From IMG/VR virus record IMGVR_UViG_3300025759_000093, positions 1 to 62,580 of that record: DNA of 62,580 nucleotides; one strand, written 5' to 3'. Position 1 is the stretch's first letter. Every line of letters begins with the position of its first letter. This document shows positions 1 to 62,580 of this stretch, piece after piece. The notes below the pieces were generated by a model. It was not told the origin of the DNA. It saw nothing but the letters and a program-made list of their open reading frames with translations, and did not search any database. This DNA comes from a virus (taxonomy: Duplodnaviria; Caudoviricetes). A program made the translations under genes and the position numbers.

Positions 1-2
1 TA

Positions 3-1706
3 GAAGATAAAGAAATAAATGGGTTCTTAATCGATAAGTTTAATCAGCACGGCTTGGACGTAGGTAAAACGCAGGGGACTTGTCCCCTGTGTTCATCTAC
101 ACGTAAACCTGAAAACCAAAAGAAAAAATGTGCTAGCTACGACTGGGAACGAGGTATAGGTACATGTCACAATTGTGATACACCTTTTCAGTTGCATACA
201 TTTAAACGTAAAGGTAAAGCTGAACGTGATTATGTTGTACCTGAACAAACAACCGTTGGTCAACTTGGTAATAAAGTTGTAGACTGGTTTAAAGATAGAG
301 GTATATCTGAACAAACATTAAAGCAATTAAAAGTTGGTGTTGGTAAAGAGTTTATGCCTCAAACTGGTAAGCAAGAAAATACAATACAATTTAATTATTT
401 AGTTGGTGGTAACTTAACTAATATTAAATACAGAGATGGACGTAAGAACTTTAAGCTATATAAAGGAGCTGAAAAAGTATTTTACAATATTGATAGTATT
501 GTAGGTCACGATGATTGTGTTATAGTTGAAGGTGAAATGGATGTGTTAGCTTTACATGAAGCTGGTATTACAAATGCTATATCAGTTCCAAACGGCGCTA
601 CACTTAATACAAACAATTTAGATTATTTAGATAACTGTATTGATTACTTTGAAGATAAGAAAAAGATAATCATAGCAGTTGATAATGATCCACCTGGTGT
701 TGCATTGCAGCAAGAGCTAATACGTAGGCTAGGTGCTGAGGTTTGTTTTATATCTACATTTGATGACTGCAAAGATGCTAATGAGTATCTATTAAAGCAC
801 GGATCTAAAGAGCTAATGTCACGCATAAAGCAAGCTCATCCAGTACCTCTTGAAAACGTTACAACGTTTAGAGATATTGAAGATGAAGTTACAGACTTTG
901 TACGTAATGGTTTTAAACGTGGCTTTACAGTTGGTTTACATAACTTTGATAAAATATTTAGTACATATACTAAACAATTTATTACAGTAACAGGTATACC
1001 TAGTTCAGGTAAGTCAGATTTTGTAGATCAAATGTGTGTAGGTTATAACAAAGAGTATGGCTGGAAAACTGCATTTGCATCTCCTGAAAATGCTCCTACA
1101 TATTTACACGCGCATAAGTTAATGCGTAAGGTATGGGGCGATATGCCAAATAAGGGCGATATAGGAGGTTCTAAATGGAATCAGGTTGCACAACACGTAA
1201 ATGATAATTTCTTTTTCATAGACATGGAAAGATACACATTAGAATCAGTGTTACGTAAAGGTGCAGAGCTTGTTAAGCGAAAAGGTATTAAATGCCTTGT
1301 GATTGATCCATATAATAAAGTAAGAGATGTTGATTGTCAAACAGAGGACGTCAACAAATATACTATGGAATACTTAACTAAAATAGAAACGTTTGCTAAA
1401 AAGTATGACGTGTTAGTATTCATAGTGGCACATCCTACCAAAATGTATAAGACACAAGATGGTAAGATTGAAGAGCCAACAATGTATAATATTAAAGGTG
1501 GTGGTGAATGGTACGATGCTAGTTATCATGGTTTATTAGTACACCGTGATTACGAAGCTAAAACAACTAAAGTTAAAGTTCTTAAATGTAAGTTTCAAAA
1601 CTTAGGCGAGAACGGAGCTGAAGCCCATTTTACTTGGGAACCTAGATCAGGTTGTTTTGTACCGCATGAAATGCCAGACCTTGAAGAACAAATGCCTTGG
1701 GACTAA
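3..1706 (+). CDS. Primase-helicase, T7 gp4/Twinkle-like (5' end probably outside the window)
   Basis: Zn-binding CPLC...CHNC, TOPRIM motifs EGEMD and DND, Walker A GIPSSGKS, Walker B LVIDP. The frame is open back to position 3. Confidence 0.92.
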   Translation, partial: EDKEINGFLIDKFNQHGLDVGKTQGTCPLCSSTRKPENQKKKCASYDWERGIGTCHNCDTPFQLHTFKRKGKAERDYVVPEQTTVGQLGNKVVDWFKDRGISEQTLKQLKVGVGKEFMPQTGKQENTIQFNYLVGGNLTNIKYRDGRKNFKLYKGAEKVFYNIDSIVGHDDCVIVEGEMDVLALHEAGITNAISVPNGATLNTNNLDYLDNCIDYFEDKKKIIIAVDNDPPGVALQQELIRRLGAEVCFISTFDDCKDANEYLLKHGSKELMSRIKQAHPVPLENVTTFRDIEDEVTDFVRNGFKRGFTVGLHNFDKIFSTYTKQFITVTGIPSSGKSDFVDQMCVGYNKEYGWKTAFASPENAPTYLHAHKLMRKVWGDMPNKGDIGGSKWNQVAQHVNDNFFFIDMERYTLESVLRKGAELVKRKGIKCLVIDPYNKVRDVDCQTEDVNKYTMEYLTKIETFAKKYDVLVFIVAHPTKMYKTQDGKIEEPTMYNIKGGGEWYDASYHGLLVHRDYEAKTTKVKVLKCKFQNLGENGAEAHFTWEPRSGCFVPHEMPDLEEQMPWD

Positions 1707-1960
1707 AAAGATTTTATGCTGACGATATTAAATGGACAGCTGAAGATAAAGAAGCGTACAGATGGTGTGTTAATCACGGAATTAAAATAGGTGTATTAGC
1801 TAATCAACCTGGTTACGACGTTGGATCTTGGAAAGTTCGTATCGTAGCAAACAATAAAGAAATGATTAGCCCAGGAGACTATAATAGAGCAGAGATATAT
1901 CCTAAAATATTTGAGCTATATCGGCACTATTACAATTTAAATACGAAACCAAATGGATAA
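1697..1960 (+). CDS. Hypothetical protein
   Basis: 87-aa ORF overlapping the helicase stop, in the same operon direction. Confidence 0.6.
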   Translation: MGLKRFYADDIKWTAEDKEAYRWCVNHGIKIGVLANQPGYDVGSWKVRIVANNKEMISPGDYNRAEIYPKIFELYRHYYNLNTKPNG

Positions 1961-1961
1961 T
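1931..1961 (+). promoter_or_regulatory. Class I (early-type) phage promoter motif
   Basis: TACAATTTAAATACGA-N8-GGATAAT, with ATG at 1968 exactly 6 nt downstream. Confidence 0.75.
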
Positions 1962-1967
1962 ATAATT

Positions 1968-2228
1968 ATGAAAAAAACAACATTAATATTAGTAGTAATG
2001 TTTTCATTGCTATCTTTTACATCAGACCACGTTAGAGTTAATCCTATACAATACGATATGAGATTAAATTTTATACAAGAAAGATCAAGAATGCTTGAAG
2101 AAATGTTTGAAAAACAATACGAAGAAGGTACACTAACTAGTGATTATGCTTTTTTCTATGTGAAAATGGTACAAAGTTTAGACAGCTGTGCTGCTGATTT
2201 AAAACATTTTAAAGTTTTATTTAAGTGA
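1968..2228 (+). CDS. Small secreted/periplasmic protein
   Basis: MKKTTLILVVMFSLLSF signal-peptide-like start; start chosen from promoter geometry. Confidence 0.65.
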   Translation: MKKTTLILVVMFSLLSFTSDHVRVNPIQYDMRLNFIQERSRMLEEMFEKQYEEGTLTSDYAFFYVKMVQSLDSCAADLKHFKVLFK

Positions 2229-2911
2229 GAGAGTTAACATTTAAAAACGCTAGTGAAGCTTTTGATTTTTACTACGGAACAATACCTTATCAAGGCGTAG
2301 ACTTTGCAAGTACTAGAGCTATGTTTAATCAAGGCTTCATTATTGAAAAGCCATGGGAACGTATGATAGAAAATGAAAATCGTGGGTTCAACATGGAATA
2401 TGCCGAAGCTGAATGGCAGTGGTATTTATCTGGTGATCCTAACGTTGATAAGCTAGGTGAAATATATGGTAAAGTTCCTCAAATATGGGAGCGTATGGCA
2501 GATGCTGACGGTGAAGTTAATTCTAATTATGGTTGGCAATGGGAGAGAGATTATCAGCTAGATAAAATTGTTGCACAATTAAAAGATAATCCTGACACAA
2601 GGCAAGCTGCAATATCTATTTATGATGGTAAAGAAATAAATAAATATAAACATGATACGCCTTGCACTTATGCTGTACAGTTTACAGTTTTAAAAGGTAG
2701 ATTAAATATGTGTGTCGTGATGCGATCTAATGATCTGTGGTATGGCTTTTGTAATGATCAATACTGTTTCAGTAAATTACAAGAACTAGTATCAGAAAGA
2801 ACAAAATATAAAATGGGTACATACTATCATTTTGCACATAATCTACATATTTATAATGATAAATTACCTGAACAAAATACGTTAACATCAAGAGCTAGAA
2901 CATATGGATAA
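2225..2911 (+). CDS. Thymidylate synthase-family protein, probably dCMP hydroxymethylase/methylase type
   Basis: DTPC catalytic Cys, MRSND and HFAHNLHIY motifs. GFCND places Asp at the E. coli ThyA N177-equivalent position. Confidence 0.85.
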   Translation: MRELTFKNASEAFDFYYGTIPYQGVDFASTRAMFNQGFIIEKPWERMIENENRGFNMEYAEAEWQWYLSGDPNVDKLGEIYGKVPQIWERMADADGEVNSNYGWQWERDYQLDKIVAQLKDNPDTRQAAISIYDGKEINKYKHDTPCTYAVQFTVLKGRLNMCVVMRSNDLWYGFCNDQYCFSKLQELVSERTKYKMGTYYHFAHNLHIYNDKLPEQNTLTSRARTYG

Positions 2912-3764
2912 AATTAATTATTATTTATACCATATACCGGGTAAAAAAATAGGTGTTACACGTGATCTTATATCTAGGGTTGTTGACCAGCAAGGCTACA
3001 GCTTAGACGAAATAGAAGTTCTAGATCAAAGTACAGATATTAATTATATATCTGACCGCGAATTAGAACTTCAACAGTCTTACGGCTACAGAGTTGACAG
3101 ACAAAAATATAAAGATCTATACATTAATAAAATAAAATCTAATATAATGCACATAAACGCGACAGAGCAGACCTCCACGTTCCCTTGTCCAGAATCTAAA
3201 CTTAAAGGTAGATTAATGGATCACATGGGTAAGACGTGGGAAACAACACATGGTACATTTGAAATAAACATGGATACTATTCAATGGATATTAAATAATG
3301 TAACAACATCTCAATACACAATGGAGAGATGTTATATATATAATAAAGCATTTGCTAAATATTTTCAAATAAAACCTCAAGGGCAGAAAGATGCTTATCA
3401 AGCATATTTCGATACTCTAACTAGTAGAGCAAACAGAAATGGTAATTGGAGATATGACAACGATGATAGCGAAAGGTTTCAAAAAATAAGAGACTGGGCA
3501 GGTGAAAGAGGCTTGTATACTAAAGGCGATACTAAAACTCAGTTCTGTAAGTTAATGGAAGAAGCTGGTGAATTAGGTAGAGCTGTATTAAAAGATGATA
3601 AAGCAGAGTTTGTAGATGCTATTGGCGATATGGTAGTTGTATTAACTAATATGGCTCATCTTGGTGGTACAACAATTGAAAAGTGTATAGATACAGCATA
3701 CAAAGTTATTTCTAAAAGAACTGGTAAAATGGTTAACGGAACATTTGTTAAAGATGAAAAGTAA
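2904..3764 (+). CDS. GIY-YIG-like N-terminal domain fused to MazG-like NTP pyrophosphohydrolase
   Basis: C-terminal KLMEEAGEL...DAIGD is a MazG motif. N-terminal YLYHI..KKIGVT.DL..R resembles GIY-YIG. Confidence 0.75.
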   Translation: MDKINYYLYHIPGKKIGVTRDLISRVVDQQGYSLDEIEVLDQSTDINYISDRELELQQSYGYRVDRQKYKDLYINKIKSNIMHINATEQTSTFPCPESKLKGRLMDHMGKTWETTHGTFEINMDTIQWILNNVTTSQYTMERCYIYNKAFAKYFQIKPQGQKDAYQAYFDTLTSRANRNGNWRYDNDDSERFQKIRDWAGERGLYTKGDTKTQFCKLMEEAGELGRAVLKDDKAEFVDAIGDMVVVLTNMAHLGGTTIEKCIDTAYKVISKRTGKMVNGTFVKDEK

Positions 3765-4137
3765 AACTATTTTATTTAGAGATCCTGTTGTAGAAAGAGT
3801 CTGCGATAAGTTTGTTAAACGTTCAGATGTTGGTTATGCTAAGTACGGTAGAACATTACATGATGAAAGAACTGGCGGACATAAAAATCTAGCTGGTTAT
3901 TTAAATGATGTTCAAGAAGAATTAATGGATGCTATACTTTATATTCAAGCAGCTAAAGAAGAACTTAATGATAGTTCAGTTAATGAAGCTATAGCTGAAG
4001 TTAACAAAGCGTCATTTAGACCACCACACCCTTCACACGCTTCATCAGCGCAGCTAGACTGGGACGACGAAAATATACTAGGTGTTAATTCACCTTTACC
4101 AGGTGAAGAAGAAGAAGATGCGATCTCGCCGGTATAA
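3754..4137 (+). CDS. Putative all-alpha (MazG-like) nucleotide pyrophosphohydrolase
   Basis: G.AKYG.TL and QEELMDAILY motifs, acidic tail, adjacent to the MazG gene. Confidence 0.55.
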   Translation: MKSKTILFRDPVVERVCDKFVKRSDVGYAKYGRTLHDERTGGHKNLAGYLNDVQEELMDAILYIQAAKEELNDSSVNEAIAEVNKASFRPPHPSHASSAQLDWDDENILGVNSPLPGEEEEDAISPV

Positions 4138-4567
4138 GAAACCAGGTCCTGTTAGATCTAAAAAGGTCAAGCATGATGGCATTACGTTTCAATCAGGTCT
4201 AGAAAAATATATGTACATAGCTTTAAAAAAAGCTAAGATAAAGGCTAAATATGAGGGACAAACTTACGAGCTTGTCCCTTCTTTTAACTTTAAAAATTCA
4301 TGTTATGAAAGACAAGCGAACTCTAAAGGGGAGTTCAAAGATAGAAGCGATAAGAAAATACGCGGAATACGTTATACGCCTGATTTTATTGGAGATAAGT
4401 TCATCATTGAATGTAAGGGTAGACCTAATGAGTCTTTCCCATTACGTTGGAAATTATTTAAAAAATACATTGCGTATAAAATGCCGGAGTATTCGTTATA
4501 TAAACCTCAAAATCAAAAGGAATGCGACGAAACCGTGAGCTTAATTCTTGGGAAAGAAAAGAATTAG
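4118..4567 (+). CDS. PD-(D/E)xK endonuclease, T7 endonuclease I-like (resolvase)
   Basis: FQSGLE, YTPDF and IECKG motifs. Confidence 0.8.
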   Translation: MRSRRYKKPGPVRSKKVKHDGITFQSGLEKYMYIALKKAKIKAKYEGQTYELVPSFNFKNSCYERQANSKGEFKDRSDKKIRGIRYTPDFIGDKFIIECKGRPNESFPLRWKLFKKYIAYKMPEYSLYKPQNQKECDETVSLILGKEKN

Positions 4568-4716
4568 CAAGAAGAAAATATGCTGAGCGTCAATTACAGA
4601 AGTTTATAGACTGGAGTATTGAAGCTAAAGGTTATTTAAAATATAAAGACTTAATTAAATATTCAGAAAAGTATGGCGAAGCTAACACTATTACCGTATC
4701 GAGAGAAAACCCGTAG
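4522..4716 (+). CDS. Hypothetical protein
   Basis: 64-aa ORF in the operon; start uncertain. Confidence 0.5.
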   Translation: MRRNRELNSWERKELARRKYAERQLQKFIDWSIEAKGYLKYKDLIKYSEKYGEANTITVSRENP

Positions 4717-4807
4717 AAAAAGACCGGGTGTTCATGCTAAAAGTAAGACGTCTAACTCTAAAGGCAGCGTCAACTATAAGAAAAAATACATAGGACAAGG
4801 AAGATGA
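4673..4807 (+). CDS. Small basic protein (44 aa), not in the ORF track
   Basis: MAKLTLLPYREKTRRKRPGVHAKSKTSNSKGSVNYKKKYIGQGR; its stop overlaps the next ATG (ATGA). Confidence 0.65.
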   Translation: MAKLTLLPYREKTRRKRPGVHAKSKTSNSKGSVNYKKKYIGQGR

Positions 4808-5019
4808 AAGAAAAAACTTTAATTGAAATAAAAAATAAAGTTCAATCACTTACAAACGTTGTACAACACTTGTATACAGAGGTTGAATACTTAAGAACAG
4901 TATCTTTTGGTACGTTAGAAACAATGAAGCATATGTCTGAATATGATAGTGCTTTGGGTAAAGTAAAAAATAAAGTAAAAGAAACAAACAATGGAGATAA
5001 GCAACAAGATACTAAGTGA
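4804..5019 (+). CDS. Hypothetical protein
   Basis: 71-aa helical ORF overlapping both neighbours. Confidence 0.6.
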   Translation: MKEKTLIEIKNKVQSLTNVVQHLYTEVEYLRTVSFGTLETMKHMSEYDSALGKVKNKVKETNNGDKQQDTK

Positions 5020-6853
5020 TATAACCGTTTACATGAAGTATGCTAAGTATATTCCCGAGTTAAATAGAAGAGAAACATGGGATGAGTTAGTTACTAGAAA
5101 CAAAAACATGCATATCAAAAAATACCCTGATCTTGCTGACTCTATTGAAGAAGCTTATAAGTTAGTATATGAAAAGAAAGTTTTACCGTCTATGCGATCG
5201 CTACAGTTCGGAGGTAAGCCTATTGAGATCTCGCCTAATCGAGTTTATAATTGTGCTTATCTACCTATTGATAGCATTGAGTCTTTTAATGAAATAATGT
5301 TTTTATTACTTGGTGGCACTGGAGTAGGATACTCTGTACAAAACCATCATGTTAGTAAACTGCCTTCAGTTAATCAACCATATAGTAAAAGAACTAGAAG
5401 ACATTTAATCGGCGACAGTATTGAAGGCTGGGCTGATGCAGTTAAGGTTTTAATTAAGTCTTATATGGGTCCTAAGAGATCATCTAAGATAACATTTGAT
5501 TATTCTGATATAAGACCAAAGGGAGCTCAATTAGTTACATCTGGAGGCAAAGCTCCAGGTCCACAGCCTTTGAAAGAATGTCTAGTAAAAGTAGCAGGAA
5601 TTTTAAATGATGTAGAAGACGGAGATAAATTAACTACATTACAAGCTCATGATATTGTTTGTCATATAGCTGACGCTGTATTAGCAGGCGGTATACGTAG
5701 AGCAGCTTTAATTAGTTTGTTTTCAGCAGATGACGAGGCAATGATAGGTTGTAAGTCTGGACACTGGTGGGAAGAAGCACCTCAACGAGGCAGAGCAAAC
5801 AACTCAGCTGTGCTTATGAGACATAAAATAAGTAAACAATTTTTTATGGATTTATGGAAACGTGTTGAGCTATCAGGAGCAGGTGAACCAGGTATTTATT
5901 TTAATAATGATAAAGACTGGGGAACAAACCCATGTTGTGAAATAGCTTTACGGCCATACCAGTTCTGTAATTTATGTGAGGTAAATGCTAGTGATATAGT
6001 AGATCAAAATGATTTTAACAAAAGATGTCAAGTAGCTTCTTTTATAGGTACACTCCAAGCAGGCTACACTGACTTTCATTATTTAAGAGACATATGGAAA
6101 GATACGACAGAGAAGGACGCCCTTATAGGTGTATCAATGACAGGGATAGGCTCTGCCGCTGTGCTGCAGTTGGATATGACGGACGCTGCAGATATAGTAG
6201 TAAAGCAAAACAGAAGACTAGCTAAGCTAATTGGTATTAAACCAGCTGCAAGATGTACAACCGTAAAGCCTGCTGGGACGACATCTCTGGCATTAGGAAC
6301 TTCATCCGGTATTCATGCATGGCATAATGATTATTATGTACGTAGAGTTAGAGTTGGTAAAAACGAAAGTATGTATAAATATTTAATTGAAAACCATCCT
6401 GACTTAATTGAAGATGAATACTTTAGACCTCATGATACTGCTGTTATTAGTATACCTCAAAAAGCTCCGGCTAATGCTATACTAAGAACTGAGTCACCAT
6501 TTGATTTACTTGAACGTATAAAGAAAGTAGCAACTGAGTGGGTTAAACCAGGTCATAAACGTGGTAGCAATACCCATAACGTTTCAGCTACTGTTAGTTT
6601 AAAAGCAGATGAGTGGGATAAAGCAGGTGAGTGGATGTGGGATAATAGAGATTATTATAACGGACTATCTGTATTACCATATGATGGTGGGACATATACT
6701 CAAGCTCCATTTGAAGATATAGATAAATCTAAATACGAAACTATGATGAAGAGTTTAACTGATGTTAATCTTACAGATATAGTAGAAGTTGAAGATGAAA
6801 CTGATCTAGCTGGCGAATTAGCTTGTGCAGGAGGCGCGTGTGAGATAGTATGA
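4991..6853 (+). CDS. nrdJ: Class II (adenosylcobalamin-dependent) ribonucleotide reductase, RTPR type
   Basis: YNCAY, TNPCCEI, VKPAGT and C-terminal ACAGGACEIV redox pair; no beta-subunit gene nearby. Confidence 0.9.
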   Translation: MEISNKILSDITVYMKYAKYIPELNRRETWDELVTRNKNMHIKKYPDLADSIEEAYKLVYEKKVLPSMRSLQFGGKPIEISPNRVYNCAYLPIDSIESFNEIMFLLLGGTGVGYSVQNHHVSKLPSVNQPYSKRTRRHLIGDSIEGWADAVKVLIKSYMGPKRSSKITFDYSDIRPKGAQLVTSGGKAPGPQPLKECLVKVAGILNDVEDGDKLTTLQAHDIVCHIADAVLAGGIRRAALISLFSADDEAMIGCKSGHWWEEAPQRGRANNSAVLMRHKISKQFFMDLWKRVELSGAGEPGIYFNNDKDWGTNPCCEIALRPYQFCNLCEVNASDIVDQNDFNKRCQVASFIGTLQAGYTDFHYLRDIWKDTTEKDALIGVSMTGIGSAAVLQLDMTDAADIVVKQNRRLAKLIGIKPAARCTTVKPAGTTSLALGTSSGIHAWHNDYYVRRVRVGKNESMYKYLIENHPDLIEDEYFRPHDTAVISIPQKAPANAILRTESPFDLLERIKKVATEWVKPGHKRGSNTHNVSATVSLKADEWDKAGEWMWDNRDYYNGLSVLPYDGGTYTQAPFEDIDKSKYETMMKSLTDVNLTDIVEVEDETDLAGELACAGGACEIV

Positions 6854-7005
6854 AAAAGTTAATGATAATAGGAGGTATAGGTATGATCACAATGGCTGGC
6901 ACTAATATGATATGGCATAAGCAAAAACCAAAGTTTGGGCCAAATGAATTAGCAATAGCGGTTGGTGCTGTCACACTATCAGTCGGAGTTACTATAAGAT
7001 TTTGA
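6850..7005 (+). CDS. Small membrane/secreted protein (51 aa), not in the ORF track
   Basis: MKKLMIIGGIGMITMAG...AIAVGAVTLSVGVTIRF; overlaps the RNR stop (ATGA). Confidence 0.6.
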   Translation: MKKLMIIGGIGMITMAGTNMIWHKQKPKFGPNELAIAVGAVTLSVGVTIRF

Positions 7006-7187
7006 AAAGCTCCTGGTTAAATGCCTACAATTTAATGATAGGCAAAACAACTTACGATGAGTTGTCTAAAAACAAAGTATTCTACTTGCCGGTAAATCAT
7101 GAAGATCCAGAAGTATTATTAAGATACTTTGAAGGTGAAGAAGAATATGAAAAATGTCAAACAATAAAACAAATAAAAGATGTGTGA
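7002..7187 (+). CDS. Small protein with C-terminal UVR (UvrB/C)-like motif
   Basis: YFEGEEEYEKCQTIKQ resembles the EdYEkAAxxRD motif. Confidence 0.5.
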   Translation: MKSSWLNAYNLMIGKTTYDELSKNKVFYLPVNHEDPEVLLRYFEGEEEYEKCQTIKQIKDV

Positions 7188-7218
7188 ATATTGTAATGGC
7201 TACTGCGGTGGCTGCTAA
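7180..7218 (+). CDS. Putative 12-aa Cys-rich micropeptide MCEYCNGYCGGC
   Basis: ATG in an A-rich context overlapping the upstream ORF end; 4 Cys; ends just before the terminator. Confidence 0.35.
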   Translation: MCEYCNGYCGGC

Positions 7219-7224
7219 ATAATA

Positions 7225-7249
7225 AAAGGGGATCATTACGATCCCCTTT
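7225..7249. terminator. Bidirectional intrinsic terminator between convergent blocks
   Basis: AAAGGGGATC-attac-GATCCCCTTT perfect inverted repeat with A/T flanks. Confidence 0.8.
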
Positions 7250-7296
7250 CTTGGTTACAGGAACTTTTGGGTATGGTGCCCAGTTTTATCGTGTTC

Positions 7297-7827
7297 CTAT
7301 GATACATTACTACTAGAGCTTCTGCGCTTTCCCATGCCAACTTTCTTTTTTGCTTTAGTTACTTTTTGCTTCTCACCTTTGCTCATTTCACTCCAAGACT
7401 TAGGTGATTCACCACTAACTCTTTTAGATGGTCTACACACTTTAGTATTCTTGTTCTTTTCAGATCCACAAACATTTCCCTTTTCATCTTTCCACTCTTC
7501 TTTAAACCAACGTTTTAAGTTTGAACCTTCTTTAGTTTTGCGAACAGCAGACAATGGTGATCTCGATGTACTGTACATAGCCATAGCTTTACTCTTATCA
7601 TTGTCTCCCATTTTCATAGCCATTTTTCTAGCTCTCTCCATCTTAGCTGCATACTTAGGTCTCTTCTTGTTAAAGTTTTTCTGTTGCACAAATGCGCCAT
7701 TTATTTTCTGCATATTGCCTTTTCTTGTTTTATAAACCCACTTAGCTAATTCTTCAGCATTTAGATCTTTAAACTTACCGTCTGCATCAGGAGCGTCTGA
7801 GTCGTGCCATTTTAGTTTCTTCGCCAT
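7297..7827 (-). CDS. Basic late protein (putative internal/core protein)
   Basis: Lys/Arg-rich; two modules joined by AMYSTSRSPLSA; C-terminal module LKRWFKEEWKD...CG...CRP. Confidence 0.7.
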   Translation of the reverse strand: MAKKLKWHDSDAPDADGKFKDLNAEELAKWVYKTRKGNMQKINGAFVQQKNFNKKRPKYAAKMERARKMAMKMGDNDKSKAMAMYSTSRSPLSAVRKTKEGSNLKRWFKEEWKDEKGNVCGSEKNKNTKVCRPSKRVSGESPKSWSEMSKGEKQKVTKAKKKVGMGKRRSSSSNVS

Positions 7828-7828
7828 A

Positions 7829-7987
7829 CTACTTTATGTTACCACCACGTTTTCTACACTTAGCTATATAACCACTAGCATACGCAGATGGAAACACATC
7901 GTATTTAGCTTTAGCTTTTTTATAACAAGCATCTTTTAAAGCTGCGGGTGAATCGTATTTATTAAAAGGTGTTTTACATTTTCTCAT
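7829..7987 (-). CDS. Small basic late protein (52 aa), not in the ORF track
   Basis: MRKCKTPFNKYDSPAALKDACYKKAKAKYDVFPSAYASGYIAKCRKRGGNIK; coupled to the giant gene's stop. Confidence 0.7.
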   Translation of the reverse strand: MRKCKTPFNKYDSPAALKDACYKKAKAKYDVFPSAYASGYIAKCRKRGGNIK

Positions 7988-10900
7988 TTTCTTCTTGTTT
8001 TTGATCTTCTATTACTTGTTCTAAAACTAGATCTTCTGCTTTTACCTCTAGAACTTTGTTTCTTTTCAGATTTTAATTGCCAATCTGGCCATCCTAATAT
8101 CATCGCTACACTTTCCCACCACTCTTTTTCTTCTTCAAAAGCTCCTGTAAAGTTGTCATACTTTAACAAAGCTCTATCAAGAGGTATGTTTGTAGTTGCT
8201 GAAACTACTTTAGCTCCTGCTAAATAAGCTGGGTTATCAATAGCAAAACCTTTATCAAGCATTTCTTGTCTACGTTTTTTACTATCAAACTGATAAGCAG
8301 CACCTCTAATTTTAGATATTTTACTACTTATAGGTGGTGAAAACTGAAGCAGCTTCCAAGTAGCATCGACATATTCTGGTCTAGATCTTTTAGATCTTTC
8401 GTATATATCTAATAATAAATTCTTAATAACAGAGGCTGAAGCTCCGCCTATGCCTAAACCTCTCAACATAGAGTCAGACATACCATTCATAGTTCTATAT
8501 ATTTTTTTGTCATCTTCGTCGTCGTCTCCGTCACCTGCCCCAATAGCAAATAAAGCATTTTGTAAAGAGTTAAATATTAAGTTTTGAACAAACCCATAAT
8601 AAGCTATTTTACTTACATTAGTTTTCCAGTCTCCTCTGCCTGCTATTAAATCTTGTATAGATCTTTTTTGTATACGAGCATACTGCATAGGTGTATTAGC
8701 AAACATTAATATTAACCTTCCATAATCACTAGCTTGTTGTTGTGATATTTTATCAGGTCTACTTGATTGTTGAGATTCTTCTGATATTTCTTTCCACTCT
8801 TGTAATGCTTGTTCAGTAGCTTGCTTTTCATTAAGTCCACTGTTTTCCATTAAATCATTTATTCTATTACGATAATAAGTAGCACCACCAGCAGCTATAG
8901 CAAAGCTATCAGCAAACTGAGTAGGCGCATAACCTTTTTCCATTATATAAGCTATTGCACCTTTAGCTCTATTTTTAGCAGTCTTTGCAGCATCAGCTAT
9001 TTCAGATTCAGTTACATTTATTCTTAAACCTTGTCTTCTATCTTTTAGATAGTCAGAGTTCATTAACGTCATAAAGTCTTTCCAATACTGAGGTTGGTTG
9101 GCAAATGCAGCACCAGCTTTTAAAGGATTATTAAAATTCCAATTAACATAGTTTATAGCAGATATAGTTTGAAGTACTGCAGATCTTGTATTTAAAAACA
9201 TTATAGCAGCATTAGATCCATTAATGTAGTCTAATATTCTATTGCTAAGTCTAGTTCCTTCTGATGATCTGTTCTTACCAGTCTTAATACGTTTAATCAT
9301 GTTCTCCAGCGCATCTCTATATTTTCTTCCATACATAGCTTCTAGCTTATTTAAATTAGCCTCACTATATATTTTATCAATTCTTTGATTAAAGTCTTCG
9401 TAATACTTATATCTCTTAGTAGTATTAAGAAGCTGTTGTATATCAGTGCTTAATGTTCCAGCAGTCCAACCATTACTAGGATTAGACCAACCATCTCCTT
9501 TAGTTATTTTTAAAAGCTCTTGAGCAAACTCTATTAACTGAGGGTCATTTTCAATAATCTCAGTCATTTCTTTTAAGTCTGACGCATCTATTCCAGGTAT
9601 ATTAGTTATGCCTGTTGAATACCATAAATAAACTCTCAAGGCTTGTTCCTTAGTAAAACCTCCAATGCTTGTAGATTTATTTAAATCTTTAGGTATATTT
9701 AAATCTTTCTTAAGTTTCTTAAAATCATTTATCAACTGTAGTCTATCAGCCCTCAAATCGCCATCAGCTTTTGCTAAAGGATCTAGTAAATGTTTTTTGT
9801 ACCATGACATTTGTAAATTACCTAATGGTCCTTTAGCTAGGGTAGGATATATTAAACCTACTAAATCTTCAGCTGAATAAGGAATAAAGAATTTAAAGCT
9901 ATCTTTATCTTTACCAAGAAGTCTACCTTTTTCTTTAGATATTTCCTTCTTAAACATAGGATCTTTCTTCATAGTTATTAGCTGATCAAACTCTTGATCT
10001 AACCCTTGTGAAAACTTTAACTTAGCTTGTTGTACTCTAGACTTAACGTCTAATACACTCATGGCATCTTGAACAGCTTTAACATTTTGTAAAGCATCAT
10101 CAGCAAAGTAAAAGTCGTTGTATCCTTCAGCCGCTTTATCTACTAGCCAGTTGGCTTTTGCTTCACCAGTAGAATTACCTAAACCTATTATATTTTCTTT
10201 TTTAAATTCTAAACCTTCAGACTTTAAAAATTCATATATAGCTTCTTGAGATAGTGGTGACCTAGCTGTTAAAACAAATAGATCTTCATTACCTCTAGCA
10301 TCTTTTATTTTTTTAGCTAAATTAAATAGTGGACCTCGCTTGCCATCTCTTACAATATCAAAATCTGTAAAGTCCATTACAGCGCCTTGTTCAACTAGTT
10401 GAGATCCTTGCTCTGCAAATTGCTCAGCTGTAAGTTCACCCTCTGTTCCATCTGGCTTTGTCCAAAATACTAAACTGTTACTTTGAGCTAGTGTATCATC
10501 AAAATCAAATACTCTAATTTTCTTTATTGGTTGATCTAACTTATTTGCTAACCTTAACGCTTCATCTACACCAGCAGCTTTACTTAAAATATCTTCAGAA
10601 GTCATATCGTTAGATACGTTTAAAACTTTTGAATAGCTTAAGTCAGTAACATTTACACCTTTACTAGCTTTTAAACCTGGAGCTGTTTTCAAAAACTCAT
10701 TTAACCTTTGTTTAGCAACCTTTTGTGATATATCTCCATTTAATATTTGATATAGTAATTCTTGTTGCTTGGATATAACAGATGGTGTTATTTGATTTTC
10801 AGCTACATTAATACCATTGTTTTCAGCTACAGATTTGCCATTGCTCTCTATGAGGATATTAGGATCTACACCTTTATGGATCTTACCGTTTTCGTCTTCT

Positions 10901-13900
10901 CTAACTTGGCTATTTACATTTGGATTAAAGTATCTTATCCATATAGACTTAGTCCCCATTAAAATGTCATAAGCAAACTCTACAGGAGCATTAGCTGTAT
11001 AATTAAAAGGCTTACCGTCTACACCAATACCTTTTAACATTAGATCATTAACATATGGTAATAAACCTTGAAAGTAATTATTTAAAGCACCATCAACATA
11101 TAGATCGTAGTTACCTTGTAACATCCTGTTGAATAAAAACTTGCCTAAATCACTAGCCGGTTGAGTATGTTCTTCAACTGGTTTTAAACCTGTATAATTA
11201 GTAAACATTATAGGCGAAAATGTTCTCATCATGTGACCTTGGTAGGAGCTGGTAGAAGAAAGCATAGCTGCTACAAAAGGAGCATTACTAATATCATCTT
11301 GTATTAACTTATTTAAAGCGTCTAATACTTGTTTAAATCCTTTTTCTTTATCCTTCTGTTGCTGTTCAAAATCTTTCGTACCAAACTTTTCATTAAGCTT
11401 TACATAGCTCATACGTTTTAAACCTGGTATTATTTTACTAGCAAATTTTATTCCGTCTTCTTGTATTCTATCTAAAAACGCAGCAACTTGTTTAGCATTT
11501 AAAAAAGCAAAGTTACCACCATAATCTCTTTCACCAGTTTTATTACCGTCTAGATCTTTAACAGATACTGTTTTACCAGTAAAGGTTCCAGCTGAATTAA
11601 TTGTAAAAAATTCTTTAGGTACTAATGGTGCTAATACATTAGCTAACCATAACCTGTAGGCTTCTCTACCTTCAAAGCTTTTCATGTTGATTGGATCTAG
11701 TCCATTAGCTTTTAATATTTGATTCCAATTTTTTTGCTCTGCAAGAAGTTGTTCTCCAGTGCTAGCAGTAAATAGTTTTCTAGCTTTATCTATTTTTCTC
11801 TGTTGTGCTTTAGTCATTTTGACTCCTTTAGAAAACATCAACTCTGCTTTACCTTCAGATAACTTACTAGGAACTGGCAAGCCTTTATCTTGTAATGCCT
11901 CTCTAACCTCTTGATTTGTAAGCATACGTTCTGTTTGAGAAACTAAAGCTTTTATTCTAGCGCTAGTATTTCTATCTGCTAAGTTCATTTCACCAGCTGG
12001 TGTTATTCCAAATACTTCTTTAAACAAAGCAGGACTTATATTTTTATTCTTTTCAAAAGCAGATAAACCGGCTTTACTACCAGTCTTAGACATTTTAACT
12101 CTATCAGTCTTAGTATAGAAGTTATCTAATAATACTTTTTGTACACCAGTTGAAGTACCTCCAGGCGTTGATCCTTCAGGTAACATAGTAATTAAAGCTT
12201 CCGCATTTTTATTTATAAACTGCTGAGCATTTCTTACATCGTCTTTAGTTAAGTTTCCAGGTTTTGGTTTTATACCAAACATTTCTTGCACTTCTTGTAG
12301 GGCTATATTTTTTAAAGATTTAAAATCTAAATCTGCAATAGGCAGATTATCTACCTCAGCTCTAACTTTTTTAACAGCTTGTTCAACATCACCACTTAAT
12401 CTGCTCTTAAGTTTAATAGCTCTTTTAGGTTGTACAACAGGAGTATCATCTGCTTCTTCAACAGCTGCTAATCCTACTTGCTCTGTAACATCGTCAGTAA
12501 ACTCTTCACCTAAAACTCTTTTCGATGCTTCAATAGCTCTTGAAGGTAGAAACTTATTTATGTAAGCTGCTAAAGGTACGCCTGACTCTGGATCATAAGC
12601 TCTTATTAAATCTAATATACCACGCTCACCAGTTTCTATTTCATCAGTAAGTAATTGCCTATCAAAACCAGGAGCTTCACTTCTACGTTGTACTATTTTA
12701 TTTGTAATAGGTTTGAACTGTTCTATAATATCAAAAGCTGCAGCCTCACCTTGTTCGTCATATAATCTCTGAACCTCTTCACTAGGTCCTTTAGAAAGCT
12801 TACCATCAGATTCATCTTCTGGTGGAGCAGCTTGTAAATTAAAATCTTGTACGGAACTTTGAAAACTTTTTATATAGTTAAATACATCATCTCCAGTTTT
12901 TAGTGGAATTAAAAAACCAGTCTTAGGATTAAATTTATTAGCTAAGTTTTTAAGCATATATTTTAAACCTGATATTTTGCTAAAATCATATTTACTTAAA
13001 ACTCCTGTAGCAACCATATCTCCAAAAAGGTTTAACACTTCTTCAACATCTACACCTTGGTTTTTAACAAAGTCGTCATATTGCTCTTGAGTTATTTCTT
13101 GATTACTTAATTGAGTTTGCAACTCTCTTATAGTAGATGTATAAGCTTGTTTTCTATTTAAATAATTATTATAATCTTCTTGGGATATTTTGCCAGTTTC
13201 TTTGTTTATTTCTAATTGTTTTTCAGCTTGTTCTAAAGCTAACTGAGCAGACTCAACAACAACTCCATCTTTAACTATACCAGCTTTTCTATTTTCTATA
13301 TGAAATAGTTCATGCATAGGAGCAACAGCAGACATCGTCGCAATAAATCTATCTGAAGTTTGACCTATATTTCTAGCAATATTATCTCTAAATACTATTA
13401 TGTCTTGATCAATAAATGTACCGTTTGAATTTTTACCTCTAGCTTCTATTAATTGCTCTGCTCTATCTCCATAAAGTTCTCTTAGTTCTTCGACTGTTGT
13501 TTGGTCATTAACTTCTGTATACTTATTACCGTTTAACTCTTGTGTTACACCTACTATATTATTATAAAACTCAAACAACCCTTGGTTATAAGCGGCCATC
13601 GCAGGATCAAAAGCATCTTTTTGATCTTGAGCAGCTTTTGTTTTTCTAGTATTTAAAAGCTTTTCTATTTGCGTATCTACAGATTTATATTGATTAATAA
13701 ACTGTTGCTTTTGTTTTTTAATAGCTTTGCTTTCAGGATCTGCTCTACCACCTAGCTCTATTAGGTTATTTATATATTCTTTTCTTTGACTTATTAAATC
13801 AAATAATTCTATTTGTTGTGGCTCACTTAAAGCACTAAGCTTTTCTACGTTTTCTATATTTCTAAAAGCTGCTTGTTGTAATATTAAATCTTGTTCTGCT

Positions 13901-16377
13901 TTTAATATTTTCTTTTCTTTTTTAGATCTTTTAGTACCGTCGTTTAGAGCTGTTTCTATTTCTATTAATCTATCAAAGCTAGCTTTTTCAACTTTATAAT
14001 CATTTTTAGTTCTAACATTGTCCCCTAACATAGCGTACAAATTGCTACCAACACTAGGTCCTTGTATAGCTAAACTAGTTAAACCAACATTAAAAGCAAA
14101 CTCAGCATCTATACCATCTAGTATAGATTTATTTTCACCTAGTATATATATATCTGAAAGGTTATTACCTATTTGAGCCGCAGTTTCTTCAGCTATTTCA
14201 ACACCTACATTAATTCCTAAGTTTAAACCTTGATACATAGCTTTTTTAAACATAGTAGATCCTACAGGTGCTGCTATTCTGTTTAAGTTTTTCATATAGT
14301 TTAACGTACCTAGACGTTCACTGTACATGTCTACAGCTCCAGAAACTAATTGAGATCCTGCTTTTTGAAGTATGTTAAGATCTTTGACTCTATTAAGCTC
14401 TTCTATTTGATTTTTAGTTTCAGCTATTTCAAAAGGACTTAATAAACCAGAGTCTAACTTTTTTTCTAGTTCTACTATAGCTTTAGGCGCGTTACGTTGT
14501 GCTATATTTATTTCAGAACCTTTTAAACCGTAGCTCATATTAAAAAATATACCTTGAGCAATTTTACTAGCTCTAGCTTGAGCTAAATTAGCTTTAGCTT
14601 TTAGCTTAAATCTTTCAGGTCCAGAAGCTTTATTAATAGCTTTTTTACTAGGACTAGCCATCTTACCTCCAAATCTAGTCATAAGCACTGTGGCAATACT
14701 AGGCATACCTTCTGCAAAGCTTTGACTAACATATCCACTTAAAGCTCCAGCGTCCCAAGCATCACTCATTGAAGGCTTAGGCGCCATTGCTACGGCCATT
14801 TCTTGTTGTAAGCTCTCGTTGTAATCTAAAGATACGCCTTCTACTTTATTTAAAAAAGTAGATAAAGCTGTTGCATCTTCTTCACCTATAGTCTTGTCTA
14901 TAACCTCTCCTACCATTCCTAGTGTAGTTCCAACTGTGGCTGATGCAGCACCTAAAAATGATTGCTCCATACTTAAAATAGCTTTATCTAAAGAAGAAAA
15001 GTTTTTAGTAGCAAGTTCTAAACTTAAAGATACATCTCCTAGTTCGTTAGAGTCTGCTAGTAAAGAGTCACGCTCTTTGTTCCAAGCTATAATATCTTCA
15101 GCTAATTTTTCTCTTTTATCTAATAAACCACTAGATTTGTACTCATCAATAACACCGTTGTAAGATGTTAGTAAATCGTTATATTCTTTTTTAATAGCTT
15201 CAGGAGAATCATTGCTAATTCCATTCTTATCCATTACATCTAGCTGTTTTTGTATTTCTTCAGCTTGACTATTTAATTCTAAGAATTGTTCGTTATTATC
15301 TAGCTCATCTTGTTGCTCTTGTATAGACTTCATTTTATTAGAAATATCACTAGATCTAAGTTGAATATTTTTAGCTTGTAAATCCATTAAGCTAGGATTG
15401 TTAGACAAATCCATTACATCTTTAAAATCTAAACCTCCTTTAACTTGGTCAGCTAGCAAAGCGGTTAGCTTATTTCTATCTGTTTGAGTTAAGTCTTTAT
15501 TAGCATGATAGAAAGCATTAAGCTTATCTGACTTAACTTTGTTTAGTGTTTGAGTTTTTAATTGATCAGATGCTTTATCTATTACACTATCGCTTATTTC
15601 TCCAGTTTCTTTGTAATGCTTTACTTCTTGATAAACCTGGTCAGACATCCAGCTAGGCTTTTCATCATCTATAAATAATCTATCCACAGCGTTAGTGCCT
15701 ACCATTTTATTAAGTCTCTCCATTGGAGTTGGAGCTCCTTCTAATTCTACCGTTTCAAAACCAGACATAGGTTTATTTAAATCTTCTTCTATAAAATTAG
15801 CTAATAAAGTTTTCTTGTAATCTTCATTAGACTCATCTACATTAGATAAGGTTTTTCTATACTCTTCAACTAAAGGTTTTAACTTAGCAGCAGTCTCTGG
15901 TTCTCTAAATTCAAACTGATCTACTTGACTTAGTTTGTCATACTCATCTTGATTATGTTTTATTTCTGCAGCTATTAAAGGATTTTCTAAATCTTGTTGT
16001 ATTTCGTTTATATTATAAACAGGTTTAACAACTTGATCTGCAACCATGTTTATTTCTTCAGGTGGTAAAAAACCATTTTCTTCATCTTTATTATCTATAG
16101 CTTCAAACATAGCCTGAGCTAGATCCATATCTGGTTCTGGTAATTTATCACCAGCAGCTGAGTTGAGAAGATCTTCTTTATCAGGAACTATATTAAATAA
16201 ATCTTCCATCATTTGTTCTGAAGATGGAACATTATAATATTCAGACAAACCTTCTCTAACTTTTTCTAATACGTCAGGGTTTTGAATATCTTCTACAAAC
16301 TTTTCAAAATCTGGTAAGTTAAAATGCTTAACAGCTTTATCGTATAAAGATCTTAGTCGTTGTTCGTTTGGACTCAT
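7984..16377 (-). CDS. Giant (2797 aa) putative virion ejection/polyvalent protein with HExxH, sigma-70 r2-like and HAD domains
   Basis: Located after the tail and small ejection genes; largely helical. HELFH at ~aa 1022, sigma region-2-like segment at ~aa 1212-1287, HAD motif DFDDT at ~aa 1958. Confidence 0.8.
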   Translation of the reverse strand: MSPNEQRLRSLYDKAVKHFNLPDFEKFVEDIQNPDVLEKVREGLSEYYNVPSSEQMMEDLFNIVPDKEDLLNSAAGDKLPEPDMDLAQAMFEAIDNKDEENGFLPPEEINMVADQVVKPVYNINEIQQDLENPLIAAEIKHNQDEYDKLSQVDQFEFREPETAAKLKPLVEEYRKTLSNVDESNEDYKKTLLANFIEEDLNKPMSGFETVELEGAPTPMERLNKMVGTNAVDRLFIDDEKPSWMSDQVYQEVKHYKETGEISDSVIDKASDQLKTQTLNKVKSDKLNAFYHANKDLTQTDRNKLTALLADQVKGGLDFKDVMDLSNNPSLMDLQAKNIQLRSSDISNKMKSIQEQQDELDNNEQFLELNSQAEEIQKQLDVMDKNGISNDSPEAIKKEYNDLLTSYNGVIDEYKSSGLLDKREKLAEDIIAWNKERDSLLADSNELGDVSLSLELATKNFSSLDKAILSMEQSFLGAASATVGTTLGMVGEVIDKTIGEEDATALSTFLNKVEGVSLDYNESLQQEMAVAMAPKPSMSDAWDAGALSGYVSQSFAEGMPSIATVLMTRFGGKMASPSKKAINKASGPERFKLKAKANLAQARASKIAQGIFFNMSYGLKGSEINIAQRNAPKAIVELEKKLDSGLLSPFEIAETKNQIEELNRVKDLNILQKAGSQLVSGAVDMYSERLGTLNYMKNLNRIAAPVGSTMFKKAMYQGLNLGINVGVEIAEETAAQIGNNLSDIYILGENKSILDGIDAEFAFNVGLTSLAIQGPSVGSNLYAMLGDNVRTKNDYKVEKASFDRLIEIETALNDGTKRSKKEKKILKAEQDLILQQAAFRNIENVEKLSALSEPQQIELFDLISQRKEYINNLIELGGRADPESKAIKKQKQQFINQYKSVDTQIEKLLNTRKTKAAQDQKDAFDPAMAAYNQGLFEFYNNIVGVTQELNGNKYTEVNDQTTVEELRELYGDRAEQLIEARGKNSNGTFIDQDIIVFRDNIARNIGQTSDRFIATMSAVAPMHELFHIENRKAGIVKDGVVVESAQLALEQAEKQLEINKETGKISQEDYNNYLNRKQAYTSTIRELQTQLSNQEITQEQYDDFVKNQGVDVEEVLNLFGDMVATGVLSKYDFSKISGLKYMLKNLANKFNPKTGFLIPLKTGDDVFNYIKSFQSSVQDFNLQAAPPEDESDGKLSKGPSEEVQRLYDEQGEAAAFDIIEQFKPITNKIVQRRSEAPGFDRQLLTDEIETGERGILDLIRAYDPESGVPLAAYINKFLPSRAIEASKRVLGEEFTDDVTEQVGLAAVEEADDTPVVQPKRAIKLKSRLSGDVEQAVKKVRAEVDNLPIADLDFKSLKNIALQEVQEMFGIKPKPGNLTKDDVRNAQQFINKNAEALITMLPEGSTPGGTSTGVQKVLLDNFYTKTDRVKMSKTGSKAGLSAFEKNKNISPALFKEVFGITPAGEMNLADRNTSARIKALVSQTERMLTNQEVREALQDKGLPVPSKLSEGKAELMFSKGVKMTKAQQRKIDKARKLFTASTGEQLLAEQKNWNQILKANGLDPINMKSFEGREAYRLWLANVLAPLVPKEFFTINSAGTFTGKTVSVKDLDGNKTGERDYGGNFAFLNAKQVAAFLDRIQEDGIKFASKIIPGLKRMSYVKLNEKFGTKDFEQQQKDKEKGFKQVLDALNKLIQDDISNAPFVAAMLSSTSSYQGHMMRTFSPIMFTNYTGLKPVEEHTQPASDLGKFLFNRMLQGNYDLYVDGALNNYFQGLLPYVNDLMLKGIGVDGKPFNYTANAPVEFAYDILMGTKSIWIRYFNPNVNSQVREDENGKIHKGVDPNILIESNGKSVAENNGINVAENQITPSVISKQQELLYQILNGDISQKVAKQRLNEFLKTAPGLKASKGVNVTDLSYSKVLNVSNDMTSEDILSKAAGVDEALRLANKLDQPIKKIRVFDFDDTLAQSNSLVFWTKPDGTEGELTAEQFAEQGSQLVEQGAVMDFTDFDIVRDGKRGPLFNLAKKIKDARGNEDLFVLTARSPLSQEAIYEFLKSEGLEFKKENIIGLGNSTGEAKANWLVDKAAEGYNDFYFADDALQNVKAVQDAMSVLDVKSRVQQAKLKFSQGLDQEFDQLITMKKDPMFKKEISKEKGRLLGKDKDSFKFFIPYSAEDLVGLIYPTLAKGPLGNLQMSWYKKHLLDPLAKADGDLRADRLQLINDFKKLKKDLNIPKDLNKSTSIGGFTKEQALRVYLWYSTGITNIPGIDASDLKEMTEIIENDPQLIEFAQELLKITKGDGWSNPSNGWTAGTLSTDIQQLLNTTKRYKYYEDFNQRIDKIYSEANLNKLEAMYGRKYRDALENMIKRIKTGKNRSSEGTRLSNRILDYINGSNAAIMFLNTRSAVLQTISAINYVNWNFNNPLKAGAAFANQPQYWKDFMTLMNSDYLKDRRQGLRINVTESEIADAAKTAKNRAKGAIAYIMEKGYAPTQFADSFAIAAGGATYYRNRINDLMENSGLNEKQATEQALQEWKEISEESQQSSRPDKISQQQASDYGRLILMFANTPMQYARIQKRSIQDLIAGRGDWKTNVSKIAYYGFVQNLIFNSLQNALFAIGAGDGDDDEDDKKIYRTMNGMSDSMLRGLGIGGASASVIKNLLLDIYERSKRSRPEYVDATWKLLQFSPPISSKISKIRGAAYQFDSKKRRQEMLDKGFAIDNPAYLAGAKVVSATTNIPLDRALLKYDNFTGAFEEEKEWWESVAMILGWPDWQLKSEKKQSSRGKSRRSSFRTSNRRSKTRRK

Positions 16378-18017
16378 TAATATAGAGTTGGTTTGTTATT
16401 ATTAGATTTATTTTTGTATTGATCATATTTAGATTTAAACTGATAATACTCTTCGTTGATATTTCTCATTTCTTTCATTGCACTAAGAAGTTGACCTGCT
16501 GTTTCTATGTATTTGTAATCATCATCTAAATCTAATCCACCAAAGTTTGCGAACTTAGATATTCTTTTTCTCTCTTCATCAAAATCAACATCTTCTCCAG
16601 CATCTATTCTATTAGTTATATCTTTAATTTCTTTATCTATAAGTTCTTCTACAGGTACTAAACTTTTAAACTTTTTAACATCAGTACCAGTATATATTGT
16701 AGAATCAGCAAAGCCTTTATCAAAGTCTATTGTCTCAGTACCAGCATTTTCAGAATCTGTAGGTTCAGTAATAATTTTATTTTTAGTTAATAATTTTCCA
16801 ATACCATCAGAATCTATATTATCATTAAAAGCTTTCATTGCTATAAATCTCTTAGCTATTTGATCTTGTGTATTTGATAAAGCTGTCTCTTGCTCGGGTG
16901 TTAAATCAGAAGGTGCCTCATGCCATGAAGAGTTTTCAAGTTCGCTCATATTAGATAATCCCATAGAAGACAACCACTCTTCTTCTGATAGCCCAGACTC
17001 TTCAATTAATCTAGCAGAAATTTCTTGTATAGACATGCCATTACCACCGCTATCATCAACATTATCAGGAATATCATCTTGAAAAACAGACAACATTCTT
17101 TTATCATCTGACATTATGGTCTGCGTCATAGGACTATTTTCCATGTCTAGTAAAAGTTTTTCTCTTTGCTCTGGTATCATTGTTTGATACTCGTACTCAT
17201 ATCCTTCTGGTATATTTTCTATAGTTTGACCTGGATTAAATGGATCTGGACTACCTTTTTGTAACTTTATAGTTTCAAAATAAGGGCTAGGACCATCAGG
17301 GTTACTAGTTTTTTCAGCTAATGTAGTTGTTAACTGTGATATATCTGCCTTGTCATTATACAAGTTTATACCTTGGTTTTTCATAGCTATTAACTCATCT
17401 CCGTTTAACATAGACGCATTTCCAGTTTTCATATCTTCACTAAGAGTAAAATCAGCTTCTCCTTTCACAGCATCATTTGGTTTAAAGAAATATATATTTC
17501 CACCTCGCTCAGCTATTTGAATATCTCCACCTTCCATAAAAGCACCAAGCATATCTTTATTTTGCATAGATCCAGTTGACGATAAAGTACCGTCATTTAA
17601 AGATTTGCTGTACCCAGCTGTTTGTTCTGCTATATAACTTATTTGAGTTTGAAACTTAGGAACTAAACTTTTTATTTTAGCCAATGCCATATTACCTTCT
17701 TGTCTTGACATTTTACCACTTTGCATGTTGTTTTTAATTGTAAAATATTCGTCAACTTTTCCATTCCAAAAAGATACTATATTTTGATCTAACGCAGGGT
17801 CTCCGGTACTACCAAATTTGTTAGCCATACTGTACATACTCTGCATTTGGTTGTCCGTAAGTTCTTGTTGTTTTTGAACTTGAGCTTTTTGAGCTTTAAC
17901 TGTATTAGCCATTTGTATAGCTGTGTTAGCCATATACTTGACTTGGCTTTGTCCACCAGTTTTTATAAGCTCTTGCATTCGCCTATCTACTATTCTTTTT
18001 GGGTTTCTATAACTCAT
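16377..18017 (-). CDS. Putative internal virion (ejection) protein, 546 aa
   Basis: Lies between the small and giant ejection genes, matching podovirus small-medium-large synteny. Confidence 0.6.
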   Translation of the reverse strand: MSYRNPKRIVDRRMQELIKTGGQSQVKYMANTAIQMANTVKAQKAQVQKQQELTDNQMQSMYSMANKFGSTGDPALDQNIVSFWNGKVDEYFTIKNNMQSGKMSRQEGNMALAKIKSLVPKFQTQISYIAEQTAGYSKSLNDGTLSSTGSMQNKDMLGAFMEGGDIQIAERGGNIYFFKPNDAVKGEADFTLSEDMKTGNASMLNGDELIAMKNQGINLYNDKADISQLTTTLAEKTSNPDGPSPYFETIKLQKGSPDPFNPGQTIENIPEGYEYEYQTMIPEQREKLLLDMENSPMTQTIMSDDKRMLSVFQDDIPDNVDDSGGNGMSIQEISARLIEESGLSEEEWLSSMGLSNMSELENSSWHEAPSDLTPEQETALSNTQDQIAKRFIAMKAFNDNIDSDGIGKLLTKNKIITEPTDSENAGTETIDFDKGFADSTIYTGTDVKKFKSLVPVEELIDKEIKDITNRIDAGEDVDFDEERKRISKFANFGGLDLDDDYKYIETAGQLLSAMKEMRNINEEYYQFKSKYDQYKNKSNNNKPTLY

Positions 18018-18116
18018 AATATTTTTAACTTATACCGTACATTGGATTATTCATGTCGTAATTATCAAATTCATTTTTAGCAATAACAGGAGTATTATCC
18101 TTGCCGCTCCCGGCTC

Positions 18117-18809
18117 CTACTTTGAAAAGTCTCCAAATGCACTAGTAACGCTAGCTCCAGTTGCTATTGAATCTGATATGCCAGCTATAGAAGCTGCTCT
18201 AGCCGCTTGTGCATCTTTAGAGTTTTGCTGTGCATTTTCCATTAAACCAGCAGCTCTATCCATTTTTAATTCATGAAAACCAATAGCATCTTGCTGTTCC
18301 ATAGCATCTCCTCTTGATCTAAGCTCATCTACTCTTTGAGCACCTTGAGCTTTAGCCATAGCTACATTAGCCTCACCTTGAGCAGCCATCTTTCTGTTCT
18401 GAGTTTCTTGAGCTTGTATACTCGCAGCTATACCTCTTTTACTTTGCAAAGCAGCTTGAGCCAATGCTGTTGCACCTCCAGCAGCTTGGCCTGTTTCCAT
18501 CATTACATCTAAACTATTAGCTAAAGCTTGATCAGCTTGTTCTGCTTCCATTTTAAAAGCTTCTGTAGCTACAGTTAAATTAGCATATGGATTATTTAAA
18601 TCTTTAAATTGATTTTGCATATTCTCATATGGATTTTTAAATTCAGGCCTACTAGCTTCAAGATCAGCTAGCATTTGTTCTTGTGTTGATGCTATATCGT
18701 CTTGCTTAAATCTTTCTTTTTTAGCTGCATTTGCGTTTATAGAAGCAGTAGTAACACCTGCTAGAGCTACTGCACCTCCTATTATGATTGAACCTACTAT
18801 AAAACTCAT
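18117..18809 (-). CDS. Putative internal virion (ejection) protein, T7 gp14-like position
   Basis: Gly/Ala-rich hydrophobic N-terminus, Ala/Gln-rich helical body. Confidence 0.7.
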   Translation of the reverse strand: MSFIVGSIIIGGAVALAGVTTASINANAAKKERFKQDDIASTQEQMLADLEASRPEFKNPYENMQNQFKDLNNPYANLTVATEAFKMEAEQADQALANSLDVMMETGQAAGGATALAQAALQSKRGIAASIQAQETQNRKMAAQGEANVAMAKAQGAQRVDELRSRGDAMEQQDAIGFHELKMDRAAGLMENAQQNSKDAQAARAASIAGISDSIATGASVTSAFGDFSK

Positions 18810-19396
18810 ATGTTTTCTTTTATTAAGTTAATTTGATCTAATGTTATTTCAGGATCTTTATAGTTATTAGCTATAACTTCCTTTTCAATATCTTCTATAT
18901 TAGTACTTTCAGTAGCATGAACAGTTACAAACTTACAACCTGTTTTAGAATAAATAATTCTTTGAGTACCAGGCTCTGTTATACCATAATGTGGTGCTAC
19001 CAAAGTTTCTATACCTTTATCTGTTAATACAAGCATCTCACCCTCCATTAAAAAGAAAGGATGTTTTTTCTTGTGTATTTTAGTTAACAATATTTGTCCA
19101 GCTGGATTATATATTTCTCTTATATAACAACCATCTGCAAACATGTGTTTAAGTGGGTTAAGCTTTTTAACTTCTTCACCTGTAATAAAATCAGGATTAC
19201 TATGTAATTTTTCACTTAGCTCTTCCATCTTAGCTCTATAGTGTTTCTTACGTTGAAGTTCTTTGCCTATCTCCCAAGCTTCTTCAAAGTCAAAAGCGTG
19301 TTTTAAACCTAATTCTTTTGTTTTTTCTACAAATTGTTTTTTAGCTTCTTCTTTTGTTATTGGATTATTTTTGATTTGATTATCTATTTCTTTCAT
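18806..19396 (-). CDS. Cupin-like protein
   Basis: HMFADGCYIREI...TKIHKKKH...GTQR beta-rich pattern; lies between the tail and ejection genes. Confidence 0.6.
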   Translation of the reverse strand: MKEIDNQIKNNPITKEEAKKQFVEKTKELGLKHAFDFEEAWEIGKELQRKKHYRAKMEELSEKLHSNPDFITGEEVKKLNPLKHMFADGCYIREIYNPAGQILLTKIHKKKHPFFLMEGEMLVLTDKGIETLVAPHYGITEPGTQRIIYSKTGCKFVTVHATESTNIEDIEKEVIANNYKDPEITLDQINLIKENI

Positions 19397-19397
19397 A

Positions 19398-21326
19398 TTA
19401 AACTGATGATACGCTATAGTTTACACCTATAGAGTAAAGTTCTTTCATACCGCCTGGATCTGTTGTTGTATCTGTACTGAATGTTACATCCATATAGAAA
19501 CCTTTTATACCTGTCATTTTATCTCCAAATATAACTTCACCAGCAGCCGCTGTACTTTTATTAACTAAGTTAGCTACATATCTATTTTCTTTTCTAGTAA
19601 AGCCAGCGTGTCCTAAAGGTTGATTTTGAGGATTAGCATTTATACCAGTGTTACCTAAAGAGTCGTAAGCTCCTTCTAAGTAGCTATATATAGGATCACC
19701 TGAATCTCTACTTTTTACCCAGTCACCAGTCCATGTTCCTGTTAAAGTTCTTTTATCGTCAAAACCTGTTCTATCAGAAGTTAGTATACTTGCTTGCCAT
19801 CCATTATCTCCTTCATAGTCTACAGTTAAAAAGTTTTTCTGAAGTGAAGGTATTGAGTTAGCTATTATACTTACCTCAGCTTTATTGTTGATGCCGTAAA
19901 ATTGACTATGAGGTACGGCTGTGGAGTAGTGAGAATACATACCTGGTCTTATTAAAGTTGTATTATCATTCCACCAGTCTGAGTTTACAGTATAAAAAGT
20001 ACTTTTTAAACTACCAATTTGGCTTGGTTTATAAGTATAAAAACTAGGCCAACCAGATACTTGTTCATCAAAACCTAATGTAGCATATTTTACAGATCTT
20101 TTAGGTATAGTTTGTTGAGCTAAAGTTGTTGACTGAGTATAAGTAAAAGACTCATTAGGTTGTATAGAAACTACATACTGTTTGTTATACGCATCCCAAC
20201 CACCATATACTCTACTTCTGTTGAATGTTACAAGTTTAATACTTGTGATATTGTTTTGCTCAGCAGGTGTTATTGTTTTATTTAAAACTATAAAGTTATT
20301 ACCTGATAAATATTGTATTCCTTGAAAGTAAATATTTAAGTCTACATAATCACCAGTGTTGTTATACTGCACAAGTATTTTACTACCCATTACACCATAC
20401 TGAAAAGAATATCCAGCGTTACCTGTGTTAGGAACAGTGTTTGCATATCCTATCAAGTTTTGGTTATAATTAGCAGGGGCGCTAGTACCTACGCCAGGTA
20501 TAGTAGTTTGTGTAAATTCAAACTCATCTGTTAGCTCTGCAAACGAGTCTCTAAAATAATCACGCATACCATATTCTGATATTTCAGTTATGCCATCATG
20601 TGATAATCTTAACACTGCGTTTCTATTTCTATCAACAAAGTATTTTCTAAAAGCATATATAGCAAAAGACTCTGGGTTTTTACTTATACCATACTCACCT
20701 GTGTAAGGAACTATCTCACCTATAACTTGATTTGTTGTAGTAACATTACCTCCACCTTCAGCGTTATATATAGCAGATTTATCTATCAAAGCTCTACTAC
20801 ATTTATTTTCTTGTAGTACTATTAAGTTGTTTTCTTCAGCATATATCTTTTGTATAGATCCATATTGAGGATTAGCAGCTTTAGTTATGTTAGTTCCAAC
20901 AGCATATTCATTAGTTCTATTAATACCAGTTCTAGAATTATATATACCTGAATATATTAAAGCATTAAATCTATGTTGCTGTAAAGGTTCTTCTTCGTCT
21001 AGATAAGCTCTAACACCATAAGACATAGAAGCATCGTTAAAACCGCCTCTAAGATACATCTCTTCTATATAGAAGTTTTCTTTTACTCTAGATGCATTAA
21101 TATTAGTACCATTAAAAGGAGGTATTAAAGCTGCTACATATGAAACGCTCATTGGATTAGCATAAACATCGTTCATTGGCCAAGTACCATAACGAGCAGC
21201 AACACCGGTACTACCAGGCACAGTAACATTTCCAGTTTGCATCGAACCTTGTGGAGTTAAAATTCTTTTATTCCACATGCAATTGTAGTAGTCTACTTCT
21301 ATTATAGGTAAATTTACTGCACTCAT
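19398..21326 (-). CDS. Tail tubular/nozzle (stabilisation) protein, C-terminal part
   Basis: GISKNPESFA..YFVD..RNAVLRLS.DG and W.SFY motifs resemble crAss-like tail stabilisation proteins. Confidence 0.7.
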   Translation of the reverse strand: MSAVNLPIIEVDYYNCMWNKRILTPQGSMQTGNVTVPGSTGVAARYGTWPMNDVYANPMSVSYVAALIPPFNGTNINASRVKENFYIEEMYLRGGFNDASMSYGVRAYLDEEEPLQQHRFNALIYSGIYNSRTGINRTNEYAVGTNITKAANPQYGSIQKIYAEENNLIVLQENKCSRALIDKSAIYNAEGGGNVTTTNQVIGEIVPYTGEYGISKNPESFAIYAFRKYFVDRNRNAVLRLSHDGITEISEYGMRDYFRDSFAELTDEFEFTQTTIPGVGTSAPANYNQNLIGYANTVPNTGNAGYSFQYGVMGSKILVQYNNTGDYVDLNIYFQGIQYLSGNNFIVLNKTITPAEQNNITSIKLVTFNRSRVYGGWDAYNKQYVVSIQPNESFTYTQSTTLAQQTIPKRSVKYATLGFDEQVSGWPSFYTYKPSQIGSLKSTFYTVNSDWWNDNTTLIRPGMYSHYSTAVPHSQFYGINNKAEVSIIANSIPSLQKNFLTVDYEGDNGWQASILTSDRTGFDDKRTLTGTWTGDWVKSRDSGDPIYSYLEGAYDSLGNTGINANPQNQPLGHAGFTRKENRYVANLVNKSTAAAGEVIFGDKMTGIKGFYMDVTFSTDTTTDPGGMKELYSIGVNYSVSSV

Positions 21327-21358
21327 ATTATAATCACTTGTTTTTTAATCTGTTTTAC
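21327..21358 (-). promoter_or_regulatory. Class II (late) promoter motif
   Basis: GTAAA-N16-GTGATTATAAT directly followed by ATG. Confidence 0.65.
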
Positions 21359-24300
21359 GTTGGTAAAAATCTTATTACAAACTCTGATATAACTTTTGTA
21401 ATACCAAAGCCATTGTTATCTGTAACATCAATTCTAACATCTATATTGCTATCTACTATTATACTTCTTCCAGTAACACCTAGCAACACTTCACCTGGTA
21501 AAAGGCCTTGATCGTCTAAATATAAACCTGATTGTTCAACAGTATTAGCTTCTACATATTCTGTAGCGCCATCAAACTTTATTAATAATCTATATTTAAG
21601 CTCATTAGTGTTTGCATTTTGAAAAGTATTATTAACATTACCTCCATTAGTAGCAGCACTTAACGTTGTACTGTCTCCATTAGTGTTTGTCCATGTTTTT
21701 ACAACAGTACCATTAGACTCGTATGCAGTTGGATCTACTTCATTAGTATTATTTTTCAAATAATAAACGCCGCCACTTACACTAGCTCCATTTATTTGTG
21801 GTGCTACATTATTTATAAACAATTTAAAAGGTATAGAATATGTATTATATACATCTTTGTTAACTCCTTTAGCAGAGTTTAATACTTTGTATTCTAAATT
21901 TACATTAAATAATATATTATTAACATCATCATACTGGCTATTATAACCTGGAAAAGTTTCTGATAGTTTTATTAAAAATCTATTATTAGTGTCTGTACTT
22001 GAGAACTTTTCAAAAGATATACCTCCTCCAGCAACTGTAGTTCCATCAGAATATACAGGTTCTGATATACTTATATTTCTAATATTAATTTGTGCACTGC
22101 TAGAATCGTAATATTTTAATAAATTACCGTTTTGATCTCTCAGTTGTACAGTGGCAACTGTAGGATTAGAGCTATAACCAATGCTTTCTTGCACTATATA
22201 CCTTTGTTGAGCTGTAGTACTACCGTAAATATTAGAATAAGTAGGTATACTAATAATTTCTCTTACAAATTGATTTAGTTCTTTTATTGACCCAGCAGTA
22301 CTAGTTTCATAATATATTTCTAAATTAGAAACAGTAGGTGAAGTTTCATAGATAGCCGGTACAGCTGTTTTTTCAGAAGTTGGTTTAGCTGTTTCTGAGT
22401 CTTCCCCTAGCTTAAAATTATTATCTATTATTGCTGTTGGTGGGTCTGTATCTGCAGCGTATAAACCATTATAACTACCTCTCTTAAATAAGTTTTCAAA
22501 ATTACCTATAGTCTGCACTTTAGAAAATTGTTTGCCAGGGAATATAGGCATTGTATGATCGTTAGTGGTATAAAAAGGACTATTAGCTGTAGCTGTCCAA
22601 TCAGTTTGTCTAGCAGTTCTAGGTATTAACATGCTATCACTAGTAGAATAGTTTACTTGAACTGGTGAAGTTTCATTTAAAGCAGGTGGCACTTTATTAG
22701 CATTATCAGTTAATAATGTGGAAGTATTCAAAACTCCGTCACTTGATTGAGTACTAAAGTTTGTTTGCCTATTTTCTATATTACCAGAAGTAAGAATAAA
22801 ATCTATCTGAGGATAACCACTAGCTCCTGCGCTAGCCACTACAGCTGGTATAAATAACTTGTCTCCATTTTTATAATTAACACCATTAGAGGTTAATGTA
22901 ATAGTTAGTTCTTTCGTTCCTCCAACTGTTTTAACTTGCGCTGTTACTATAGCACCACTACCATTACCACCATCTGTAGCATTATTTTGTACAGCAATAC
23001 TTGTTACAGCAGTACCAGCAGTCATATCAGCTTGCACCGGTTGAAAATAACCAAAGCTTAAAGTTTTTAGAGGAGCAGGTTGAGCAGTATAATCCGCAGT
23101 AGCTGGAGCTGTTATTTCAAACTCTTTGTAATTTAATATATTGTTTATATAATAAGTATTAGCACCTGCAACAACCTTCATGCCTTCTAGTAGAGGAAAA
23201 GTTAAATACTCTATATCACCTATAGGATCTACTGTAACTTTGTTACTATCTTTTTCAAATGTACAGTTTAATTTAAAAGGCTTGATAACAGGTGTGCCAT
23301 CTAACAAGCTAGGCATATATACATTATAATAATCTTGCTGCAATTGTTTTACAACAACTTTATATGAGCTCCATCCTAGTGGATTACTAAAAAAGCTAAA
23401 AGTCATTTTAATTCCTCTATTTTGAACTCTGTAATTAGGTAGCTCAGTTACTATAGCACCTTTCCCATCAAGACCAATTAAAGTAACTAGATTACCTTGA
23501 GTAGAAGAACCATTTAAAACTCTATAAACATAAAAAGTAAAAGATTTACCTGGAAACTCAGGAGAATCGTCTGCGAAAGTATATTCAACTTTCATACCAG
23601 GTTGTATATTGTCATTTAATCCACCAGTTGGAACTATAGCATAAAATTGAGAATTGGTAGATATATTTGCAGAAACTGTTGTTATAATGGGATCATCGTA
23701 CAAGCCTGGATAGCCCTGGACTAGCGGTAACGATCCAGGTATAGTTTGTGTAAATAAAAGTTTTAATGAATCACCTGGCCAGTCTATTATACCAGCTCTA
23801 GTTTCTGGCACTGAAGCAGCCTGTGCTGGTAACAAAACAGACTCTCTATACGGGTGAAAGACAGTAGAGCCGCCATACGTAGCAGGTTGAGTTTTGTAAG
23901 GAACACCTGCTCCTGAAGAAGTTGGACTGTTTATTTGAAAACTATCTTCTTCTATGTTAGATATTATTACATCTGAAGATCTTCCATATCTATCTTGCAA
24001 TATTAAACCAACTTGATAAGTTCTATTTTGTTTTAAGCTGTGGTTAGGATATGCTACGTAGCTGTTTTTGTTAAATGTTTTAGGTCGTAAACTAAAATTA
24101 TCTTTACTATTAAATGGAATAACTGGTGCTTCACTTGGCTTTAATTTAGGGCTAGCTCCAACATAATAATTTAAATTTCCAGGAGAACTATGCCTATCGT
24201 AGAAGTTACCTAGTATTAATCTATTACCAGAAGAAGATAAAGTTTTAGCTCTTACTGGTGCATTATCATAAACTCTAGTAGTCTCTTGCGATCTTAAAGT

Positions 24301-26289
24301 TTTTATAGGTTCTTTTGACTCGTATGTATAAGTCAAGAAATTAGTACTATTAGTTGCTATTGAAGCTTCACTAACTTTAATTTTTTCTACTATGTTTATA
24401 TTGCTAGACATAGACTCTTTATAAAGTATTTCTATTTCAGATACTTTTAAATTATCTACTAACGTGTTAATAGGATATTCACAAGGTATTCTTAAGCCAA
24501 CTTGAGTAACGTCATTTTCCATTATCTCATTGTTTATGGTAGTCTGACCAGCTTTAGCTACTTGATCTATATAATTATTTGAACCTGATTTTGATTTTTC
24601 GCTATCTATTTCTTTTGTAAAATAACCACCTTGTTTAGGTATAAAAACCTCTTGAGTAAATGGAGATATTAAAGAATGTTGACCATCATCATATTTAAAT
24701 CTATATGCAAATCTTACAAACTTATCTTCTAAAAAAGCGCTATCACCTATAAACTCAGCATTATAATATTTGTTAGGCCAATGTATAGTAAGCACATCAT
24801 CTGGCTGTACAAGATCAGAAGCATTAGTAATAGGACTTATAGTACCGTTTTCAAATGATGTTAATTCAGCAATTAAAAAATATCTACCAGTAGTGTTTGG
24901 TTGAGGATTACCCGCCATGTGTACTATGTAGTATTTGTTTGGATCTAACCTAGGATGTGTAACTCTGCAATAAAGATTAGCAGCATCTCCAGTATTTTTA
25001 GTTAGCTTTCCTGGTATCATACGAGCAGGATAATTTGAACCAGTATTAGTAGTCGTAGGGTATTGCAAGTAATTATAAGGCGATCTACTACCATATTCAA
25101 ATATAGATCTTGAATATCCATAGTTGTTTGCTGTAGTGTCTGTATAGTAAACATTACCTGAGGTAGTAGCAGCAGCGTGTACAGTAAGTTTAGTTTGACC
25201 TTCTTTTAACCAAGGAGAAGAAACGTTTTTAGATGTAGGACAGTTAAAACCTACTACAACACTAGGAGTTATATATGAACCTGTAGTAATAGTAGTAAAA
25301 GGTGTTAAGTCTCTATCTGGAAATACCATGAAGCAGCCTAAAAAATCTTGTGGAAAAGTATAACTTCCGGTTGTTGGAGTTTCATAGACGTACGCTACTT
25401 TGAAAGTAATAACATCGCCTGGGTATGAGCCACTTGTTGCTATCATCCAACCATCTAGACCAATGTTGTTTCTTAAAATATCTTTTTGAGACTCTGTTAA
25501 ATACTCATTTGTTCCTGCTAGATTTGAACTAGCCTGAATTAATATTGGAGTATACAAAGCATCAAACTGCGTATCACCCAAAGTTCTAGCTTGAGTTGCT
25601 CCTATAATAGTCGTTTTTAAACTAAATGTTTCTGAAAGTTCTATTGGCTTGTGAGGGTAATACTTAGCGACAGAAACGTGATCTTCATGTGAATAATATG
25701 TATTATTATTTTCAGCAGTAACTACGTTTATTACTCTAGGTTGATTTCTATTATCAGTCCAGAATAATAAATCTTCTATCATTACTGTATCTAGTATAGG
25801 GCTGTTAATTGAAAAATTTAAAAACCTACCTCTTACTATTATTATAGTGTTCTTGGTAACAGTATCTACCATTATTATTCTACTTTGGTCGTATCTGTTT
25901 GGAGGAAAGTCTGCCGTTATAGGTTGAAAGTTTGATATTTGATCATCAGAACTATCTTGCCAGTTAGTAATAAATAAATAAACCTTATTTGTTTTTTCAT
26001 TTATATGCCAACCAATACATCTTGAAGTATAATTATCGTAACTAGTTAAATTTGATCTGTTGAGTGGTGGAACTGTAGGATTATTGTTTTCTACAGGTAT
26101 TATGTTAATACCTAAACTACTTAAAACTTCATTACCTAGTATATTTTCTAGAGCACCAACGTCATCTGCTTCAGATCTTGATACAGCAATATTTTTACCG
26201 TCTCTGTATTCGTCAGCACCCAATAGCCTAGCATCTAAGTCTTTATTCATTTTAGACTTAGTAAATGTATGTTGAAACTTTTTTTGCAT
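21355..26289 (-). CDS. Large tail structural (stabilisation/nozzle) protein, N-terminal part
   Basis: MNKDLDARL, LLFWTD..NQPR.IN, RFAYRFKY.DG and NRL..GN motifs; beta-rich. Confidence 0.7.
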   Translation of the reverse strand: MQKKFQHTFTKSKMNKDLDARLLGADEYRDGKNIAVSRSEADDVGALENILGNEVLSSLGINIIPVENNNPTVPPLNRSNLTSYDNYTSRCIGWHINEKTNKVYLFITNWQDSSDDQISNFQPITADFPPNRYDQSRIIMVDTVTKNTIIIVRGRFLNFSINSPILDTVMIEDLLFWTDNRNQPRVINVVTAENNNTYYSHEDHVSVAKYYPHKPIELSETFSLKTTIIGATQARTLGDTQFDALYTPILIQASSNLAGTNEYLTESQKDILRNNIGLDGWMIATSGSYPGDVITFKVAYVYETPTTGSYTFPQDFLGCFMVFPDRDLTPFTTITTGSYITPSVVVGFNCPTSKNVSSPWLKEGQTKLTVHAAATTSGNVYYTDTTANNYGYSRSIFEYGSRSPYNYLQYPTTTNTGSNYPARMIPGKLTKNTGDAANLYCRVTHPRLDPNKYYIVHMAGNPQPNTTGRYFLIAELTSFENGTISPITNASDLVQPDDVLTIHWPNKYYNAEFIGDSAFLEDKFVRFAYRFKYDDGQHSLISPFTQEVFIPKQGGYFTKEIDSEKSKSGSNNYIDQVAKAGQTTINNEIMENDVTQVGLRIPCEYPINTLVDNLKVSEIEILYKESMSSNINIVEKIKVSEASIATNSTNFLTYTYESKEPIKTLRSQETTRVYDNAPVRAKTLSSSGNRLILGNFYDRHSSPGNLNYYVGASPKLKPSEAPVIPFNSKDNFSLRPKTFNKNSYVAYPNHSLKQNRTYQVGLILQDRYGRSSDVIISNIEEDSFQINSPTSSGAGVPYKTQPATYGGSTVFHPYRESVLLPAQAASVPETRAGIIDWPGDSLKLLFTQTIPGSLPLVQGYPGLYDDPIITTVSANISTNSQFYAIVPTGGLNDNIQPGMKVEYTFADDSPEFPGKSFTFYVYRVLNGSSTQGNLVTLIGLDGKGAIVTELPNYRVQNRGIKMTFSFFSNPLGWSSYKVVVKQLQQDYYNVYMPSLLDGTPVIKPFKLNCTFEKDSNKVTVDPIGDIEYLTFPLLEGMKVVAGANTYYINNILNYKEFEITAPATADYTAQPAPLKTLSFGYFQPVQADMTAGTAVTSIAVQNNATDGGNGSGAIVTAQVKTVGGTKELTITLTSNGVNYKNGDKLFIPAVVASAGASGYPQIDFILTSGNIENRQTNFSTQSSDGVLNTSTLLTDNANKVPPALNETSPVQVNYSTSDSMLIPRTARQTDWTATANSPFYTTNDHTMPIFPGKQFSKVQTIGNFENLFKRGSYNGLYAADTDPPTAIIDNNFKLGEDSETAKPTSEKTAVPAIYETSPTVSNLEIYYETSTAGSIKELNQFVREIISIPTYSNIYGSTTAQQRYIVQESIGYSSNPTVATVQLRDQNGNLLKYYDSSSAQINIRNISISEPVYSDGTTVAGGGISFEKFSSTDTNNRFLIKLSETFPGYNSQYDDVNNILFNVNLEYKVLNSAKGVNKDVYNTYSIPFKLFINNVAPQINGASVSGGVYYLKNNTNEVDPTAYESNGTVVKTWTNTNGDSTTLSAATNGGNVNNTFQNANTNELKYRLLIKFDGATEYVEANTVEQSGLYLDDQGLLPGEVLLGVTGRSIIVDSNIDVRIDVTDNNGFGITKVISEFVIRFLPT

Positions 26290-26293
26290 TTAA

Positions 26294-27520
26294 TTAGTGT
26301 TTAAGCCACTTTGATTGTCCTCTAAAAGTCTGAACTATCTCATCAAGCTTTAAGTTTTGTATTCTTAACTTTGCGTTTCTTGTTTTAACATAAGAGTCTC
26401 TCTTAAAAAATCCTTTAGTTGCGCCGTCAATATCTCTTCTAGTCATACATACTCTGTTTAGTATCTGAGCATATAAGGCTTCTTCTACCATTTTAGGTAC
26501 TATAGAGTTTAGCGTGTAAGAAAGACCGTCAGAGATGTAGCTTAATTGTATTACTTTATTTACCAAATTGCTACTAAAACTAAACTTACCTGTTCTTTCA
26601 TTTATACTAAACCAACCGTTAGTCTGCGATACCTCAGGATCCAAACCGTATCTTTGACCATAAGCCTGCTTCCACCATACGTAATCAAATACACCTGCAG
26701 CGCTATAAGCATCGTAGTTTCCTACTAAATCGTCTTGATTAGCTTTTTTCCACCTATCTTCTATTATAGATTGTGAAGCGTCTAAGTTAGTGTCGTAGCT
26801 ACTTTGTGAGGGTATACCTGTAGCTCCATCAGTTATGGGAAGCTCGTAAGGATTACCGCTAAGACCACTTAGTGGATATATAGTATGAAGAACACCTGAC
26901 GTATCTGCCCAAGCTACTCTTGTATAGTTAACATAGTCTTTAGGTATTGGAACACTTAAACCTGTAGGAACTGTTAACTCTTGAGACTTATAAGCTTTTA
27001 AAGTGTCATAAGATAATTCTTGCATTGCTCTTCTAGCATGAAACAAAACTTGTTTTCTTTGCAAGCTTTTTATCATTTGATCATCACCAACGTATATATT
27101 TAAAAAATTATCTATTACTTCGTTTAAAGTTAAATAACTATAACTACCCCAGTTATCTCCTCTAGCTATATCAGTTAGTTGTAAAAATATAAACGCCTGA
27201 TTAGGTATAGTTGATCCAACTACATCTTTTAATTCAACTGTATTATTTGTAGTGTTTGTGACTACTATATTTTCAACAGGTATTTGATTACTTGCGCTAG
27301 GTATAGTGGTCGATGTAGCTAATAAATGTAAGGTAAAATTACCCGTGTCTCTAACTTGCCTAGCAAAAGTATCATAATTGCTAATTAATACAGTGTTTAA
27401 ATCTGGAAAACTCCAAATATATTTATTTCCACCAGTAAGGTTTTGTATTGGTCCATATTGCCCTGCATAATATTGTGCGTCATTTTCTGTTATTGGGATT
27501 GTAGCGGATGTCTTAGTCAT
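26294..27520 (-). CDS. Tail ring/tubular structural protein
   Basis: Position between head and tail genes; RAMQELSYD, PKDYVNY and YISDG motifs. Confidence 0.65.
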   Translation of the reverse strand: MTKTSATIPITENDAQYYAGQYGPIQNLTGGNKYIWSFPDLNTVLISNYDTFARQVRDTGNFTLHLLATSTTIPSASNQIPVENIVVTNTTNNTVELKDVVGSTIPNQAFIFLQLTDIARGDNWGSYSYLTLNEVIDNFLNIYVGDDQMIKSLQRKQVLFHARRAMQELSYDTLKAYKSQELTVPTGLSVPIPKDYVNYTRVAWADTSGVLHTIYPLSGLSGNPYELPITDGATGIPSQSSYDTNLDASQSIIEDRWKKANQDDLVGNYDAYSAAGVFDYVWWKQAYGQRYGLDPEVSQTNGWFSINERTGKFSFSSNLVNKVIQLSYISDGLSYTLNSIVPKMVEEALYAQILNRVCMTRRDIDGATKGFFKRDSYVKTRNAKLRIQNLKLDEIVQTFRGQSKWLKH

Positions 27521-27523
27521 GTG

Positions 27524-28282
27524 TTAGCTTTTTTCATTTACATCTTGCTGATTAGAAAGACCAGCGGCTGTTTGTACTATTTCTGGATCTCTTATTATAA
27601 CACCAGCATACATTAATATTTTTGTAATAAGTTCTGTTTGATCTACGTCTGATATTTCAAAGTCCTTACTAACACCATTAGCTACTGGGTCAAATATATA
27701 TTGACCTACACTTCCGACAGTATAATTCCAAACAGGATCAATTGGCTTTTTAACATACTCTAATGTGTAAGTTTTAGCAGGACTACCATTAGCTCCAGCT
27801 GCTACTTTAGCTATAGCAGGTAATATTTTTATAGTTGTTCCCTCTATATAGCATATAGGATAATCTTCAGTGGGAGTTGTCAATGGTGAACGTCTATACG
27901 AAAGAAAATCGTGACGTGTAACTTTTTCTACTTCAACAGGTAGGTTTGAACCATTAGTATATTCTAACATGCCAAATCTATGAACAGCAGGGTTTTGAGC
28001 ACTAAAATCATAGCTGCCAAGATTATTTACGACTGTAACGTTGACATCTGCTGATGTTTCAAAAGTAGCTATTTTTTCTCTAAGAAGTTTAACACGGTCA
28101 GCGTACTCTGTAGTTTCTTGTGGTACTCTTAGCATTTGATTTAAATCTTCAAAGTAACTTTCAAATATCTCTAATTGTACTTGTCTACCTAGAGTGTTAA
28201 ATTCATAAGGCGTTAAGTAACCTCTTTGCTCTTTATTAAGAATACTTAATACAGTTGTATATACCGTGTTTACGTCTATCAT
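27524..28282 (-). CDS. Tail adaptor/ring structural protein
   Basis: ILNKEQRGYLTP.EFN and Y.KKP..P.W motifs; synteny. Confidence 0.65.
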   Translation of the reverse strand: MIDVNTVYTTVLSILNKEQRGYLTPYEFNTLGRQVQLEIFESYFEDLNQMLRVPQETTEYADRVKLLREKIATFETSADVNVTVVNNLGSYDFSAQNPAVHRFGMLEYTNGSNLPVEVEKVTRHDFLSYRRSPLTTPTEDYPICYIEGTTIKILPAIAKVAAGANGSPAKTYTLEYVKKPIDPVWNYTVGSVGQYIFDPVANGVSKDFEISDVDQTELITKILMYAGVIIRDPEIVQTAAGLSNQQDVNEKS

Positions 28283-28293
28283 AGTGTATGTTT

Positions 28294-28320
28294 AAAAAAA
28301 AGGGTGGCGTATACCACCCT
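28294..28320 (-). terminator. Intrinsic terminator
   Basis: Minus strand AGGGTGG-tatacg-CCACCCT followed by a T tract. Confidence 0.7.
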
Positions 28321-28322
28321 AT

Positions 28323-28353
28323 ATTATAATCACTTGTTATTTTAGTTTTTTAT
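28323..28353 (-). promoter_or_regulatory. Class II (late) promoter motif
   Basis: ATAAA-N15-GTGATTATAAT. Confidence 0.55.
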
Positions 28354-29137
28354 CTATAGATCGATAAACTTCTAAACCTTCATCAGTTTTAAACCATGAA
28401 GCCATAGCTGAATATGGATTTTCATCAAAAGGAACATTCATCAACTTACGACCATTGCTAGCCCAAGTAAAAGATCTATTATCAGCACTTAGATTAACTA
28501 TACCTGACTCAACTGCTACTATAGCAAAGTTTCTAAGTATTACATTTTCATCATTAGCTAAATCTAAAAACAATTGTGGTTGTTGTTTAGCAAACAATAA
28601 TAAGTCTCTTCTTAATTCCTTAGAAGATAACTTAGCAACTTCTGATCCAACCTCTACTCTTAGTACTGCTTCCGCTTGGTCTATATCCATTTCGTAAGCT
28701 GTGTTTAATGCTTCTATTTCGTATTCTAAATCTTCCATCTCTGTTTCTGCTTCTAAGACGGTATCTAGTTCTCGAAATATTTTTCCTTTATGTGGATGTA
28801 TATTTAAAAACTCTTGTAAGTTTCTTTTTTCTTTAGGTACAAATAAGTGCCCATTATCAAATACTATATGCTTTAAAGTAATCTGTCCTTCTTGTTCATC
28901 TACAAAAATACTTTTTTGATTTGTAGCATATCTCATTTCTCTTTCATAACCTTGTTTTGGATCAAACCAAACTAAAGGGTATCTCTGAGTATGTTTACAA
29001 GGTAATGTATAAGTTAGTGGCGATTTGTTACCTACAAGATAATAATTTCTATCTTTATATTCCCAGTTATCTACTGGTTTTTTTATTTCAGGCGCAGCTT
29101 TTTTGACTGGAGCCTTTTTTACTTTTGTTTCTTCCAT
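28337..29137 (-). CDS. Hypothetical late protein (266 aa)
   Basis: Long ORF downstream of the capsid genes. Confidence 0.7.
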   Translation of the reverse strand: MEETKVKKAPVKKAAPEIKKPVDNWEYKDRNYYLVGNKSPLTYTLPCKHTQRYPLVWFDPKQGYEREMRYATNQKSIFVDEQEGQITLKHIVFDNGHLFVPKEKRNLQEFLNIHPHKGKIFRELDTVLEAETEMEDLEYEIEALNTAYEMDIDQAEAVLRVEVGSEVAKLSSKELRRDLLLFAKQQPQLFLDLANDENVILRNFAIVAVESGIVNLSADNRSFTWASNGRKLMNVPFDENPYSAMASWFKTDEGLEVYRSIDKKLK

Positions 29138-29164
29138 AATATAATATAATATAAATAATTAATA

Positions 29165-29188
29165 AAGACCCCGCCGAAGCGGGATCTT
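29165..29188 (-). terminator. Terminator hairpin after the capsid genes
   Basis: Minus strand AAGATCCCGC-TTCG-GCGGGGTCTT-TATT with a C(UUCG)G tetraloop. Confidence 0.75.
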
Positions 29189-29202
29189 AAATATAACCTT
29201 AA

Positions 29203-29556
29203 TTAACTTAAAGCTGATGTAAGCTTTAAAGTAATTACTGGTGTGATACTTCCTACTAGTACTCCAGTAGCTGTAACTTTTTGTTCAACAACTGGTCCAA
29301 CAATAGCTGGTCCAGATGTTCCTGCAGCATTACCAAAAACACCTGCAAACAGATCTAAATATTCTGCTTCAGTCTTAGTGAAAGAGTTAGATCCACCTTT
29401 AGTATAGACAATATTAGCTTTTGCTAATTTGTTTGATCCCATATCTAAAGCGTAAATAACATCAACAGTAAGTGTGTTACTTGATATAACAGCTGTAAGT
29501 TGCAATATGCCATCGGCTTGTGCAACTTGATTAACGTCTAATTTTACTAAACCCAT
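29203..29556 (-). CDS. Putative capsid decoration/auxiliary protein
   Basis: Small beta-rich ORF right after the MCP and before the terminator. Confidence 0.55.
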   Translation of the reverse strand: MGLVKLDVNQVAQADGILQLTAVISSNTLTVDVIYALDMGSNKLAKANIVYTKGGSNSFTKTEAEYLDLFAGVFGNAAGTSGPAIVGPVVEQKVTATGVLVGSITPVITLKLTSALS

Positions 29557-29587
29557 AATTTCTATATTTTTAAATGTTAATAAATAA

Positions 29588-31063
29588 TTAAGCTCCTTTG
29601 AATAACACGAAGTTATTAGCAGCTTGAGTTACTAAACATCTTTCAGATAAGAAATTAACTCTCATTGTATCAAGATCAGAAGTGTAAGCTCCACCTACAG
29701 AACCAGTGATCCAAGCTTTGAATCGTCTGTCTTCAGTTTCAGAAGCTCTAAATCTTACGTGTAAGAAAGGACGTCTGATATTTGATCCTAACATTTGATC
29801 GTATACTGTAGATGTACCAGCTGGTATCATAACACCGTCAATAGCGCTAGACATACCTCGTGTAGTAGCATCGTTTAAGTATTTCCAGTCAGTTTTATAG
29901 AAGTCATAAGAACCTCTTCTGAAACCAGAGAAACCAAAGTTAAGAGCCATTTCAGCTTCGTTATCAAATAAACCGTAAGAAGCAGCTTGAGTTGAAGCAA
30001 AACCACCATTAGTAGCAGCTAACATATCATCAAAATCAAGAGCAGTTTGTCTTGATAAAAATAACATATTTTCTTCAATAGCACCTTGCTTATCTAATTG
30101 CTTAAGGATAGCATCAAAATCTGCTAACGCACCTGAACCAGGAGCAGCAGCACCAGCAAAACCAGAGTATACATTACCTCTTGCTTCGATAGCAGCAAAT
30201 AAACCTTCAGTACCTTTAATAGCAGAACCATTTGCTCCAGTAGGACCAAACCCAGTTCCAAAAGTACCAGCATTAGCGTTAAGCTCACCTTCAACCATTG
30301 CCATTTCTAAATAGTCTTCAAATCTTAGTCTAGTTTCAGACTCAGCTTTTAAATACCATAAGTATCCAGAAGTACCATCTTCAGTAGCAACTTCGATCCA
30401 GCCAATTTGAGCTGTATCAGATCCACTTAATTCATAGTTATCTTTTAAGATAATTGGAGAATTAGTGAAAGTAGTTACATTAGGCTCGATAGCTTGCTTC
30501 ATTCCTTCACTTCCTTTTGGAAATTCAGAACCATAAACAAATAAACTATTTGTACCAGTTGTGTTAGTTAAAGCAGCTCCCTCATAAGCGTGACATTCTA
30601 ATGTATAACCATTAGTAGTAGCATTATCAGTATTAGATAATACTAAAGCTTTAAGAGTTACTAAACCAGTAGCGTTGTCAGAGATTAAAATTGTATTACC
30701 AACTCTAATACCTGAACTAGCTGGGTTACCAGCACCTGGAGTAATAGTTACTCTAAACTTAGGAAAAGCTTTACCAGCAGCAGCAACAACAACGTTATCA
30801 TATGCTACGTGTAATCTATTTTGTTCAGACCAAATTACTTGATCTGATGTCATTGGCATTTCAGCGCCAACCATTCTTAGGAAACCAGATAATGTTCTGT
30901 TTCCGTATCTCTCTACTTCTTGCTCATAAAGCTCAGGTAGATATTGTTGTGCCCATTGTCCATTAGCTAAGTTATTAAAATCTATGTAATTGTCTTGTAC
31001 AGTGACTTGACTTGGCATAGGTGTAATACTTGCTGGAAATGAACCTCCATTTACAAAACTCAT
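29588..31063 (-). CDS. Major capsid protein
   Basis: 491 aa after portal and scaffold, followed by a strong terminator; QQYLPELYEQEVERYG and RRGSYDFYKTDWKYLND motifs. Confidence 0.85.
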   Translation of the reverse strand: MSFVNGGSFPASITPMPSQVTVQDNYIDFNNLANGQWAQQYLPELYEQEVERYGNRTLSGFLRMVGAEMPMTSDQVIWSEQNRLHVAYDNVVVAAAGKAFPKFRVTITPGAGNPASSGIRVGNTILISDNATGLVTLKALVLSNTDNATTNGYTLECHAYEGAALTNTTGTNSLFVYGSEFPKGSEGMKQAIEPNVTTFTNSPIILKDNYELSGSDTAQIGWIEVATEDGTSGYLWYLKAESETRLRFEDYLEMAMVEGELNANAGTFGTGFGPTGANGSAIKGTEGLFAAIEARGNVYSGFAGAAAPGSGALADFDAILKQLDKQGAIEENMLFLSRQTALDFDDMLAATNGGFASTQAASYGLFDNEAEMALNFGFSGFRRGSYDFYKTDWKYLNDATTRGMSSAIDGVMIPAGTSTVYDQMLGSNIRRPFLHVRFRASETEDRRFKAWITGSVGGAYTSDLDTMRVNFLSERCLVTQAANNFVLFKGA

Positions 31064-31076
31064 GTTCTATTTTTTA

Positions 31077-32258
31077 TTATGATTTTTTATTTTTGATTTT
31101 CAACCTAGAACTATCAACACCAGTTATTGCTTTTACTTTCCAACCATTAGACAAAGTCGCCTCTGTAGCTAAAGGTTTTGGATCTTGATTAATGTTTTTA
31201 GATTTTGCAATAACATCTCTAGTAGCATCGGCTTTGCCTTGCTCGTAAAAATGTTGAGCTAATCTATCAGCATTTCTCATAGCGTAAATAGCTTTATGGT
31301 AACCGTCCAAATCTGTTATGCTTCCTGTTTCATCAGTAAATTTACTAATAACTTTTGAAACATCAGACTGAGCGTTTGCCATTTCAGTTGGATTAGAAAC
31401 ACTATATCTAAACGCTTTGTCTCCTAAGTTAAATTCAAAACCTTTGAATTTATTAGTGAAGAAGTCCTCAGTGTTTTTAACAAAGTCATTTCTTTTCTCT
31501 TGTATGGTTTGTTGTTCTTGGTTGTATCGTTGGAAAAAATCCATTGCTTTTTTCTGCTCATTAGTAACAGATGGCCTCAACTTGATTTCATCATAATATT
31601 TACTTTTCATTTGCTCTAAAAAGTTCTTGGCTTTCGCAACTTCTTCTTTGTATGCAAGCTTTTGCTTACGTACAAATCTTTCTTCGTCCGTCTCTTCATC
31701 AAACTTAAAATTATCTTCCATTACGAAGCTAATTTCATCGTCTGTAAGATGCGGTCTAGTCTTTTTATAATATTCTCTAACAAGTAAACTGTCATCGAAT
31801 TTAGTGTAATCTTTATTTAAAGTAACATAATCTTCAACAGTTCCACCTGTTTCTTGCATAAATTTCACAAGCTTTTCTACGTTTTCAGGCAGTTGTACTC
31901 CAGAAACTCTTTCGTCTCTAATAGCATCTTTTGCTTGTTTTTCTAATTTATCAGCTTCTTTAGAAACTGGTTTTTCTTGAATTACCGTGACCTCTTTGTC
32001 CTCATTTTTGTCTTCGACTTTTTCTGGGGTAAGCTCTTCAAGTTTTGATTCGGGTGCTCTCTCCTCCACTTTTTCCACATCTGTGGCTTGTTTATTCTCA
32101 TCCACGACTCCTGTGCTTTGCTTTGGAACGGCATCTTCTTCTTTTTTAGTTAAATCTATTTTTGTTACTTTTTTATCACCTGCTAGTTTCTTTGGTCTAC
32201 CAGGTTTTCTTTTCATTTTAAATTCCCCTTCTTGAGGAACCTCTTTTTCATTTGCCAT
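31077..32258 (-). CDS. Capsid scaffolding protein
   Basis: Charged disordered N-terminus and helical body; lies between portal and MCP. Confidence 0.7.
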   Translation of the reverse strand: MANEKEVPQEGEFKMKRKPGRPKKLAGDKKVTKIDLTKKEEDAVPKQSTGVVDENKQATDVEKVEERAPESKLEELTPEKVEDKNEDKEVTVIQEKPVSKEADKLEKQAKDAIRDERVSGVQLPENVEKLVKFMQETGGTVEDYVTLNKDYTKFDDSLLVREYYKKTRPHLTDDEISFVMEDNFKFDEETDEERFVRKQKLAYKEEVAKAKNFLEQMKSKYYDEIKLRPSVTNEQKKAMDFFQRYNQEQQTIQEKRNDFVKNTEDFFTNKFKGFEFNLGDKAFRYSVSNPTEMANAQSDVSKVISKFTDETGSITDLDGYHKAIYAMRNADRLAQHFYEQGKADATRDVIAKSKNINQDPKPLATEATLSNGWKVKAITGVDSSRLKIKNKKS

Positions 32259-32287
32259 AATATAATATAATATAAATTAATAAAGTA

Positions 32288-34705
32288 TTACATACCTTCA
32301 GGTAGTATACTGTCTAGTGGATCTTGTAAACTCTCGATAGACGATGGATCCTCAAAGTCTATTGCATCTAATTGTTTTTGCTTTTGATTAGCTATAGCAC
32401 TTTGTTGAGTGCCAACTATTCTAGCTCTTTTATCTTTTCTATCTTCTATATCTTTTTCTCTTTGTGCTTCGACACCTATCTTCTGTTCTCCAAGCTCTTT
32501 GTTATACATGAACTCAAGCTCCATTAATTCTCTTTTAATTTGAGCTTCAACTCTCATACGCTCTACTTCAAAGCTAGATTTACCTTTTTCAAATTTAAGT
32601 TTAGTATCTAATACCGCTTGTTGCTTCTGTACTTCTGCCATAGCAGCAGCTTCACTAGCTTCGGCATTAGCAGCTGCTTGTGCTTGTATGTTTGCTAAGT
32701 TAGCAGCTTGTGCAGCTTCAGCAGCTTTCTTACGCTTCAACTTAATCATTTGATTAGCTAGCTTAAGATTATTTATTTGCCTAATATCTATAGCATCTTC
32801 TAGATTTATACTGCCACTAGCTAGTGCTGCTTGAATATTTGCTTCTAACATTTCTTTCTCTTGCTCATCTGGAACTAAATCCATATACAAGCCAAAGTCA
32901 TATAAGTGGATATTTTGTAAATCATCTAATTGACCTACGTTCCAAGTTGATATACTATTTTTTAAAGCCTCTTCAGTTAAAGCAAACTCTATGCTATCAG
33001 CAGTTCTTAAAACTATATTTTCACAAGTTCTTACTGTTAAGTATAAATAAGCATTTAATATATGTTTAGTAGCTGTATTTGAATTTGCAGCTGCAAGCTT
33101 TTGCAAGCCTACTAGTGAATCTGAGTTTGGTTGACTACCGTCTCTAGCTTCATTAAGCCCGGTTACGTCTCTTATCATTTGTAGATAATACTGATAAGTT
33201 TGTATTAAAGAATTTATTTTTCCACCACCATCACTTTTAACTAACTCTTGTATTGGTACTCTACCATTATTAGGATCTCCTTCAGTAGTCATTGATCTAC
33301 CTAAAATACTACCAGTTTGGAAATACATGTTTAAAGCTTCTTTAGCATTATATGTAGTACCATTACCTAAGTCTACTTCTGCTAGTCCATCAACATCTAA
33401 GTATACACCATCAGGTATTACTTTAGATATTACTTGTTGTATTTTTAAATGAGTTATTTGTATCATATCAGCAAAGCCCATCATACGACTTACTAAACTT
33501 TCTATTCTACCATGATACATTTTAGGTGCACATATGTTGTAGTTCATGTTTACCTTAACTAAGTTAGATTTTGGTCTTGTCATATTTTCAGACATTTTCC
33601 ACTCTAACATCATATCATATCCTAGAACCTTAGCACCAGTATATAGAACTTCTATTGATCTACTAACTCTATCAAAGTTATCATTTTGTTCTGGATTAAA
33701 AGTATCTGGTTTTTCTAAAGCTTTTTCTAAACCTGTAGCAGTCTTTTTTATTTTAAATACTTGCTCGCTATATGTTTTGTATTCAAAATACATTATGTAT
33801 ATAGCATTACCGTCTCTTCTGCCATTGTAATTATATAAATAATTACTATTACCTTGATACTGTTGTAATCTTTCTAGTTCTGAATCTGTAAGTTGAGGAA
33901 ACTGCTTTTTAGCATCGGCTAAAGTTATAGGTTTAACTTCGCCTACGTACCATAAATCTTCAAAGTTTGGATCTTCACTGTAAGAATAAACCATACGAGC
34001 TGGATCTACATATTCTACAGTAACACCTTCAGCTTTGTTAAAGTTAGTTTTTACAGCACTCATACCTAACACTACTAAATCTTCAAGTAATCTCTTTTTA
34101 GTTAGATCATATCTATTCATCTGCAAAGAGTTATTTACTGCTTCTTCACAAGCTATTTCTGAAGCTTGTTTGTAGCTTAGTTGCATGTGCAAATCTAACT
34201 CATCTTTATTTTCAGGTAGTTCTGAAGGGGTATCACTATTAAATAAATCTAGGTCTAAAGTTTGTTGTAAAGATATTAAAAAATCTTTTGCTTGCATATC
34301 TCTTAATATGTCTTCAGCATACTTTGATCTTTGTTGTCTTGATTCTGGATCCTGAGCAAAGGCTTTTATATCATAAACCTTATCGTCCATGCCATTGACA
34401 ACTATATCTACAAACTTAGGTATTATAGGAACTGGTTTCCAGTCTAAATTAAGATATGATAAATCACCGTTTATAGCTAATTCATCTTTATACTTTTGAA
34501 CAGGTTGCTCAGCTCTTGAATAAAGCCTACGCATTCTGAAATTATTATAATTAGTATTAAATCTGTTTTCAACTCCAGATCTTGTTCCGCTAAACCAATC
34601 ACCCTCTATAGCCATTGCAACCTGCCTGCCATAGTCGATACTTTGTTTAACCTCATCAGGTACTACCTGATCTGGAAAAGAGCTATAAGTGTTTGTAATC
34701 TTCAT
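32288..34705 (-). CDS. Portal protein
   Basis: 805 aa directly after the terminase; PIIPKFVDIVVN motif; C-terminal Ala/Gln coiled coil. Confidence 0.85.
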   Translation of the reverse strand: MKITNTYSSFPDQVVPDEVKQSIDYGRQVAMAIEGDWFSGTRSGVENRFNTNYNNFRMRRLYSRAEQPVQKYKDELAINGDLSYLNLDWKPVPIIPKFVDIVVNGMDDKVYDIKAFAQDPESRQQRSKYAEDILRDMQAKDFLISLQQTLDLDLFNSDTPSELPENKDELDLHMQLSYKQASEIACEEAVNNSLQMNRYDLTKKRLLEDLVVLGMSAVKTNFNKAEGVTVEYVDPARMVYSYSEDPNFEDLWYVGEVKPITLADAKKQFPQLTDSELERLQQYQGNSNYLYNYNGRRDGNAIYIMYFEYKTYSEQVFKIKKTATGLEKALEKPDTFNPEQNDNFDRVSRSIEVLYTGAKVLGYDMMLEWKMSENMTRPKSNLVKVNMNYNICAPKMYHGRIESLVSRMMGFADMIQITHLKIQQVISKVIPDGVYLDVDGLAEVDLGNGTTYNAKEALNMYFQTGSILGRSMTTEGDPNNGRVPIQELVKSDGGGKINSLIQTYQYYLQMIRDVTGLNEARDGSQPNSDSLVGLQKLAAANSNTATKHILNAYLYLTVRTCENIVLRTADSIEFALTEEALKNSISTWNVGQLDDLQNIHLYDFGLYMDLVPDEQEKEMLEANIQAALASGSINLEDAIDIRQINNLKLANQMIKLKRKKAAEAAQAANLANIQAQAAANAEASEAAAMAEVQKQQAVLDTKLKFEKGKSSFEVERMRVEAQIKRELMELEFMYNKELGEQKIGVEAQREKDIEDRKDKRARIVGTQQSAIANQKQKQLDAIDFEDPSSIESLQDPLDSILPEGM

Positions 34706-36931
34706 TTATTTTATTATTTGTGAAATAGATCCTTTATTATTGTATCTACGTATACCTAAACTAACAGGTGCTACACTTCTTGTTGGAACCGGTCTATACT
34801 TGTTTTTGTTACAAGCCATAATTGCCAAACCAGAACTTATAGCGGCATCGTATTTAGTTCTATTATTTATGTTAAATCTCGCCCAATCATCTAATGTTTT
34901 TTGGAAATACATATTACCATATCCCGTTTCTATTTGACCTACAAAATTTTCAATATAATATTCTATTGCAGCAGCGTGTGCTTGCTTAATATCTTCGCTT
35001 GAGTTAGGTATACCACCTATCTCTCTTTCGGTTATTGATAGCTTATTGTAAAGTTTGTCAGGTCTATTCATACTAAACCCTCTATAACCTCTACGCTTCA
35101 AATAATATAACAACCTTGGTTTATTATTTTCAGCTAACAACGGCATCCCATAAAAATGTAATGCCATTAAAACGTCTTCAAAAAATATTTCAGCTGTCTG
35201 TGGTCTAGCTATATATTCTAAGAAAAATTGATTAGCAGGAGAGTTTTCCATGCTGAACTTTGTCAATCCATGAAGTGCTCCTTTACTGCCGCGACCATCA
35301 ACAGTACCGCTAATATCGTAAGAATCACAGCCGAAAGCTCCAATATGTTCGTTAGCGGGGTATTTAATTCCATTTTTTATTATTACGTTGTTTTGAATGT
35401 TAAAGTCTGGTACCCAAGAAACTAAAAATCTACCTTTATTGTTTGGTATAAATACTACTTTAGTATCTTTTATTCCGTTTTCCCAGGCAAAATTTCCTTT
35501 AGTGATACCAACACTATTGTTTAATTCTTCGTTAAAATCTATTTGTTGATATATTCTAGTTAAGTTGAATAAGCTATCTTTTGTTTCGTCTCTAAAAGCA
35601 TGTTGTTCCGTACGTGGAAATTGCCTATAGTATTCATTTAAAGCGTCTTGATCGTGCTTTAATCCTTCGACTTCGTTTTCCCAGTGTTTGATAACTCCCG
35701 TCGTAATAACCGTACCATCAATTGTTTTGATTGGATCTTTTGGAGATGTGAAGATAGGAAGTCCGTAAGTATCCATGAATCCTTCGTAGTTCCATTCCAT
35801 AGGTATGAACAAGCTGTAGAGTCCAGAAGCTGTTTGTCCGTTTTTATTTCTTTCAGTAACGTCTGAATTGTAGTATAATTTTTTGAAGTTGTCCCCACCT
35901 TTGTCTAAAGCATTTGAAGTTGAGCCCATCATACATTTACCTACGATTCTAGAACCAAGACGTAATGTAGTTTTTGTAACCCTCCAGTTGTTTAATATAT
36001 TATCAGGTCTTTCCCACTTACCACTTTCATCATGCGCTAGTATTTTTAGCTTTTCACCATCGTAAGAGTTATCACCAGTATTTTTCCAGTCAATAGTTGT
36101 ATCAAGTCCATCTAGTTCTTCTAGTTGCTCATTATTTTCCAACTTTCTTCTAGTAAGTTTGGATGCTGGAACCCTATATGCCAACTCAGTCTTTGGCCGA
36201 TCCATACCGTCTTGAATTGGTTTGAAGAAAAACGGATAGTTAACGGATATTGGTACAACCTTATCTGTAAACATTTTTTTAGCATCTGCACCTGACTTAC
36301 TGAGTATACCAAATCTTGAGTCAGAAGAAATGGTTGCTTTATTGACAAGTTCTGCTGATGCCATAAATGAAAACCCAGATCGTCTGTTTTTAAGATAGCA
36401 CATTCCATAACATCTGTTATCTGCTTTACAGGCTTCCCAAAATATAAAGAAGAGTCTATTTGATTCTCTATATTCAGGTGCTCCAACATCAATCTTTGAC
36501 CATTGGAGGTACATGTAATGTGTACCAGTAATATAAGTAGGAATATTATTATTATAAAACCAGTAACCTTGTTCTCTTCTTTTGAATTCTTCGTCGATAT
36601 AATCATACCACTTCTCTTTAAAATCTAACGGATATTCTTCCCAATCAAATCTAGTCTTTATTCTTTGTAGTTCTTTTGGATATTCAAATCTTTCCCAGTA
36701 TTGTTCCTCTTGTTTTTTGCTTCGTTTATACGGTTCATCTGCTGTTGGTAAAGCAATGCGGAGACCTTGTATTTCAATAACTGATTCAATTTTACCTGTT
36801 TTACTTATTACTACAAAATCATACTCCACGTTATAACCGTACTCCCACTTTTTATATCTGTTGTTTTTAGCTAATATCTTAGGATTTACAACGTCCTTAA
36901 TTTCTTTCCAAAGCGTCTGTTCGTAACTCAC
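34706..36931 (-). CDS. terL: Terminase large subunit
   Basis: Walker A-like LKNRRSGFS, Walker B ILAHDESGKW, MGST coupling motif, RNase H-like FGCDSYD. Confidence 0.9.
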   Translation of the reverse strand: MSYEQTLWKEIKDVVNPKILAKNNRYKKWEYGYNVEYDFVVISKTGKIESVIEIQGLRIALPTADEPYKRSKKQEEQYWERFEYPKELQRIKTRFDWEEYPLDFKEKWYDYIDEEFKRREQGYWFYNNNIPTYITGTHYMYLQWSKIDVGAPEYRESNRLFFIFWEACKADNRCYGMCYLKNRRSGFSFMASAELVNKATISSDSRFGILSKSGADAKKMFTDKVVPISVNYPFFFKPIQDGMDRPKTELAYRVPASKLTRRKLENNEQLEELDGLDTTIDWKNTGDNSYDGEKLKILAHDESGKWERPDNILNNWRVTKTTLRLGSRIVGKCMMGSTSNALDKGGDNFKKLYYNSDVTERNKNGQTASGLYSLFIPMEWNYEGFMDTYGLPIFTSPKDPIKTIDGTVITTGVIKHWENEVEGLKHDQDALNEYYRQFPRTEQHAFRDETKDSLFNLTRIYQQIDFNEELNNSVGITKGNFAWENGIKDTKVVFIPNNKGRFLVSWVPDFNIQNNVIIKNGIKYPANEHIGAFGCDSYDISGTVDGRGSKGALHGLTKFSMENSPANQFFLEYIARPQTAEIFFEDVLMALHFYGMPLLAENNKPRLLYYLKRRGYRGFSMNRPDKLYNKLSITEREIGGIPNSSEDIKQAHAAAIEYYIENFVGQIETGYGNMYFQKTLDDWARFNINNRTKYDAAISSGLAIMACNKNKYRPVPTRSVAPVSLGIRRYNNKGSISQIIK

Positions 36932-37209
36932 TTACTTCGCCCTTCTGCAAAACCTTTAAATGATTTTACTTCTTTTTCTACTTTATTATTATCACCTGAT
37001 AAAATAGATTCTTCCTCTTCTATTCTTTGCAGTATTTCAAAAGCATCCATTATACAGAGCTTTTTAGTAGCTGCCGCGTTCTTTAATCTATCAGCTGACA
37101 CATCATCGTCTGTATGTGTAATGATTTTTTCTTCAGCTACTTTAATTAACTCGTCTACAGCTTTACGCCCAGCTCGGATTATGTTCTTTCTCGTTTCCTT
37201 CGTACTCAT
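36928..37209 (-). CDS. Putative terminase small subunit
   Basis: Small helical ORF coupled immediately upstream of terL. Confidence 0.45.
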   Translation of the reverse strand: MSTKETRKNIIRAGRKAVDELIKVAEEKIITHTDDDVSADRLKNAAATKKLCIMDAFEILQRIEEEESILSGDNNKVEKEVKSFKGFAEGRSK

Positions 37210-37747
37210 GAGTTAAAGCTATGTCATTTGATTTCATACAATATAAACGTTCATTATCAATGATAAATTCAAACTCAGAGTTTGGCGTAAACGTTACAAG
37301 TGTTCCAGGTGTTATTCCTATGGCTTCTAAGGAGCTATTAGTATATTTCATTATACCAACGTTAGGTTGCTCTTTATTAATGCTTAAATAATCTTTATTT
37401 AAAATAGGTTTTACAAAGCAATAAGGTCCATGAGGTTTATTGTTATACATGTATATTTGATCAGGAGTACAAAAGTATAAATCATCTTTAAAATACATAG
37501 AGCTATTACGTTCTTTTCCCTTTTGATCATACCATCTTCTAAATATATTATGATGCACATATACATTGTCACCTATCTTTATGTGTGAGCTATAAGCAGC
37601 TGGCACCGATACAACAACTGCTTGCTTGCTCACAAATCGGTGGTTCTCTATGGTGGTATTTATGATAAGCGTTTTATCGCCTACCTTTCTTATATTATCA
37701 TACCTACTATTAAGAGGTTTGATAATAAAGTTATATAAACTTTTCAT
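37163..37747 (-). CDS. GroES-like (tandem co-chaperonin-like) protein
   Basis: Two repeats of the pattern FIIKP/CFVKP...G(D/T).V.....Y. Confidence 0.5.
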   Translation of the reverse strand: MKSLYNFIIKPLNSRYDNIRKVGDKTLIINTTIENHRFVSKQAVVVSVPAAYSSHIKIGDNVYVHHNIFRRWYDQKGKERNSSMYFKDDLYFCTPDQIYMYNNKPHGPYCFVKPILNKDYLSINKEQPNVGIMKYTNSSLEAIGITPGTLVTFTPNSEFEFIIDNERLYCMKSNDIALTHEYEGNEKEHNPSWA

Positions 37748-37971
37748 TAATATTTCAAATCATACTCAACTGATATAGCCATATTACGATTGAACTTTTT
37801 CCAAGGAAGAACTTCTTTTGATTTTGTTATATATATATTATAAGACTGATCGTTATCATCAAATAATATATCTGATATTACATGGCCACCGTATACTTCT
37901 TGCTGTAGTGAATAATGCATTGCATCATTTTTATAATCTGATCCAATACTTATTTTTCTAATTACTGACAT
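37747..37971 (-). CDS. Hypothetical protein
   Basis: 74-aa coupled ORF. Confidence 0.6.
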   Translation of the reverse strand: MSVIRKISIGSDYKNDAMHYSLQQEVYGGHVISDILFDDNDQSYNIYITKSKEVLPWKKFNRNMAISVEYDLKY

Positions 37972-38221
37972 CTTGTTTCTTTTCTCTTTTCCATTTACCA
38001 GTTGTCATATCAATATTTATACTTCCATATTTTTCTTTTAAAATATTTTTAGTATTTTTAACAACTTCGTTAGTGTCAGCTAGTTCATGAAGTAACGCAT
38101 GTTTTCTAGACTCTATATAGCCTATTTCACACATTATTCTGTTAACCTTGTCTTGTTGATTTTTAATTTCTTCAAACTCTTTCTCATCTAATATTCCAGA
38201 GTCTACTGTTACTTTACTCAT
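37958..38221 (-). CDS. Small coiled-coil protein (paralogue of 47756-48091)
   Basis: Ends LKEKYGSINIDMTTGKW, versus LEKKYGNVNISLADGEW in the paralogue. Confidence 0.65.
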   Translation of the reverse strand: MSKVTVDSGILDEKEFEEIKNQQDKVNRIMCEIGYIESRKHALLHELADTNEVVKNTKNILKEKYGSINIDMTTGKWKREKKQDVSN

Positions 38222-38227
38222 TTTATT

Positions 38228-38791
38228 TTATTTAATTATTGCCCAAGATGTATCTTTAAATTGCTTAATGTTATTGCCAAAAGTTTCTGTTACAGCTTGC
38301 TTTACAGTATCCCAACTGTAATCATGACCAGCTATTATACCGCCTTTTTTTACTACTCTAATACAATCTTTAATATCTCTCAGCACATCTTCGTATTCAT
38401 GACTAGCATCTATATACGCAAAGTCAAAATATTCATCATCATAGTTATTTATAACATTGTAACTATAATCTTTAATATGATTTATAAAATCAAAATATTT
38501 TATATTATTATTAAATTCAGCTTCAACTTCTTTCCATGTGTGGTTAAATATATTGTTAAAGCTTTCTTTTCCCTCAAATGGATCTATACATACTATTTCA
38601 TTAAAAATACCAGAAGCAGCTATTATCTTAGCAGACTCACCCATATAGCTTCCTATTTCTAACGCTTTTGAATTATCAGGTAATATATCATTAATATAAC
38701 TTATTAAATCTACAAAACCTAAAAATTGATAATTCTTATTATTATCACTTCTGCGCCACTCAAGGTTTGCATTAAACCTTTGTGTTATCAT
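38228..38791 (-). CDS. Class I SAM-dependent methyltransferase (Methyltransf_24-like)
   Basis: LEIGSYMGES, YIDASHEYE and GGIIAGHDY motifs. Confidence 0.85.
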   Translation of the reverse strand: MITQRFNANLEWRRSDNNKNYQFLGFVDLISYINDILPDNSKALEIGSYMGESAKIIAASGIFNEIVCIDPFEGKESFNNIFNHTWKEVEAEFNNNIKYFDFINHIKDYSYNVINNYDDEYFDFAYIDASHEYEDVLRDIKDCIRVVKKGGIIAGHDYSWDTVKQAVTETFGNNIKQFKDTSWAIIK

Positions 38792-38792
38792 T

Positions 38793-39068
38793 TTAGTATA
38801 TAGCTACGCAATCTGTTCCAACTTTTAATTTAGTAGCTAACATAGGTGTTCTATCACCTACAACTGTCCCTGGTTGTACGCTTTTAAATACCACGTCGTT
38901 ACCAGCTTCTGTTGTAATAGTAATATCTTGTGCTGAGGACTTACCGTTGTATATTACAACTCCTCTTTCAGATGTATTTGCTATTGCACCTGTTCCAGCT
39001 GTTAAAGCTACGGCATCGTGTCCAAAAACTCTAGGCTCTGAAGCCGTGTTTCCTATTAATCCTCGCAT
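38793..39068 (-). CDS. Small structural-like protein
   Basis: 91-aa beta-rich ORF in the late block. Confidence 0.55.
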   Translation of the reverse strand: MRGLIGNTASEPRVFGHDAVALTAGTGAIANTSERGVVIYNGKSSAQDITITTEAGNDVVFKSVQPGTVVGDRTPMLATKLKVGTDCVAIY

Positions 39069-39070
39069 TT

Positions 39071-39520
39071 TTATTTATTTATTTTTGTTATTTTTTCAGC
39101 ACCACGACTTCCGAAGTATGCTACATAAACTGTTACCAGTAATGTTTTTAATAAGTTTATCCAAGCATCATCAACTTGAAACTGTAAGTGAAAAGAATCT
39201 ACAGCCATCATAAACACGGCTGATGCTGTTAAAAATATAAGAGCTAATGGTCTAGTATTTTTACTTAACCAAGAGTCTGACTTCATATCAGCTCTCCACC
39301 TGCTTGATACTTCTTTTAATTCTTGAAGATCTTGCTCAATAAGTTTCATAGCTTGCTCTTTATCAACTGCCTTAATCTTATTATCACTTGTTATAAGATT
39401 TTTTACAACACCAAGTGTTCCTTGGTTAGGAAGTATATCGCCAATAGCGTCTAATACTTTAGGTGCTTTACTAGCTAAAAATGCACCTACTTTAGTTTCT
39501 TTAAATGTTTTCTTTTCCAT
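39071..39520 (-). CDS. Holin-like membrane protein (GTA 3TM-holin type)
   Basis: RW.ADM.SDSWLSKN.RP followed by hydrophobic helices, ending YFGSRG.EK. Confidence 0.7.
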   Translation of the reverse strand: MEKKTFKETKVGAFLASKAPKVLDAIGDILPNQGTLGVVKNLITSDNKIKAVDKEQAMKLIEQDLQELKEVSSRWRADMKSDSWLSKNTRPLALIFLTASAVFMMAVDSFHLQFQVDDAWINLLKTLLVTVYVAYFGSRGAEKITKINK

Positions 39521-40953
39521 TAAAAGTCAAATTTTTTAGTTTTTAAAGCTTCCATATTTTTAGCATACTGTTTTTCTAATCTTTGTACAGCATTAGAATG
39601 TGGAGCATTTTGTTTATCTTTTAAAAACTGATCACTAAGCCTATCAGACTCTGCTTTTCTTAATCTATCTTGAGTATTAGTTCCTTTAAAAACATCTGGA
39701 AAATTAGTTTTAAATTGTTCTAAAGCTTTTGAAGATTTTTCATAAGCAGAGGCTCTATCCTTACTGTTAGTTCCAAATAAACTTTCAGAAATAAGAGATG
39801 CATTAGCATTTACACCTCCTTTTTCTTTAGCTTCTGCAGCTAACTCAGCAAGCGTTGTAGTACCACCAGGAACAACTTCACCTTTTTTATTTACTTTAGT
39901 ATAAACAAACTTCATGTTGTTTACTCTTTCTTTAGTATTTTTACCAAGGTTATCGTAATCTTGTCCTGGTACTATCTCTACAGTTGCACCATTATTACCA
40001 TAAGGAATTTGTAATTCTTTTTTGTTACCAGTTGTTGAAGCAGATTTTAATCTATCACGATATGTACTATAACTTTTTTTAAAGTCACCATATTCAGCTG
40101 TAACGTCTTGCATGCCTTTAGTAAACTGTCTATTATAATCTGCATCACTACCCTGGTCGTTTTTCTTAAATTTATTATAACTTGCTGCATTTTCAAGCGT
40201 CTTGTCAATACCTACTCCTTGAAAATTATCAGCAGTTATAGTCTTAGTATTAAAACCCATATCCCCACTTTCATTACTTCTCATACGTTGGTTTTCTACA
40301 AAACTACCAGTACTAGGATTAAACTGCACGTAGCTTCCACTGTAAGGTGTTTTTTTACTTTGAGAATTACCACTTATATCAGTATCATTTGAAATTTCAA
40401 AAGCTCCAGGTCCAAACCTTTTAACCATTGATGGACCAAACTTTTCATTCATAGAAACTTTTTCAGTATCTGCAACTCTACGCTTTCTACCCATTTGTTT
40501 TATAAAAGACAAAGGTGTATCAGACTCATACATATTAGGTGGTCCTGTTAGTTTGTTAGGTTTAGGTCTCATATCTTTTTGTTCTAGATTATCTCCAGCT
40601 TTATAAGCGTTTTTCTCCCAAGGTAAAGACTTATCACTTTCGTTAAAATCTTCTCTGTCTACCTTTTTAATACCTTCACCGTCTAAGTTATGATATACAG
40701 CATTGTCATCATAATCTAATTTACCATCCATCATATCTCTAAGATGATGCTCTTCATGTGATTGAGCATTTTTTCTTATAGGATCATTTGGCTTAATATT
40801 TTTATTAATGATCATAGTTCCGTTTTTATTTGCTTTAGCAACTAAACCACTATTATCCTGCATGTTGTCAGGCGTAAATGGAACCTCATATCTAGCTACT
40901 GGATCTACGTCCAATGGGCTTTTAAGCTTGAAACCTCTTCTTGTTTTCTTCAT
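39520..40953 (-). CDS. Late protein with N-terminal zincin-like metallopeptidase motif
   Basis: SHEEHH (HExxH) with a downstream LPWEKNAY Glu motif. Confidence 0.6.
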   Translation of the reverse strand: MKKTRRGFKLKSPLDVDPVARYEVPFTPDNMQDNSGLVAKANKNGTMIINKNIKPNDPIRKNAQSHEEHHLRDMMDGKLDYDDNAVYHNLDGEGIKKVDREDFNESDKSLPWEKNAYKAGDNLEQKDMRPKPNKLTGPPNMYESDTPLSFIKQMGRKRRVADTEKVSMNEKFGPSMVKRFGPGAFEISNDTDISGNSQSKKTPYSGSYVQFNPSTGSFVENQRMRSNESGDMGFNTKTITADNFQGVGIDKTLENAASYNKFKKNDQGSDADYNRQFTKGMQDVTAEYGDFKKSYSTYRDRLKSASTTGNKKELQIPYGNNGATVEIVPGQDYDNLGKNTKERVNNMKFVYTKVNKKGEVVPGGTTTLAELAAEAKEKGGVNANASLISESLFGTNSKDRASAYEKSSKALEQFKTNFPDVFKGTNTQDRLRKAESDRLSDQFLKDKQNAPHSNAVQRLEKQYAKNMEALKTKKFDF

Positions 40954-40962
40954 AATTTTATT

Positions 40963-41304
40963 TTAACATCTCCAACGTTTTCTAGCTGCCTTACCTCTTT
41001 CACTAGTCCAAGACTTAGACCTTGCACAAAAAGACTTTCTACGTTTGGCATCTTTACTACCTGGTTTAACATTTTTCTTAGTCACAGGTGCTGATAGAGT
41101 ACTACCTGGATTTTCTTTTTTATACTTTGCTCTGCCTGCTGCAGTCATACCTGCACCCTCTTTTACAGATAAAAAGTTTCTACCTTTACCTTTTGTTGTT
41201 TTACGTAATGATGGGCCACTTGATTTTACACAGCTACCCTTTGAACCTGGTCTAGTGCCAGGAACTCTTCTATAACCTCGCCAACAAGATAGACCACTTT
41301 CCAT
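40963..41304 (-). CDS. Small basic late protein
   Basis: CWRGY...GSCVK module and RRKSFCARS...RKRWRC module. Confidence 0.7.
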   Translation of the reverse strand: MESGLSCWRGYRRVPGTRPGSKGSCVKSSGPSLRKTTKGKGRNFLSVKEGAGMTAAGRAKYKKENPGSTLSAPVTKKNVKPGSKDAKRRKSFCARSKSWTSERGKAARKRWRC

Positions 41305-41307
41305 AAT

Positions 41308-41541
41308 TTATTTTTTATAAGATTTTAAAAACTCTACTAACACTTTTAAATCAGACTTAACCTCAGCTAAACTTACTTTAACTTCCTCCATGTTCTTAGC
41401 CATTGTCTCATGCCTTTTTTCAAAAGTTGCTTTAACCTCTCTAATACTAAAAAAGAAAAACTTATACAAAGCATAAGACGCTGCAACTGCTACTACCAGC
41501 GATAATCCAAATTCTCTTACTAAGTCTAATACTTCTTTCAT
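41308..41541 (-). CDS. Membrane protein of the lysis cluster
   Basis: One TM helix plus a coiled coil. Confidence 0.6.
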   Translation of the reverse strand: MKEVLDLVREFGLSLVVAVAASYALYKFFFFSIREVKATFEKRHETMAKNMEEVKVSLAEVKSDLKVLVEFLKSYKK

Positions 41542-41954
41542 TATAGTTTTCTACCTTTTTTATCTACTTTAACTTCTTTTACTATTACTCTAGTACTAGG
41601 CTTTTTGTTTTGTAATTCTTCTAATTGCCTATTAAGTTCTTCTAACTTACCATCAGCCTCTGTACCATCTTTAATCATACTAGCAGTTATATTAACTTCT
41701 TCTTTTAATATATCTTGTGTTTGCTCTAGCATTTCTACTTGGTCTTTTAACTGTATAATCATTTTTTCATTCCACTCTTCTTTTAACTCATACTCTAAAC
41801 GAGTGACTTCTATAGGTGGTAGTTTTTTAGCTTCTTCAATATCTGCTTGCAATGTGTAATACATACCCACAAAAGAGGCTGTAACCATTATTATTGCTAC
41901 TACAGTTTTTAAGTCAAGTTGTATGTTGGTGTTTTCAGAGATCTTTGTACTCAT
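41541..41954 (-). CDS. Membrane-anchored coiled-coil protein (spanin/holin-accessory-like)
   Basis: Start MSTKISENT, TM segment VVAIIMVTASFVGMYY, coiled coil; follows the amidase gene. Confidence 0.55.
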   Translation of the reverse strand: MSTKISENTNIQLDLKTVVAIIMVTASFVGMYYTLQADIEEAKKLPPIEVTRLEYELKEEWNEKMIIQLKDQVEMLEQTQDILKEEVNITASMIKDGTEADGKLEELNRQLEELQNKKPSTRVIVKEVKVDKKGRKL

Positions 41955-42348
41955 TAGTTGCGTCAAATGATGGGCATGCTTTGTTGGCAAACTCATTGTG
42001 TGAATAAATAGCAGCGTCCGGATACATAGCTTTTAATGTTTTAAGCACATGTAACAGACCTTCTTTTTGTTCTGGTGTTCTAGTATCTTTCGGGGTCTTA
42101 CCGTCTTCCTCAACGCCACCACAATAGCATATACCGATAGAATTACGATTATGCCCTGAACAATGAGCCCCGATTTTAGCTATATCTCTACCTTTCTGTA
42201 TATCTCCATTTATGTCAATGTAGAAATGATAGCCTATATCTGACCAGCCGCGACCTTCAACGTGCCATTTTCTTATAGTGTCAACACTTATATCTTGGCC
42301 TTCTCTTGTAGCTGAGCAGTGAATTATTATTTCTTTAATTTGTCTCAT
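41935..42348 (-). CDS. Endolysin, N-acetylmuramoyl-L-alanine amidase (T7 lysozyme-like)
   Basis: IIIHCSAT, GWSDIGYH, IGAH, SIGICY and KACPSFD motifs. Confidence 0.92.
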   Translation of the reverse strand: MRQIKEIIIHCSATREGQDISVDTIRKWHVEGRGWSDIGYHFYIDINGDIQKGRDIAKIGAHCSGHNRNSIGICYCGGVEEDGKTPKDTRTPEQKEGLLHVLKTLKAMYPDAAIYSHNEFANKACPSFDATNEYKDL

Positions 42349-42503
42349 TTTCTATTTTTTAACAAATACCACTTGTGAGCAGTATAGCCTAATGTTGTTA
42401 ATAACAATAGTATAGATAATACAGGCTCTAGCCATCCTAGACTAACAACCGTAGCTGATGTTATATTTAAACAGTACAGCTTTAAATCATCTAATGTATT
42501 CAT
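42345..42503 (-). CDS. Putative holin (52 aa), not in the ORF track
   Basis: MNTLDDLKLYCLNITSATVVSLGWLEPVLSILLLLTTLGYTAHKWYLLKNRK: hydrophobic with a basic tail, coupled to the endolysin. Confidence 0.6.
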   Translation of the reverse strand: MNTLDDLKLYCLNITSATVVSLGWLEPVLSILLLLTTLGYTAHKWYLLKNRK

Positions 42504-42670
42504 CTTTGAGCTAACAAAGCAGGATTACCTTTATACTCTATATTGTCAATCTTTTTTAATGTAGGTGTGATAGTAGAATTATTAGACATCATAATTCTAG
42601 TTCCTAGAGGCTTGCAACCACAGGATAGTTTTTTACCTGCTGGTTTTTGTTTTTGTCCGTAACTTGGCAT
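42500..42670 (-). CDS. Small basic protein (56 aa), not in the ORF track
   Basis: MPSYGQKQKPAGKKLSCGCKPLG...; downstream of a late promoter motif and coupled to the holin. Confidence 0.55.
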   Translation of the reverse strand: MPSYGQKQKPAGKKLSCGCKPLGTRIMMSNNSTITPTLKKIDNIEYKGNPALLAQR

Positions 42671-42705
42671 AATTTTAAATTTTACGTTTATACTGTTGCT
42701 GTATT

Positions 42706-42737
42706 ATTATAATCACACAATATTTAAATGCTTTTAC
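42706..42737 (-). promoter_or_regulatory. Class II (late) promoter motif upstream of the lysis cluster
   Basis: GTAAA-N16-GTGATTATAAT. Confidence 0.65.
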
Positions 42738-43840
42738 ACATTGTCATATTTTCTTTTCTTTTTGTGATCATATTTTAAATCACCAGCTAATTTAGATATA
42801 TGCTTCTCGTCGTTAAGCATTTGTTTTTTACTACCACCATGCTTAGCATCGTAGTTTACATCTCTCTTTAAATAACTCATGTGAGCTGCGTCATCTCTTT
42901 CTGTAGCTTTTAAATTCTTTTTAGTTACCTTAGTATGAGCATGATCTCCATACATACCTGTACCCTCGTATTGAATTGGAGCAATTGATTGATCTTTTTG
43001 GTAATCATATCTAGTTCCTTTTGGAGTTTTGTTTTCAGTACTTGGAGAATATGAATCTTTGCCAGGATTTTGTAATCCATAAGAAGGCATATCAACACTA
43101 TGTTTAGTTCTCTCTGCTTCACCTTTTTTCTTATTGAATTTAGGTTTTATTTTAACACCAGCTGGTCCTTTACTGTACATACCTGGAGCATCTTCTATTT
43201 CAGCTTTTAAATTATCAGGTAATTTATATTGATCACCTACTAAAGCTTTGCTTGGTCCATCATACATTCCAAAAGTAGAAGTTTGAGGAGTTGAACTAGC
43301 ACCAGCATATAAATCTTTATATCTATCTACACTTGTGTCTTCAACCATACTACCATAAGTAGTTGGAGGAGGCGTAACACCTGTAGTTGGTTCAGCTGCT
43401 GGCTGTGGGTTAGGCGTACCAGGATCACTAGCTATGCTACTCATTAATTTTTCTTGACCAAACTTAGAAGCTGAAACTTTATTAGTTGGCTGTGTTATGT
43501 TAGGATTGTTTTCAAGTACTTTTCTGTTTTGAGGTCCTGCAGCTCTGTTAATAGATTGAGGTTCTTCAGCCATTCCTTGTGTTTCTGGCATTGGAGCAAC
43601 CATAGGAAAAGCAGATCCTTTTCTTCCAACTTGTTGGATGTATTCTATTTTTTTAGCAGGTCTACTCATGCTGTAAGCAGCCATACCTTTTAGTGTATCT
43701 TCGTTCATAGGTTTAGTATTGTCTTGTTTTGGCTCTATAATAAAATTAGTACCATCAGCAGTTTCATTTTGAATAGGCGATAATTCAGCTTTATCTTTTT
43801 GTTTTAAATCTATTTTTAATCTTTTACTTGCTAGTGTCAT
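42734..43840 (-). CDS. Low-complexity late protein with repeated GMY/GP motifs (putative internal head protein)
   Basis: Disordered and Pro/Thr-rich; FGMYDGPS, PGMYSKGPA and GTGMYG repeats. Confidence 0.65.
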   Translation of the reverse strand: MTLASKRLKIDLKQKDKAELSPIQNETADGTNFIIEPKQDNTKPMNEDTLKGMAAYSMSRPAKKIEYIQQVGRKGSAFPMVAPMPETQGMAEEPQSINRAAGPQNRKVLENNPNITQPTNKVSASKFGQEKLMSSIASDPGTPNPQPAAEPTTGVTPPPTTYGSMVEDTSVDRYKDLYAGASSTPQTSTFGMYDGPSKALVGDQYKLPDNLKAEIEDAPGMYSKGPAGVKIKPKFNKKKGEAERTKHSVDMPSYGLQNPGKDSYSPSTENKTPKGTRYDYQKDQSIAPIQYEGTGMYGDHAHTKVTKKNLKATERDDAAHMSYLKRDVNYDAKHGGSKKQMLNDEKHISKLAGDLKYDHKKKRKYDNV

Positions 43841-44274
43841 ATTATTCTTTTATCTCTATTGGCAAATGATATAGCTTTAGCTGTAACTTTCCAAGAGTAT
43901 TTATTACTGTTGTTTAATTTTTTAGTAGGCATTTCTTCTTCACCCAACATAATACGGTACATACGACTAATTAGTTGTTTACACTTGTAGGAAACTTTAT
44001 ATATATGATATTTTTGGGTAGTGCGATTTCGTTCTCTCCACACAACTATCCACCCTTGTTTCAATAATCTGTTCCAGCGTCTGTTATCCCAACTATACGA
44101 GTACGTACCTTGTTTAAAATCATGTTTGGTAAAGTGGTCTAATGCGTCTAAATATATCAACAGTTCTAAGTCTGCATCATTTAGGTTGCTAGTTTTACAA
44201 GCCCACTTTCTTATTATTCTATAATGTTTAAGTAAATTTAATTCTTTTAAATCACTAGATGATAATCTTCTCAT
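43837..44274 (-). CDS. Putative winged-helix (MarR-like) DNA-binding protein
   Basis: LNDADLELLIYL...RLLKQGWI...Y.VS.K pattern. Confidence 0.5.
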   Translation of the reverse strand: MRRLSSSDLKELNLLKHYRIIRKWACKTSNLNDADLELLIYLDALDHFTKHDFKQGTYSYSWDNRRWNRLLKQGWIVVWRERNRTTQKYHIYKVSYKCKQLISRMYRIMLGEEEMPTKKLNNSNKYSWKVTAKAISFANRDKRII

Positions 44275-44946
44275 CTACATACAATTTTTTCTATAGAAAG
44301 ACTTATGTGTTTTTCCTTTGCTTTTAAGTTTAATACATTTAGCATCTTGTCTTGCAGTTTTTTTCTGAGCTCTGTTAGATTTCTTAGCGGATCTTTTTTC
44401 ACCTCTAAGTCCTTTCATTGCTTGTCTTTTTTCTTTGCCAGACAAGCTGCTTTTTATATCTGCTTTGTCTGATTTAAACTTATCTTTTATTTGACCTTTG
44501 TTTTGCTTTGACTCCGCACGTCTTTCCTTACCAGTCATATTCATGTCGTAGTCATCAGTGTAAATTAAGTTACCATCTTCGTCTCTCATTTCTGGATCAT
44601 ATTCGTCGCTTTCTTCTTCTTCTTCATTCATACTATCTCTTAAAGCTTCTAACGCATCTTTTTCTTCCGCTAGTTTAACTCTTTGAAAAAAGTCTCCAAC
44701 TTCAGATCTTGAATAATCAGTGTCTGATGGTATTAAGTCTGTGCTTGCGTCTTTTTCTCTATCGGTGGCTACAGCTACTGGTCTATCATTTTGATCATCA
44801 GTTGTATCATCTGAATCTTGATCTAACATGTCAGTCATACCTGGTGTAATAACTGAAAAAGGTGAGTCACCACCTTTAATCATAGACTTGAAAGAGTCTG
44901 CAAAATTACCTCCGTTATATTTTATTCCTTTACGCAATCTACTCAT
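44275..44946 (-). CDS. Late protein with acidic middle and basic C-terminus
   Basis: D/E-rich core and K/R-rich tail. Confidence 0.6.
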   Translation of the reverse strand: MSRLRKGIKYNGGNFADSFKSMIKGGDSPFSVITPGMTDMLDQDSDDTTDDQNDRPVAVATDREKDASTDLIPSDTDYSRSEVGDFFQRVKLAEEKDALEALRDSMNEEEEESDEYDPEMRDEDGNLIYTDDYDMNMTGKERRAESKQNKGQIKDKFKSDKADIKSSLSGKEKRQAMKGLRGEKRSAKKSNRAQKKTARQDAKCIKLKSKGKTHKSFYRKNCM

Positions 44947-44949
44947 AAC

Positions 44950-45210
44950 TTATATTATTACTACAACGTCATTTTCTTTTATAACTTTGTATTGTTTGTT
45001 TTTTATTTCTATACCAAAGCCAGATGCTTTATCATAATATATTTTATCACCAGCATCTACATCTATTACATCAGTACCTGGCTCTATAACTAGAGCCTTG
45101 CGGTACCTTATATCTTCTCTCTGCTTTTCAGCGAGTATTAAACCTCCTGTAGTTCTAGCATTTGTATCCTTTATAGGTTTTATTACTATATATTTGCCTA
45201 CTGCTTTCAT
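44950..45210 (-). CDS. groES: Co-chaperonin GroES
   Basis: TTGGLIL mobile loop, V.AGD.I.Y and IKENDVV motifs; coupled to groEL. Confidence 0.85.
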   Translation of the reverse strand: MKAVGKYIVIKPIKDTNARTTGGLILAEKQREDIRYRKALVIEPGTDVIDVDAGDKIYYDKASGFGIEIKNKQYKVIKENDVVVII

Positions 45211-46754
45211 ATTCTAATATTGTTTATTACACAATCAGTAGACAGTATAGTAGTCGCTACAGAAGCCGCGTTTGTTAAAGCGCTTTTAGTAACTAACAAA
45301 GGATCTATTATTCCGGCTTTTACCATATCCACCGTATTTCCTGTAACCACATCTAATCCTCTACCGTCTTCGTCTGGGTCAACATGTTCTGTTATACCAG
45401 CATTACGCAATATTGTTTCGTAAGGTTTACGTATAGAACAATATAATACTTCTTCACCTATGTTTGATGGTTTTAAATTTTGTGAAGCATTTAATAAAGC
45501 TATACCGCCACCTGGCACTATACCTTCTTTTACTGCGGCTTTAGTAGCGCAAATAGCATCTTCTACTCTGTCTCTTTTTTCTTTTAACTCTAATTCAGAG
45601 TTAGCACCTACTTTAACAGTAGCTACTTTAGCTTTTAGTCTAGCTAATCTTTTTTCTATTCTAATAACTGTATTAGGATTTTTATTAGTAGATAATTCTT
45701 TTTTAAGTCTATCAACTATTTCTTTAACGTTATCATTATTTTCTAAATCTACTTTTAATAATGTATCGCTTTTATCAGTTACAGATTTTAAACATCTACC
45801 TAAGTGATCTATACCTACAACATCCATGTCGTCACCTAAATCTTCATTTATTAAGGTAGCTCCAGTAACAGCACATAAATCTTCTAATACTTCTGCTTTA
45901 GTTATACCATAATGAGGAGCACTTATAATATTAACTTTTATATTGCCTTTTGTTTTGTTCATAGCTAAAGCACTTGATACTTGAGTATCTACATTGCCTA
46001 TTATTAATAAACTTTCATTATGTTTTATAACATACTCTAATACGTTTTGTATTTTTCTAACGTTATCTATAGTAGACTCTGATATTAATACAAGTGGGTT
46101 ATTTAGCTCACACACGTTTAGCTCTTTATTAGTAACAAAATGATTAGAGGTTAAACCATGTTCATACTGTACGCCTTCTATTAATTCTACACTAGTATCA
46201 GCTTTGTCAGTTGTTTCCATTATTACAACTCCTGTTTCATTTACCATTTTAAAAGCCTCACCTATTATAGATCCTAACTCTTTATCATTGTTTGCAGATA
46301 TAGTAGCTACTTGATCTATTTTATCTCCTGTTACTTTTTGAGAGTTTTTAGTTACGTACTCTAAAACTTTAACAACTCCACTATTGATACCTTCTTTCAT
46401 AGCTCTAACGTCGTCTAGTAAGCTATGTGATTCTGCCTCTTTTAATATTGCGTGAGCAAGTATCGTTGCCGTGGTAGTTCCATCACCAGCTTCCTTAACA
46501 GTTCTTTGTGCAGCTTCTTTTATAAGTGTTGCACCAATATTTTCTAACGGATCTTGTAGTGTTATTGAATTAGCTACTGTAACTCCGTCTTTTGTAATTT
46601 GTGGGTGTCCATTACTATCCTCTAGTATAACACATTTACCACTTGCTCCTAGCGTTGAACCTACAGCATTAGTAAGTTTCTCTACGCCAGTTAAGACCTG
46701 GCTTCTAGCTGTATCGCCAAAAGCCAAGTCTTTTACTAACTTGATTTCTTCCAT
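45207..46754 (-). CDS. groEL: Chaperonin GroEL
   Basis: ITKDGVTVA, AGDGTTTAT, EGIVPGGG and GIIDP motifs; no GGM tail. Confidence 0.95.
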   Translation of the reverse strand: MEEIKLVKDLAFGDTARSQVLTGVEKLTNAVGSTLGASGKCVILEDSNGHPQITKDGVTVANSITLQDPLENIGATLIKEAAQRTVKEAGDGTTTATILAHAILKEAESHSLLDDVRAMKEGINSGVVKVLEYVTKNSQKVTGDKIDQVATISANNDKELGSIIGEAFKMVNETGVVIMETTDKADTSVELIEGVQYEHGLTSNHFVTNKELNVCELNNPLVLISESTIDNVRKIQNVLEYVIKHNESLLIIGNVDTQVSSALAMNKTKGNIKVNIISAPHYGITKAEVLEDLCAVTGATLINEDLGDDMDVVGIDHLGRCLKSVTDKSDTLLKVDLENNDNVKEIVDRLKKELSTNKNPNTVIRIEKRLARLKAKVATVKVGANSELELKEKRDRVEDAICATKAAVKEGIVPGGGIALLNASQNLKPSNIGEEVLYCSIRKPYETILRNAGITEHVDPDEDGRGLDVVTGNTVDMVKAGIIDPLLVTKSALTNAASVATTILSTDCVINNIRI

Positions 46755-46776
46755 ATTAAATTTAATTGTATTTTAT

Positions 46777-47067
46777 TTATTTAAAAGTTTTTACTACTTT
46801 TGGTCCTTTTACAAACTCCAGTTTTTTTGTGTAATGAGCTATTGAAGCATCTATAGCATCTTCAGCACCTGGTAGTGTTTCTCTTCTTGTAACATCTATC
46901 CATTGATCATTTTCAGGATGTTTGTATTCGGTTTGATAAAAGCCATTTGGTAATTGAACAACTCTCCAGTTGCTTTTGGTAGTTATTGATTTCCATAGTT
47001 CAATGGTTTTTTCATCTGGTTGTGGTGCACTAGACCACGTGTTAGTGCGGGTATATAAAAATGTCAT
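46777..47067 (-). CDS. Hypothetical protein
   Basis: 96-aa ORF upstream of groEL. Confidence 0.65.
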   Translation of the reverse strand: MTFLYTRTNTWSSAPQPDEKTIELWKSITTKSNWRVVQLPNGFYQTEYKHPENDQWIDVTRRETLPGAEDAIDASIAHYTKKLEFVKGPKVVKTFK

Positions 47068-47071
47068 TTGG

Positions 47072-47734
47072 TTAATTTGCTTTTGCCACGTTTTTTAACG
47101 AAGCGGTTTTTAATGTTCCGTCTTTTACTTCTTGAGGTACCCAAGAAAACAATCTTGTATCTGCAACATCGTGCAGTAAAATGGTCTTGTCGGTTACTTT
47201 CCAGTCATAAAAGTACTCATAGCCAAATAAGGCTACGTCTGGTTGCATAAACTCTATAATAGCGTTGTTGAATAACTTACCGCCATTTGCCCACTTAACA
47301 TCGTCATATGTGTTTAAACAATCATATATAACTCTGCTTTTTGGAATGGCTCCGTATATTGCACAGTCTATTAGAGTATTATGGTTTTGTGTTCTTTTCA
47401 TGCCAGCAAAGAAACAGTGCTTATCTGTTAAATGCTCATACACATGATCAAACGATTTTATTGGCTTACAGTCTACATCTAAGTATATGCCGCCAAATTT
47501 TTCTAATAATAGTAATCTTATTCTATCGCATATAAATGCTGCTGGTATTTCGTTTTGTGGATCAATATATGATTTCAAATATATATCATCTTTAAATTCT
47601 TCAAAAACTTCATTACCCCACAATCTATAAGCGTAGTCTTTATTCATTAGCTGTATCTCTCTACAAAATTCAGCGCAGTGTTCTGGTATAGGATTATTAC
47701 CTATCCACAACTGGTGTATTACCTTTGGTATCAT
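47072..47734 (-). CDS. DXD glycosyltransferase (GT32/OCH1-like)
   Basis: MIPKVIHQLW and DRIRL.LL..FGGIYLDVD motifs. Confidence 0.85.
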   Translation of the reverse strand: MIPKVIHQLWIGNNPIPEHCAEFCREIQLMNKDYAYRLWGNEVFEEFKDDIYLKSYIDPQNEIPAAFICDRIRLLLLEKFGGIYLDVDCKPIKSFDHVYEHLTDKHCFFAGMKRTQNHNTLIDCAIYGAIPKSRVIYDCLNTYDDVKWANGGKLFNNAIIEFMQPDVALFGYEYFYDWKVTDKTILLHDVADTRLFSWVPQEVKDGTLKTASLKNVAKAN

Positions 47735-47755
47735 TTAATTTAATTTAATTTTTAA

Positions 47756-48091
47756 TTATCCTCCCCAGTTTGCTCCTTTGCCTGATCCTGATCCTGAACT
47801 TGAACTCATATTAAATGATGGATCTTTTCCTAAATCTATTTCTGGTTCTTTATCTTCATTGTTAGAAGTCCACTCACCATCTGCTAGACTTATGTTAACG
47901 TTTCCATATTTCTTTTCAAGAATTTTAGTTAAATTTTCTTGTTCAACAGTTACTTTTTTTAATTCTTGTTTTAACTCGTCTTTATGTAAAGACATTTGAG
48001 CTAGACTTATAGATATATTGCTTATTCTGCTTTGTATCTGTTTTATCTTTTCTAGCTCCACTTTTTCTATATAATTTGATTTATGTGCCAT
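47756..48091 (-). CDS. Small coiled-coil protein (paralogue of 37958-38221)
   Basis: Start MAHK, downstream of a promoter motif; KYGNVNISLADGEW motif. Confidence 0.6.
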   Translation of the reverse strand: MAHKSNYIEKVELEKIKQIQSRISNISISLAQMSLHKDELKQELKKVTVEQENLTKILEKKYGNVNISLADGEWTSNNEDKEPEIDLGKDPSFNMSSSSGSGSGKGANWGG

Positions 48092-48118
48092 TTGCTTTAT
48101 TTTAGTTATTATCTTATA

Positions 48119-48150
48119 TATATAATCACGCATTTTTTATTGTTTTTTAC
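48119..48150 (-). promoter_or_regulatory. Class II (late) promoter motif
   Basis: GTAAA-N16-GTGATTATATA. Confidence 0.6.
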
Positions 48151-48563
48151 TTACAGTTTCCTAAGTTTGTAACCTCACCATCTTCATTTACATCTATAAA
48201 TCCTCCTTTTTGACTTCCATTGTCATACTTGTATGTTGAAGCTCCAAGGGTTGTTGTTCCACTACTGTTACTATATACAACATCATCTACATCAGGATAT
48301 GTACCAGAACCATTGTGATATGCTGTATCTTCTGTTGCTACTAAACTACAAGCTTCGCCTGCTCCTCCTTCTTGTCCTTCAGAATTATAAGAAAATGCAG
48401 TTAAGTTAGATAAACCATAGAAGTCTGACATTGCTGTAGTTGCTCCAGCACTTTTACTAGCATAAGTACCTAGTGTTGCATTTAAAGCTACGTTAGATAA
48501 CGATACGTTAAACTCAGTTGCTATATCATTAATACTTATTTGACCAGAACTAGGTAAGCCCAT
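48147..48563 (-). CDS. Tail fibre tip/adhesin-associated protein
   Basis: LPSSGQISINDI..EF...MSDFYG N-terminus, typical of proteins following S74-chaperone fibres. Confidence 0.65.
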   Translation of the reverse strand: MGLPSSGQISINDIATEFNVSLSNVALNATLGTYASKSAGATTAMSDFYGLSNLTAFSYNSEGQEGGAGEACSLVATEDTAYHNGSGTYPDVDDVVYSNSSGTTTLGASTYKYDNGSQKGGFIDVNEDGEVTNLGNCK

Positions 48564-49825
48564 TATATTAATCTTTTCAAGCCATCAACTTGTTTTGATA
48601 AGTCTTTTATAGCTTCTATTAATAATGGAACTAACTTTTCATACTTAACAGCTTTGTAGCCATTATCTCTAGTATCTACAACTTCTGGTAATACTTTTTC
48701 TATTTCTTGAGCTATAACACCTACATCATGGCCGCTATTGCCGTGGACTTCTTCTTTTTCTATCCAATCAAACTCTATACCTTGTATTTTATTTACTTTG
48801 TCTAAAGCTTTGTCAATACTTTTAATGTTGTCTTTTAATCTAATATCAGAACTAGAATAAGCAACTATATCATTTGAAGCATCTATTCTACCAGTTGTTG
48901 CTGATGCATTTGCACCAACACCTAAAGATTTTGTTATTTTAGTTCCTCCATTTCCATAAACTATAAGTCTTTGAGTACCACTACTAGTAGCAATTCCACT
49001 AGATAATGTAATTCCAGTTCTTACTTGGAATGCAGTTCCATCACTTCTAGTAGTACCTACACCAACTCCAGTGTTTGAGCTATTGCCCCATCCATTGACA
49101 ATATTGCAACCAGCAAACGTGTTTTGGTCTGTAGTTAGAGCCAAAAGAGGATTTCCTGAAGTATCAGGCATTCGTATACCACATCCTACACCTTCTACTC
49201 TTATCATTCCACTAGAAACATGTAGCTTATCAACAGGACTAACAGTTCCAATACCTACTAGGCCTGAGGAATTAATAAGCAAATCTGCGTTAGAAGTTGT
49301 GGCAGCTGCGCCAAAACCTAGTCTAATATTAGCATTACCTATCACGGCAAATCCTGCAGAACCTCTACCAGTATACACTACAGTTTCATAATTATTTTGC
49401 ACTTTAATACCATTAGTACCTGCCGATCCAAGCGTATCTAAATTTAATGCATTTCCTACTCCTGTAACTCTTATATTACCAGCAACAGCTAATTTCTCTG
49501 CAGGGCTAGTAGTTCCAATACCAACGTTGCCTCCAGAAAGTATTGTCATTTTCTCTGAGCCATTGGTCCAAAGAGCTAATGTTGAAGCTTTATAATTAAG
49601 AAGATTAACCTGACCGTTAGAAGCATTGTTTATTATCTGAAACCCATTGGAATTAGTGTCTGATGAGTTTGACATTTTAAGTCTTGTTTGTCCAGTTGAG
49701 TCGTTTCTAACATGAAGATAAGTGGCATTGGCTGTTGATGCCACTTCTAGTTTTGAGTCTGGACTAGTTGTTCCAATACCTACACTACCATCAACACTTA
49801 TACCATCTAAAAAATTTATAGCCAT
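48563..49825 (-). CDS. Tail fibre with C-terminal intramolecular chaperone (peptidase S74)
   Basis: G(N/S/L)VGIGT repeats; SSDIRLKDNI, GVIAQE and AVKYEKLVPLLIEAIK motifs. Confidence 0.88.
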   Translation of the reverse strand: MAINFLDGISVDGSVGIGTTSPDSKLEVASTANATYLHVRNDSTGQTRLKMSNSSDTNSNGFQIINNASNGQVNLLNYKASTLALWTNGSEKMTILSGGNVGIGTTSPAEKLAVAGNIRVTGVGNALNLDTLGSAGTNGIKVQNNYETVVYTGRGSAGFAVIGNANIRLGFGAAATTSNADLLINSSGLVGIGTVSPVDKLHVSSGMIRVEGVGCGIRMPDTSGNPLLALTTDQNTFAGCNIVNGWGNSSNTGVGVGTTRSDGTAFQVRTGITLSSGIATSSGTQRLIVYGNGGTKITKSLGVGANASATTGRIDASNDIVAYSSSDIRLKDNIKSIDKALDKVNKIQGIEFDWIEKEEVHGNSGHDVGVIAQEIEKVLPEVVDTRDNGYKAVKYEKLVPLLIEAIKDLSKQVDGLKRLI

Positions 49826-49847
49826 TTAATTTGATTTTTTTTTTATA

Positions 49848-51107
49848 TTATCCCATTTTTTGAATCAATGCTGTTAAGCTTTGAGCCGTGCTTGTTGTAG
49901 CTGTTACTACATTAACACTTGTTCTATCTACTTTAGCAAATACTGTTTCTTTACTTGCTGTATCATATAGTTCACAAGTGACATTGTTTGTTCCAAAATT
50001 ATGAGTAAATGTGTGAGTGGTAGTATTTGAACTAGTTAATACTTTTTGTCTAGCTGCTACTTGTAGACCAACATTACTAGCAAAATCAGGCCCAGCATAA
50101 ATACCTTGACTTGTAACTCCCGTTATTTGACCAGTTGCATTAACCGTAATTCTTGGTACTAAAGAAGCATCACCATATGTACCTGCAGTTACAGTTGTTG
50201 GTTTAAGAGTGACTGCACCAGCTTGTGATACTTGAAAATTAGTTTGTGAAAAACTTGCAATACCAGGTGTAGTAGTTGTAGCTAAGCCAATGTTATTTTG
50301 AACAGTAACCCAGTCTGTTAATGCTGTTGGTGCATCTGAATCAGCTATAAGCAAATCACCTACTTCAACGACCTCTGTAAAGAAATTACCAGCTGCTGTT
50401 ACAACATATACCCAACCTTGTTTAATACTCGACGATGGAGATGAATCAAGATCTGGAGTGTTAGTAGCAGCGTTATAGCCACCTTGAAATATTAAAGCTC
50501 CTGAACCAGCTGATGAAGCATCAACATAAGCTTTAGTAGCTGCGTCTGTATTAGCAACAGGAGTTGCTAATTGCTGAAGCTTAAAACCTCCCATACTCAC
50601 AACTGCAGTAGCAGCAGCAAAATTACTAAAAGGTATATGACTCATTTTAGTTTTATTAACCGCTAATTGTTCTGAAGTATCTCCAGCAGTTCTAAGTATA
50701 TAACCCGCTCCAGTACTCGAAGTAGCCGTAGCTGCGTTTATAATGTTATTAGCTGTAGCTGCATAGTTAGCAGCAATATTTATATTATTGCTACTTGCTG
50801 ATATTGTTAACCCAGTTCCGGTGGTTCCACCTGAAAAGAATACAACATCAGTTGAACCATCACTACCTGTAAGAGTTATTTTTCCTTGGTTTACATTTGC
50901 AGCTGCTGCTGGTAATGTGTATGTAGCTCCACTTGCTGCTGGATCTACCCACTCAGTTCCGTTATAATACTTAAATGCTTTAGCAGATCCTGAATCGAAC
51001 CATATCTTACCTTCAGCTACTGATGGAGCTGTGCTATCTACTTGTAGTTTAGCATCAAGTAATTGGTTAGCATTTAAGTCTAAATTATCTAAAAAATTTA
51101 TTGCCAT
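49848..51107 (-). CDS. Tail fibre/spike protein
   Basis: Ala/Thr/Gly-rich; DAATKAYVD and AGTYG...ITVNATGQIT fibre motifs; N-terminus MAINFLD shared with the next fibre. Confidence 0.8.
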   Translation of the reverse strand: MAINFLDNLDLNANQLLDAKLQVDSTAPSVAEGKIWFDSGSAKAFKYYNGTEWVDPAASGATYTLPAAAANVNQGKITLTGSDGSTDVVFFSGGTTGTGLTISASSNNINIAANYAATANNIINAATATSSTGAGYILRTAGDTSEQLAVNKTKMSHIPFSNFAAATAVVSMGGFKLQQLATPVANTDAATKAYVDASSAGSGALIFQGGYNAATNTPDLDSSPSSSIKQGWVYVVTAAGNFFTEVVEVGDLLIADSDAPTALTDWVTVQNNIGLATTTTPGIASFSQTNFQVSQAGAVTLKPTTVTAGTYGDASLVPRITVNATGQITGVTSQGIYAGPDFASNVGLQVAARQKVLTSSNTTTHTFTHNFGTNNVTCELYDTASKETVFAKVDRTSVNVVTATTSTAQSLTALIQKMG

Positions 51108-51112
51108 TTTGT

Positions 51113-51622
51113 TTAGTTTAAATACGCCTTACCTGAAAAGGCTGCGCTAAATGTTATTGTTAATGAGTTTGTGTTATTATATGTTACGTTTCCGTATTTG
51201 ATAACGTTAGAATCACTTACTACTTCTACAGAGCAAAATTTATCTAAGTTATGTGTTATAGTCCAAGTAGTAGATGGTATACTTTGAGTAAATATAAAAT
51301 TAGCATCTGTTGGAATATTAACAACTTCAAAGTCTACTTGATTAGTTAATGTTTGAGAAATATCTATGAAGTTTCCTTTTCCTTTTAATTTTACATTATT
51401 TATAGTACCATCTAGTTGGTCTGTTAACTTTAAATCTACTTCACCGCCTTGAGTACCTGTATTGGCATCAACAGCGGTCAATGTGTAAGTAGTATTTATT
51501 AAAGTTTTTAAATCTGTTAACCTCAATTGCTTTGTACGTGCATCATCTGCCATATCGGAGATGATCATTCGATCATCCCCTATTGGCGTAGTCTTTAATG
51601 GATAAGAATATATGACAGCCAA
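51113..51622 (-). CDS. Structural (fibre-associated) protein
   Basis: C-terminal WTITHNL...FSGKAYLN module similar to the fibre C-terminus. Confidence 0.65.
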   Translation of the reverse strand: MAVIYSYPLKTTPIGDDRMIISDMADDARTKQLRLTDLKTLINTTYTLTAVDANTGTQGGEVDLKLTDQLDGTINNVKLKGKGNFIDISQTLTNQVDFEVVNIPTDANFIFTQSIPSTTWTITHNLDKFCSVEVVSDSNVIKYGNVTYNNTNSLTITFSAAFSGKAYLN

Positions 51623-51625
51623 GAT

Positions 51626-52699
51626 CTACTTATTACCTGATCTTGTTTTCATATGCTTAGTAAGAATCATACTTGGTCCTTTGTACATGGCTGGTTTACC
51701 ATTACCTTTAGCATATTTCCCCATCTTCATACCTGATTGAGCTCCGTATTGAATTTTACCACCCATAGATGGACCTTTCATTCCTGCTTTCATCATCGAT
51801 GTTCCTTTATTGTACATAGCTGCTCCAGCAACTGTTGCTCCTGCTTTCTTATTTTCCGCTTCTGATTTAACTTCAGCTTTAGCTCCTTTTGCTACAGGTG
51901 CAGCTTTTGTATTAGCTTTCTTCTTAACAACTGGTTCTCCTTTTGGTGCTGGCTTAGCCGGTTGCTTAGCTGGTTGCTTAGCTGGTGAAGTCTCCTGAGC
52001 TGATGTTCTCTTAGCTTCTGCAGCTTTCTTAGCTTTTGTTGCTTCGTTCTTAGCTTTTTGCGCGTCAGTTAACTTTGTTTCTTGTACATCTACCTTTTTA
52101 GTAGATTCATTTTTCTTCTTTGCTCTAGCTAATTTTATTCTATCTTTCTTTTTACCTCTAGCTTCTTTTCTATCGGCTCTCATTTCTTTTCTAGACTCCT
52201 TAACAGCAGCTTTTTTCTCTTTTCTGTTTTCTTTAACCTCAGCTCTTTTGTTTTTACGTATGTCTTTTCTCTTAGCTTTTGCTTCGTCTTTAGTAATTTC
52301 TCCTCTTAGTCGTGCAGCTCTTACTTCTTTCTTAGCAGCTCTAGCTTCTTTTCTTTCAGACTTGTTTTCTTGTCGTTTAGTTTTTCTAGCTGCCTTGTTA
52401 GTTTCTCTTTTATCTTTACGAGCGTCTTTAATTTCGTTTCTTTTAGTCTTTCTTGCAGCTTGTTTTGCTTTTCTTTTAGCTTTACCCGCTTTAACCGCTT
52501 TAACAGATTGTAAAGACTTTTTTTCTTCTCTTGTAGCTTTTTTATCAGCCTTCTTATCAGCTCGTTTAGCTTGTCTATCAGCTTTATCTGCCTTTCTAGC
52601 AGACTTAATGTCAGCTTTTGCAGATTTTTTTGCAGCTTTAATAGCAGCTTTAGCCGCTTTCTTAGCTTTTCTTTTTCTTTTTTCTAATGGTGATTCCAT
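51626..52699 (-). CDS. Highly basic Lys/Arg/Ala-rich histone-H1-like protein (putative DNA-condensing core protein)
   Basis: About 190 aa of K/R/A-rich repeats, PAKQ repeats and C-terminal GPSM motifs; first gene of the late block. Confidence 0.7.
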   Translation of the reverse strand: MESPLEKRKRKAKKAAKAAIKAAKKSAKADIKSARKADKADRQAKRADKKADKKATREEKKSLQSVKAVKAGKAKRKAKQAARKTKRNEIKDARKDKRETNKAARKTKRQENKSERKEARAAKKEVRAARLRGEITKDEAKAKRKDIRKNKRAEVKENRKEKKAAVKESRKEMRADRKEARGKKKDRIKLARAKKKNESTKKVDVQETKLTDAQKAKNEATKAKKAAEAKRTSAQETSPAKQPAKQPAKPAPKGEPVVKKKANTKAAPVAKGAKAEVKSEAENKKAGATVAGAAMYNKGTSMMKAGMKGPSMGGKIQYGAQSGMKMGKYAKGNGKPAMYKGPSMILTKHMKTRSGNK

Positions 52700-52786
52700 A
52701 TCATATATTATTTATCTATAATCTTTGTGTTATAGTTTGTTTTTTAATCCTATTTAGTTTATGTCGCTTATCCATCGCGTACATTA

Positions 52787-52817
52787 TAGTAATTCACTTG
52801 TATTTCACGATATTTAC
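52787..52817 (-). promoter_or_regulatory. Class II (late) promoter variant at the head of the late block
   Basis: GTAAA-N15-GTGAATTACTA. Confidence 0.55.
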
Positions 52818-52828
52818 CCTATAGAAGG

Positions 52829-52873
52829 GTGACACTTACCTGTTATTAAGTAGCTTTAAGGGGCTAATGTCAC
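52829..52873. repeat. Inverted-repeat operator/origin-like site, copy 1
   Basis: GTGACA-N33-TGTCAC; shares GGGCTAATGTCAC with the copy at 60927-60970. Confidence 0.6.
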
Positions 52874-52879
52874 TATATA

Positions 52880-53100
52880 TTAGAAATATTGGAGTATTGC
52901 ATAGCGCCACCACAATATAATTTTGTGTAAATAAGAAAATGAAATATATAATTGCGGGTCCCCATTGTTTTATATAATTTAATTGTTATATATGACATTT
53001 ATTTAATATATTATTGTGTCAATGTTATATATATATTGTACAAACTAATTACGACTTATGTTGGATAATATAAATGTAAATAAAATATATAAATAAACTA
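52880..53100. other. Very AT-rich non-coding divergence region (possible origin or genome-end region)
   Basis: Strand switch between late and early blocks; imperfect inverted repeat ATATATGACATT/AATGTTATATAT at 52988-53032. Confidence 0.45.
53039..53069 (+). promoter_or_regulatory. Class I (early) promoter motif
   Basis: TACAAACTAATTACGA-N8-GGATAAT. Confidence 0.75.
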
Positions 53101-53103
53101 ACA

Positions 53104-53232
53104 ATGAAAAACTTAATTAACAACATCGAACTAACAATATTAAAATTATCACTCATATCATTTATATCAACAGTAATATATATGATAGTAGAATATGGAA
53201 TTATTAACTACATATCATTCAATGGAATTTAA
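53104..53232 (+). CDS. Small membrane protein (42 aa), first early gene
   Basis: MKNLINNIELTILKLSLISFISTVIYMIVEYGIINYISFNGI; follows a promoter motif. Confidence 0.55.
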   Translation: MKNLINNIELTILKLSLISFISTVIYMIVEYGIINYISFNGI

Positions 53233-53305
53233 TTAATGTAAATTATTGAGATAATATGTGTAACACTTCTCAACTAATTTTAACTAATAAACAAAGTTAC
53301 ACTCT

Positions 53306-53336
53306 TACAAACTAACAACGAACTAAACTGGATAAT
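53306..53336 (+). promoter_or_regulatory. Class I (early) promoter motif
   Basis: TACAAACTAACAACGA-N8-GGATAAT. Confidence 0.72.
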
Positions 53337-53379
53337 AATAATAACTAAACTAAATATAAATAAATAAAATATAATAACT

Positions 53380-53634
53380 ATGAAAACTAATAACTTAACT
53401 ACAAAAAGATTTGTAATCAGAAAATCATTACTCGGAACTAATTCAGTAATTACTTTCACTAACAAAAAAGGCTATAAATTCACTTATGATCATGATGAAA
53501 TTTACTCAACATTTCAAGAAAAGTTTGAAAGTATGCCGTGTTTCCAACAGTACAAATCTTATACAAATAGTAATACTGTTCCAAAATTCTGCAGAGAATT
53601 AAGTGAAATCTTAGATCATCAAGTTTCTGAGTAA
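53380..53634 (+). CDS. Early hypothetical protein
   Basis: 84 aa with its own promoter motif and an A-rich leader. Confidence 0.7.
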   Translation: MKTNNLTTKRFVIRKSLLGTNSVITFTNKKGYKFTYDHDEIYSTFQEKFESMPCFQQYKSYTNSNTVPKFCRELSEILDHQVSE

Positions 53635-53694
53635 TAAAATAAAGTCCAGTTAGTTCTACTCGTTTACTGGTAAATCAAATATGAATGAGTAATA

Positions 53695-53755
53695 TAGCCG
53701 ACGGGTATATAAATACTTGGGAAAGAGGTGAGGTTCGACTCCTCACTCGGTTACA
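53695..53755 (+). ncRNA. tRNA-like element (acceptor stem + one hairpin + T-arm)
   Basis: TAGCCGA/TCGGTTA stem, CGGGTAT-ataa-ATACTTG hairpin, GTGAGG-TTCGACT-CCTCAC T-arm; too short for a canonical tRNA. Confidence 0.5.
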
Positions 53756-53782
53756 AACTAAATACTATCCAAAGTGGATAAT
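53752..53782 (+). promoter_or_regulatory. Class I (early) promoter motif
   Basis: TACAAACTAAATACTA-N8-GGATAAT. Confidence 0.7.
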
Positions 53783-53809
53783 ATAATAAACTAAATAAAA
53801 TTAATAACT

Positions 53810-54010
53810 ATGTATAATGTAAATAATCCTTCAAACTGGTCTTGGTCAAAAGCTTTTGACGAAATGGAAAAGACTGTAAATCAAGCTGAACTTACTCAGC
53901 AATGTATAAATCACGTTCTCAATTATCCCGGAGAAGCTAATGGTGTCTTCATGACATTAAGTAAATCTCAACAAGATGATGTGTATGAACTACTAAATCA
54001 AGTGCTATGA
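53810..54010 (+). CDS. Early hypothetical protein
   Basis: 66 aa following a promoter motif. Confidence 0.65.
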   Translation: MYNVNNPSNWSWSKAFDEMEKTVNQAELTQQCINHVLNYPGEANGVFMTLSKSQQDDVYELLNQVL

Positions 54011-54213
54011 ATAATCTAAATACTACAATAGACAAAATAGCAATGTCAGAATTTGACATGCACTATTATCAACTCGGTGACAATGAGAAACAATGGTGTC
54101 ATGATGAAATGGTGAATAATCCAAAGTGGCTAAAGAAAGATTGGGAAGATCCATTATTTTGTGTAGCTGATAAGTGGAAAGCTGGTTTACCAATATATAA
54201 AACTTATAAATAA
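54007..54213 (+). CDS. Early hypothetical protein
   Basis: 68 aa, ATGA-coupled. Confidence 0.65.
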   Translation: MNNLNTTIDKIAMSEFDMHYYQLGDNEKQWCHDEMVNNPKWLKKDWEDPLFCVADKWKAGLPIYKTYK

Positions 54214-54232
54214 ACAAATAAAAACAAATAAT

Positions 54233-54391
54233 ATGATAGATAACTATGAATTTGAAATATACTATGGTGACATTGAAGAACCACTATATTTAACTAATGA
54301 TAAAAACTATATTTGCGATGAAATGAGAGATTTCATGGAAGAATTAGGAATAATAATGAATGAAGTAATATATAAAGTAGAAAAAATATGA
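54233..54391 (+). CDS. Early acidic hypothetical protein (52 aa)
   Basis: MIDNYEFEIYYGDIEEPL...; coupled to the next ATG. Confidence 0.5.
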   Translation: MIDNYEFEIYYGDIEEPLYLTNDKNYICDEMRDFMEELGIIMNEVIYKVEKI

Positions 54392-54645
54392 ATAAAATAA
54401 TATTAACAATTGGAGTAGCAAGTTCTTTACTAGCTTCTCCTGCAAAAAAAGATGGTACAATAGTAAACTCAGTAGAAAGAAACAAATATCTACTAAGTGA
54501 AGCTATAAACAATATCCAAGATATGAAAGAGTGGATGCAGAGTGATGTAGACAAAGATAATATAATTACAGATTTAGGTGAATATTATATTGAATATCTT
54601 AATGAAACTGAAGATATGTTACTTGAGTTTTCTAATACAAAATAA
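54388..54645 (+). CDS. Early secreted protein
   Basis: MNKIILTIGVASSLLA signal-like start; acidic helical body. Confidence 0.6.
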   Translation: MNKIILTIGVASSLLASPAKKDGTIVNSVERNKYLLSEAINNIQDMKEWMQSDVDKDNIITDLGEYYIEYLNETEDMLLEFSNTK

Positions 54646-54666
54646 ATACGACAACTAATGGATAAT
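54636..54666 (+). promoter_or_regulatory. Class I (early) promoter motif
   Basis: TACAAAATAAATACGA-N8-GGATAAT-N6-ATG (ATG at 54673). Confidence 0.78.
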
Positions 54667-54672
54667 AACAAT

Positions 54673-54921
54673 ATGAAATACATAAACACAGACAACTTAA
54701 CAGCAATCAATTATGGTGACGGTGAAATCAAACTCATGATCTTCAACAAACATAAATCTCCTTATGGTTACTCACCTCGCGACTTAGTTGTCTCACTGTT
54801 CAGTGTTTCAATAAAAGAATTTACGTACAACTATGTACAGTCGGAAGTAGACAAAGTGTATTCTACTTTCAACTATGATGAAATACACGAACTAATAACT
54901 AAAATAAATAACAATGACTAA
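54673..54921 (+). CDS. Early hypothetical protein
   Basis: Start MKYINT chosen from promoter geometry. Confidence 0.6.
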   Translation: MKYINTDNLTAINYGDGEIKLMIFNKHKSPYGYSPRDLVVSLFSVSIKEFTYNYVQSEVDKVYSTFNYDEIHELITKINNND

Positions 54922-55078
54922 AACTCTTAAAAAAATAGCAATATACCTAACAGAGTGGCACATGTTAAAAATATATGCTACCGTAATGACTACAGCTTTC
55001 TTATGTATTTGGATTCCAACTATGTTTATAGCTATCAAAAATGTAATAATGCAAGTAATCTTACCACTATTTAAATAA
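54914..55078 (+). CDS. Early small membrane protein (54 aa)
   Basis: MTKTLKKIAIYLTEWHMLKIYATVMTTAFLCIWIPTMFIAI...; hydrophobic core. Confidence 0.55.
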   Translation: MTKTLKKIAIYLTEWHMLKIYATVMTTAFLCIWIPTMFIAIKNVIMQVILPLFK

Positions 55079-55079
55079 T

Positions 55080-55313
55080 ATGAAACTAACTAACGAAGAA
55101 AAAGACGAAATTACTTGGAGAGTGGTTGACTCACTATATGAAAAACTAGCTAACGAGTTAGAATATGAACTTGAAGATCATAATAACTTTACAGAAACTA
55201 ACGATGAATTTCTAGATTTATTCAATGAAATGACTATAAAAATAGTAAAATATATGAGAAGTGAACTGTTCTCTCCAGGAACAAGTGAAGACTTAGAACT
55301 TTATAAAAGATAA
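55080..55313 (+). CDS. Early acidic hypothetical protein
   Basis: 77 aa, E/D-rich. Confidence 0.65.
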   Translation: MKLTNEEKDEITWRVVDSLYEKLANELEYELEDHNNFTETNDEFLDLFNEMTIKIVKYMRSELFSPGTSEDLELYKR

Positions 55314-55316
55314 AAT

Positions 55317-55487
55317 ATGACAGAACAACAAGCAATTGAAGCAATCGCTAATGATATACAGGATGGTATCTACGGTTGGACACAGAAATGTGGAACAGAG
55401 TGGCAGAAGTGGACATATTCACTAATGCAAGCAACAAAAATATATAATGGTGAACTAATAATAGACTTAGAAAATGGAAGCAATTGA
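55317..55487 (+). CDS. Early hypothetical protein (56 aa)
   Basis: MTEQQAIEAIANDIQDG...; packed between neighbouring ORFs. Confidence 0.55.
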   Translation: MTEQQAIEAIANDIQDGIYGWTQKCGTEWQKWTYSLMQATKIYNGELIIDLENGSN

Positions 55488-55650
55488 TAGATCTCACGAG
55501 TGGGAAGGCGCGTTTGAAGACGCTAAAACTAAAAAAGCAGTAATGTTTCTAATGATAGAAGAAGTTACAACAAGCACTCCTAATGATCAAGAATTAGGCA
55601 AAAGAATAAGAAAAATAATAAATAACTACAAAAGAAATGAAGACAATTAA
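55474..55650 (+). CDS. Early hypothetical protein (58 aa)
   Basis: Contains TPNDQELGKRIRK; overlaps neighbouring ORFs. Confidence 0.55.
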   Translation: MEAIDRSHEWEGAFEDAKTKKAVMFLMIEEVTTSTPNDQELGKRIRKIINNYKRNEDN

Positions 55651-55770
55651 ATTTTACCCAAGTAATAGATCAATAATAAGATTAGACGGCAAAATGTATA
55701 AAGGTTATACAATTGGAAATATACCTGATGATATTCAAGGATGGTTTAACTATAAAGGATTAACGTTTGT

Positions 55771-55801
55771 TACAAATTAAATACGATTACTATTGGATAA
55801 T
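55771..55801 (+). promoter_or_regulatory. Class I (early) promoter motif
   Basis: TACAAATTAAATACGA-N8-GGATAAT-N6-ATG (ATG at 55808). Confidence 0.78.
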
Positions 55802-55807
55802 ATATAC

Positions 55808-56041
55808 ATGAATACAACAACAATACAAACAAAAGCATGTAAATGTGGCAAAGAGCTACATCCAGTAAGAATTAAGTACGGTTATAACACTTGTGTTAGC
55901 TGTAGCAACGTAGAGCGTTATGGTTGCGCTCCAGTTATCAACCATAAAACTGGCAATAGTATACAAATACTTAGTCGTGAAGATGCTATTAAAATAGCAA
56001 AACTAACTAGACGTAAAGGTTATGGTACTATGCTAAGATAA
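55808..56041 (+). CDS. C4 zinc-finger protein, DksA/TraR finger-like
   Basis: CKCGKELHPVRIKYGYNTCVSC. Confidence 0.6.
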   Translation: MNTTTIQTKACKCGKELHPVRIKYGYNTCVSCSNVERYGCAPVINHKTGNSIQILSREDAIKIAKLTRRKGYGTMLR

Positions 56042-56122
56042 CGGGCATGAGTGTGATGCTGTAACTCGACCTAAAAACATACGAGCGTTAACTCGCGAAA
56101 TAGTGCCTTACAATTTAAAATA

Positions 56123-56165
56123 AGGTCAGCTCATACTTAATCGGTATGGGCTTTTCGTGGTATGA
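56123..56165 (+). promoter_or_regulatory. Conserved hairpin leader element, copy 1
   Basis: AGGTCA-GCTCATAC-N7-GTATGGGC-TTTTCGTGGT-ATG; a second copy with a compensatory change is at 58094. Confidence 0.7.
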
Positions 56166-56332
56166 GTAAACAACAACAAACAATTACCAAACAACTACAA
56201 AACTTGTACTCTTGGACACAATTCTATCAAGAAGTTGGTAATAAAGATCAAATAAGAAAGTGTCAAACTCAAATCGCCGAGTTAAAAAAGGCGTATAATC
56301 AATTAAAATCTAATAAAAATGGCAAAAAATAG
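56162..56332 (+). CDS. Early hypothetical protein (56 aa), not in the ORF track
   Basis: MSKQQQTITKQLQNLYSWTQFYQEVG...; its ATG is part of the conserved element. Confidence 0.6.
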   Translation: MSKQQQTITKQLQNLYSWTQFYQEVGNKDQIRKCQTQIAELKKAYNQLKSNKNGKK

Positions 56333-56687
56333 AACGCTAAACGAAATTAGACAATCAAAAGAGTATCAAATAGCTAAACATAATGCAGATTTACAAGCAG
56401 AAGTAGCTAAAAATACTAATAAAAACCCTAATGTAACAACTTCTAATCCTTTTGAACACGAAGAAGTAGATAAAACTGTTGATCAAATTGTAGAAGACTT
56501 ACAACCTGTAATATATGATACTATATTTGAACTAATTTGTAATGAAATGAGTACAAAATATGTATTTGACTCATCAGAATACTTAACTGAAGCAGGTTTA
56601 GAACTATTTGAAGACGAATGGTTCGAGTTTTATCATGAAAATCATGGTAAAATAATGCATAAACTAATGCTTTGCTACAAAACTTAA
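56319..56687 (+). CDS. Early hypothetical protein
   Basis: 122 aa with an acidic C-terminal half. Confidence 0.65.
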   Translation: MAKNRTLNEIRQSKEYQIAKHNADLQAEVAKNTNKNPNVTTSNPFEHEEVDKTVDQIVEDLQPVIYDTIFELICNEMSTKYVFDSSEYLTEAGLELFEDEWFEFYHENHGKIMHKLMLCYKT

Positions 56688-56691
56688 AATA

Positions 56692-56889
56692 ATGAATAAA
56701 TTTAACGGAATGGAGTCGAAACTTATAATCGACGCACTTGACTGCTACGTAACGCAGGTAGAAAAAGATATATTAGAATTAGAAAAAGATGGTAAAAGAT
56801 CTATATTTGCACCAGGTTTTTATACTAATATATCAAAAGAGTTAAAAGACAAAGTAAGATCTATGACTAAAAAACAAATTACAAACTAA
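56692..56889 (+). CDS. Early hypothetical protein
   Basis: 65-aa ORF. Confidence 0.6.
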   Translation: MNKFNGMESKLIIDALDCYVTQVEKDILELEKDGKRSIFAPGFYTNISKELKDKVRSMTKKQITN

Positions 56890-56910
56890 ATACGAACACT
56901 AAAGGATAAT
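56880..56910 (+). promoter_or_regulatory. Class I (early) promoter motif
   Basis: TACAAACTAAATACGA-N8-GGATAAT-N6-ATG (ATG at 56917). Confidence 0.8.
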
Positions 56911-56916
56911 ATAAAC

Positions 56917-57138
56917 ATGTTATACGATAAATTAAAACCACATATCAAAGCCAAGATGAAAGAAAATGCTGAAGAGTATGAATCTGTAAATTGGCTACTT
57001 GATAAACTTAAAAACAAAGACCATTACTCTGACTTAACTATTGAGCAGATAAGATCTATTTGTACATTTGGCGATGTATGGTATTACGATCTTACGCAAA
57101 AAGAGTTAATATGGGGTGATTGGCTAATAAAACAATAA
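56917..57138 (+). CDS. Early hypothetical protein
   Basis: 73 aa, predicted leaderless. Confidence 0.65.
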   Translation: MLYDKLKPHIKAKMKENAEEYESVNWLLDKLKNKDHYSDLTIEQIRSICTFGDVWYYDLTQKELIWGDWLIKQ

Positions 57139-57140
57139 AT

Positions 57141-57491
57141 ATGAACGAAGAACAACTAGCTTTAGATACATTAAAAGCACTAGGTGCTAAAGATACATCA
57201 AGTCCATCTCAAATAAAAAGAGGTACAACTTGCTTTACATTACCGACAGGTGACTGCATATCTGAACATAAAACAGGTTATATTAGAAAAAATATACTAA
57301 ACAAAAATGGTAGTATTTACACCTGTTATCAGCTAAATCCACAATATAAATCCTCTCACAAAGTTATTTCATGGAATGGAAAACTATATGAGTTCGATAC
57401 AAACAAAAGAATGCTGATAAACAATAGAGCTGAAAGGCTAAAAAGACTTGTATTATATACTATTAAGCAAATAAACAAAGCAAATGGATGA
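57141..57491 (+). CDS. Early hypothetical protein
   Basis: Start MNEEQ 2 nt after the upstream stop. Confidence 0.6.
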   Translation: MNEEQLALDTLKALGAKDTSSPSQIKRGTTCFTLPTGDCISEHKTGYIRKNILNKNGSIYTCYQLNPQYKSSHKVISWNGKLYEFDTNKRMLINNRAERLKRLVLYTIKQINKANG

Positions 57492-57578
57492 TGACAAGCG
57501 AGACTTAGCGTTAATACTGTTTGGATTAGCGCTAATACTTTACACAATTTTACTAACTACTAACTTAATTTAACAAAA

Positions 57579-58028
57579 ATGGAATCAAAAGAACCAACAA
57601 ACGAAAAAATAATAGAAGCCGTAAAAAGTTATTATGGCTTAAAAATAGATGAAAATGCTTACGATAATGCAGATATTTATGCTTATGAAGAAAACACTGT
57701 AGACGGTTACTCTGTATATGTAGTAGCTCACGACATGAGAAACGTAAGTATATGCGAAGATGTGTATTATTACGATAGTGATGTACCATCAGCTATTATG
57801 GAGATGATAAGATATTCAAATGGACATTGTACATTATATGCAGATGACTATTTTCTAGATGATATATACTTTGACGATATGTTACTAGAAGAATTTTCAG
57901 AAATAGCAGATAAGATATATGACGAAATTATGAATGAAGACAGTGATTATAACTTTGACATGGCAGAACTGCAATGGCTAAAGGAAGAATTTACTGAATC
58001 AGAAGAAATTAATCAGACTGTTAGTTAG
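57579..58028 (+). CDS. Early highly acidic protein (possible DNA mimic)
   Basis: 149 aa, very D/E/Y-rich. Confidence 0.65.
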   Translation: MESKEPTNEKIIEAVKSYYGLKIDENAYDNADIYAYEENTVDGYSVYVVAHDMRNVSICEDVYYYDSDVPSAIMEMIRYSNGHCTLYADDYFLDDIYFDDMLLEEFSEIADKIYDEIMNEDSDYNFDMAELQWLKEEFTESEEINQTVS

Positions 58029-58093
58029 TTAATAGTAGTTTAGTTTCCACGATAAACTGTCGTCTTAAACACTAAGGGAGTAGATATTAAGAC

Positions 58094-58136
58094 AGGTCAG
58101 CTCGTACTCAAAAGGTACGGGCTTTTCGTGGTATGA
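58094..58136 (+). promoter_or_regulatory. Conserved hairpin leader element, copy 2
   Basis: AGGTCA-GCTCGTAC-N7-GTACGGGC-TTTTCGTGGT-ATG. Confidence 0.7.
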
Positions 58137-58348
58137 ATACAATAAACATGATGAAAGCATTTATGTTACTAGGTGATCTAGATGCTACAAGCACAGAAAA
58201 GTTAAGCGATGCAAGAGTTGCTTACAAAGAAAGAATAGCTTTTGCTACAATGAGAGCTAGTATACCTGATTGGCAACCACCAAGCAACTGGAATAGTTTA
58301 ACTAACAAACAAAAACTAGACAGACTTGATAAGTTACAATCAGTATGA
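58133..58348 (+). CDS. Early hypothetical protein
   Basis: 71 aa with a P.NW.SL....KL.RLD C-terminus. Confidence 0.65.
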   Translation: MNTINMMKAFMLLGDLDATSTEKLSDARVAYKERIAFATMRASIPDWQPPSNWNSLTNKQKLDRLDKLQSV

Positions 58349-58959
58349 ACTATAAAATAGAAGAAAATATAATACCTTCTTGGGCTGTTAGCTATTTGCA
58401 AAAATACACTGAAGAAGCTATACGAAAAACTCAACCATATTTAGGCCAACCAAAAGAAAATGGATCTGGCGCTTATTGGGGTGGTATTGATATGGCTTCA
58501 AGTTTACCTATTGCAAGTGCTAATGAAAACGCTATGTTGTTTTCTGTATATACTTCTAACTTTATGTATGACTTAATTACTAAGTATATACCAAAGCCGT
58601 ACTTATTTAATGATCAAATAGTAGTGAAAAATAAAGATGTTAATATGCCTTTTCAACCTCACTATGACAATCAATATGGCCCTTTTCCTGATGACAAAAG
58701 CCTCTTAACTATAAATTGTATGTTAGTTTTAGATGATTTTACTGATGAAAACGGCACAATTGAAGTACTTGACAACAATAAATGGGTAAGTTTATACCCT
58801 AAAACAGGTGATATAGTATTAATAGAAGGTAACTGTGTACACAGATCTTCTCCTAATACAACAGATAAACCAAGAAGAGCATACTTATGTGTGTATTCTA
58901 ATAAATCAATAGGTAAAAACTTTCAAAAAGGTTTTTATTACGAAGCGTTTACAAACTAA
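58345..58959 (+). CDS. 2OG-Fe(II) dioxygenase, PhyH-like
   Basis: PHYD (HxD), LDDFT.ENG, GD and HRS.PN.TDKPRR motifs. Confidence 0.85.
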   Translation: MNYKIEENIIPSWAVSYLQKYTEEAIRKTQPYLGQPKENGSGAYWGGIDMASSLPIASANENAMLFSVYTSNFMYDLITKYIPKPYLFNDQIVVKNKDVNMPFQPHYDNQYGPFPDDKSLLTINCMLVLDDFTDENGTIEVLDNNKWVSLYPKTGDIVLIEGNCVHRSSPNTTDKPRRAYLCVYSNKSIGKNFQKGFYYEAFTN

Positions 58960-58980
58960 ATACGATAACTAACGGATAAT
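58950..58980 (+). promoter_or_regulatory. Class I (early) promoter motif
   Basis: TACAAACTAAATACGA-N8-GGATAAT-N6-ATG (ATG at 58987). Confidence 0.8.
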
Positions 58981-58986
58981 ATTAAT

Positions 58987-59304
58987 ATGAAAGAAGATGC
59001 AATCGAAAAATTAGCTCAACTATTATTTGATAAAATAATGGAAAAGCAAGAAGATGCTGATGCAGAATATGCAGAGCAAATACAAAAACTAGTTAGTCAA
59101 GGCTATACTATATCTGATATTACAAGTAATAAAACAGATGAGTTAGGTTTAAACGCTGAAGAAAGACTAGTAGGCGAACTAGCTAGACTGCAAACAATCA
59201 TGATGATCTTTGAAGACAAAGAAGAATATGAAAAAGCAGCAATGATACAAAAGAAAATAGAAAAAATAAATTTTAAATTAAATCATGGAAGTGGAAAATA
59301 TTAA
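58987..59304 (+). CDS. UVR (UvrB/UvrC)-motif protein
   Basis: C-terminal EDKEEYEKAAMIQKKIE. Confidence 0.65.
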   Translation: MKEDAIEKLAQLLFDKIMEKQEDADAEYAEQIQKLVSQGYTISDITSNKTDELGLNAEERLVGELARLQTIMMIFEDKEEYEKAAMIQKKIEKINFKLNHGSGKY

Positions 59305-60124
59305 AGCAATGCTTGCTCACAAATACAATGAGGACAAAGCAGATTACCCCGCATTCATACAACCAAAACTAGATGGCGTACGCTGTCTATTTACTGCCAA
59401 AGGCGCGTTCTCTCGTGCTAATAACCAGTTTATGAATGTAGAACACATTGAACAGGCTCTAAAGCCTTTCTTTGCAAAAAACCCTACAGCTGTGCTTGAT
59501 GGCGAGCTGTATAATCATGGGCTAAAAGATGACTTTGAAAAGATCATCTCACTAGTTAAAAAGAAAAAACCAACAGACGCTGACAAGGCAGAAGCTGCAG
59601 AACTAGTACAATACCATGTATATGATATAGCTAGTATGACAATAGGTACTTATAGCACTAGACTAAGTTACATTACTACAAACTTAACTTATACATATCC
59701 TATATGTAAAGTTGAAACTAAAGTTGTTATGGATTTTGACGAAGCATTATCTCTACACAAGAAAAACCTTAAACGAGGTTACGAAGGTAGTATATACAGA
59801 TCATTTGCAGGTAAGTACAAAGGTACTAGATCATGGGATCTTATGAAGTTTAAAGACTTTCACGATGCAGAAGCTACAATTATTGGCTATGAAATAGGTA
59901 AAGGTAAGCGTGAAGGTACACTAGGTAAGTTTATTATGCAAGATTATGAAGGTAATGAGTTTGGTTGTCCTCCAGGTAAAGGCTACAACTACAAAGACTT
60001 AGCTAATATGCTAGAAAATATACACGACTACATCGGTCAGTATGCTACATTTACATACTTTGAACGAACTAAAGCAGGTAGTTACAGACATCCACATTAT
60101 AAAGCAATAAGAAATTATGAATGA
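59285..60124 (+). CDS. ATP-dependent DNA ligase
   Basis: KLDGVR (motif I), LDGELY, YHVYDI, EGSIYR and MKFK motifs; OB domain. Confidence 0.92.
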   Translation: MEVENIKAMLAHKYNEDKADYPAFIQPKLDGVRCLFTAKGAFSRANNQFMNVEHIEQALKPFFAKNPTAVLDGELYNHGLKDDFEKIISLVKKKKPTDADKAEAAELVQYHVYDIASMTIGTYSTRLSYITTNLTYTYPICKVETKVVMDFDEALSLHKKNLKRGYEGSIYRSFAGKYKGTRSWDLMKFKDFHDAEATIIGYEIGKGKREGTLGKFIMQDYEGNEFGCPPGKGYNYKDLANMLENIHDYIGQYATFTYFERTKAGSYRHPHYKAIRNYE

Positions 60125-60287
60125 TTATAAAGCAACAGGTCTAGCTGAAGGCTGGATAAATACAAGCAATGAAGATGAAATAATCGAAGCTTGGCAATAC
60201 TTACACGATACTGGTCTTGCATATAAATTGCAAGGATGGTTTGGTAGAACTGCACAAAGTTTATTAGAAGCAGGGGAAATACAATGA
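60117..60287 (+). CDS. Small phage protein (56 aa), not in the ORF track
   Basis: MNDYKATGLAEG...WQYLHDTGLAYKLQGWFGRTAQSLLEAG. Confidence 0.65.
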   Translation: MNDYKATGLAEGWINTSNEDEIIEAWQYLHDTGLAYKLQGWFGRTAQSLLEAGEIQ

Positions 60288-60448
60288 GTGATCCAATAAG
60301 CTATATGCCTTGGCTTCTCAAGAAAGAGGAGCCTTGGGCTAGTGTAAACACAGGTTTTTACAAATGTGAAATGTGTGGTAATGATATTACAAAAGAAGAT
60401 TATGAATTCTGTGACATATGTCCAGACTGTTTAGACGAAGAAATATGA
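60284..60448 (+). CDS. Small zinc-finger protein (54 aa)
   Basis: CEMCG...FCDICPDC; ATGA-coupled. Confidence 0.6.
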   Translation: MSDPISYMPWLLKKEEPWASVNTGFYKCEMCGNDITKEDYEFCDICPDCLDEEI

Positions 60449-60570
60449 AAAAACTAATAATAACAATAGCAACTGGCTCATTATTAGCTAGTTGCGCTAG
60501 TACTAAATGTGTAGGTTCACTACATAAAACTAAATATAAACATAAACATACATGCGCAGCATTTAGATAA
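60445..60570 (+). CDS. Small lipoprotein (41 aa)
   Basis: MKKLIITIATGSLLASC lipobox. Confidence 0.6.
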   Translation: MKKLIITIATGSLLASCASTKCVGSLHKTKYKHKHTCAAFR

Positions 60571-60648
60571 TGAGAAAATTAATATGGCAATTATATAACG
60601 ACAATATGATAAGTATTGAAGTTGCTCACATGTTATTAGACAAACACT

Positions 60649-60831
60649 ATGAATAGTATGTGGGAAAACATAGCTAAAAAAAGACGATGCTTAAGCCACA
60701 AGTCTTATGTTAAAGCTACAATGGCTACAATACAGTGCGATATAGCTAAACATGCTATAAACACTGGAACAGTTGACTTTGAAAAACGTAAATTATTTTT
60801 AAAATATAAAAATTATTATGAAAAACTCTGA
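60649..60831 (+). CDS. Hypothetical protein
   Basis: 60-aa ORF. Confidence 0.5.
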   Translation: MNSMWENIAKKRRCLSHKSYVKATMATIQCDIAKHAINTGTVDFEKRKLFLKYKNYYEKL

Positions 60832-60926
60832 TTGGATAATATATTATTCGCAAAAATGGCTTGATGAAGAAATAAATTCAAGAGGTTTAAAAAACGAGCA
60901 TGAGCTATACTGGGCAACACTGCACA

Positions 60927-60970
60927 GTGACAATAGGCTTAAAGATACTAAAGTAAAGGGCTAATGTCAC
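60927..60970. repeat. Inverted-repeat operator/origin-like site, copy 2, overlapping the HTH gene start
   Basis: GTGACAATAG-N24-CTAATGTCAC; the ATG at 60964 lies in the right arm. Confidence 0.6.
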
Positions 60971-61584
60971 AACGCGCTATGACATATCTAAATAATAAGC
61001 GCATTGTATATCGTAGGTACTCGCCAGATGAGCCAACAACTAGTTACGACTGGGGTTGGTACTATGCTGACGGTACTTACGGCTATTACAGTTTGTTTAA
61101 CACAAAGGCAAAGATAAATACCTATAGATCCTTAAAATGGCATTTGTTAGTATTGTGGTATCTTAATCCTGACATGGATAAAACACAGTTTTCTGAACTA
61201 GCAAGTGTAATAACTCATAAACCTAATGGGTTTACTACATTTACATTATCGCCTAACATATTAAACAACATTATAAACGAAGTATATATACAAGATCTTG
61301 AACAACCACCAAAAAATAAACTACGTAAAATAGTATTTAAAGATGGTTCAGGTCTTAGTGTAAGTGAAAAATTAAGTATTGTTGGCTCAATAATAGGTAG
61401 AGGTAAATCAATACTACAACAAGATATTTACGAAGCTATGCTACAGGTGCATGATAACGGTGTTATCACTATACCTAAAATAGCAAAAGTTCTAGGTTGC
61501 ACACCAAGAACAATACATAGAAACATGGGTGAAGAACTCAAAAAAGAAAAACAAGAGTTAAATAACAAACATGAAAAAGTATAA
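60964..61584 (+). CDS. DNA-binding protein with C-terminal HTH (possible replication initiator or regulator)
   Basis: ITIPKIAKVLGCTPRTIHRNM HTH; central helical segment weakly reminiscent of PriCT-1. Confidence 0.65.
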   Translation: MSQRAMTYLNNKRIVYRRYSPDEPTTSYDWGWYYADGTYGYYSLFNTKAKINTYRSLKWHLLVLWYLNPDMDKTQFSELASVITHKPNGFTTFTLSPNILNNIINEVYIQDLEQPPKNKLRKIVFKDGSGLSVSEKLSIVGSIIGRGKSILQQDIYEAMLQVHDNGVITIPKIAKVLGCTPRTIHRNMGEELKKEKQELNNKHEKV

Positions 61585-62320
61585 TGTACAAAACTACATA
61601 AGGCTCAAAGAAGATATAAAGTTAGCTATGCCAGTTAATAAAGAATATTCTTTTTATACTCGTGACGAACTTATAATTAGATTTATGCCGCTTGTAGAAA
61701 ACATTTCAAAAAAGTTTGCTACATCTCAAGAAGCGTCAGGTGTTATGTCTATATTAGATATAATACAAGAAGGCTATGTTAATTTAATAAAAGCAGTAGA
61801 TAAAATAGACTGGGAAAAACTTATTGACTCTGATGATGTTGAATTAAGTTTGAAGTCTTTTTTATCTAAGCGAGTTAGAGGTGGCATACGTAGAGCTATT
61901 GATAAAAATAGAGGTACAATGCGTATACCTGAGCACAAGATGGAACAAATAAGAAAAGATGGAGGTAAAGATAAAAAAATGGTTGCTATGTTTTTTAATA
62001 GCATATTTTTAAGTATTGATGCTACACCATCTAATGAGGATATGGTTTATCAAATACCTGATAAATCAGATCCATACAATGAGCAATTGTTAAATGCTTA
62101 TTTATTAAGTTTATTAAACAAATATCTAACTGAAAACGAAGTTTTTGTATTAAGCAAGAGTTATGGTCTTGACGGCGATAAAATGTCAGCTAAGAAAATA
62201 GCTGAAGCTTTAGACATAAAAGGCGTGTCAGCTTACGTAAGAGTTTCTGAACTTAAAAAGCAAGCTGTACAAAAGCTAATTGACAACGTAGATCACTCGC
62301 AAGTGCTTGACTACCTGTAA
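61571..62320 (+). CDS. Phage sigma-70-family factor (group 3-like)
   Basis: Region 2: RDELI.RFMPLV..ISKKF...DIIQEG...LIKAVD...IRRAID. Region 4: LTENE..VL...YGL...SAKKIAE...RVSELKKQA..KL. Confidence 0.88.
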   Translation: MKKYNVQNYIRLKEDIKLAMPVNKEYSFYTRDELIIRFMPLVENISKKFATSQEASGVMSILDIIQEGYVNLIKAVDKIDWEKLIDSDDVELSLKSFLSKRVRGGIRRAIDKNRGTMRIPEHKMEQIRKDGGKDKKMVAMFFNSIFLSIDATPSNEDMVYQIPDKSDPYNEQLLNAYLLSLLNKYLTENEVFVLSKSYGLDGDKMSAKKIAEALDIKGVSAYVRVSELKKQAVQKLIDNVDHSQVLDYL

Positions 62321-62347
62321 ATTAATAAATAAATATGTGATTATAAT
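62317..62347 (+). promoter_or_regulatory. Class II promoter motif upstream of the ERF gene
   Basis: GTAAA-N15-GTGATTATAAT-agt-ATG. Confidence 0.65.
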
Positions 62348-62350
62348 AGT

Positions 62351-62580
62351 ATGACAATATACCAAAAATTATCCAAAATTCAACAAGAGTTTAAATCGAA
62401 GAAAAGTAGATACAACTCTTTCGGCAAGTATTATTTCCGATCTGCCGAAGACATCCTAGAAGCTACAAAACCCTTTTTAAAGGAGCTAAACGTAACAGTA
62501 ACAATACAAGAAGACTTAATTAGTTTTGAGCCTCCTGTATTAAAAGTTACAGCAACTGTAGCTGATGATAAAGACAGCTT
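62351..62580 (+). CDS. ERF-family ssDNA annealing protein (3' truncated)
   Basis: MTIYQKLSKIQQEFKSKKSRYNSFGKYYFRSAEDILEATKP. Confidence 0.8.
   Translation, partial: MTIYQKLSKIQQEFKSKKSRYNSFGKYYFRSAEDILEATKPFLKELNVTVTIQEDLISFEPPVLKVTATVADDKDS

Follow-up and report, generated by a model that had tools for sequence, protein, structure and literature searches.

The giant ORF P0001 (Table 1) raises the question of whether its product is a polyprotein cut apart by a protease-like domain of its own or a protein which works as one long chain. Upstream of P0001 and on the same strand of the window (the whole stretch of 62,580 nucleotides analysed here), terminase, portal, capsid and tail genes are recognized with PHROGs and Pfam, and the start of P0001 overlaps the stop of a preceding ORF of 546 aa. 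The source virus is a marine podophage, kin to Flavobacterium and Cellulophaga phages, and there is good support for placing P0001, as the product of a Flavobacteriia podophage, among the 'polyvalent' proteins of virions or ejection; from gene order only, we infer that it is packaged in the virion. A search of a phage collection with the P0001 family gave no match, neither a cultured relative nor a virion proteome was found, and the names of its cluster members are uninformative. Relatives were compared in two sets, one of near family members (120-121) and one of loci or ORFs on viral contigs (65-68), and the presence of modules was counted in 120 and 68 of these, respectively.

The preliminary description of P0001 as a chain of modules with linkers between them was borne out by homologue alignments and AlphaFold pLDDT. 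The order of the modules is well supported, and comprises a coiled-coil N-terminal third, a zincin-like domain, a sigma-like domain, a module without a fold match, a 380-aa module, a HAD phosphatase and a C-terminal domain of 670 aa. The N-terminal region is covered by just 9-55 of 120 homologues, and the only PDB entries matched by its profile are coiled-coil proteins. The helical subdomain following the zincin-like domain is more widely shared by sequence than the zincin part itself (56/120 and 21/68 relatives by phmmer).

Table 1. Features of P0001 and of the window, with positions given in window coordinates.
Feature	Residues	Position	Strand	Basis or remark
Giant ORF P0001	2,797 aa	7984..16377	minus	End of structural gene block
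N-terminal region	1 to ~924	13606..16377	minus	Coiled coil and Gly/Ala-rich, variable in family
Zincin-like domain	~925-1095	13093..13605	minus	AlphaFold model
HELFH (H1022, E1023, H1026)	1022-1026	13300..13314	minus
E1113, invariant Glu on later helix, candidate third metal ligand	1113	13039..13041	minus	Alignments
Helical subdomain	1096-1174	12856..13092	minus	phmmer, AlphaFold
Linker 1	1175-1196 disordered, GKLSKGP (1192-1198; 12784-12804) at end	12784..12855	minus	pLDDT <50 at 1175-1196
Sigma region-2-like domain	1199-1290	12508..12783	minus	Structure matches
Disordered stretch, then conserved module	1291-1321, then 1322-1511	11845..12507	minus	Alignment, pLDDT
Linker 2, ELMFSKGV	1512-1519	11821..11844	minus	pLDDT <50 at 1512-1520
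Alpha/beta module, invariant E1736-H1737	1520-1900	10678..11820	minus	High pLDDT, invariant columns
Linker 3, GLKASKGV (10654-10677) and DLSYSKV (10624-10644)	1901-1908 and 1912-1918	10624..10677	minus	pLDDT <50 at 1901-1911, 1924-1926
HAD phosphatase, T4 Pnkp type	1919-2118 (core 1950-2107)	10024..10623	minus	Fold, profiles
Linker 4, KLKFSQGL	2119-2126	10000..10023	minus	Low pLDDT (<50) at 2117-2139, the end of the model
C-terminal domain, family hallmark	2127-2797	7987..9999	minus	Family-wide presence
Strongly basic tail ending the C-terminal domain		7987..8076
Separate sigma-70-family protein		61571..62320

The sigma-like domain proposed to follow linker 1 was recovered by structure comparison with VIA-align, with matches to region 2 of sigB (8x6g_H, Z 8.3, rmsd 2.8 over 87 residues), sigH (9a4r_A, Z 8.1), sigma70 (6xl5_F, Z 7.7), sigma28 (6pmj_F, Z 7.6) and pro-sigmaK (Z 7.5). 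By profile, SigI is its only match in NCBIfam (E 0.047) and Pfam gives none at E <=10, and no sigma region 4 was recognized in P0001. Elsewhere the phage has a gene for a sigma-70-family protein, in which BLASTP finds no similarity to the sigma-like module. The module at residues 1322-1511 drew no match to a fold or family, nor did the 380-aa module give any Pfam, NCBIfam or ESM Atlas lead. Likewise, the HAD domain placed between linkers 3 and 4 was confirmed, being closest in fold to the 3'-phosphatases of T4 Pnkp and bacterial Pnkp1 (Z 11.2 for 5uj0_B of T4, 10.8 for the second match, 4xrp_A of Pnkp1, and 10.6), with additional matches to PHROG 415 (E 6e-5) and to Pfam DUF2608 (23.5 bits against a cut-off of 22.6). 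As in the Pnkp phosphatases, all four HAD motifs are present and they are invariant in the family (D1958, D1960, T1962, T2037, K2074, D2093 and D2094), and the module closes with the invariant element DVKSRVQQA (2110-2118).

The sigma-like, 380-aa and HAD modules had been viewed as cargo, with swapping to be checked among homologues. Swapping holds for the sigma-like domain (71/120 and 13/68 relatives) and the 380-aa module (40/120 and 11/68), which do vary, but not for the phosphatase, whose role as swappable cargo is ruled out by its presence in 120/120 and 63/68 relatives. The C-terminal domain is found in 120/120 and 68/68, with many invariant columns, and together HAD and the C-terminal 670 aa are the invariant core of the family. 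For this last domain the ESM Atlas provides leads only (viral hypothetical proteins 0.98, LPD39 0.95, LPD38 0.93). In some relatives a P-loop kinase of the AAA_33/Zeta_toxin type occupies the HAD cap position (q1976/1980).

The six motifs of the preliminary description, five in the linkers and HELFH, lie at the positions given there and all within the P0001 frame, and its numbering of E1023 is correct. Taken alone, S[KQ]G is unremarkable in P0001 (4 observed against 1.7 expected, P ~0.1 in 2,000 shuffles); [FLA]S[KQ]G is observed 4 times against 0.39 expected, with a P value of 0.0005 that is optimistic because the pattern was written after the data were seen. The low-pLDDT segments of the AlphaFold model match the linkers, and within residues 940-2139 all four S[KQ]G sites belong to the 103 residues, out of 1,200, that have pLDDT <50, for which the simple chance is ~5e-5, or ~3e-4 without the segment at the model end. 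KFSK is found 140 times in the 121 members of the family, where composition would predict 9.5; the count is inflated because the positions are homologous. The stricter motif [ILVMK][KMN]FSK[GST] has a clear polarity in 120 proteins, with 0 instances upstream and 108 downstream of HExxH, and is rare in distant members (9 instances in 65 proteins). In P0109 (811, 1136, 1523, 1740 and 1903) and P0094 (1033, 1362, 1709 and 1910) there is one motif per boundary.

Alignment of 56 homologues established that the motif is kept at all four junctions down to ~35% identity, so the linkers are conserved as had been asked of them, though not in the form L-x-(F/A/Y)-S-K-G first given: the core is (K/M)-F-S-K(-G/S/T), in which Gly is dispensable, as is Phe in distant members. 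The column of junction 1 reads KFSK[ST], KLSKG or KMSKT with a nearly invariant Ser, and the motif is retained even where another module comes next; in five aligned rows (P0043, P0054, P0096, P0109 and P0114) KFSKSEVTELAKQYK is found at the expected start of the sigma-like domain. The family consensus at junction 2 is EGKxxxMFSK. At junction 3, NVVNFSKTTNNEG of distant homologues aligns with VLNVSNDMTSED of P0001, and the P0001 counterpart of FSK is probably NVSND (~1920-1924) rather than the KASKG or YSKV originally chosen. Distant members have LASKD, NESK, QAKD or KFAK at junction 4, which indicates that Phe is not required there. The linker element may also be duplicated: DVKS.VQ.A plus hKFSK stands on both sides of a ~125-aa insert in P0004, P0035, P0055, P0082 and P0109, P0107 has larger inserts framed by three copies of IKFSK, and similar duplications around inserts occur in loci L003, L013, L014, L042 and L055. 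At invariant linker residues the codons vary among 47 distinct sequences (Lys, AAG 25 and AAA 22; Val, GTA 18, GTT 19, GTG 6 and GTC 1), and this free variation argues for conservation at the protein level and selection on the protein.

The zincin-like nature of the HExxH region, also proposed beforehand, stands on its family-wide presence, an invariant downstream Glu and a compatible order of secondary structure, but it resembles the folds of solved zincins only weakly. HExxH ranks among the best-conserved features of the family. One copy of [HE]ExxH occurs at the equivalent place in 120/121 relatives, and one of HExxH in 65/66 giant viral-contig ORFs. In two alignments, of 61 and 31 sequences, E1023 and H1026 never change and H1022 is conserved to at least 90%. 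Across three alignments (A1, A2 and A3) just one further column of the domain is invariant, that of E1113, which may provide the third metal ligand, with a spacing of 87 residues past the second His that is long for a gluzincin. The model of residues 880-1180 (pLDDT 85, pTM 0.75) predicts a strand, a long helix, a beta-hairpin, two short helices and the HExxH helix, and the zincin core as outlined in passages of PMC5512222 fits this strand-helix-hairpin-helix order ahead of the motif helix. The sole whole-domain match is a weak one to the zincin PPEP-2, a Pro-Pro endopeptidase (6fpc_A, Z 5.0, rmsd 4.6, 144 residues), and together with the other matches to solved zincins (Z 3.1 and Z 2.9, jannalysin being 2.9) it is within noise. 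Foldseek returned nothing at E <=0.001 and the peptidase models of Pfam and NCBIfam do not match P0001; the BFVD neighbours, weak throughout (E 0.04-1.6), consist of large polyvalent proteins of phages plus a crAssphage 'RNAP associated protein fused to zincin protease'.

Based on these features, we tentatively hypothesize, at somewhat less than an even chance, that P0001 is a chain of modules whose linker motifs are processing sites cut by the resident zincin-like domain. The linkers look like cutting sites, and from sequence we infer that cleavage at them may occur and may depend on HExxH. Cutting at the motifs (K/M)-F-S-K-(G/S/T) between modules would take place inside the capsid or once the protein is ejected, and probably on the N-terminal side of the hydrophobic residue, whether Phe, Leu or Met. 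This is where gluzincins whose S1' pocket is hydrophobic cut. Nevertheless, P0001 may also be imagined as beads on a string that stay uncut and work as one chain, like N4 virion RNA polymerase (vRNAP), a reading which we consider rather doubtful and yet a serious contender, in which the HExxH domain, instead of cutting its own chain, has a target in the host or a role in packaging, the disordered linkers allow packing and threading through the tail, and FSK is a helix-start or capping box, or a docking motif for some common partner (a chaperone, the portal or the interior of the capsid, for example). Each motif does lie 2-4 residues ahead of the point where the following module is predicted to begin its first helix, and an FSK-like motif within the C-terminal domain (consensus IFSxxNLNKLEA, KIYSEANLNK in P0001) suggests that it may be a helix-start feature and not a cutting site. 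At 66/68 viral-contig loci the gene is one uninterrupted frame (1,982-4,076 aa between stops), which fits either reading, and the HExxH-containing vRNAP of N4 is, according to passages of PMC5512222 and PMC13434306, packaged unprocessed. Moreover, the motif is best retained in the EExxH clade, in which FS[KQR] has a mean of 4.6 in 15 proteins and none has zero, against a mean of 2.77 in the 105 HExxH proteins, 15 of which have zero; this is a poor fit to a simple dependence on canonical HExxH. However, a capping box needs no conserved basic and hydrophobic positions upstream and is not expected to survive exchange of the next module, while a docking motif need not mark every boundary once, nor skip the whole N-terminal third.

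The same independence of FSK conservation from canonical HExxH, along with the weak fold support for zincin membership, would suit cutting of the junctions by another protease, of the host or an unrecognised phage maturation protease, with HExxH having some other substrate. We regard this as improbable: no protease gene was recognised among the 46 other ORFs of the window with PHROGs, or among 35 of them with Pfam, the relaxed motif [FLMY]S[KQ][GSTA] is sparse elsewhere (7 matches in those 46 ORFs against 5 in P0001, none of the 7 an obvious maturation site), and the motif accompanies the HExxH domain with a strict polarity. That the linkers serve chiefly as joints for recombination, brief stretches of homology through which related phages swap modules, and encode a functionless peptide is very improbable given the codon variation and the persistence of the motif at ~35% overall identity, even if the element is duplicated on both flanks of inserted modules and BLAST breakpoints lie <=10 residues from FS[KQR] at three times the rate of random positions (9.0% vs 2.9%; 30,075 non-independent breakpoints).

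Zincin-like MPTase hub domains are described in polyvalent proteins of phages and conjugative elements, for which autoprocessing was proposed (Iyer, Burroughs, Anand, de Souza and Aravind 2017, PMC5512222). Like the proteins in the passages of that source, P0001 is giant, is encoded beside virion genes and combines one HExxH with several unrelated effector-type domains; a zeta-toxin-like kinase in some relatives, and the C-domain leads (only leads) to LPD38/LPD39, which are polyvalent-protein domains, point the same way. In contrast, the LPD and peptidase models of Pfam do not match P0001, and its family has a fixed core of zincin, HAD and C-domain framing variable cargo. The main text of PMC5512222 has no 'sigma', no HAD domain appears among its 'had' matches shown, and the passages considered make no mention of a conserved junction motif, which the P0001 family has. 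In the podovirus N4, the comparable giant protein gp50 (~3,500 aa) resides in the capsid, is ejected and starts early transcription and, as presented in parts of PMC13434306, has an HExxH subdomain (C1) followed by a large helical C-domain without known homologues. However, gp50 carries a complete single-subunit RNA polymerase and is packaged uncut, whereas P0001 has a sigma region-2-like fold only and would consequently need the host polymerase; no sequence similarity between the two was found. Elemovirus gp18 (3,694 aa, labelled 'structural protein' in its record) and a protein of Caudoviricetes sp. MW202828.1 (3,859 aa) take the same position after the tail genes and carry HExxH motifs in a typical zincin context, but, unlike P0001, they lack a DxDxT motif and contain few motifs resembling FSK, and similarity to P0001 was not detectable (tblastn E 1.7 or worse).

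Minimal phage sigma-like factors may consist of sigma domain 2 alone, T4 gp55 being an example; P0001 resembles it in having a region-2 fold without a recognisable region 4, and differs in that this fold is embedded in a giant protein of the structural block. Similarly, T4 Pnkp is a free early enzyme, whereas the putative phosphatase of P0001 is one module of a virion-block protein; Pnkp1 belongs to the Pnkp/Rnl/Hen1 RNA repair system, and P0001 itself is without a kinase domain. P0001 is a variant of the polyvalent virion proteins with the junction motif as the added feature. If its junctions are cut, the freed sigma-like module would act on the host RNA polymerase and the freed phosphatase would heal cleaved RNA ends, and in relatives with an added P-loop kinase, kinase and phosphatase together would amount to Pnkp.

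The motifs on which the preliminary description relied were all found at their stated coordinates, within one open reading frame, whose product, hereafter the giant protein, carries HELFH at residues 1022-1026, GKLSKGP at 1192-1198, ELMFSKGV at 1512-1519, GLKASKGV at 1901-1908, DLSYSKV at 1912-1918 and KLKFSQGL at 2119-2126. In an AlphaFold model of residues 940-2139, built from a 56-sequence alignment (mean pLDDT 77), pLDDT falls below 50 at residues 1175-1196, 1291-1321, 1431-1434, 1512-1520, 1901-1911, 1924-1926 and 2117-2139 (the model end), and all four S[KQ]G sites (1195, 1516, 1905 and 2123) lie within these 103 of 1,200 residues. The linkers between modules, which we number as junctions 1 to 4, display related conserved motifs in the alignment: KFSK[ST], KLSKG, KMSKT or ISFSQE with a nearly invariant Ser at junction 1, EGKxxxMFS[KQA] at junction 2 and DVKS+VQQAKhKFSKxhNxxFN at junction 4. 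At junction 3 the distant members carry NVVNFSKTTNNEG, which aligns with VLNVSNDMTSED of the giant protein, and so KASKG and YSKV, earlier proposed as the linkers of this junction, are probably additional upstream look-alikes.

The behavior of the motif when modules change is also informative. In five aligned rows with KFSKSEVTELAKQYK a different module follows junction 1 and the motif is retained. A module of ~125 residues is inserted after the HAD domain in the near relatives P0004, P0035, P0055, P0082 and P0109, with DVKS.xQxxK..hKFS[KR] on either side of it, in another relative (P0107) larger inserts are surrounded by three copies of IKFSK, and the same duplication of the element around inserts is found in the viral-contig loci L003, L013, L014, L042 and L055. 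In proteins such as P0109 and P0094 a single motif occurs per boundary, and the motifs lie about a domain's length apart. Module exchange, the flanking of inserts and the presence of one motif per boundary together indicate that the motif belongs to the junction and not to either adjacent module. In 121 proteins of the family KFSK was observed 140 times against 9.5 expected, a count inflated by shared ancestry. The short conserved motif at each module boundary expected of a self-processing polyprotein is present, and the anticipated conservation of the linkers among homologues holds at all junctions but decays in distant members, with junction 4 degenerating to LASKD, NESK, QAKD or KFAK in the wider family. 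A further FSK-type motif lies ~215 residues into the C-terminal domain (~2330-2345), where the giant protein reads KIYSEANLNK and homologues P0034-P0119 have the consensus D.IFSK[ED]N[LM]NKLEA; judging from these sequences it may be a fifth boundary, splitting the C-terminal domain in two.

The family is large and nearly unannotated. At least 3,708 homologues were found at E ≤0.001 (7,999 scored, from a search of 5.8 billion proteins), none with an informative name ("hypothetical protein" and a few spurious labels), all informative relatives are metagenomic, and megablast and tblastn gave no match to the giant gene or protein in 50,697 phage records. Among the 120 homologues listed, residues 1901-2750 are covered by 117-118, residues 1201-1400 by 98-104 and the first 1,000 residues by 9-55. 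When each module was used as a phmmer query against the 120 near relatives and 68 viral-contig loci, the counts obtained (see table) revealed that the C-terminal core is constant across the family while the middle part varies. Accordingly, the idea that the cargo domains are swapped applies to the sigma-like and 380-aa modules but not to the HAD domain, which was rejected as swappable cargo. In 66 of the 68 loci the C-terminal domain lies within a single open frame that measures 1,982-4,076 aa between stops, the exceptions being one locus that ends at a contig edge and one short frame, L061 (699 aa; 1/67 uncut). At least 1,401 shorter proteins match the C-terminal part at E ≤0.001 (8,000 scored); these were considered as split forms of the giant protein and were treated as fragments, because their N-termini lie mostly at an internal Met within the HAD domain or on short contigs.

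Upstream of the cargo, the HExxH motif noted in the preliminary description proved to be conserved. An [HE]ExxH sequence occurs once, ~145-175 residues upstream of junction 1, in 120 of the 121 relatives (105 with HExxH and 15, from one clade, with EExxH), the exception being a truncated protein, and the motif is likewise present in 65 of the 66 giant ORFs from viral contigs. It is kept even in relatives for which BLAST gives no similarity to the giant protein over the N-terminal half. The sole invariant columns of this domain are E1023, H1026 and E1113, with H1022 at least 90% conserved; E1113, on a predicted helix 87 residues beyond the second His, is a candidate third ligand. In a model of residues 880-1180 (pLDDT 85, pTM 0.75), HELFH falls in predicted helix 140-152, preceded by the order E74-77, H83-102, E107-110, E113-117 and helices up to H140-152, that is, a strand, a long helix, a hairpin, two short helices and the HExxH helix, after which more helices follow. 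The three-stranded sheet and backing helix of a zincin are thus predicted before the active-site helix, an order that fits the zincin core as described in PMC5512222. Searches by fold and profile gave weak indications. No Foldseek match at E ≤0.001 was found in PDB or BFVD and no Pfam or NCBIfam match for the region; a wide VIA-align search gave PPEP-2 (6fpc_A, Z 5.0, rmsd 4.6, 144 residues aligned) as the sole whole-domain match, a weak one from a list filled by the long helices 880-948 included in the model, which lowered sensitivity. A second look gave jannalysin (4jix_B, Z 2.9) and 3cmn (Z 3.1), also weak. Among the BFVD neighbors, none of which has an E value better than 0.04, are four proteins labeled "large polyvalent protein-associated domain" and one from a crAssphage labeled "RNAP associated protein fused to zincin protease". 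The HExxH region is probably a zincin-like domain, divergent in sequence and resembling those of polyvalent proteins.

Regarding the cargo, the sigma-like domain proposed after linker 1 is supported by its fold, while sequence models stay below threshold. The module matches sigma region 2 of sigB (Z 8.3, rmsd 2.8, 87 aligned), sigH (Z 8.1), sigma70 (Z 7.7) and sigma28 (Z 7.6), values close to the background quoted by the tool for helical models. No Pfam match was obtained at E ≤10, so the Sigma70_r2 threshold is not reached, and the sole NCBIfam match is SigI, at E 0.047 and with 13.1 bits where the cut-off is 260. For sigma region 4, the helix-turn-helix for the -35 element, residues 1322-1511 had no fold match among those listed when searched within the larger model. 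The phage also encodes a separate sigma-70-family protein (Pfam Sigma70_r2 at cut-off, PHROG 351), with which the sigma-like module gives no BLASTP alignment. The HAD domain of the preliminary description is borne out by catalytic motifs, fold and profile, the modeled fold being closest to the T4 Pnkp type: D1958, D1960, T1962, T2037, K2074, D2093 and D2094 of motifs I-IV are invariant in 56 sequences, the fold matches the T4 Pnkp 3'-phosphatase (5uj0_B, Z 11.2; 1ltq_A, Z 10.6) and Pnkp1 (4xrp_A, Z 10.8), and profiles match PHROG 415 "polynucleotide kinase" (E 6e-5) and Pfam DUF2608 (23.5 bits, cut-off 22.6). No fused P-loop 5'-kinase was matched in the giant protein. P-loop kinase families PF06414 and PF13671 are found in 10 of the 120 listed relatives, 4 of 13 large proteins from viral contigs also have them, and in some relatives the kinase (AAA_33/Zeta_toxin) is inserted at the cap position, q1976/1980, which completes a Pnkp-like pair. 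Whole-protein and per-module scans gave no Pfam or NCBIfam match for residues 1322-1511, the 380-aa module, the C-terminal domain or the N-terminal region; the 380-aa module had no usable ESM Atlas match, the profile found only coiled-coil proteins among PDB sequences, and the 1,200-residue model had no Foldseek match at E ≤0.001. Within the 380-aa module the Glu-His pair of VEEHTQPAS is invariant and the motifs QGH and NY.QG are conserved, a pattern that suggests an enzyme active site.

Coordinates and occurrence of the giant gene, its modules and other features (window positions unless residues or another record are named; module counts by phmmer)
Feature	Location	Strand	Near relatives	Viral-contig loci	Remarks
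Giant ORF	7984-16377	-			2,797 residues; holds all listed motifs
Sigma-like module	residues 1199-1290		71/120	13/68	
380-aa module	residues 1520-1900		40/120	11/68	
Invariant Glu-His pair	E1736-H1737; ~11167-11172	-			
HAD domain	residues 1919-2118		120/120	63/68	
C-terminal domain	residues 2127-2797		120/120	68/68	
Basic C-terminal tail	residues ~2768-2797; 7987-8076	-			
Muzzle-like match	19398-21326	-			E 3.4e-5
Capsid-like match	29588-31063	-			E 0.0016
GroES-like protein	37163-37747	-			PHROG 13932, E 2.8e-20
GroEL	45207-46754	-			PHROG 5725, E 4e-128
Glycosyltransferase-domain protein	47072-47734	-			Gly_transf_sug, E 3.3e-8
Strand-switch region	~52700-56300				G+C 0.29-0.30
Separate sigma-70-family protein	61571-62320	+			
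Positional counterpart L001	MW202828.1 741-12320				2 HExxH motifs
Positional counterpart L002, Elemovirus gp18	NC_055853.1 48718-59802				1 HExxH motif

The giant gene is the final gene of a same-strand block whose other members are assigned by PHROGs to terminase large subunit, portal, virion structural and tail fibre proteins, with sub-threshold Pfam matches to a portal family of the P22 type and to the capsid and muzzle families of crassviruses. The matches to the crassvirus muzzle C-terminal domain and to the crassvirus major capsid protein, both sub-threshold, hint at a distant tie of this phage group to Crassvirales. The terminase shares 63% identity with its counterpart in the uncultured podovirus MW202828.1 and 44% with the terminases of Flavobacterium Elemovirus phages, and matches occur in 87 phage records (68 Flavobacterium, 15 Cellulophaga, 2 Tenacibaculum, 1 Maribacter and 1 Caudoviricetes sp.). 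At the equivalent position MW202828.1 and Elemovirus have giant genes, of 3,859 and 3,694 aa, that carry HExxH in a zincin-like context, and the Elemovirus counterpart is annotated "structural protein". Since neither product shows similarity to the giant protein (local tblastn, E 1.7 or worse), the case for virion association is one of gene order; from its place as last gene of the structural genes and the Elemovirus annotation we infer that the giant protein is virion-associated. Its C-terminal tail is strongly basic and rich in Ser, Arg and Lys, reading …SRGKSRRSSFRTSNRRSKTRRK, and such a composition could allow binding of packaged DNA. Elsewhere in the window, phage-encoded GroEL and a GroES-like co-chaperonin might aid the folding of giant multidomain proteins, a DXD glycosyltransferase domain in a 220-aa protein points to a possible role in modifying DNA or the host, and the strand-switch region, in which G+C reaches the window minimum and neither an ORF of at least 100 aa nor a tRNA is found, may hold an early promoter or an origin.

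For the architecture described here we infer a mechanism in which the giant protein, a putative polyprotein, would be cut at the junction motifs by its own metallopeptidase, a tentative reading to which we give somewhat less than an even chance. Gluzincins with a hydrophobic S1' pocket cleave before hydrophobic residues, and by analogy cuts would probably fall before Phe, Leu or Met of the motif. Cutting would free two products, the sigma-like factor and a phosphatase that heals RNA ends, and the invariant C-terminal domain would serve packaging or ejection. In a bolder and less likely version, the factor freed in the newly infected cell, comprising sigma region 2 only, would steer the host's RNA polymerase to the early promoters of the phage, the Pnkp-type enzyme would forestall tRNA-cleaving defences, and the junction motif would double as a standard connector for module exchange. 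This full scheme, a packaged polyprotein cutting itself by a gluzincin at (K/M)FSK, releasing sigma-2 and Pnkp-type cargo, anchored by its C-terminal domain, built with a connector motif and widespread in podophages of marine Flavobacteriia, is unlikely.

An alternative is that the modules are beads on a string and the chain is never cut, which we regard as rather doubtful. Several observations count against self-cleavage, namely the decay of the motif in distant members, the mean of 4.6 FSK motifs per protein in the EExxH clade against 2.77 in HExxH proteins, and the phage N4 vRNAP, described as having a HExxH domain and yet being packaged uncut (PMC5512222, PMC13434306). Cutting of the junctions by another protease seems quite improbable; relative to HExxH the strict motif occurs 108 times downstream and 0 times upstream. 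That the linkers are pure recombination joints is very improbable: 9.0% of 30,075 (non-independent) BLAST similarity breakpoints fall within 10 residues of FS[KQR] against 2.9% of random positions, but the codons for the invariant linker residues differ among 47 distinct sequences, so that selection acts on the peptide.

Virion proteins of the polyvalent kind, built around a zincin hub, have been in print since 2017 (PMC5512222), and the word "sigma" is absent from the main text of that paper. Our literature search listed no relevant report of a virion-packaged sigma factor, nor of a polynucleotide kinase(-phosphatase) as an internal virion protein. What is new in the present family is that every boundary has a defined junction motif, together with a fixed frame of zincin-like, HAD and C-terminal domains, and a cargo modeled as sigma-2-like and Pnkp-type. 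Self-processing of polyvalent phage proteins by their zincin-like domains has been proposed since 2017, and to our knowledge no cleavage sites have so far been defined. Here, each boundary has its own short, position-specific conserved motif, and the protein carries a single HExxH...E with an invariant Glu. Phages are known to seize early transcription by virion RNA polymerases and by ADP-ribosylating proteins. If the reading of self-cleavage and release is true, a domain resembling sigma region 2 would be a third way and a new virion-protein cargo, and a phosphatase of the Pnkp type, entering along with the DNA, would represent a pre-emptive counter-defence, likewise new as virion cargo.

What the first reader, a model, noticed from the sequence alone, without database searches (positions are those of the whole stretch)
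12517..12804. Sigma-70 region-2-like domain inside the 2797-aa ejection protein: a possible virion-delivered sigma factor
Seen: EVQRLYDEQGEAAAFDIIEQFKPITNKIVQRR...DRQLLTDEIETGERGILDLIRAYDPESGVPLAAYINKFLPSRAIEASKR (~aa 1200-1287). It follows the sigma region 1.2/2 pattern (A+e.Li..f.Plv.kia.r...DL.qeG..Gl..a+..yDP..G..f..Y....ir..i) and parallels the stand-alone sigma at 61571. Established: N4 and crAss-like phages inject an entire RNA polymerase; no RNAP motif is evident here. Inference: this phage injects a sigma domain that reprograms host core RNAP to the non-host-like class I early promoters, which then express the second sigma for class II promoters. No clear region 4 follows, so the adjacent ~230 aa may read the unusual -37/-26 boxes. 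I do not know a described example of this system.
Basis: partly seen in the sequence, partly recalled or inferred. Interest (0 to 1): 0.92.

Follow-up and report, generated by a model that had tools for sequence, protein, structure and literature searches.

The report
Sigma-like domain inside giant phage protein
A giant protein at the end of a marine phage's particle-building genes contains a strongly conserved stretch predicted to fold like the part of bacterial sigma factors that grips RNA polymerase, so the phage may deliver its own transcription-redirecting module with its DNA, although no experiment shows this yet.

Summary
The peptide is real. It is aa 1201-1287 of a 2797-aa ORF on the minus strand (7984-16377), which is the last gene of the structural operon of a 62.6-kb, 99%-complete phage genome.

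Sequence profiles do not see sigma: Pfam, PDB sequences and a profile search of 1.84 billion proteins found none, and hhalign gave P about 0.06. Two other lines do:
- An AlphaFold model (pLDDT about 90) matches sigma domain 2. The top VIA-align rows are nearly all sigma (Z 8.3-6.5), as are 50 of 50 rows in the second look.
- All 30 ESM-Atlas neighbours are sigma-like clusters (score 0.97).

The domain is the best conserved part (81% mean column identity) of a module shared by at least 1197 giant proteins from uncultured phages. Every near-complete relative examined also has one stand-alone sigma and a conserved 31-nt promoter-like motif. Two cultured relatives lack all three.

The 200 aa that follow form a basic domain with no matching solved structure and no clear region 4.

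Virion delivery rests on synteny with an MS/MS-verified protein. RNAP binding and sigma activity are inferred. I rate the finding as likely real, novel and untested.

The parts
7984..16377 (-). Giant ORF of 2797 aa, the last gene of the structural (late) operon. It is a multi-domain 'polyvalent' protein that is probably packaged in the virion.
   Evidence: The ORF is. It lies downstream of terminase, portal, virion structural proteins and a tail fibre. It is syntenic with phi40:1 gp101, annotated structural from MS/MS, and with elemo gp18. Residues 409-758 resemble gp101 residues 224-537 at 22% identity, E 4e-6.
12496..12792 (-). Sigma-70 region 1.2/2-like domain (aa 1196-1294), acidic with pI 4.7. 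This is the object of the finding.
   Evidence: AF2 pLDDT is about 86-92. VIA Z is 8.3-6.5 against sigma domain 2. The Atlas gave 30 of 30 sigma-like neighbours. Mean column identity is 81% over 41 phages. pI is.
12418..12495 (-). Acidic linker predicted to be disordered (aa 1295-1320, pI 4.05).
   Evidence: pLDDT is below 50 for model residues 113-135.
11833..12417 (-). Basic domain 2 (aa 1321-1515, pI 9.4), confidently folded and without a known fold. Its N-terminal 45 residues align weakly to sigma region 4.
   Evidence: AF2 pLDDT 81.8, pTM 0.81. Best VIA Z 3.8 and best Foldseek E 0.68. Best Atlas score 0.85, hypothetical viral proteins. hhalign against the sigmas of a Flavobacteriaceae MAG gave P 0.012, with reversed controls at 0.18-0.35.
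9943..10536 (-). HAD / polynucleotide-kinase-phosphatase-like domain (aa 1948-2145).
   Evidence: phrog_415 E 6e-5. PF11019 E 1.2e-4 and PF12710 HAD E 0.038, both below their cut-offs.
8128..9930 (-). Conserved C-terminal module (aa about 2150-2750) of unknown family, followed by a very basic tail.
   Evidence: It is covered by 108-116 of 120 homologues. There is no Pfam or PHROG hit and no tblastn hit in 50,697 phage records. The tail has pI 12.
61571..62320 (+). Stand-alone phage sigma factor (249 aa) at the distal end of the plus-strand early region.
   Evidence: PF04542 24.0-24.2 bits (cut-off 24), PF04545 E 0.043, phrog_351 E 8.8e-18.
53040..58981 (+). Cluster of seven 'class I' motifs, ACAAACTAAATACGA-N8-GGATAATA, starting at 53040, 53307, 53753, 54637, 55772, 56881 and 58951. 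An eighth lies at 1932-1962. They are inferred early promoters.
   Evidence: There are 8 matches, all on the plus strand, against 0.00 expected. The motif is conserved in 5 of 5 related genomes. An ATG starts 6 nt after GGATAATA at 55808, 56917 and 58987.

Best explanation
Residues about 1196-1294 of the giant ORF are a highly diverged but genuine homologue of sigma-70 regions 1.2 and 2.1-2.4 (domain sigma-2). They are embedded in a multi-domain protein that is packaged in the virion and released into the cell with the DNA.

Proposed mechanism, all of it inferred:
1. After ejection, the domain docks on the clamp helices of the beta-prime subunit of the Flavobacteriia host's core RNA polymerase, as sigma-2 domains do.
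2. Together with the acidic linker and the basic 195-aa domain that follows, it directs or tethers the polymerase to the phage's conserved tripartite early motifs (ACAAACTAAATACGA-N8-GGATAATA).
3. The GATAAT part of the motif would act as the -10 element.
4. Those promoters express the early plus-strand genes, including the stand-alone sigma at 61571, which then serves later promoters.

Shown by prediction or computation: the fold, the conservation, and the co-occurrence with the stand-alone sigma and the motif. Inferred: virion delivery (from synteny), core binding, and promoter reading.
For: Fold:
- The AF2 model was built from 29 sequences without templates. Residues 14-110 have pLDDT about 86-92.
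- In an all-against-48,161-chain VIA search, 11 of the top 12 rows are sigma factors or sigma fragments: 6pmj_F Z 8.3, rmsd 3.6 over 82 residues; 8b3z_A Z 8.0; 1sig_A Z 7.9. By title, 26 of the 50 rows are sigma or initiation complexes.
- In the second look, 50 of 50 rows are sigma, Z 8.3-6.2.
- The Foldseek PDB and BFVD lists are dominated by sigma factors, though with weak E-values.

Language-model features: 30 of 30 Atlas neighbours are sigma-like, score 0.97.

Sequence register: hhalign pairs DIIEQFKPITNKIVQRR with the region 2.1 of the stand-alone and host sigmas, and LLTDEIETGERGILDLIRAY with their region 2.2.

Constraint:
- Mean column identity is 81% over 41 phages, against 38% for the next domain.
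- The flanks cannot be aligned. Only 8-44 of 120 homologues cover aa 1-1100, while 120 of 120 cover aa 1201-1500.

Distribution:
- 1197 proteins at E<=1e-3.
- 317 representatives at 50% identity, of which 106 of the 150 listed are at least 1500 aa long.
- The domain is internal in 45 of 45 viral loci.

Virion context.

Co-occurrence:
- One stand-alone sigma is present in 5 of 5 near-complete and 4 of 5 partial relatives.
- The motif is present in 5 of 5.
- Two cultured relatives whose syntenic giant proteins lack the domain have neither.

Precedent: T4 gp55 is a sigma-R2-only factor. It binds the clamp helices through acidic residues and reads a -10-like element (passages of PMC7892883). 7d7d_F matches the model at Z 6.8.
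Against: - No sequence-profile method reaches sigma. This covers Pfam at E<=10 on the fragment and on 29 members, six-frame PF04542 searches of the window and of 10 related genomes, which hit only the stand-alone sigmas, and PDB sequences.
- The profile search of 1.84 billion proteins gave a closed family of 317, with no tail the size of the sigma superfamily.
- hhalign gives P about 0.05-0.06 only.
- The VIA tool itself warns that Z below about 13 for helical bundles can mean just a common arrangement. Cyclin and TFIIB folds appear at Z about 6.
- The model rests on a shallow alignment (hhalign Neff 1.7).
- No sigma-4 was found. In the window's own subgroup, the putative recognition-helix segment of domain 2 is 5 residues shorter than in most relatives.
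- Virion presence is not shown for this protein.
- The stand-alone sigma, or the host's own holoenzyme, could read the motifs instead.
- A sigma tethered inside a 2797-aa protein has no precedent.
Confidence: 0.45

Rival explanations
1. The domain is a true sigma-2 homologue and binds host RNAP, but it does not act as a promoter-specificity factor. It would act as a decoy that occupies the beta-prime clamp helices and shuts off host sigma-dependent transcription. Alternatively it would anchor RNAP at the DNA entry site, for example to help pull the genome in. The class I motifs would be read by the stand-alone sigma or by the host holoenzyme.
For: The evidence for fold and conservation is the same as above. 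No sigma-4 was detected. The domain is buried in a 2797-aa protein. A complete stand-alone sigma is always co-encoded: 5 of 5 near-complete relatives and 4 of 5 partial ones.
Against: The region 2.3/2.4-like helix (PLAAYINKFLP.RAIEAS.R) is at least as invariant as the region 2.2-like helix. A pure core-binding decoy would not need that. The stand-alone sigma gene lies downstream of class I motifs, so it cannot start its own expression. No pattern of the recalled Bacteroidetes promoter type was enriched: 1 match against 3.1 expected.
Confidence: 0.22
2. The domain is a helical bundle that only resembles sigma-2, by convergence or by a shared helical arrangement. It would have a structural or unrelated role in the virion or ejection apparatus, and its conservation would reflect contacts with other phage parts.
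For: All sequence-profile tests are negative or non-significant. Z of about 8 lies within the range the tool reports for unrelated helical models, and cyclin/TFIIB-like folds also score about 6. The alignment behind the model is shallow.
Against: Sigma rows fill the top of an unbiased search of 48,161 chains and all 50 rows of the second look. The separate language-model search returns only sigma-like clusters. The weak hhalign match falls in the correct register and order. The D-x-I-x-x-G-x-x-G-[IL]-[LM]...[FY]-D signature of region 2.2 is visible in the sequence and invariant across the family.
Confidence: 0.15
3. The giant protein is not packaged. The sigma-like module would act inside the producing cell late in infection, for example in late transcription or shut-off, and its position after the tail genes would be incidental.
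For: There is no direct virion evidence for this protein. Similarity to the MS/MS-verified phi40:1 gp101 is weak (22% over about 350 residues of a coiled-coil-rich region, E 4e-6). The elemo gp18 giant protein shows no similarity.
Against: Gene order is conserved from terminase to the giant gene in two cultured relatives. In one of them the last giant gene is annotated structural from MS/MS. Neighbouring genes are homologous to virion structural proteins. In the relatives listed, 28 of 120 carry kinase/zeta-like domains and 1 carries a lytic transglycosylase domain. Such multi-domain architecture is typical of injected polyvalent proteins (abstract and passages of PMC5512222).
Confidence: 0.1

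Closest known systems
Sigma-70 family domain sigma-2 (regions 1.2, 2.1-2.4; Pfam PF04542), e.g. sigma-28 (6pmj_F), SigE N-terminal domain (8b3z), sigma-70 (1sig, 6ca0_F)
   Same: The predicted fold superposes over 76-90 residues at rmsd 2.6-3.6, Z 7.9-8.3. The domain is acidic. A region 2.2-like motif is present in the expected register.
   Different: There is no significant sequence-profile match. The domain sits in the middle of a 2797-aa protein instead of a 170-600-aa factor. No sigma-3 or sigma-4 was recognised. The tryptophan pair of region 2.3 seems to be replaced by K-F; this alignment was made by eye and the sigma-70 numbering is recalled.
Bacteriophage T4 gp55 (late sigma made only of a sigma-R2 homology domain)
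   Same: gp55 is a minimal sigma without region 4. It still binds the clamp helices and reads a -10-like element (passages of PMC7892883). 7d7d_F aligns to the model at Z 6.8, rmsd 3.0 over 89 residues. I take chain F to be gp55 and did not check it.
   Different: gp55 is a free 185-aa protein (length recalled) made during infection. It works with gp33 and the sliding clamp gp45. Nothing here suggests a clamp-binding motif, and this domain is part of a presumed virion protein.
Virion RNA polymerases that are ejected with the DNA (N4 gp50 and relatives; crAss-like phages)
   Same: These are giant proteins of about 3500 residues, packaged in a podovirus and expelled into the cell to start early transcription (abstracts of PMC13434306 and PMC13492108, seen in the listing).
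   Different: They are complete polymerases. No polymerase family was detected in this ORF. The host's core enzyme would have to do the catalysis.
Injected 'polyvalent proteins' and T4 Alt (Iyer et al. 2017, PMC5512222)
   Same: They are large multi-domain proteins delivered with the DNA to jump-start transcription or counter defence. T4 Alt is injected and modifies host RNAP so that it favours phage DNA (passages). This ORF and its relatives combine HAD/PNK-like, kinase/zeta-like and lytic transglycosylase domains.
   Different: The word 'sigma' occurs 0 times in that paper's main text. Its supplementary tables were not available to me. Alt acts enzymatically, whereas here a sigma-like binding domain would act stoichiometrically.
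Stand-alone phage sigma factors (window 61571-62320; phiEco32/7-11 type)
   Same: They are phage-encoded specificity subunits for host core RNAP (abstract of PMC8948821). The window's own sigma shares the I-x-x-F-x-P-[LI] motif of region 2.1 with the giant protein's domain.
   Different: They are free proteins of about 250 aa with regions 2 and 4, made only after infection starts. Pfam recognises them.
Giant terminal structural proteins of cultured Flavobacteriia podoviruses (Cellulophaga phage phi40:1 gp101; Flavobacterium phage elemo gp18)
   Same: They hold the same position as last gene of a syntenic structural module. gp101 is annotated structural from MS/MS. The portal is 34-40% identical to the window's.
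   Different: They have no sigma-like module. Their genomes lack a PF04542 sigma and the class I motif.

Membership tests
Sigma-70 family (region 2, PF04542) | Significant match to the family's sequence profile | tested here: not met
   There was no sigma family at E<=10 on the fragment or on 29 family members. Six-frame PF04542 searches at E<=10 (window) and E<=1 (10 relatives) hit only the stand-alone sigmas.
Sigma-70 family (region 2, PF04542) | Sigma-2 fold (region 1.2 helix plus the helices of regions 2.1-2.4) | tested here: met
   This is met on a predicted structure only. pLDDT is about 90. VIA Z is 8.3-6.5, with 11 of the top 12 rows sigma, and 50 of 50 rows sigma in the second look.
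Sigma-70 family (region 2, PF04542) | Region 2.2 core-binding signature in the right register | tested here: inconclusive
   hhalign places LLTDEIETGERGILDLIRAY on the region 2.2 of phage and Flavobacteriaceae sigmas, but at P 0.05-0.06. The columns are invariant or nearly so.
Sigma-70 family (region 2, PF04542) | Region 2.3/2.4 residues for melting and -10 recognition | tested here: inconclusive
   A nearly invariant Tyr (Trp or Phe in a few members) and a Phe lie in a highly conserved helix. Equivalence to sigma-70 Y430/W434 rests on an alignment made by eye.
Sigma-70 family (complete factor) | Region 4 helix-turn-helix (flap binding, -35 recognition) | tested here: inconclusive
   Domain 2 folded alone gave best VIA Z 3.8 and best Foldseek E 0.68, with no sigma-4 row. 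A weak hhalign match of aa about 1331-1373 to region 4 gave P 0.012.
Sigma-70 family (function) | Binds core RNAP and confers promoter-specific initiation | not testable with these tools
Biochemistry is needed.
Virion RNA polymerase (N4 gp50-like or crAss-like) | Polymerase catalytic domain | tested here: not met
   There was no polymerase family in Pfam or PHROGs on the whole ORF or on its pieces.
Podovirus internal/ejection (polyvalent) proteins | Encoded in the structural module and present in virions | tested here: inconclusive
   The position is as expected. The syntenic gp101 of phi40:1 is MS/MS-verified, with weak similarity at E 4e-6. There are no proteomics for this phage.
T4 gp55-like minimal sigma | Sigma-R2 domain followed by a helix-loop-helix and a sliding-clamp-binding motif | not tested
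   Only the fold match to 7d7d_F was seen (Z 6.8). The other two features were not examined.

The most novel reading that the evidence does not exclude
An injected sigma. The giant ejection protein of a very abundant clade of uncultured marine Flavobacteriia podoviruses would carry a minimal sigma, made of regions 1.2-2, an acidic linker and a new basic DNA-binding domain. At the moment of DNA entry it would convert host core RNAP into a phage-specific holoenzyme. That holoenzyme would read a 31-nt tripartite early promoter and produce partly leaderless mRNAs. This would be a third route to early transcription, beside host holoenzyme and injected polymerases.
Probability: 0.33. Interest if true: 0.92.

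Novelty: new variant of a known kind. Interest (0 to 1): 0.8.

Why it matters
Phages are known to start transcription in two ways. They use the host holoenzyme, sometimes after an injected enzyme such as T4 Alt has modified it. Or they inject a whole polymerase, as N4 and crAss-like phages do.

A sigma-like specificity module delivered inside a virion protein would be a third strategy. It would explain how a phage without host-type promoters or its own polymerase expresses its first genes.

The family is large: at least 1197 proteins at 90% clustering and 317 at 50%. It comes from abundant marine phages, so the mechanism would matter ecologically. The domain is also an example of a real sigma relative that profile methods miss.

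The hypothesis can be tested directly with a 100-330-aa fragment, Flavobacteriia core RNAP and a defined 40-nt promoter.

Tried and rejected
Sequence searches that led nowhere:
- Pfam and PHROGs on the whole ORF, fragments and 29 relatives.
- phmmer and hmmsearch against PDB sequences.
- BLASTP of the fragment against the stand-alone sigma, best E 0.29 in another region.
- tblastn of the module and of the C-terminal module against 50,697 phage records, no match.
- The profile of the domain against 1.84 billion representatives, which gave a closed family with no visible sigma tail. Only the best 150 of 317 hits are listed, so the 58 hits between 1e-10 and 1e-3 were not seen.
- hhalign against phage sigmas, 22 sigmas of a Flavobacteriaceae MAG, and combinations. 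These gave P 0.056-0.34, and the set of MAG sigmas alone gave only P 0.34 on an off-register match.

Domain 2:
- No fold match and no informative Atlas neighbour.
- I considered calling it a sigma-4. I rejected that as unproven because P is only 0.012 and the putative recognition helix is shortened in the window's own subgroup.

Other readings rejected:
- An RNA polymerase reading, because no polymerase family was found.
- Host-type promoters, because the recalled Bacteroidetes pattern TTTG-N17-21-TAnnTTTG gave 1 match against 3.1 expected. Generic sigma-70-type hexamers are at chance: 53 found against 54.0 expected.

Host: a Flavobacteriaceae MAG holds related phage contigs. Binning is weak evidence. 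Two other MAG hits, labelled Parvibaculum and Arcobacter, sit on contigs of 9.7 and 2.0 kb and are probably mis-binned.

Literature: four full-text searches found no description of a virion-delivered sigma. The phrase search returned only reovirus sigma-1 papers.
Full report
OBSERVATION

It maps to 12517-12777. The plus strand there is closed.

CONTEXT

The ORF is the last gene of a minus-strand structural operon:
- terminase, 34706-36931
- portal, 32288-34705
- several 'virion structural protein' families
- a tail fibre, 18806-19396
- a 546-aa protein
- the giant ORF

The portal is 27-47% identical to portals of 87 phage records. These are Flavobacterium (68), Cellulophaga (15), Tenacibaculum (2), Maribacter (1) and one uncultured record.

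Flavobacterium phage elemoF and Cellulophaga phage phi40:1 have the same gene order, ending in a giant gene (3694 and 1691 aa). The record annotates phi40:1 gp101 as 'structural protein, based on experimental MS/MS'. Residues 409-758 of the window's ORF resemble gp101 residues 224-537 weakly (22% identity, E 4e-6 in a ten-protein search). The neighbouring 1644- and 642-aa proteins are homologous to phi40:1 gp097 and elemo gp22. Virion location is therefore likely, but it is inferred.

IS IT A SIGMA DOMAIN?

Sequence-profile methods say no:
- No sigma family in Pfam at E<=10 on the fragment or on any of 29 relatives.
- Nothing in PDB sequences.
- Six-frame PF04542 searches of the window and of ten related genomes hit only the stand-alone sigmas.
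- A profile of 41 copies of the domain, searched against 1.84 billion representatives, found a closed family: 317 at E<=1e-3, 259 at 1e-10 and 191 at 1e-30.
- Profile-profile comparison with ten phage sigmas gave E 0.05. With sigmas of a Flavobacteriaceae MAG added, P was 0.056-0.058, against 0.18-0.34 for the reversed query. The register is the expected one, with DIIEQFKPITNKIVQRR on region 2.1 and LLTDEIETGERGILDLIRAY on region 2.2, but the score is not significant.

Two other kinds of evidence say yes.

First, the predicted fold:
- An AlphaFold2 model of aa 1185-1530, built from 29 sequences without templates, has pLDDT about 86-92 for residues 14-110.
- A VIA-align search of 48,161 PDB representatives puts sigma domain 2 on top: 6pmj_F Z 8.3 (rmsd 3.6, 82 residues), 8b3z_A Z 8.0, 1sig_A Z 7.9, 8x6g_H Z 7.7.
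- Eleven of the first twelve rows are sigma factors. The twelfth (3les_A, an engineered scaffold) aligns over the same residue numbers as T. aquaticus sigma-A domain 2 in 3ugo_A, so it is probably built on that domain (my inference).
- By title, 26 of the 50 rows are sigma or initiation complexes. Ten others are cyclin- or TFIIB-like.
- In the second look, 50 of 50 rows are sigma, with Z 8.3-6.2.
- Foldseek E-values are weak (best 0.016), but the PDB and BFVD lists are again dominated by sigma factors.
- The tool warns that Z below about 13 can be a common arrangement for helical proteins. The argument therefore rests on the coherence of the hits, not on Z alone.

Second, language-model features. 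The ESM-Atlas feature search returns 30 of 30 sigma-like clusters. Of these, 21 carry PF04542 and 9 are named 'sigma factor'. The score is 0.97.

I put the probability that this is a true, very diverged sigma-2 homologue at about 0.85.

CONSERVATION AND DISTRIBUTION

- Residues 1150-1560 match 1197 proteins of 1.5-3.8 kaa at E<=1e-3.
- Among the best 120, all cover aa 1201-1500. Only 8-44 cover aa 1-1100. A second conserved block spans aa about 2000-2750.
- The sigma-like piece is the most conserved, at 81% mean column identity over 41 phages. The next domain stands at 38%.
- It is internal in 45 of 45 viral loci, lying 619-1624 codons after the preceding stop.
- Of the 150 listed representatives, 106 are at least 1500 aa long. 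The 44 shorter ones may be fragments.
- No cultured phage in 50,697 records has the module.

WHAT FOLLOWS THE DOMAIN

An acidic, disordered linker (aa 1295-1320, pI 4.05) leads to a basic domain (aa 1321-1515, pI 9.4). That domain folds confidently on its own (pLDDT 81.8, pTM 0.81). It matches nothing solved: best Z 3.8 and best Foldseek E 0.68. Its Atlas neighbours are uninformative.

Its first 45 residues align weakly to region 4 of host-type sigmas, at P 0.012 against reversed controls of 0.18-0.35. In the window's subgroup, however, the segment that would be the recognition helix is 5 residues shorter than in most relatives. I treat this as a lead only.

GENOMIC CORRELATES

- Every near-complete related genome examined (5 of 5), and 4 of 5 partial ones, has exactly one stand-alone sigma of about 250 aa.
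- The 31-nt motif ACAAACTAAATACGA-N8-GGATAATA occurs 8 times in the window. All copies are on the plus strand in front of the plus-strand genes. The chance expectation is 0.00.
- It recurs in 5 of 5 related genomes with 12, 7, 4, 1 and 3 copies. The reversed-pattern control gave 0.
- In a Flavobacteriaceae MAG it occurs 15 times. All copies are on phage contigs and none on the main chromosome contig.
- Three ORFs start exactly 6 nt after GGATAATA, at 55808, 56917 and 58987. A fourth in-frame ATG lies at the same distance, at 54673. If GATAAT is a -10 element, transcription would start at the A of the ATG, giving leaderless mRNAs (inference).
- The stand-alone sigma gene lies downstream of these motifs, so it cannot be the factor that first reads them.
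- A recalled Bacteroidetes-type promoter pattern is not enriched: 1 match against 3.1 expected.
- The two cultured relatives without the module have neither a PF04542 sigma nor the motif.

The sample is small. It does not tell which sigma reads which motif.

MECHANISM

The best-supported reading is a sigma-2-like RNAP-binding module delivered with the virion. It recruits or reprograms host core RNAP at the early motifs. T4 gp55 shows that a sigma-R2-only protein can bind the clamp helices through acidic residues and read a -10-like element (PMC7892883, passages). N4 shows that a giant ejected protein can start transcription (abstracts). T4 Alt and the 'polyvalent proteins' show that injected proteins retarget host RNAP (PMC5512222, passages).

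In that paper's main text the word 'sigma' does not occur. Four searches found no description of a virion-delivered sigma. Supplements were closed.

The rival readings are a decoy or anchor that binds RNAP without conferring specificity, a mere structural look-alike, and a non-packaged late protein. They remain open because binding could not be tested.

VERDICT

The sigma-2 assignment is likely. Virion delivery is plausible from synteny. Sigma function is an attractive, testable inference. It would be a new variant of known themes (sigma domains, injected polyvalent proteins, virion-delivered transcription). Interest 0.8.

Noticed in passing
window 1932-1962, 53040-53070, 53307-53337, 53753-53783, 54637-54667, 55772-55802, 56881-56911, 58951-58981 (+): The 31-nt tripartite motif ACAAACTAAATACGA-N8-GGATAATA occurs 8 times against 0 expected. 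It is conserved in 5 of 5 related genomes and absent from two cultured relatives. It is probably the early promoter class.
   Followed up: partly
window 55808, 56917, 58987 (ORF starts) and 54673: An ATG lies exactly 6 nt after GGATAATA. If GATAAT is the -10 element, these mRNAs would be leaderless.
   Followed up: partly
window 21325-21342 (-), 28321-28338 (-), 39375-39392 (-), 62332-62349 (+): A second repeated motif, AACAAGTGATTATAATAT, occurs 4 times against 0.44 expected. It lies before late genes and just after the stand-alone sigma gene, and may be a middle/late promoter class.
   Followed up: partly
window 56123-56168 and 58094-58139 (+): A 46-nt repeat, 87% identical, contains a G+C-rich hairpin followed by a T run. 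It may be a pair of terminators or a small structured RNA within the early region.
   Followed up: no
window 9943-10536 (-), aa 1948-2145 of the giant ORF: This is a HAD/polynucleotide-kinase-phosphatase-like domain with a DFDDT motif. Among the relatives listed, 28 of 120 carry zeta/AAA-kinase Pfam tags, 9 carry PF19067 and 1 carries a lytic transglycosylase tag. The family is a modular cargo protein.
   Followed up: partly
window 7984-8100 (-), C-terminal about 37 residues of the giant ORF: The tail is extremely basic (pI 12, 14 K+R in 37 residues), which may mean nucleic-acid or membrane contact.
   Followed up: no
L061/L095/L097 (G011 contig C7, 117 kb) and contigs C9, C10, C18, C19, C21: One Flavobacteriaceae MAG with a chromosome contig of at least 3.7 Mb carries five related portal genes and three giant ORFs with the sigma-like domain. 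Contig C7 holds two phage-genome equivalents about 63-65 kb apart. This is a host hint from binning only.
   Followed up: partly
L061:2941-3600: A divergent copy of the domain (49% identity) has an insertion of about 12 residues between the region 2.2-like and 2.3-like helices, and Phe in place of the conserved Tyr.
   Followed up: no
window 28282-28337 and 29137-29203 (-): G+C-rich hairpins followed by T runs lie between the capsid-region genes. They look like terminators or attenuators within the late operon.
   Followed up: no
window 60964-61584 (+): A 206-aa protein with a C-terminal helix-turn-helix (weak HTH_7/HTH_23 hits below cut-off) is encoded directly upstream of the stand-alone sigma gene and overlaps it. 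It may be a partner or regulator.
   Followed up: no
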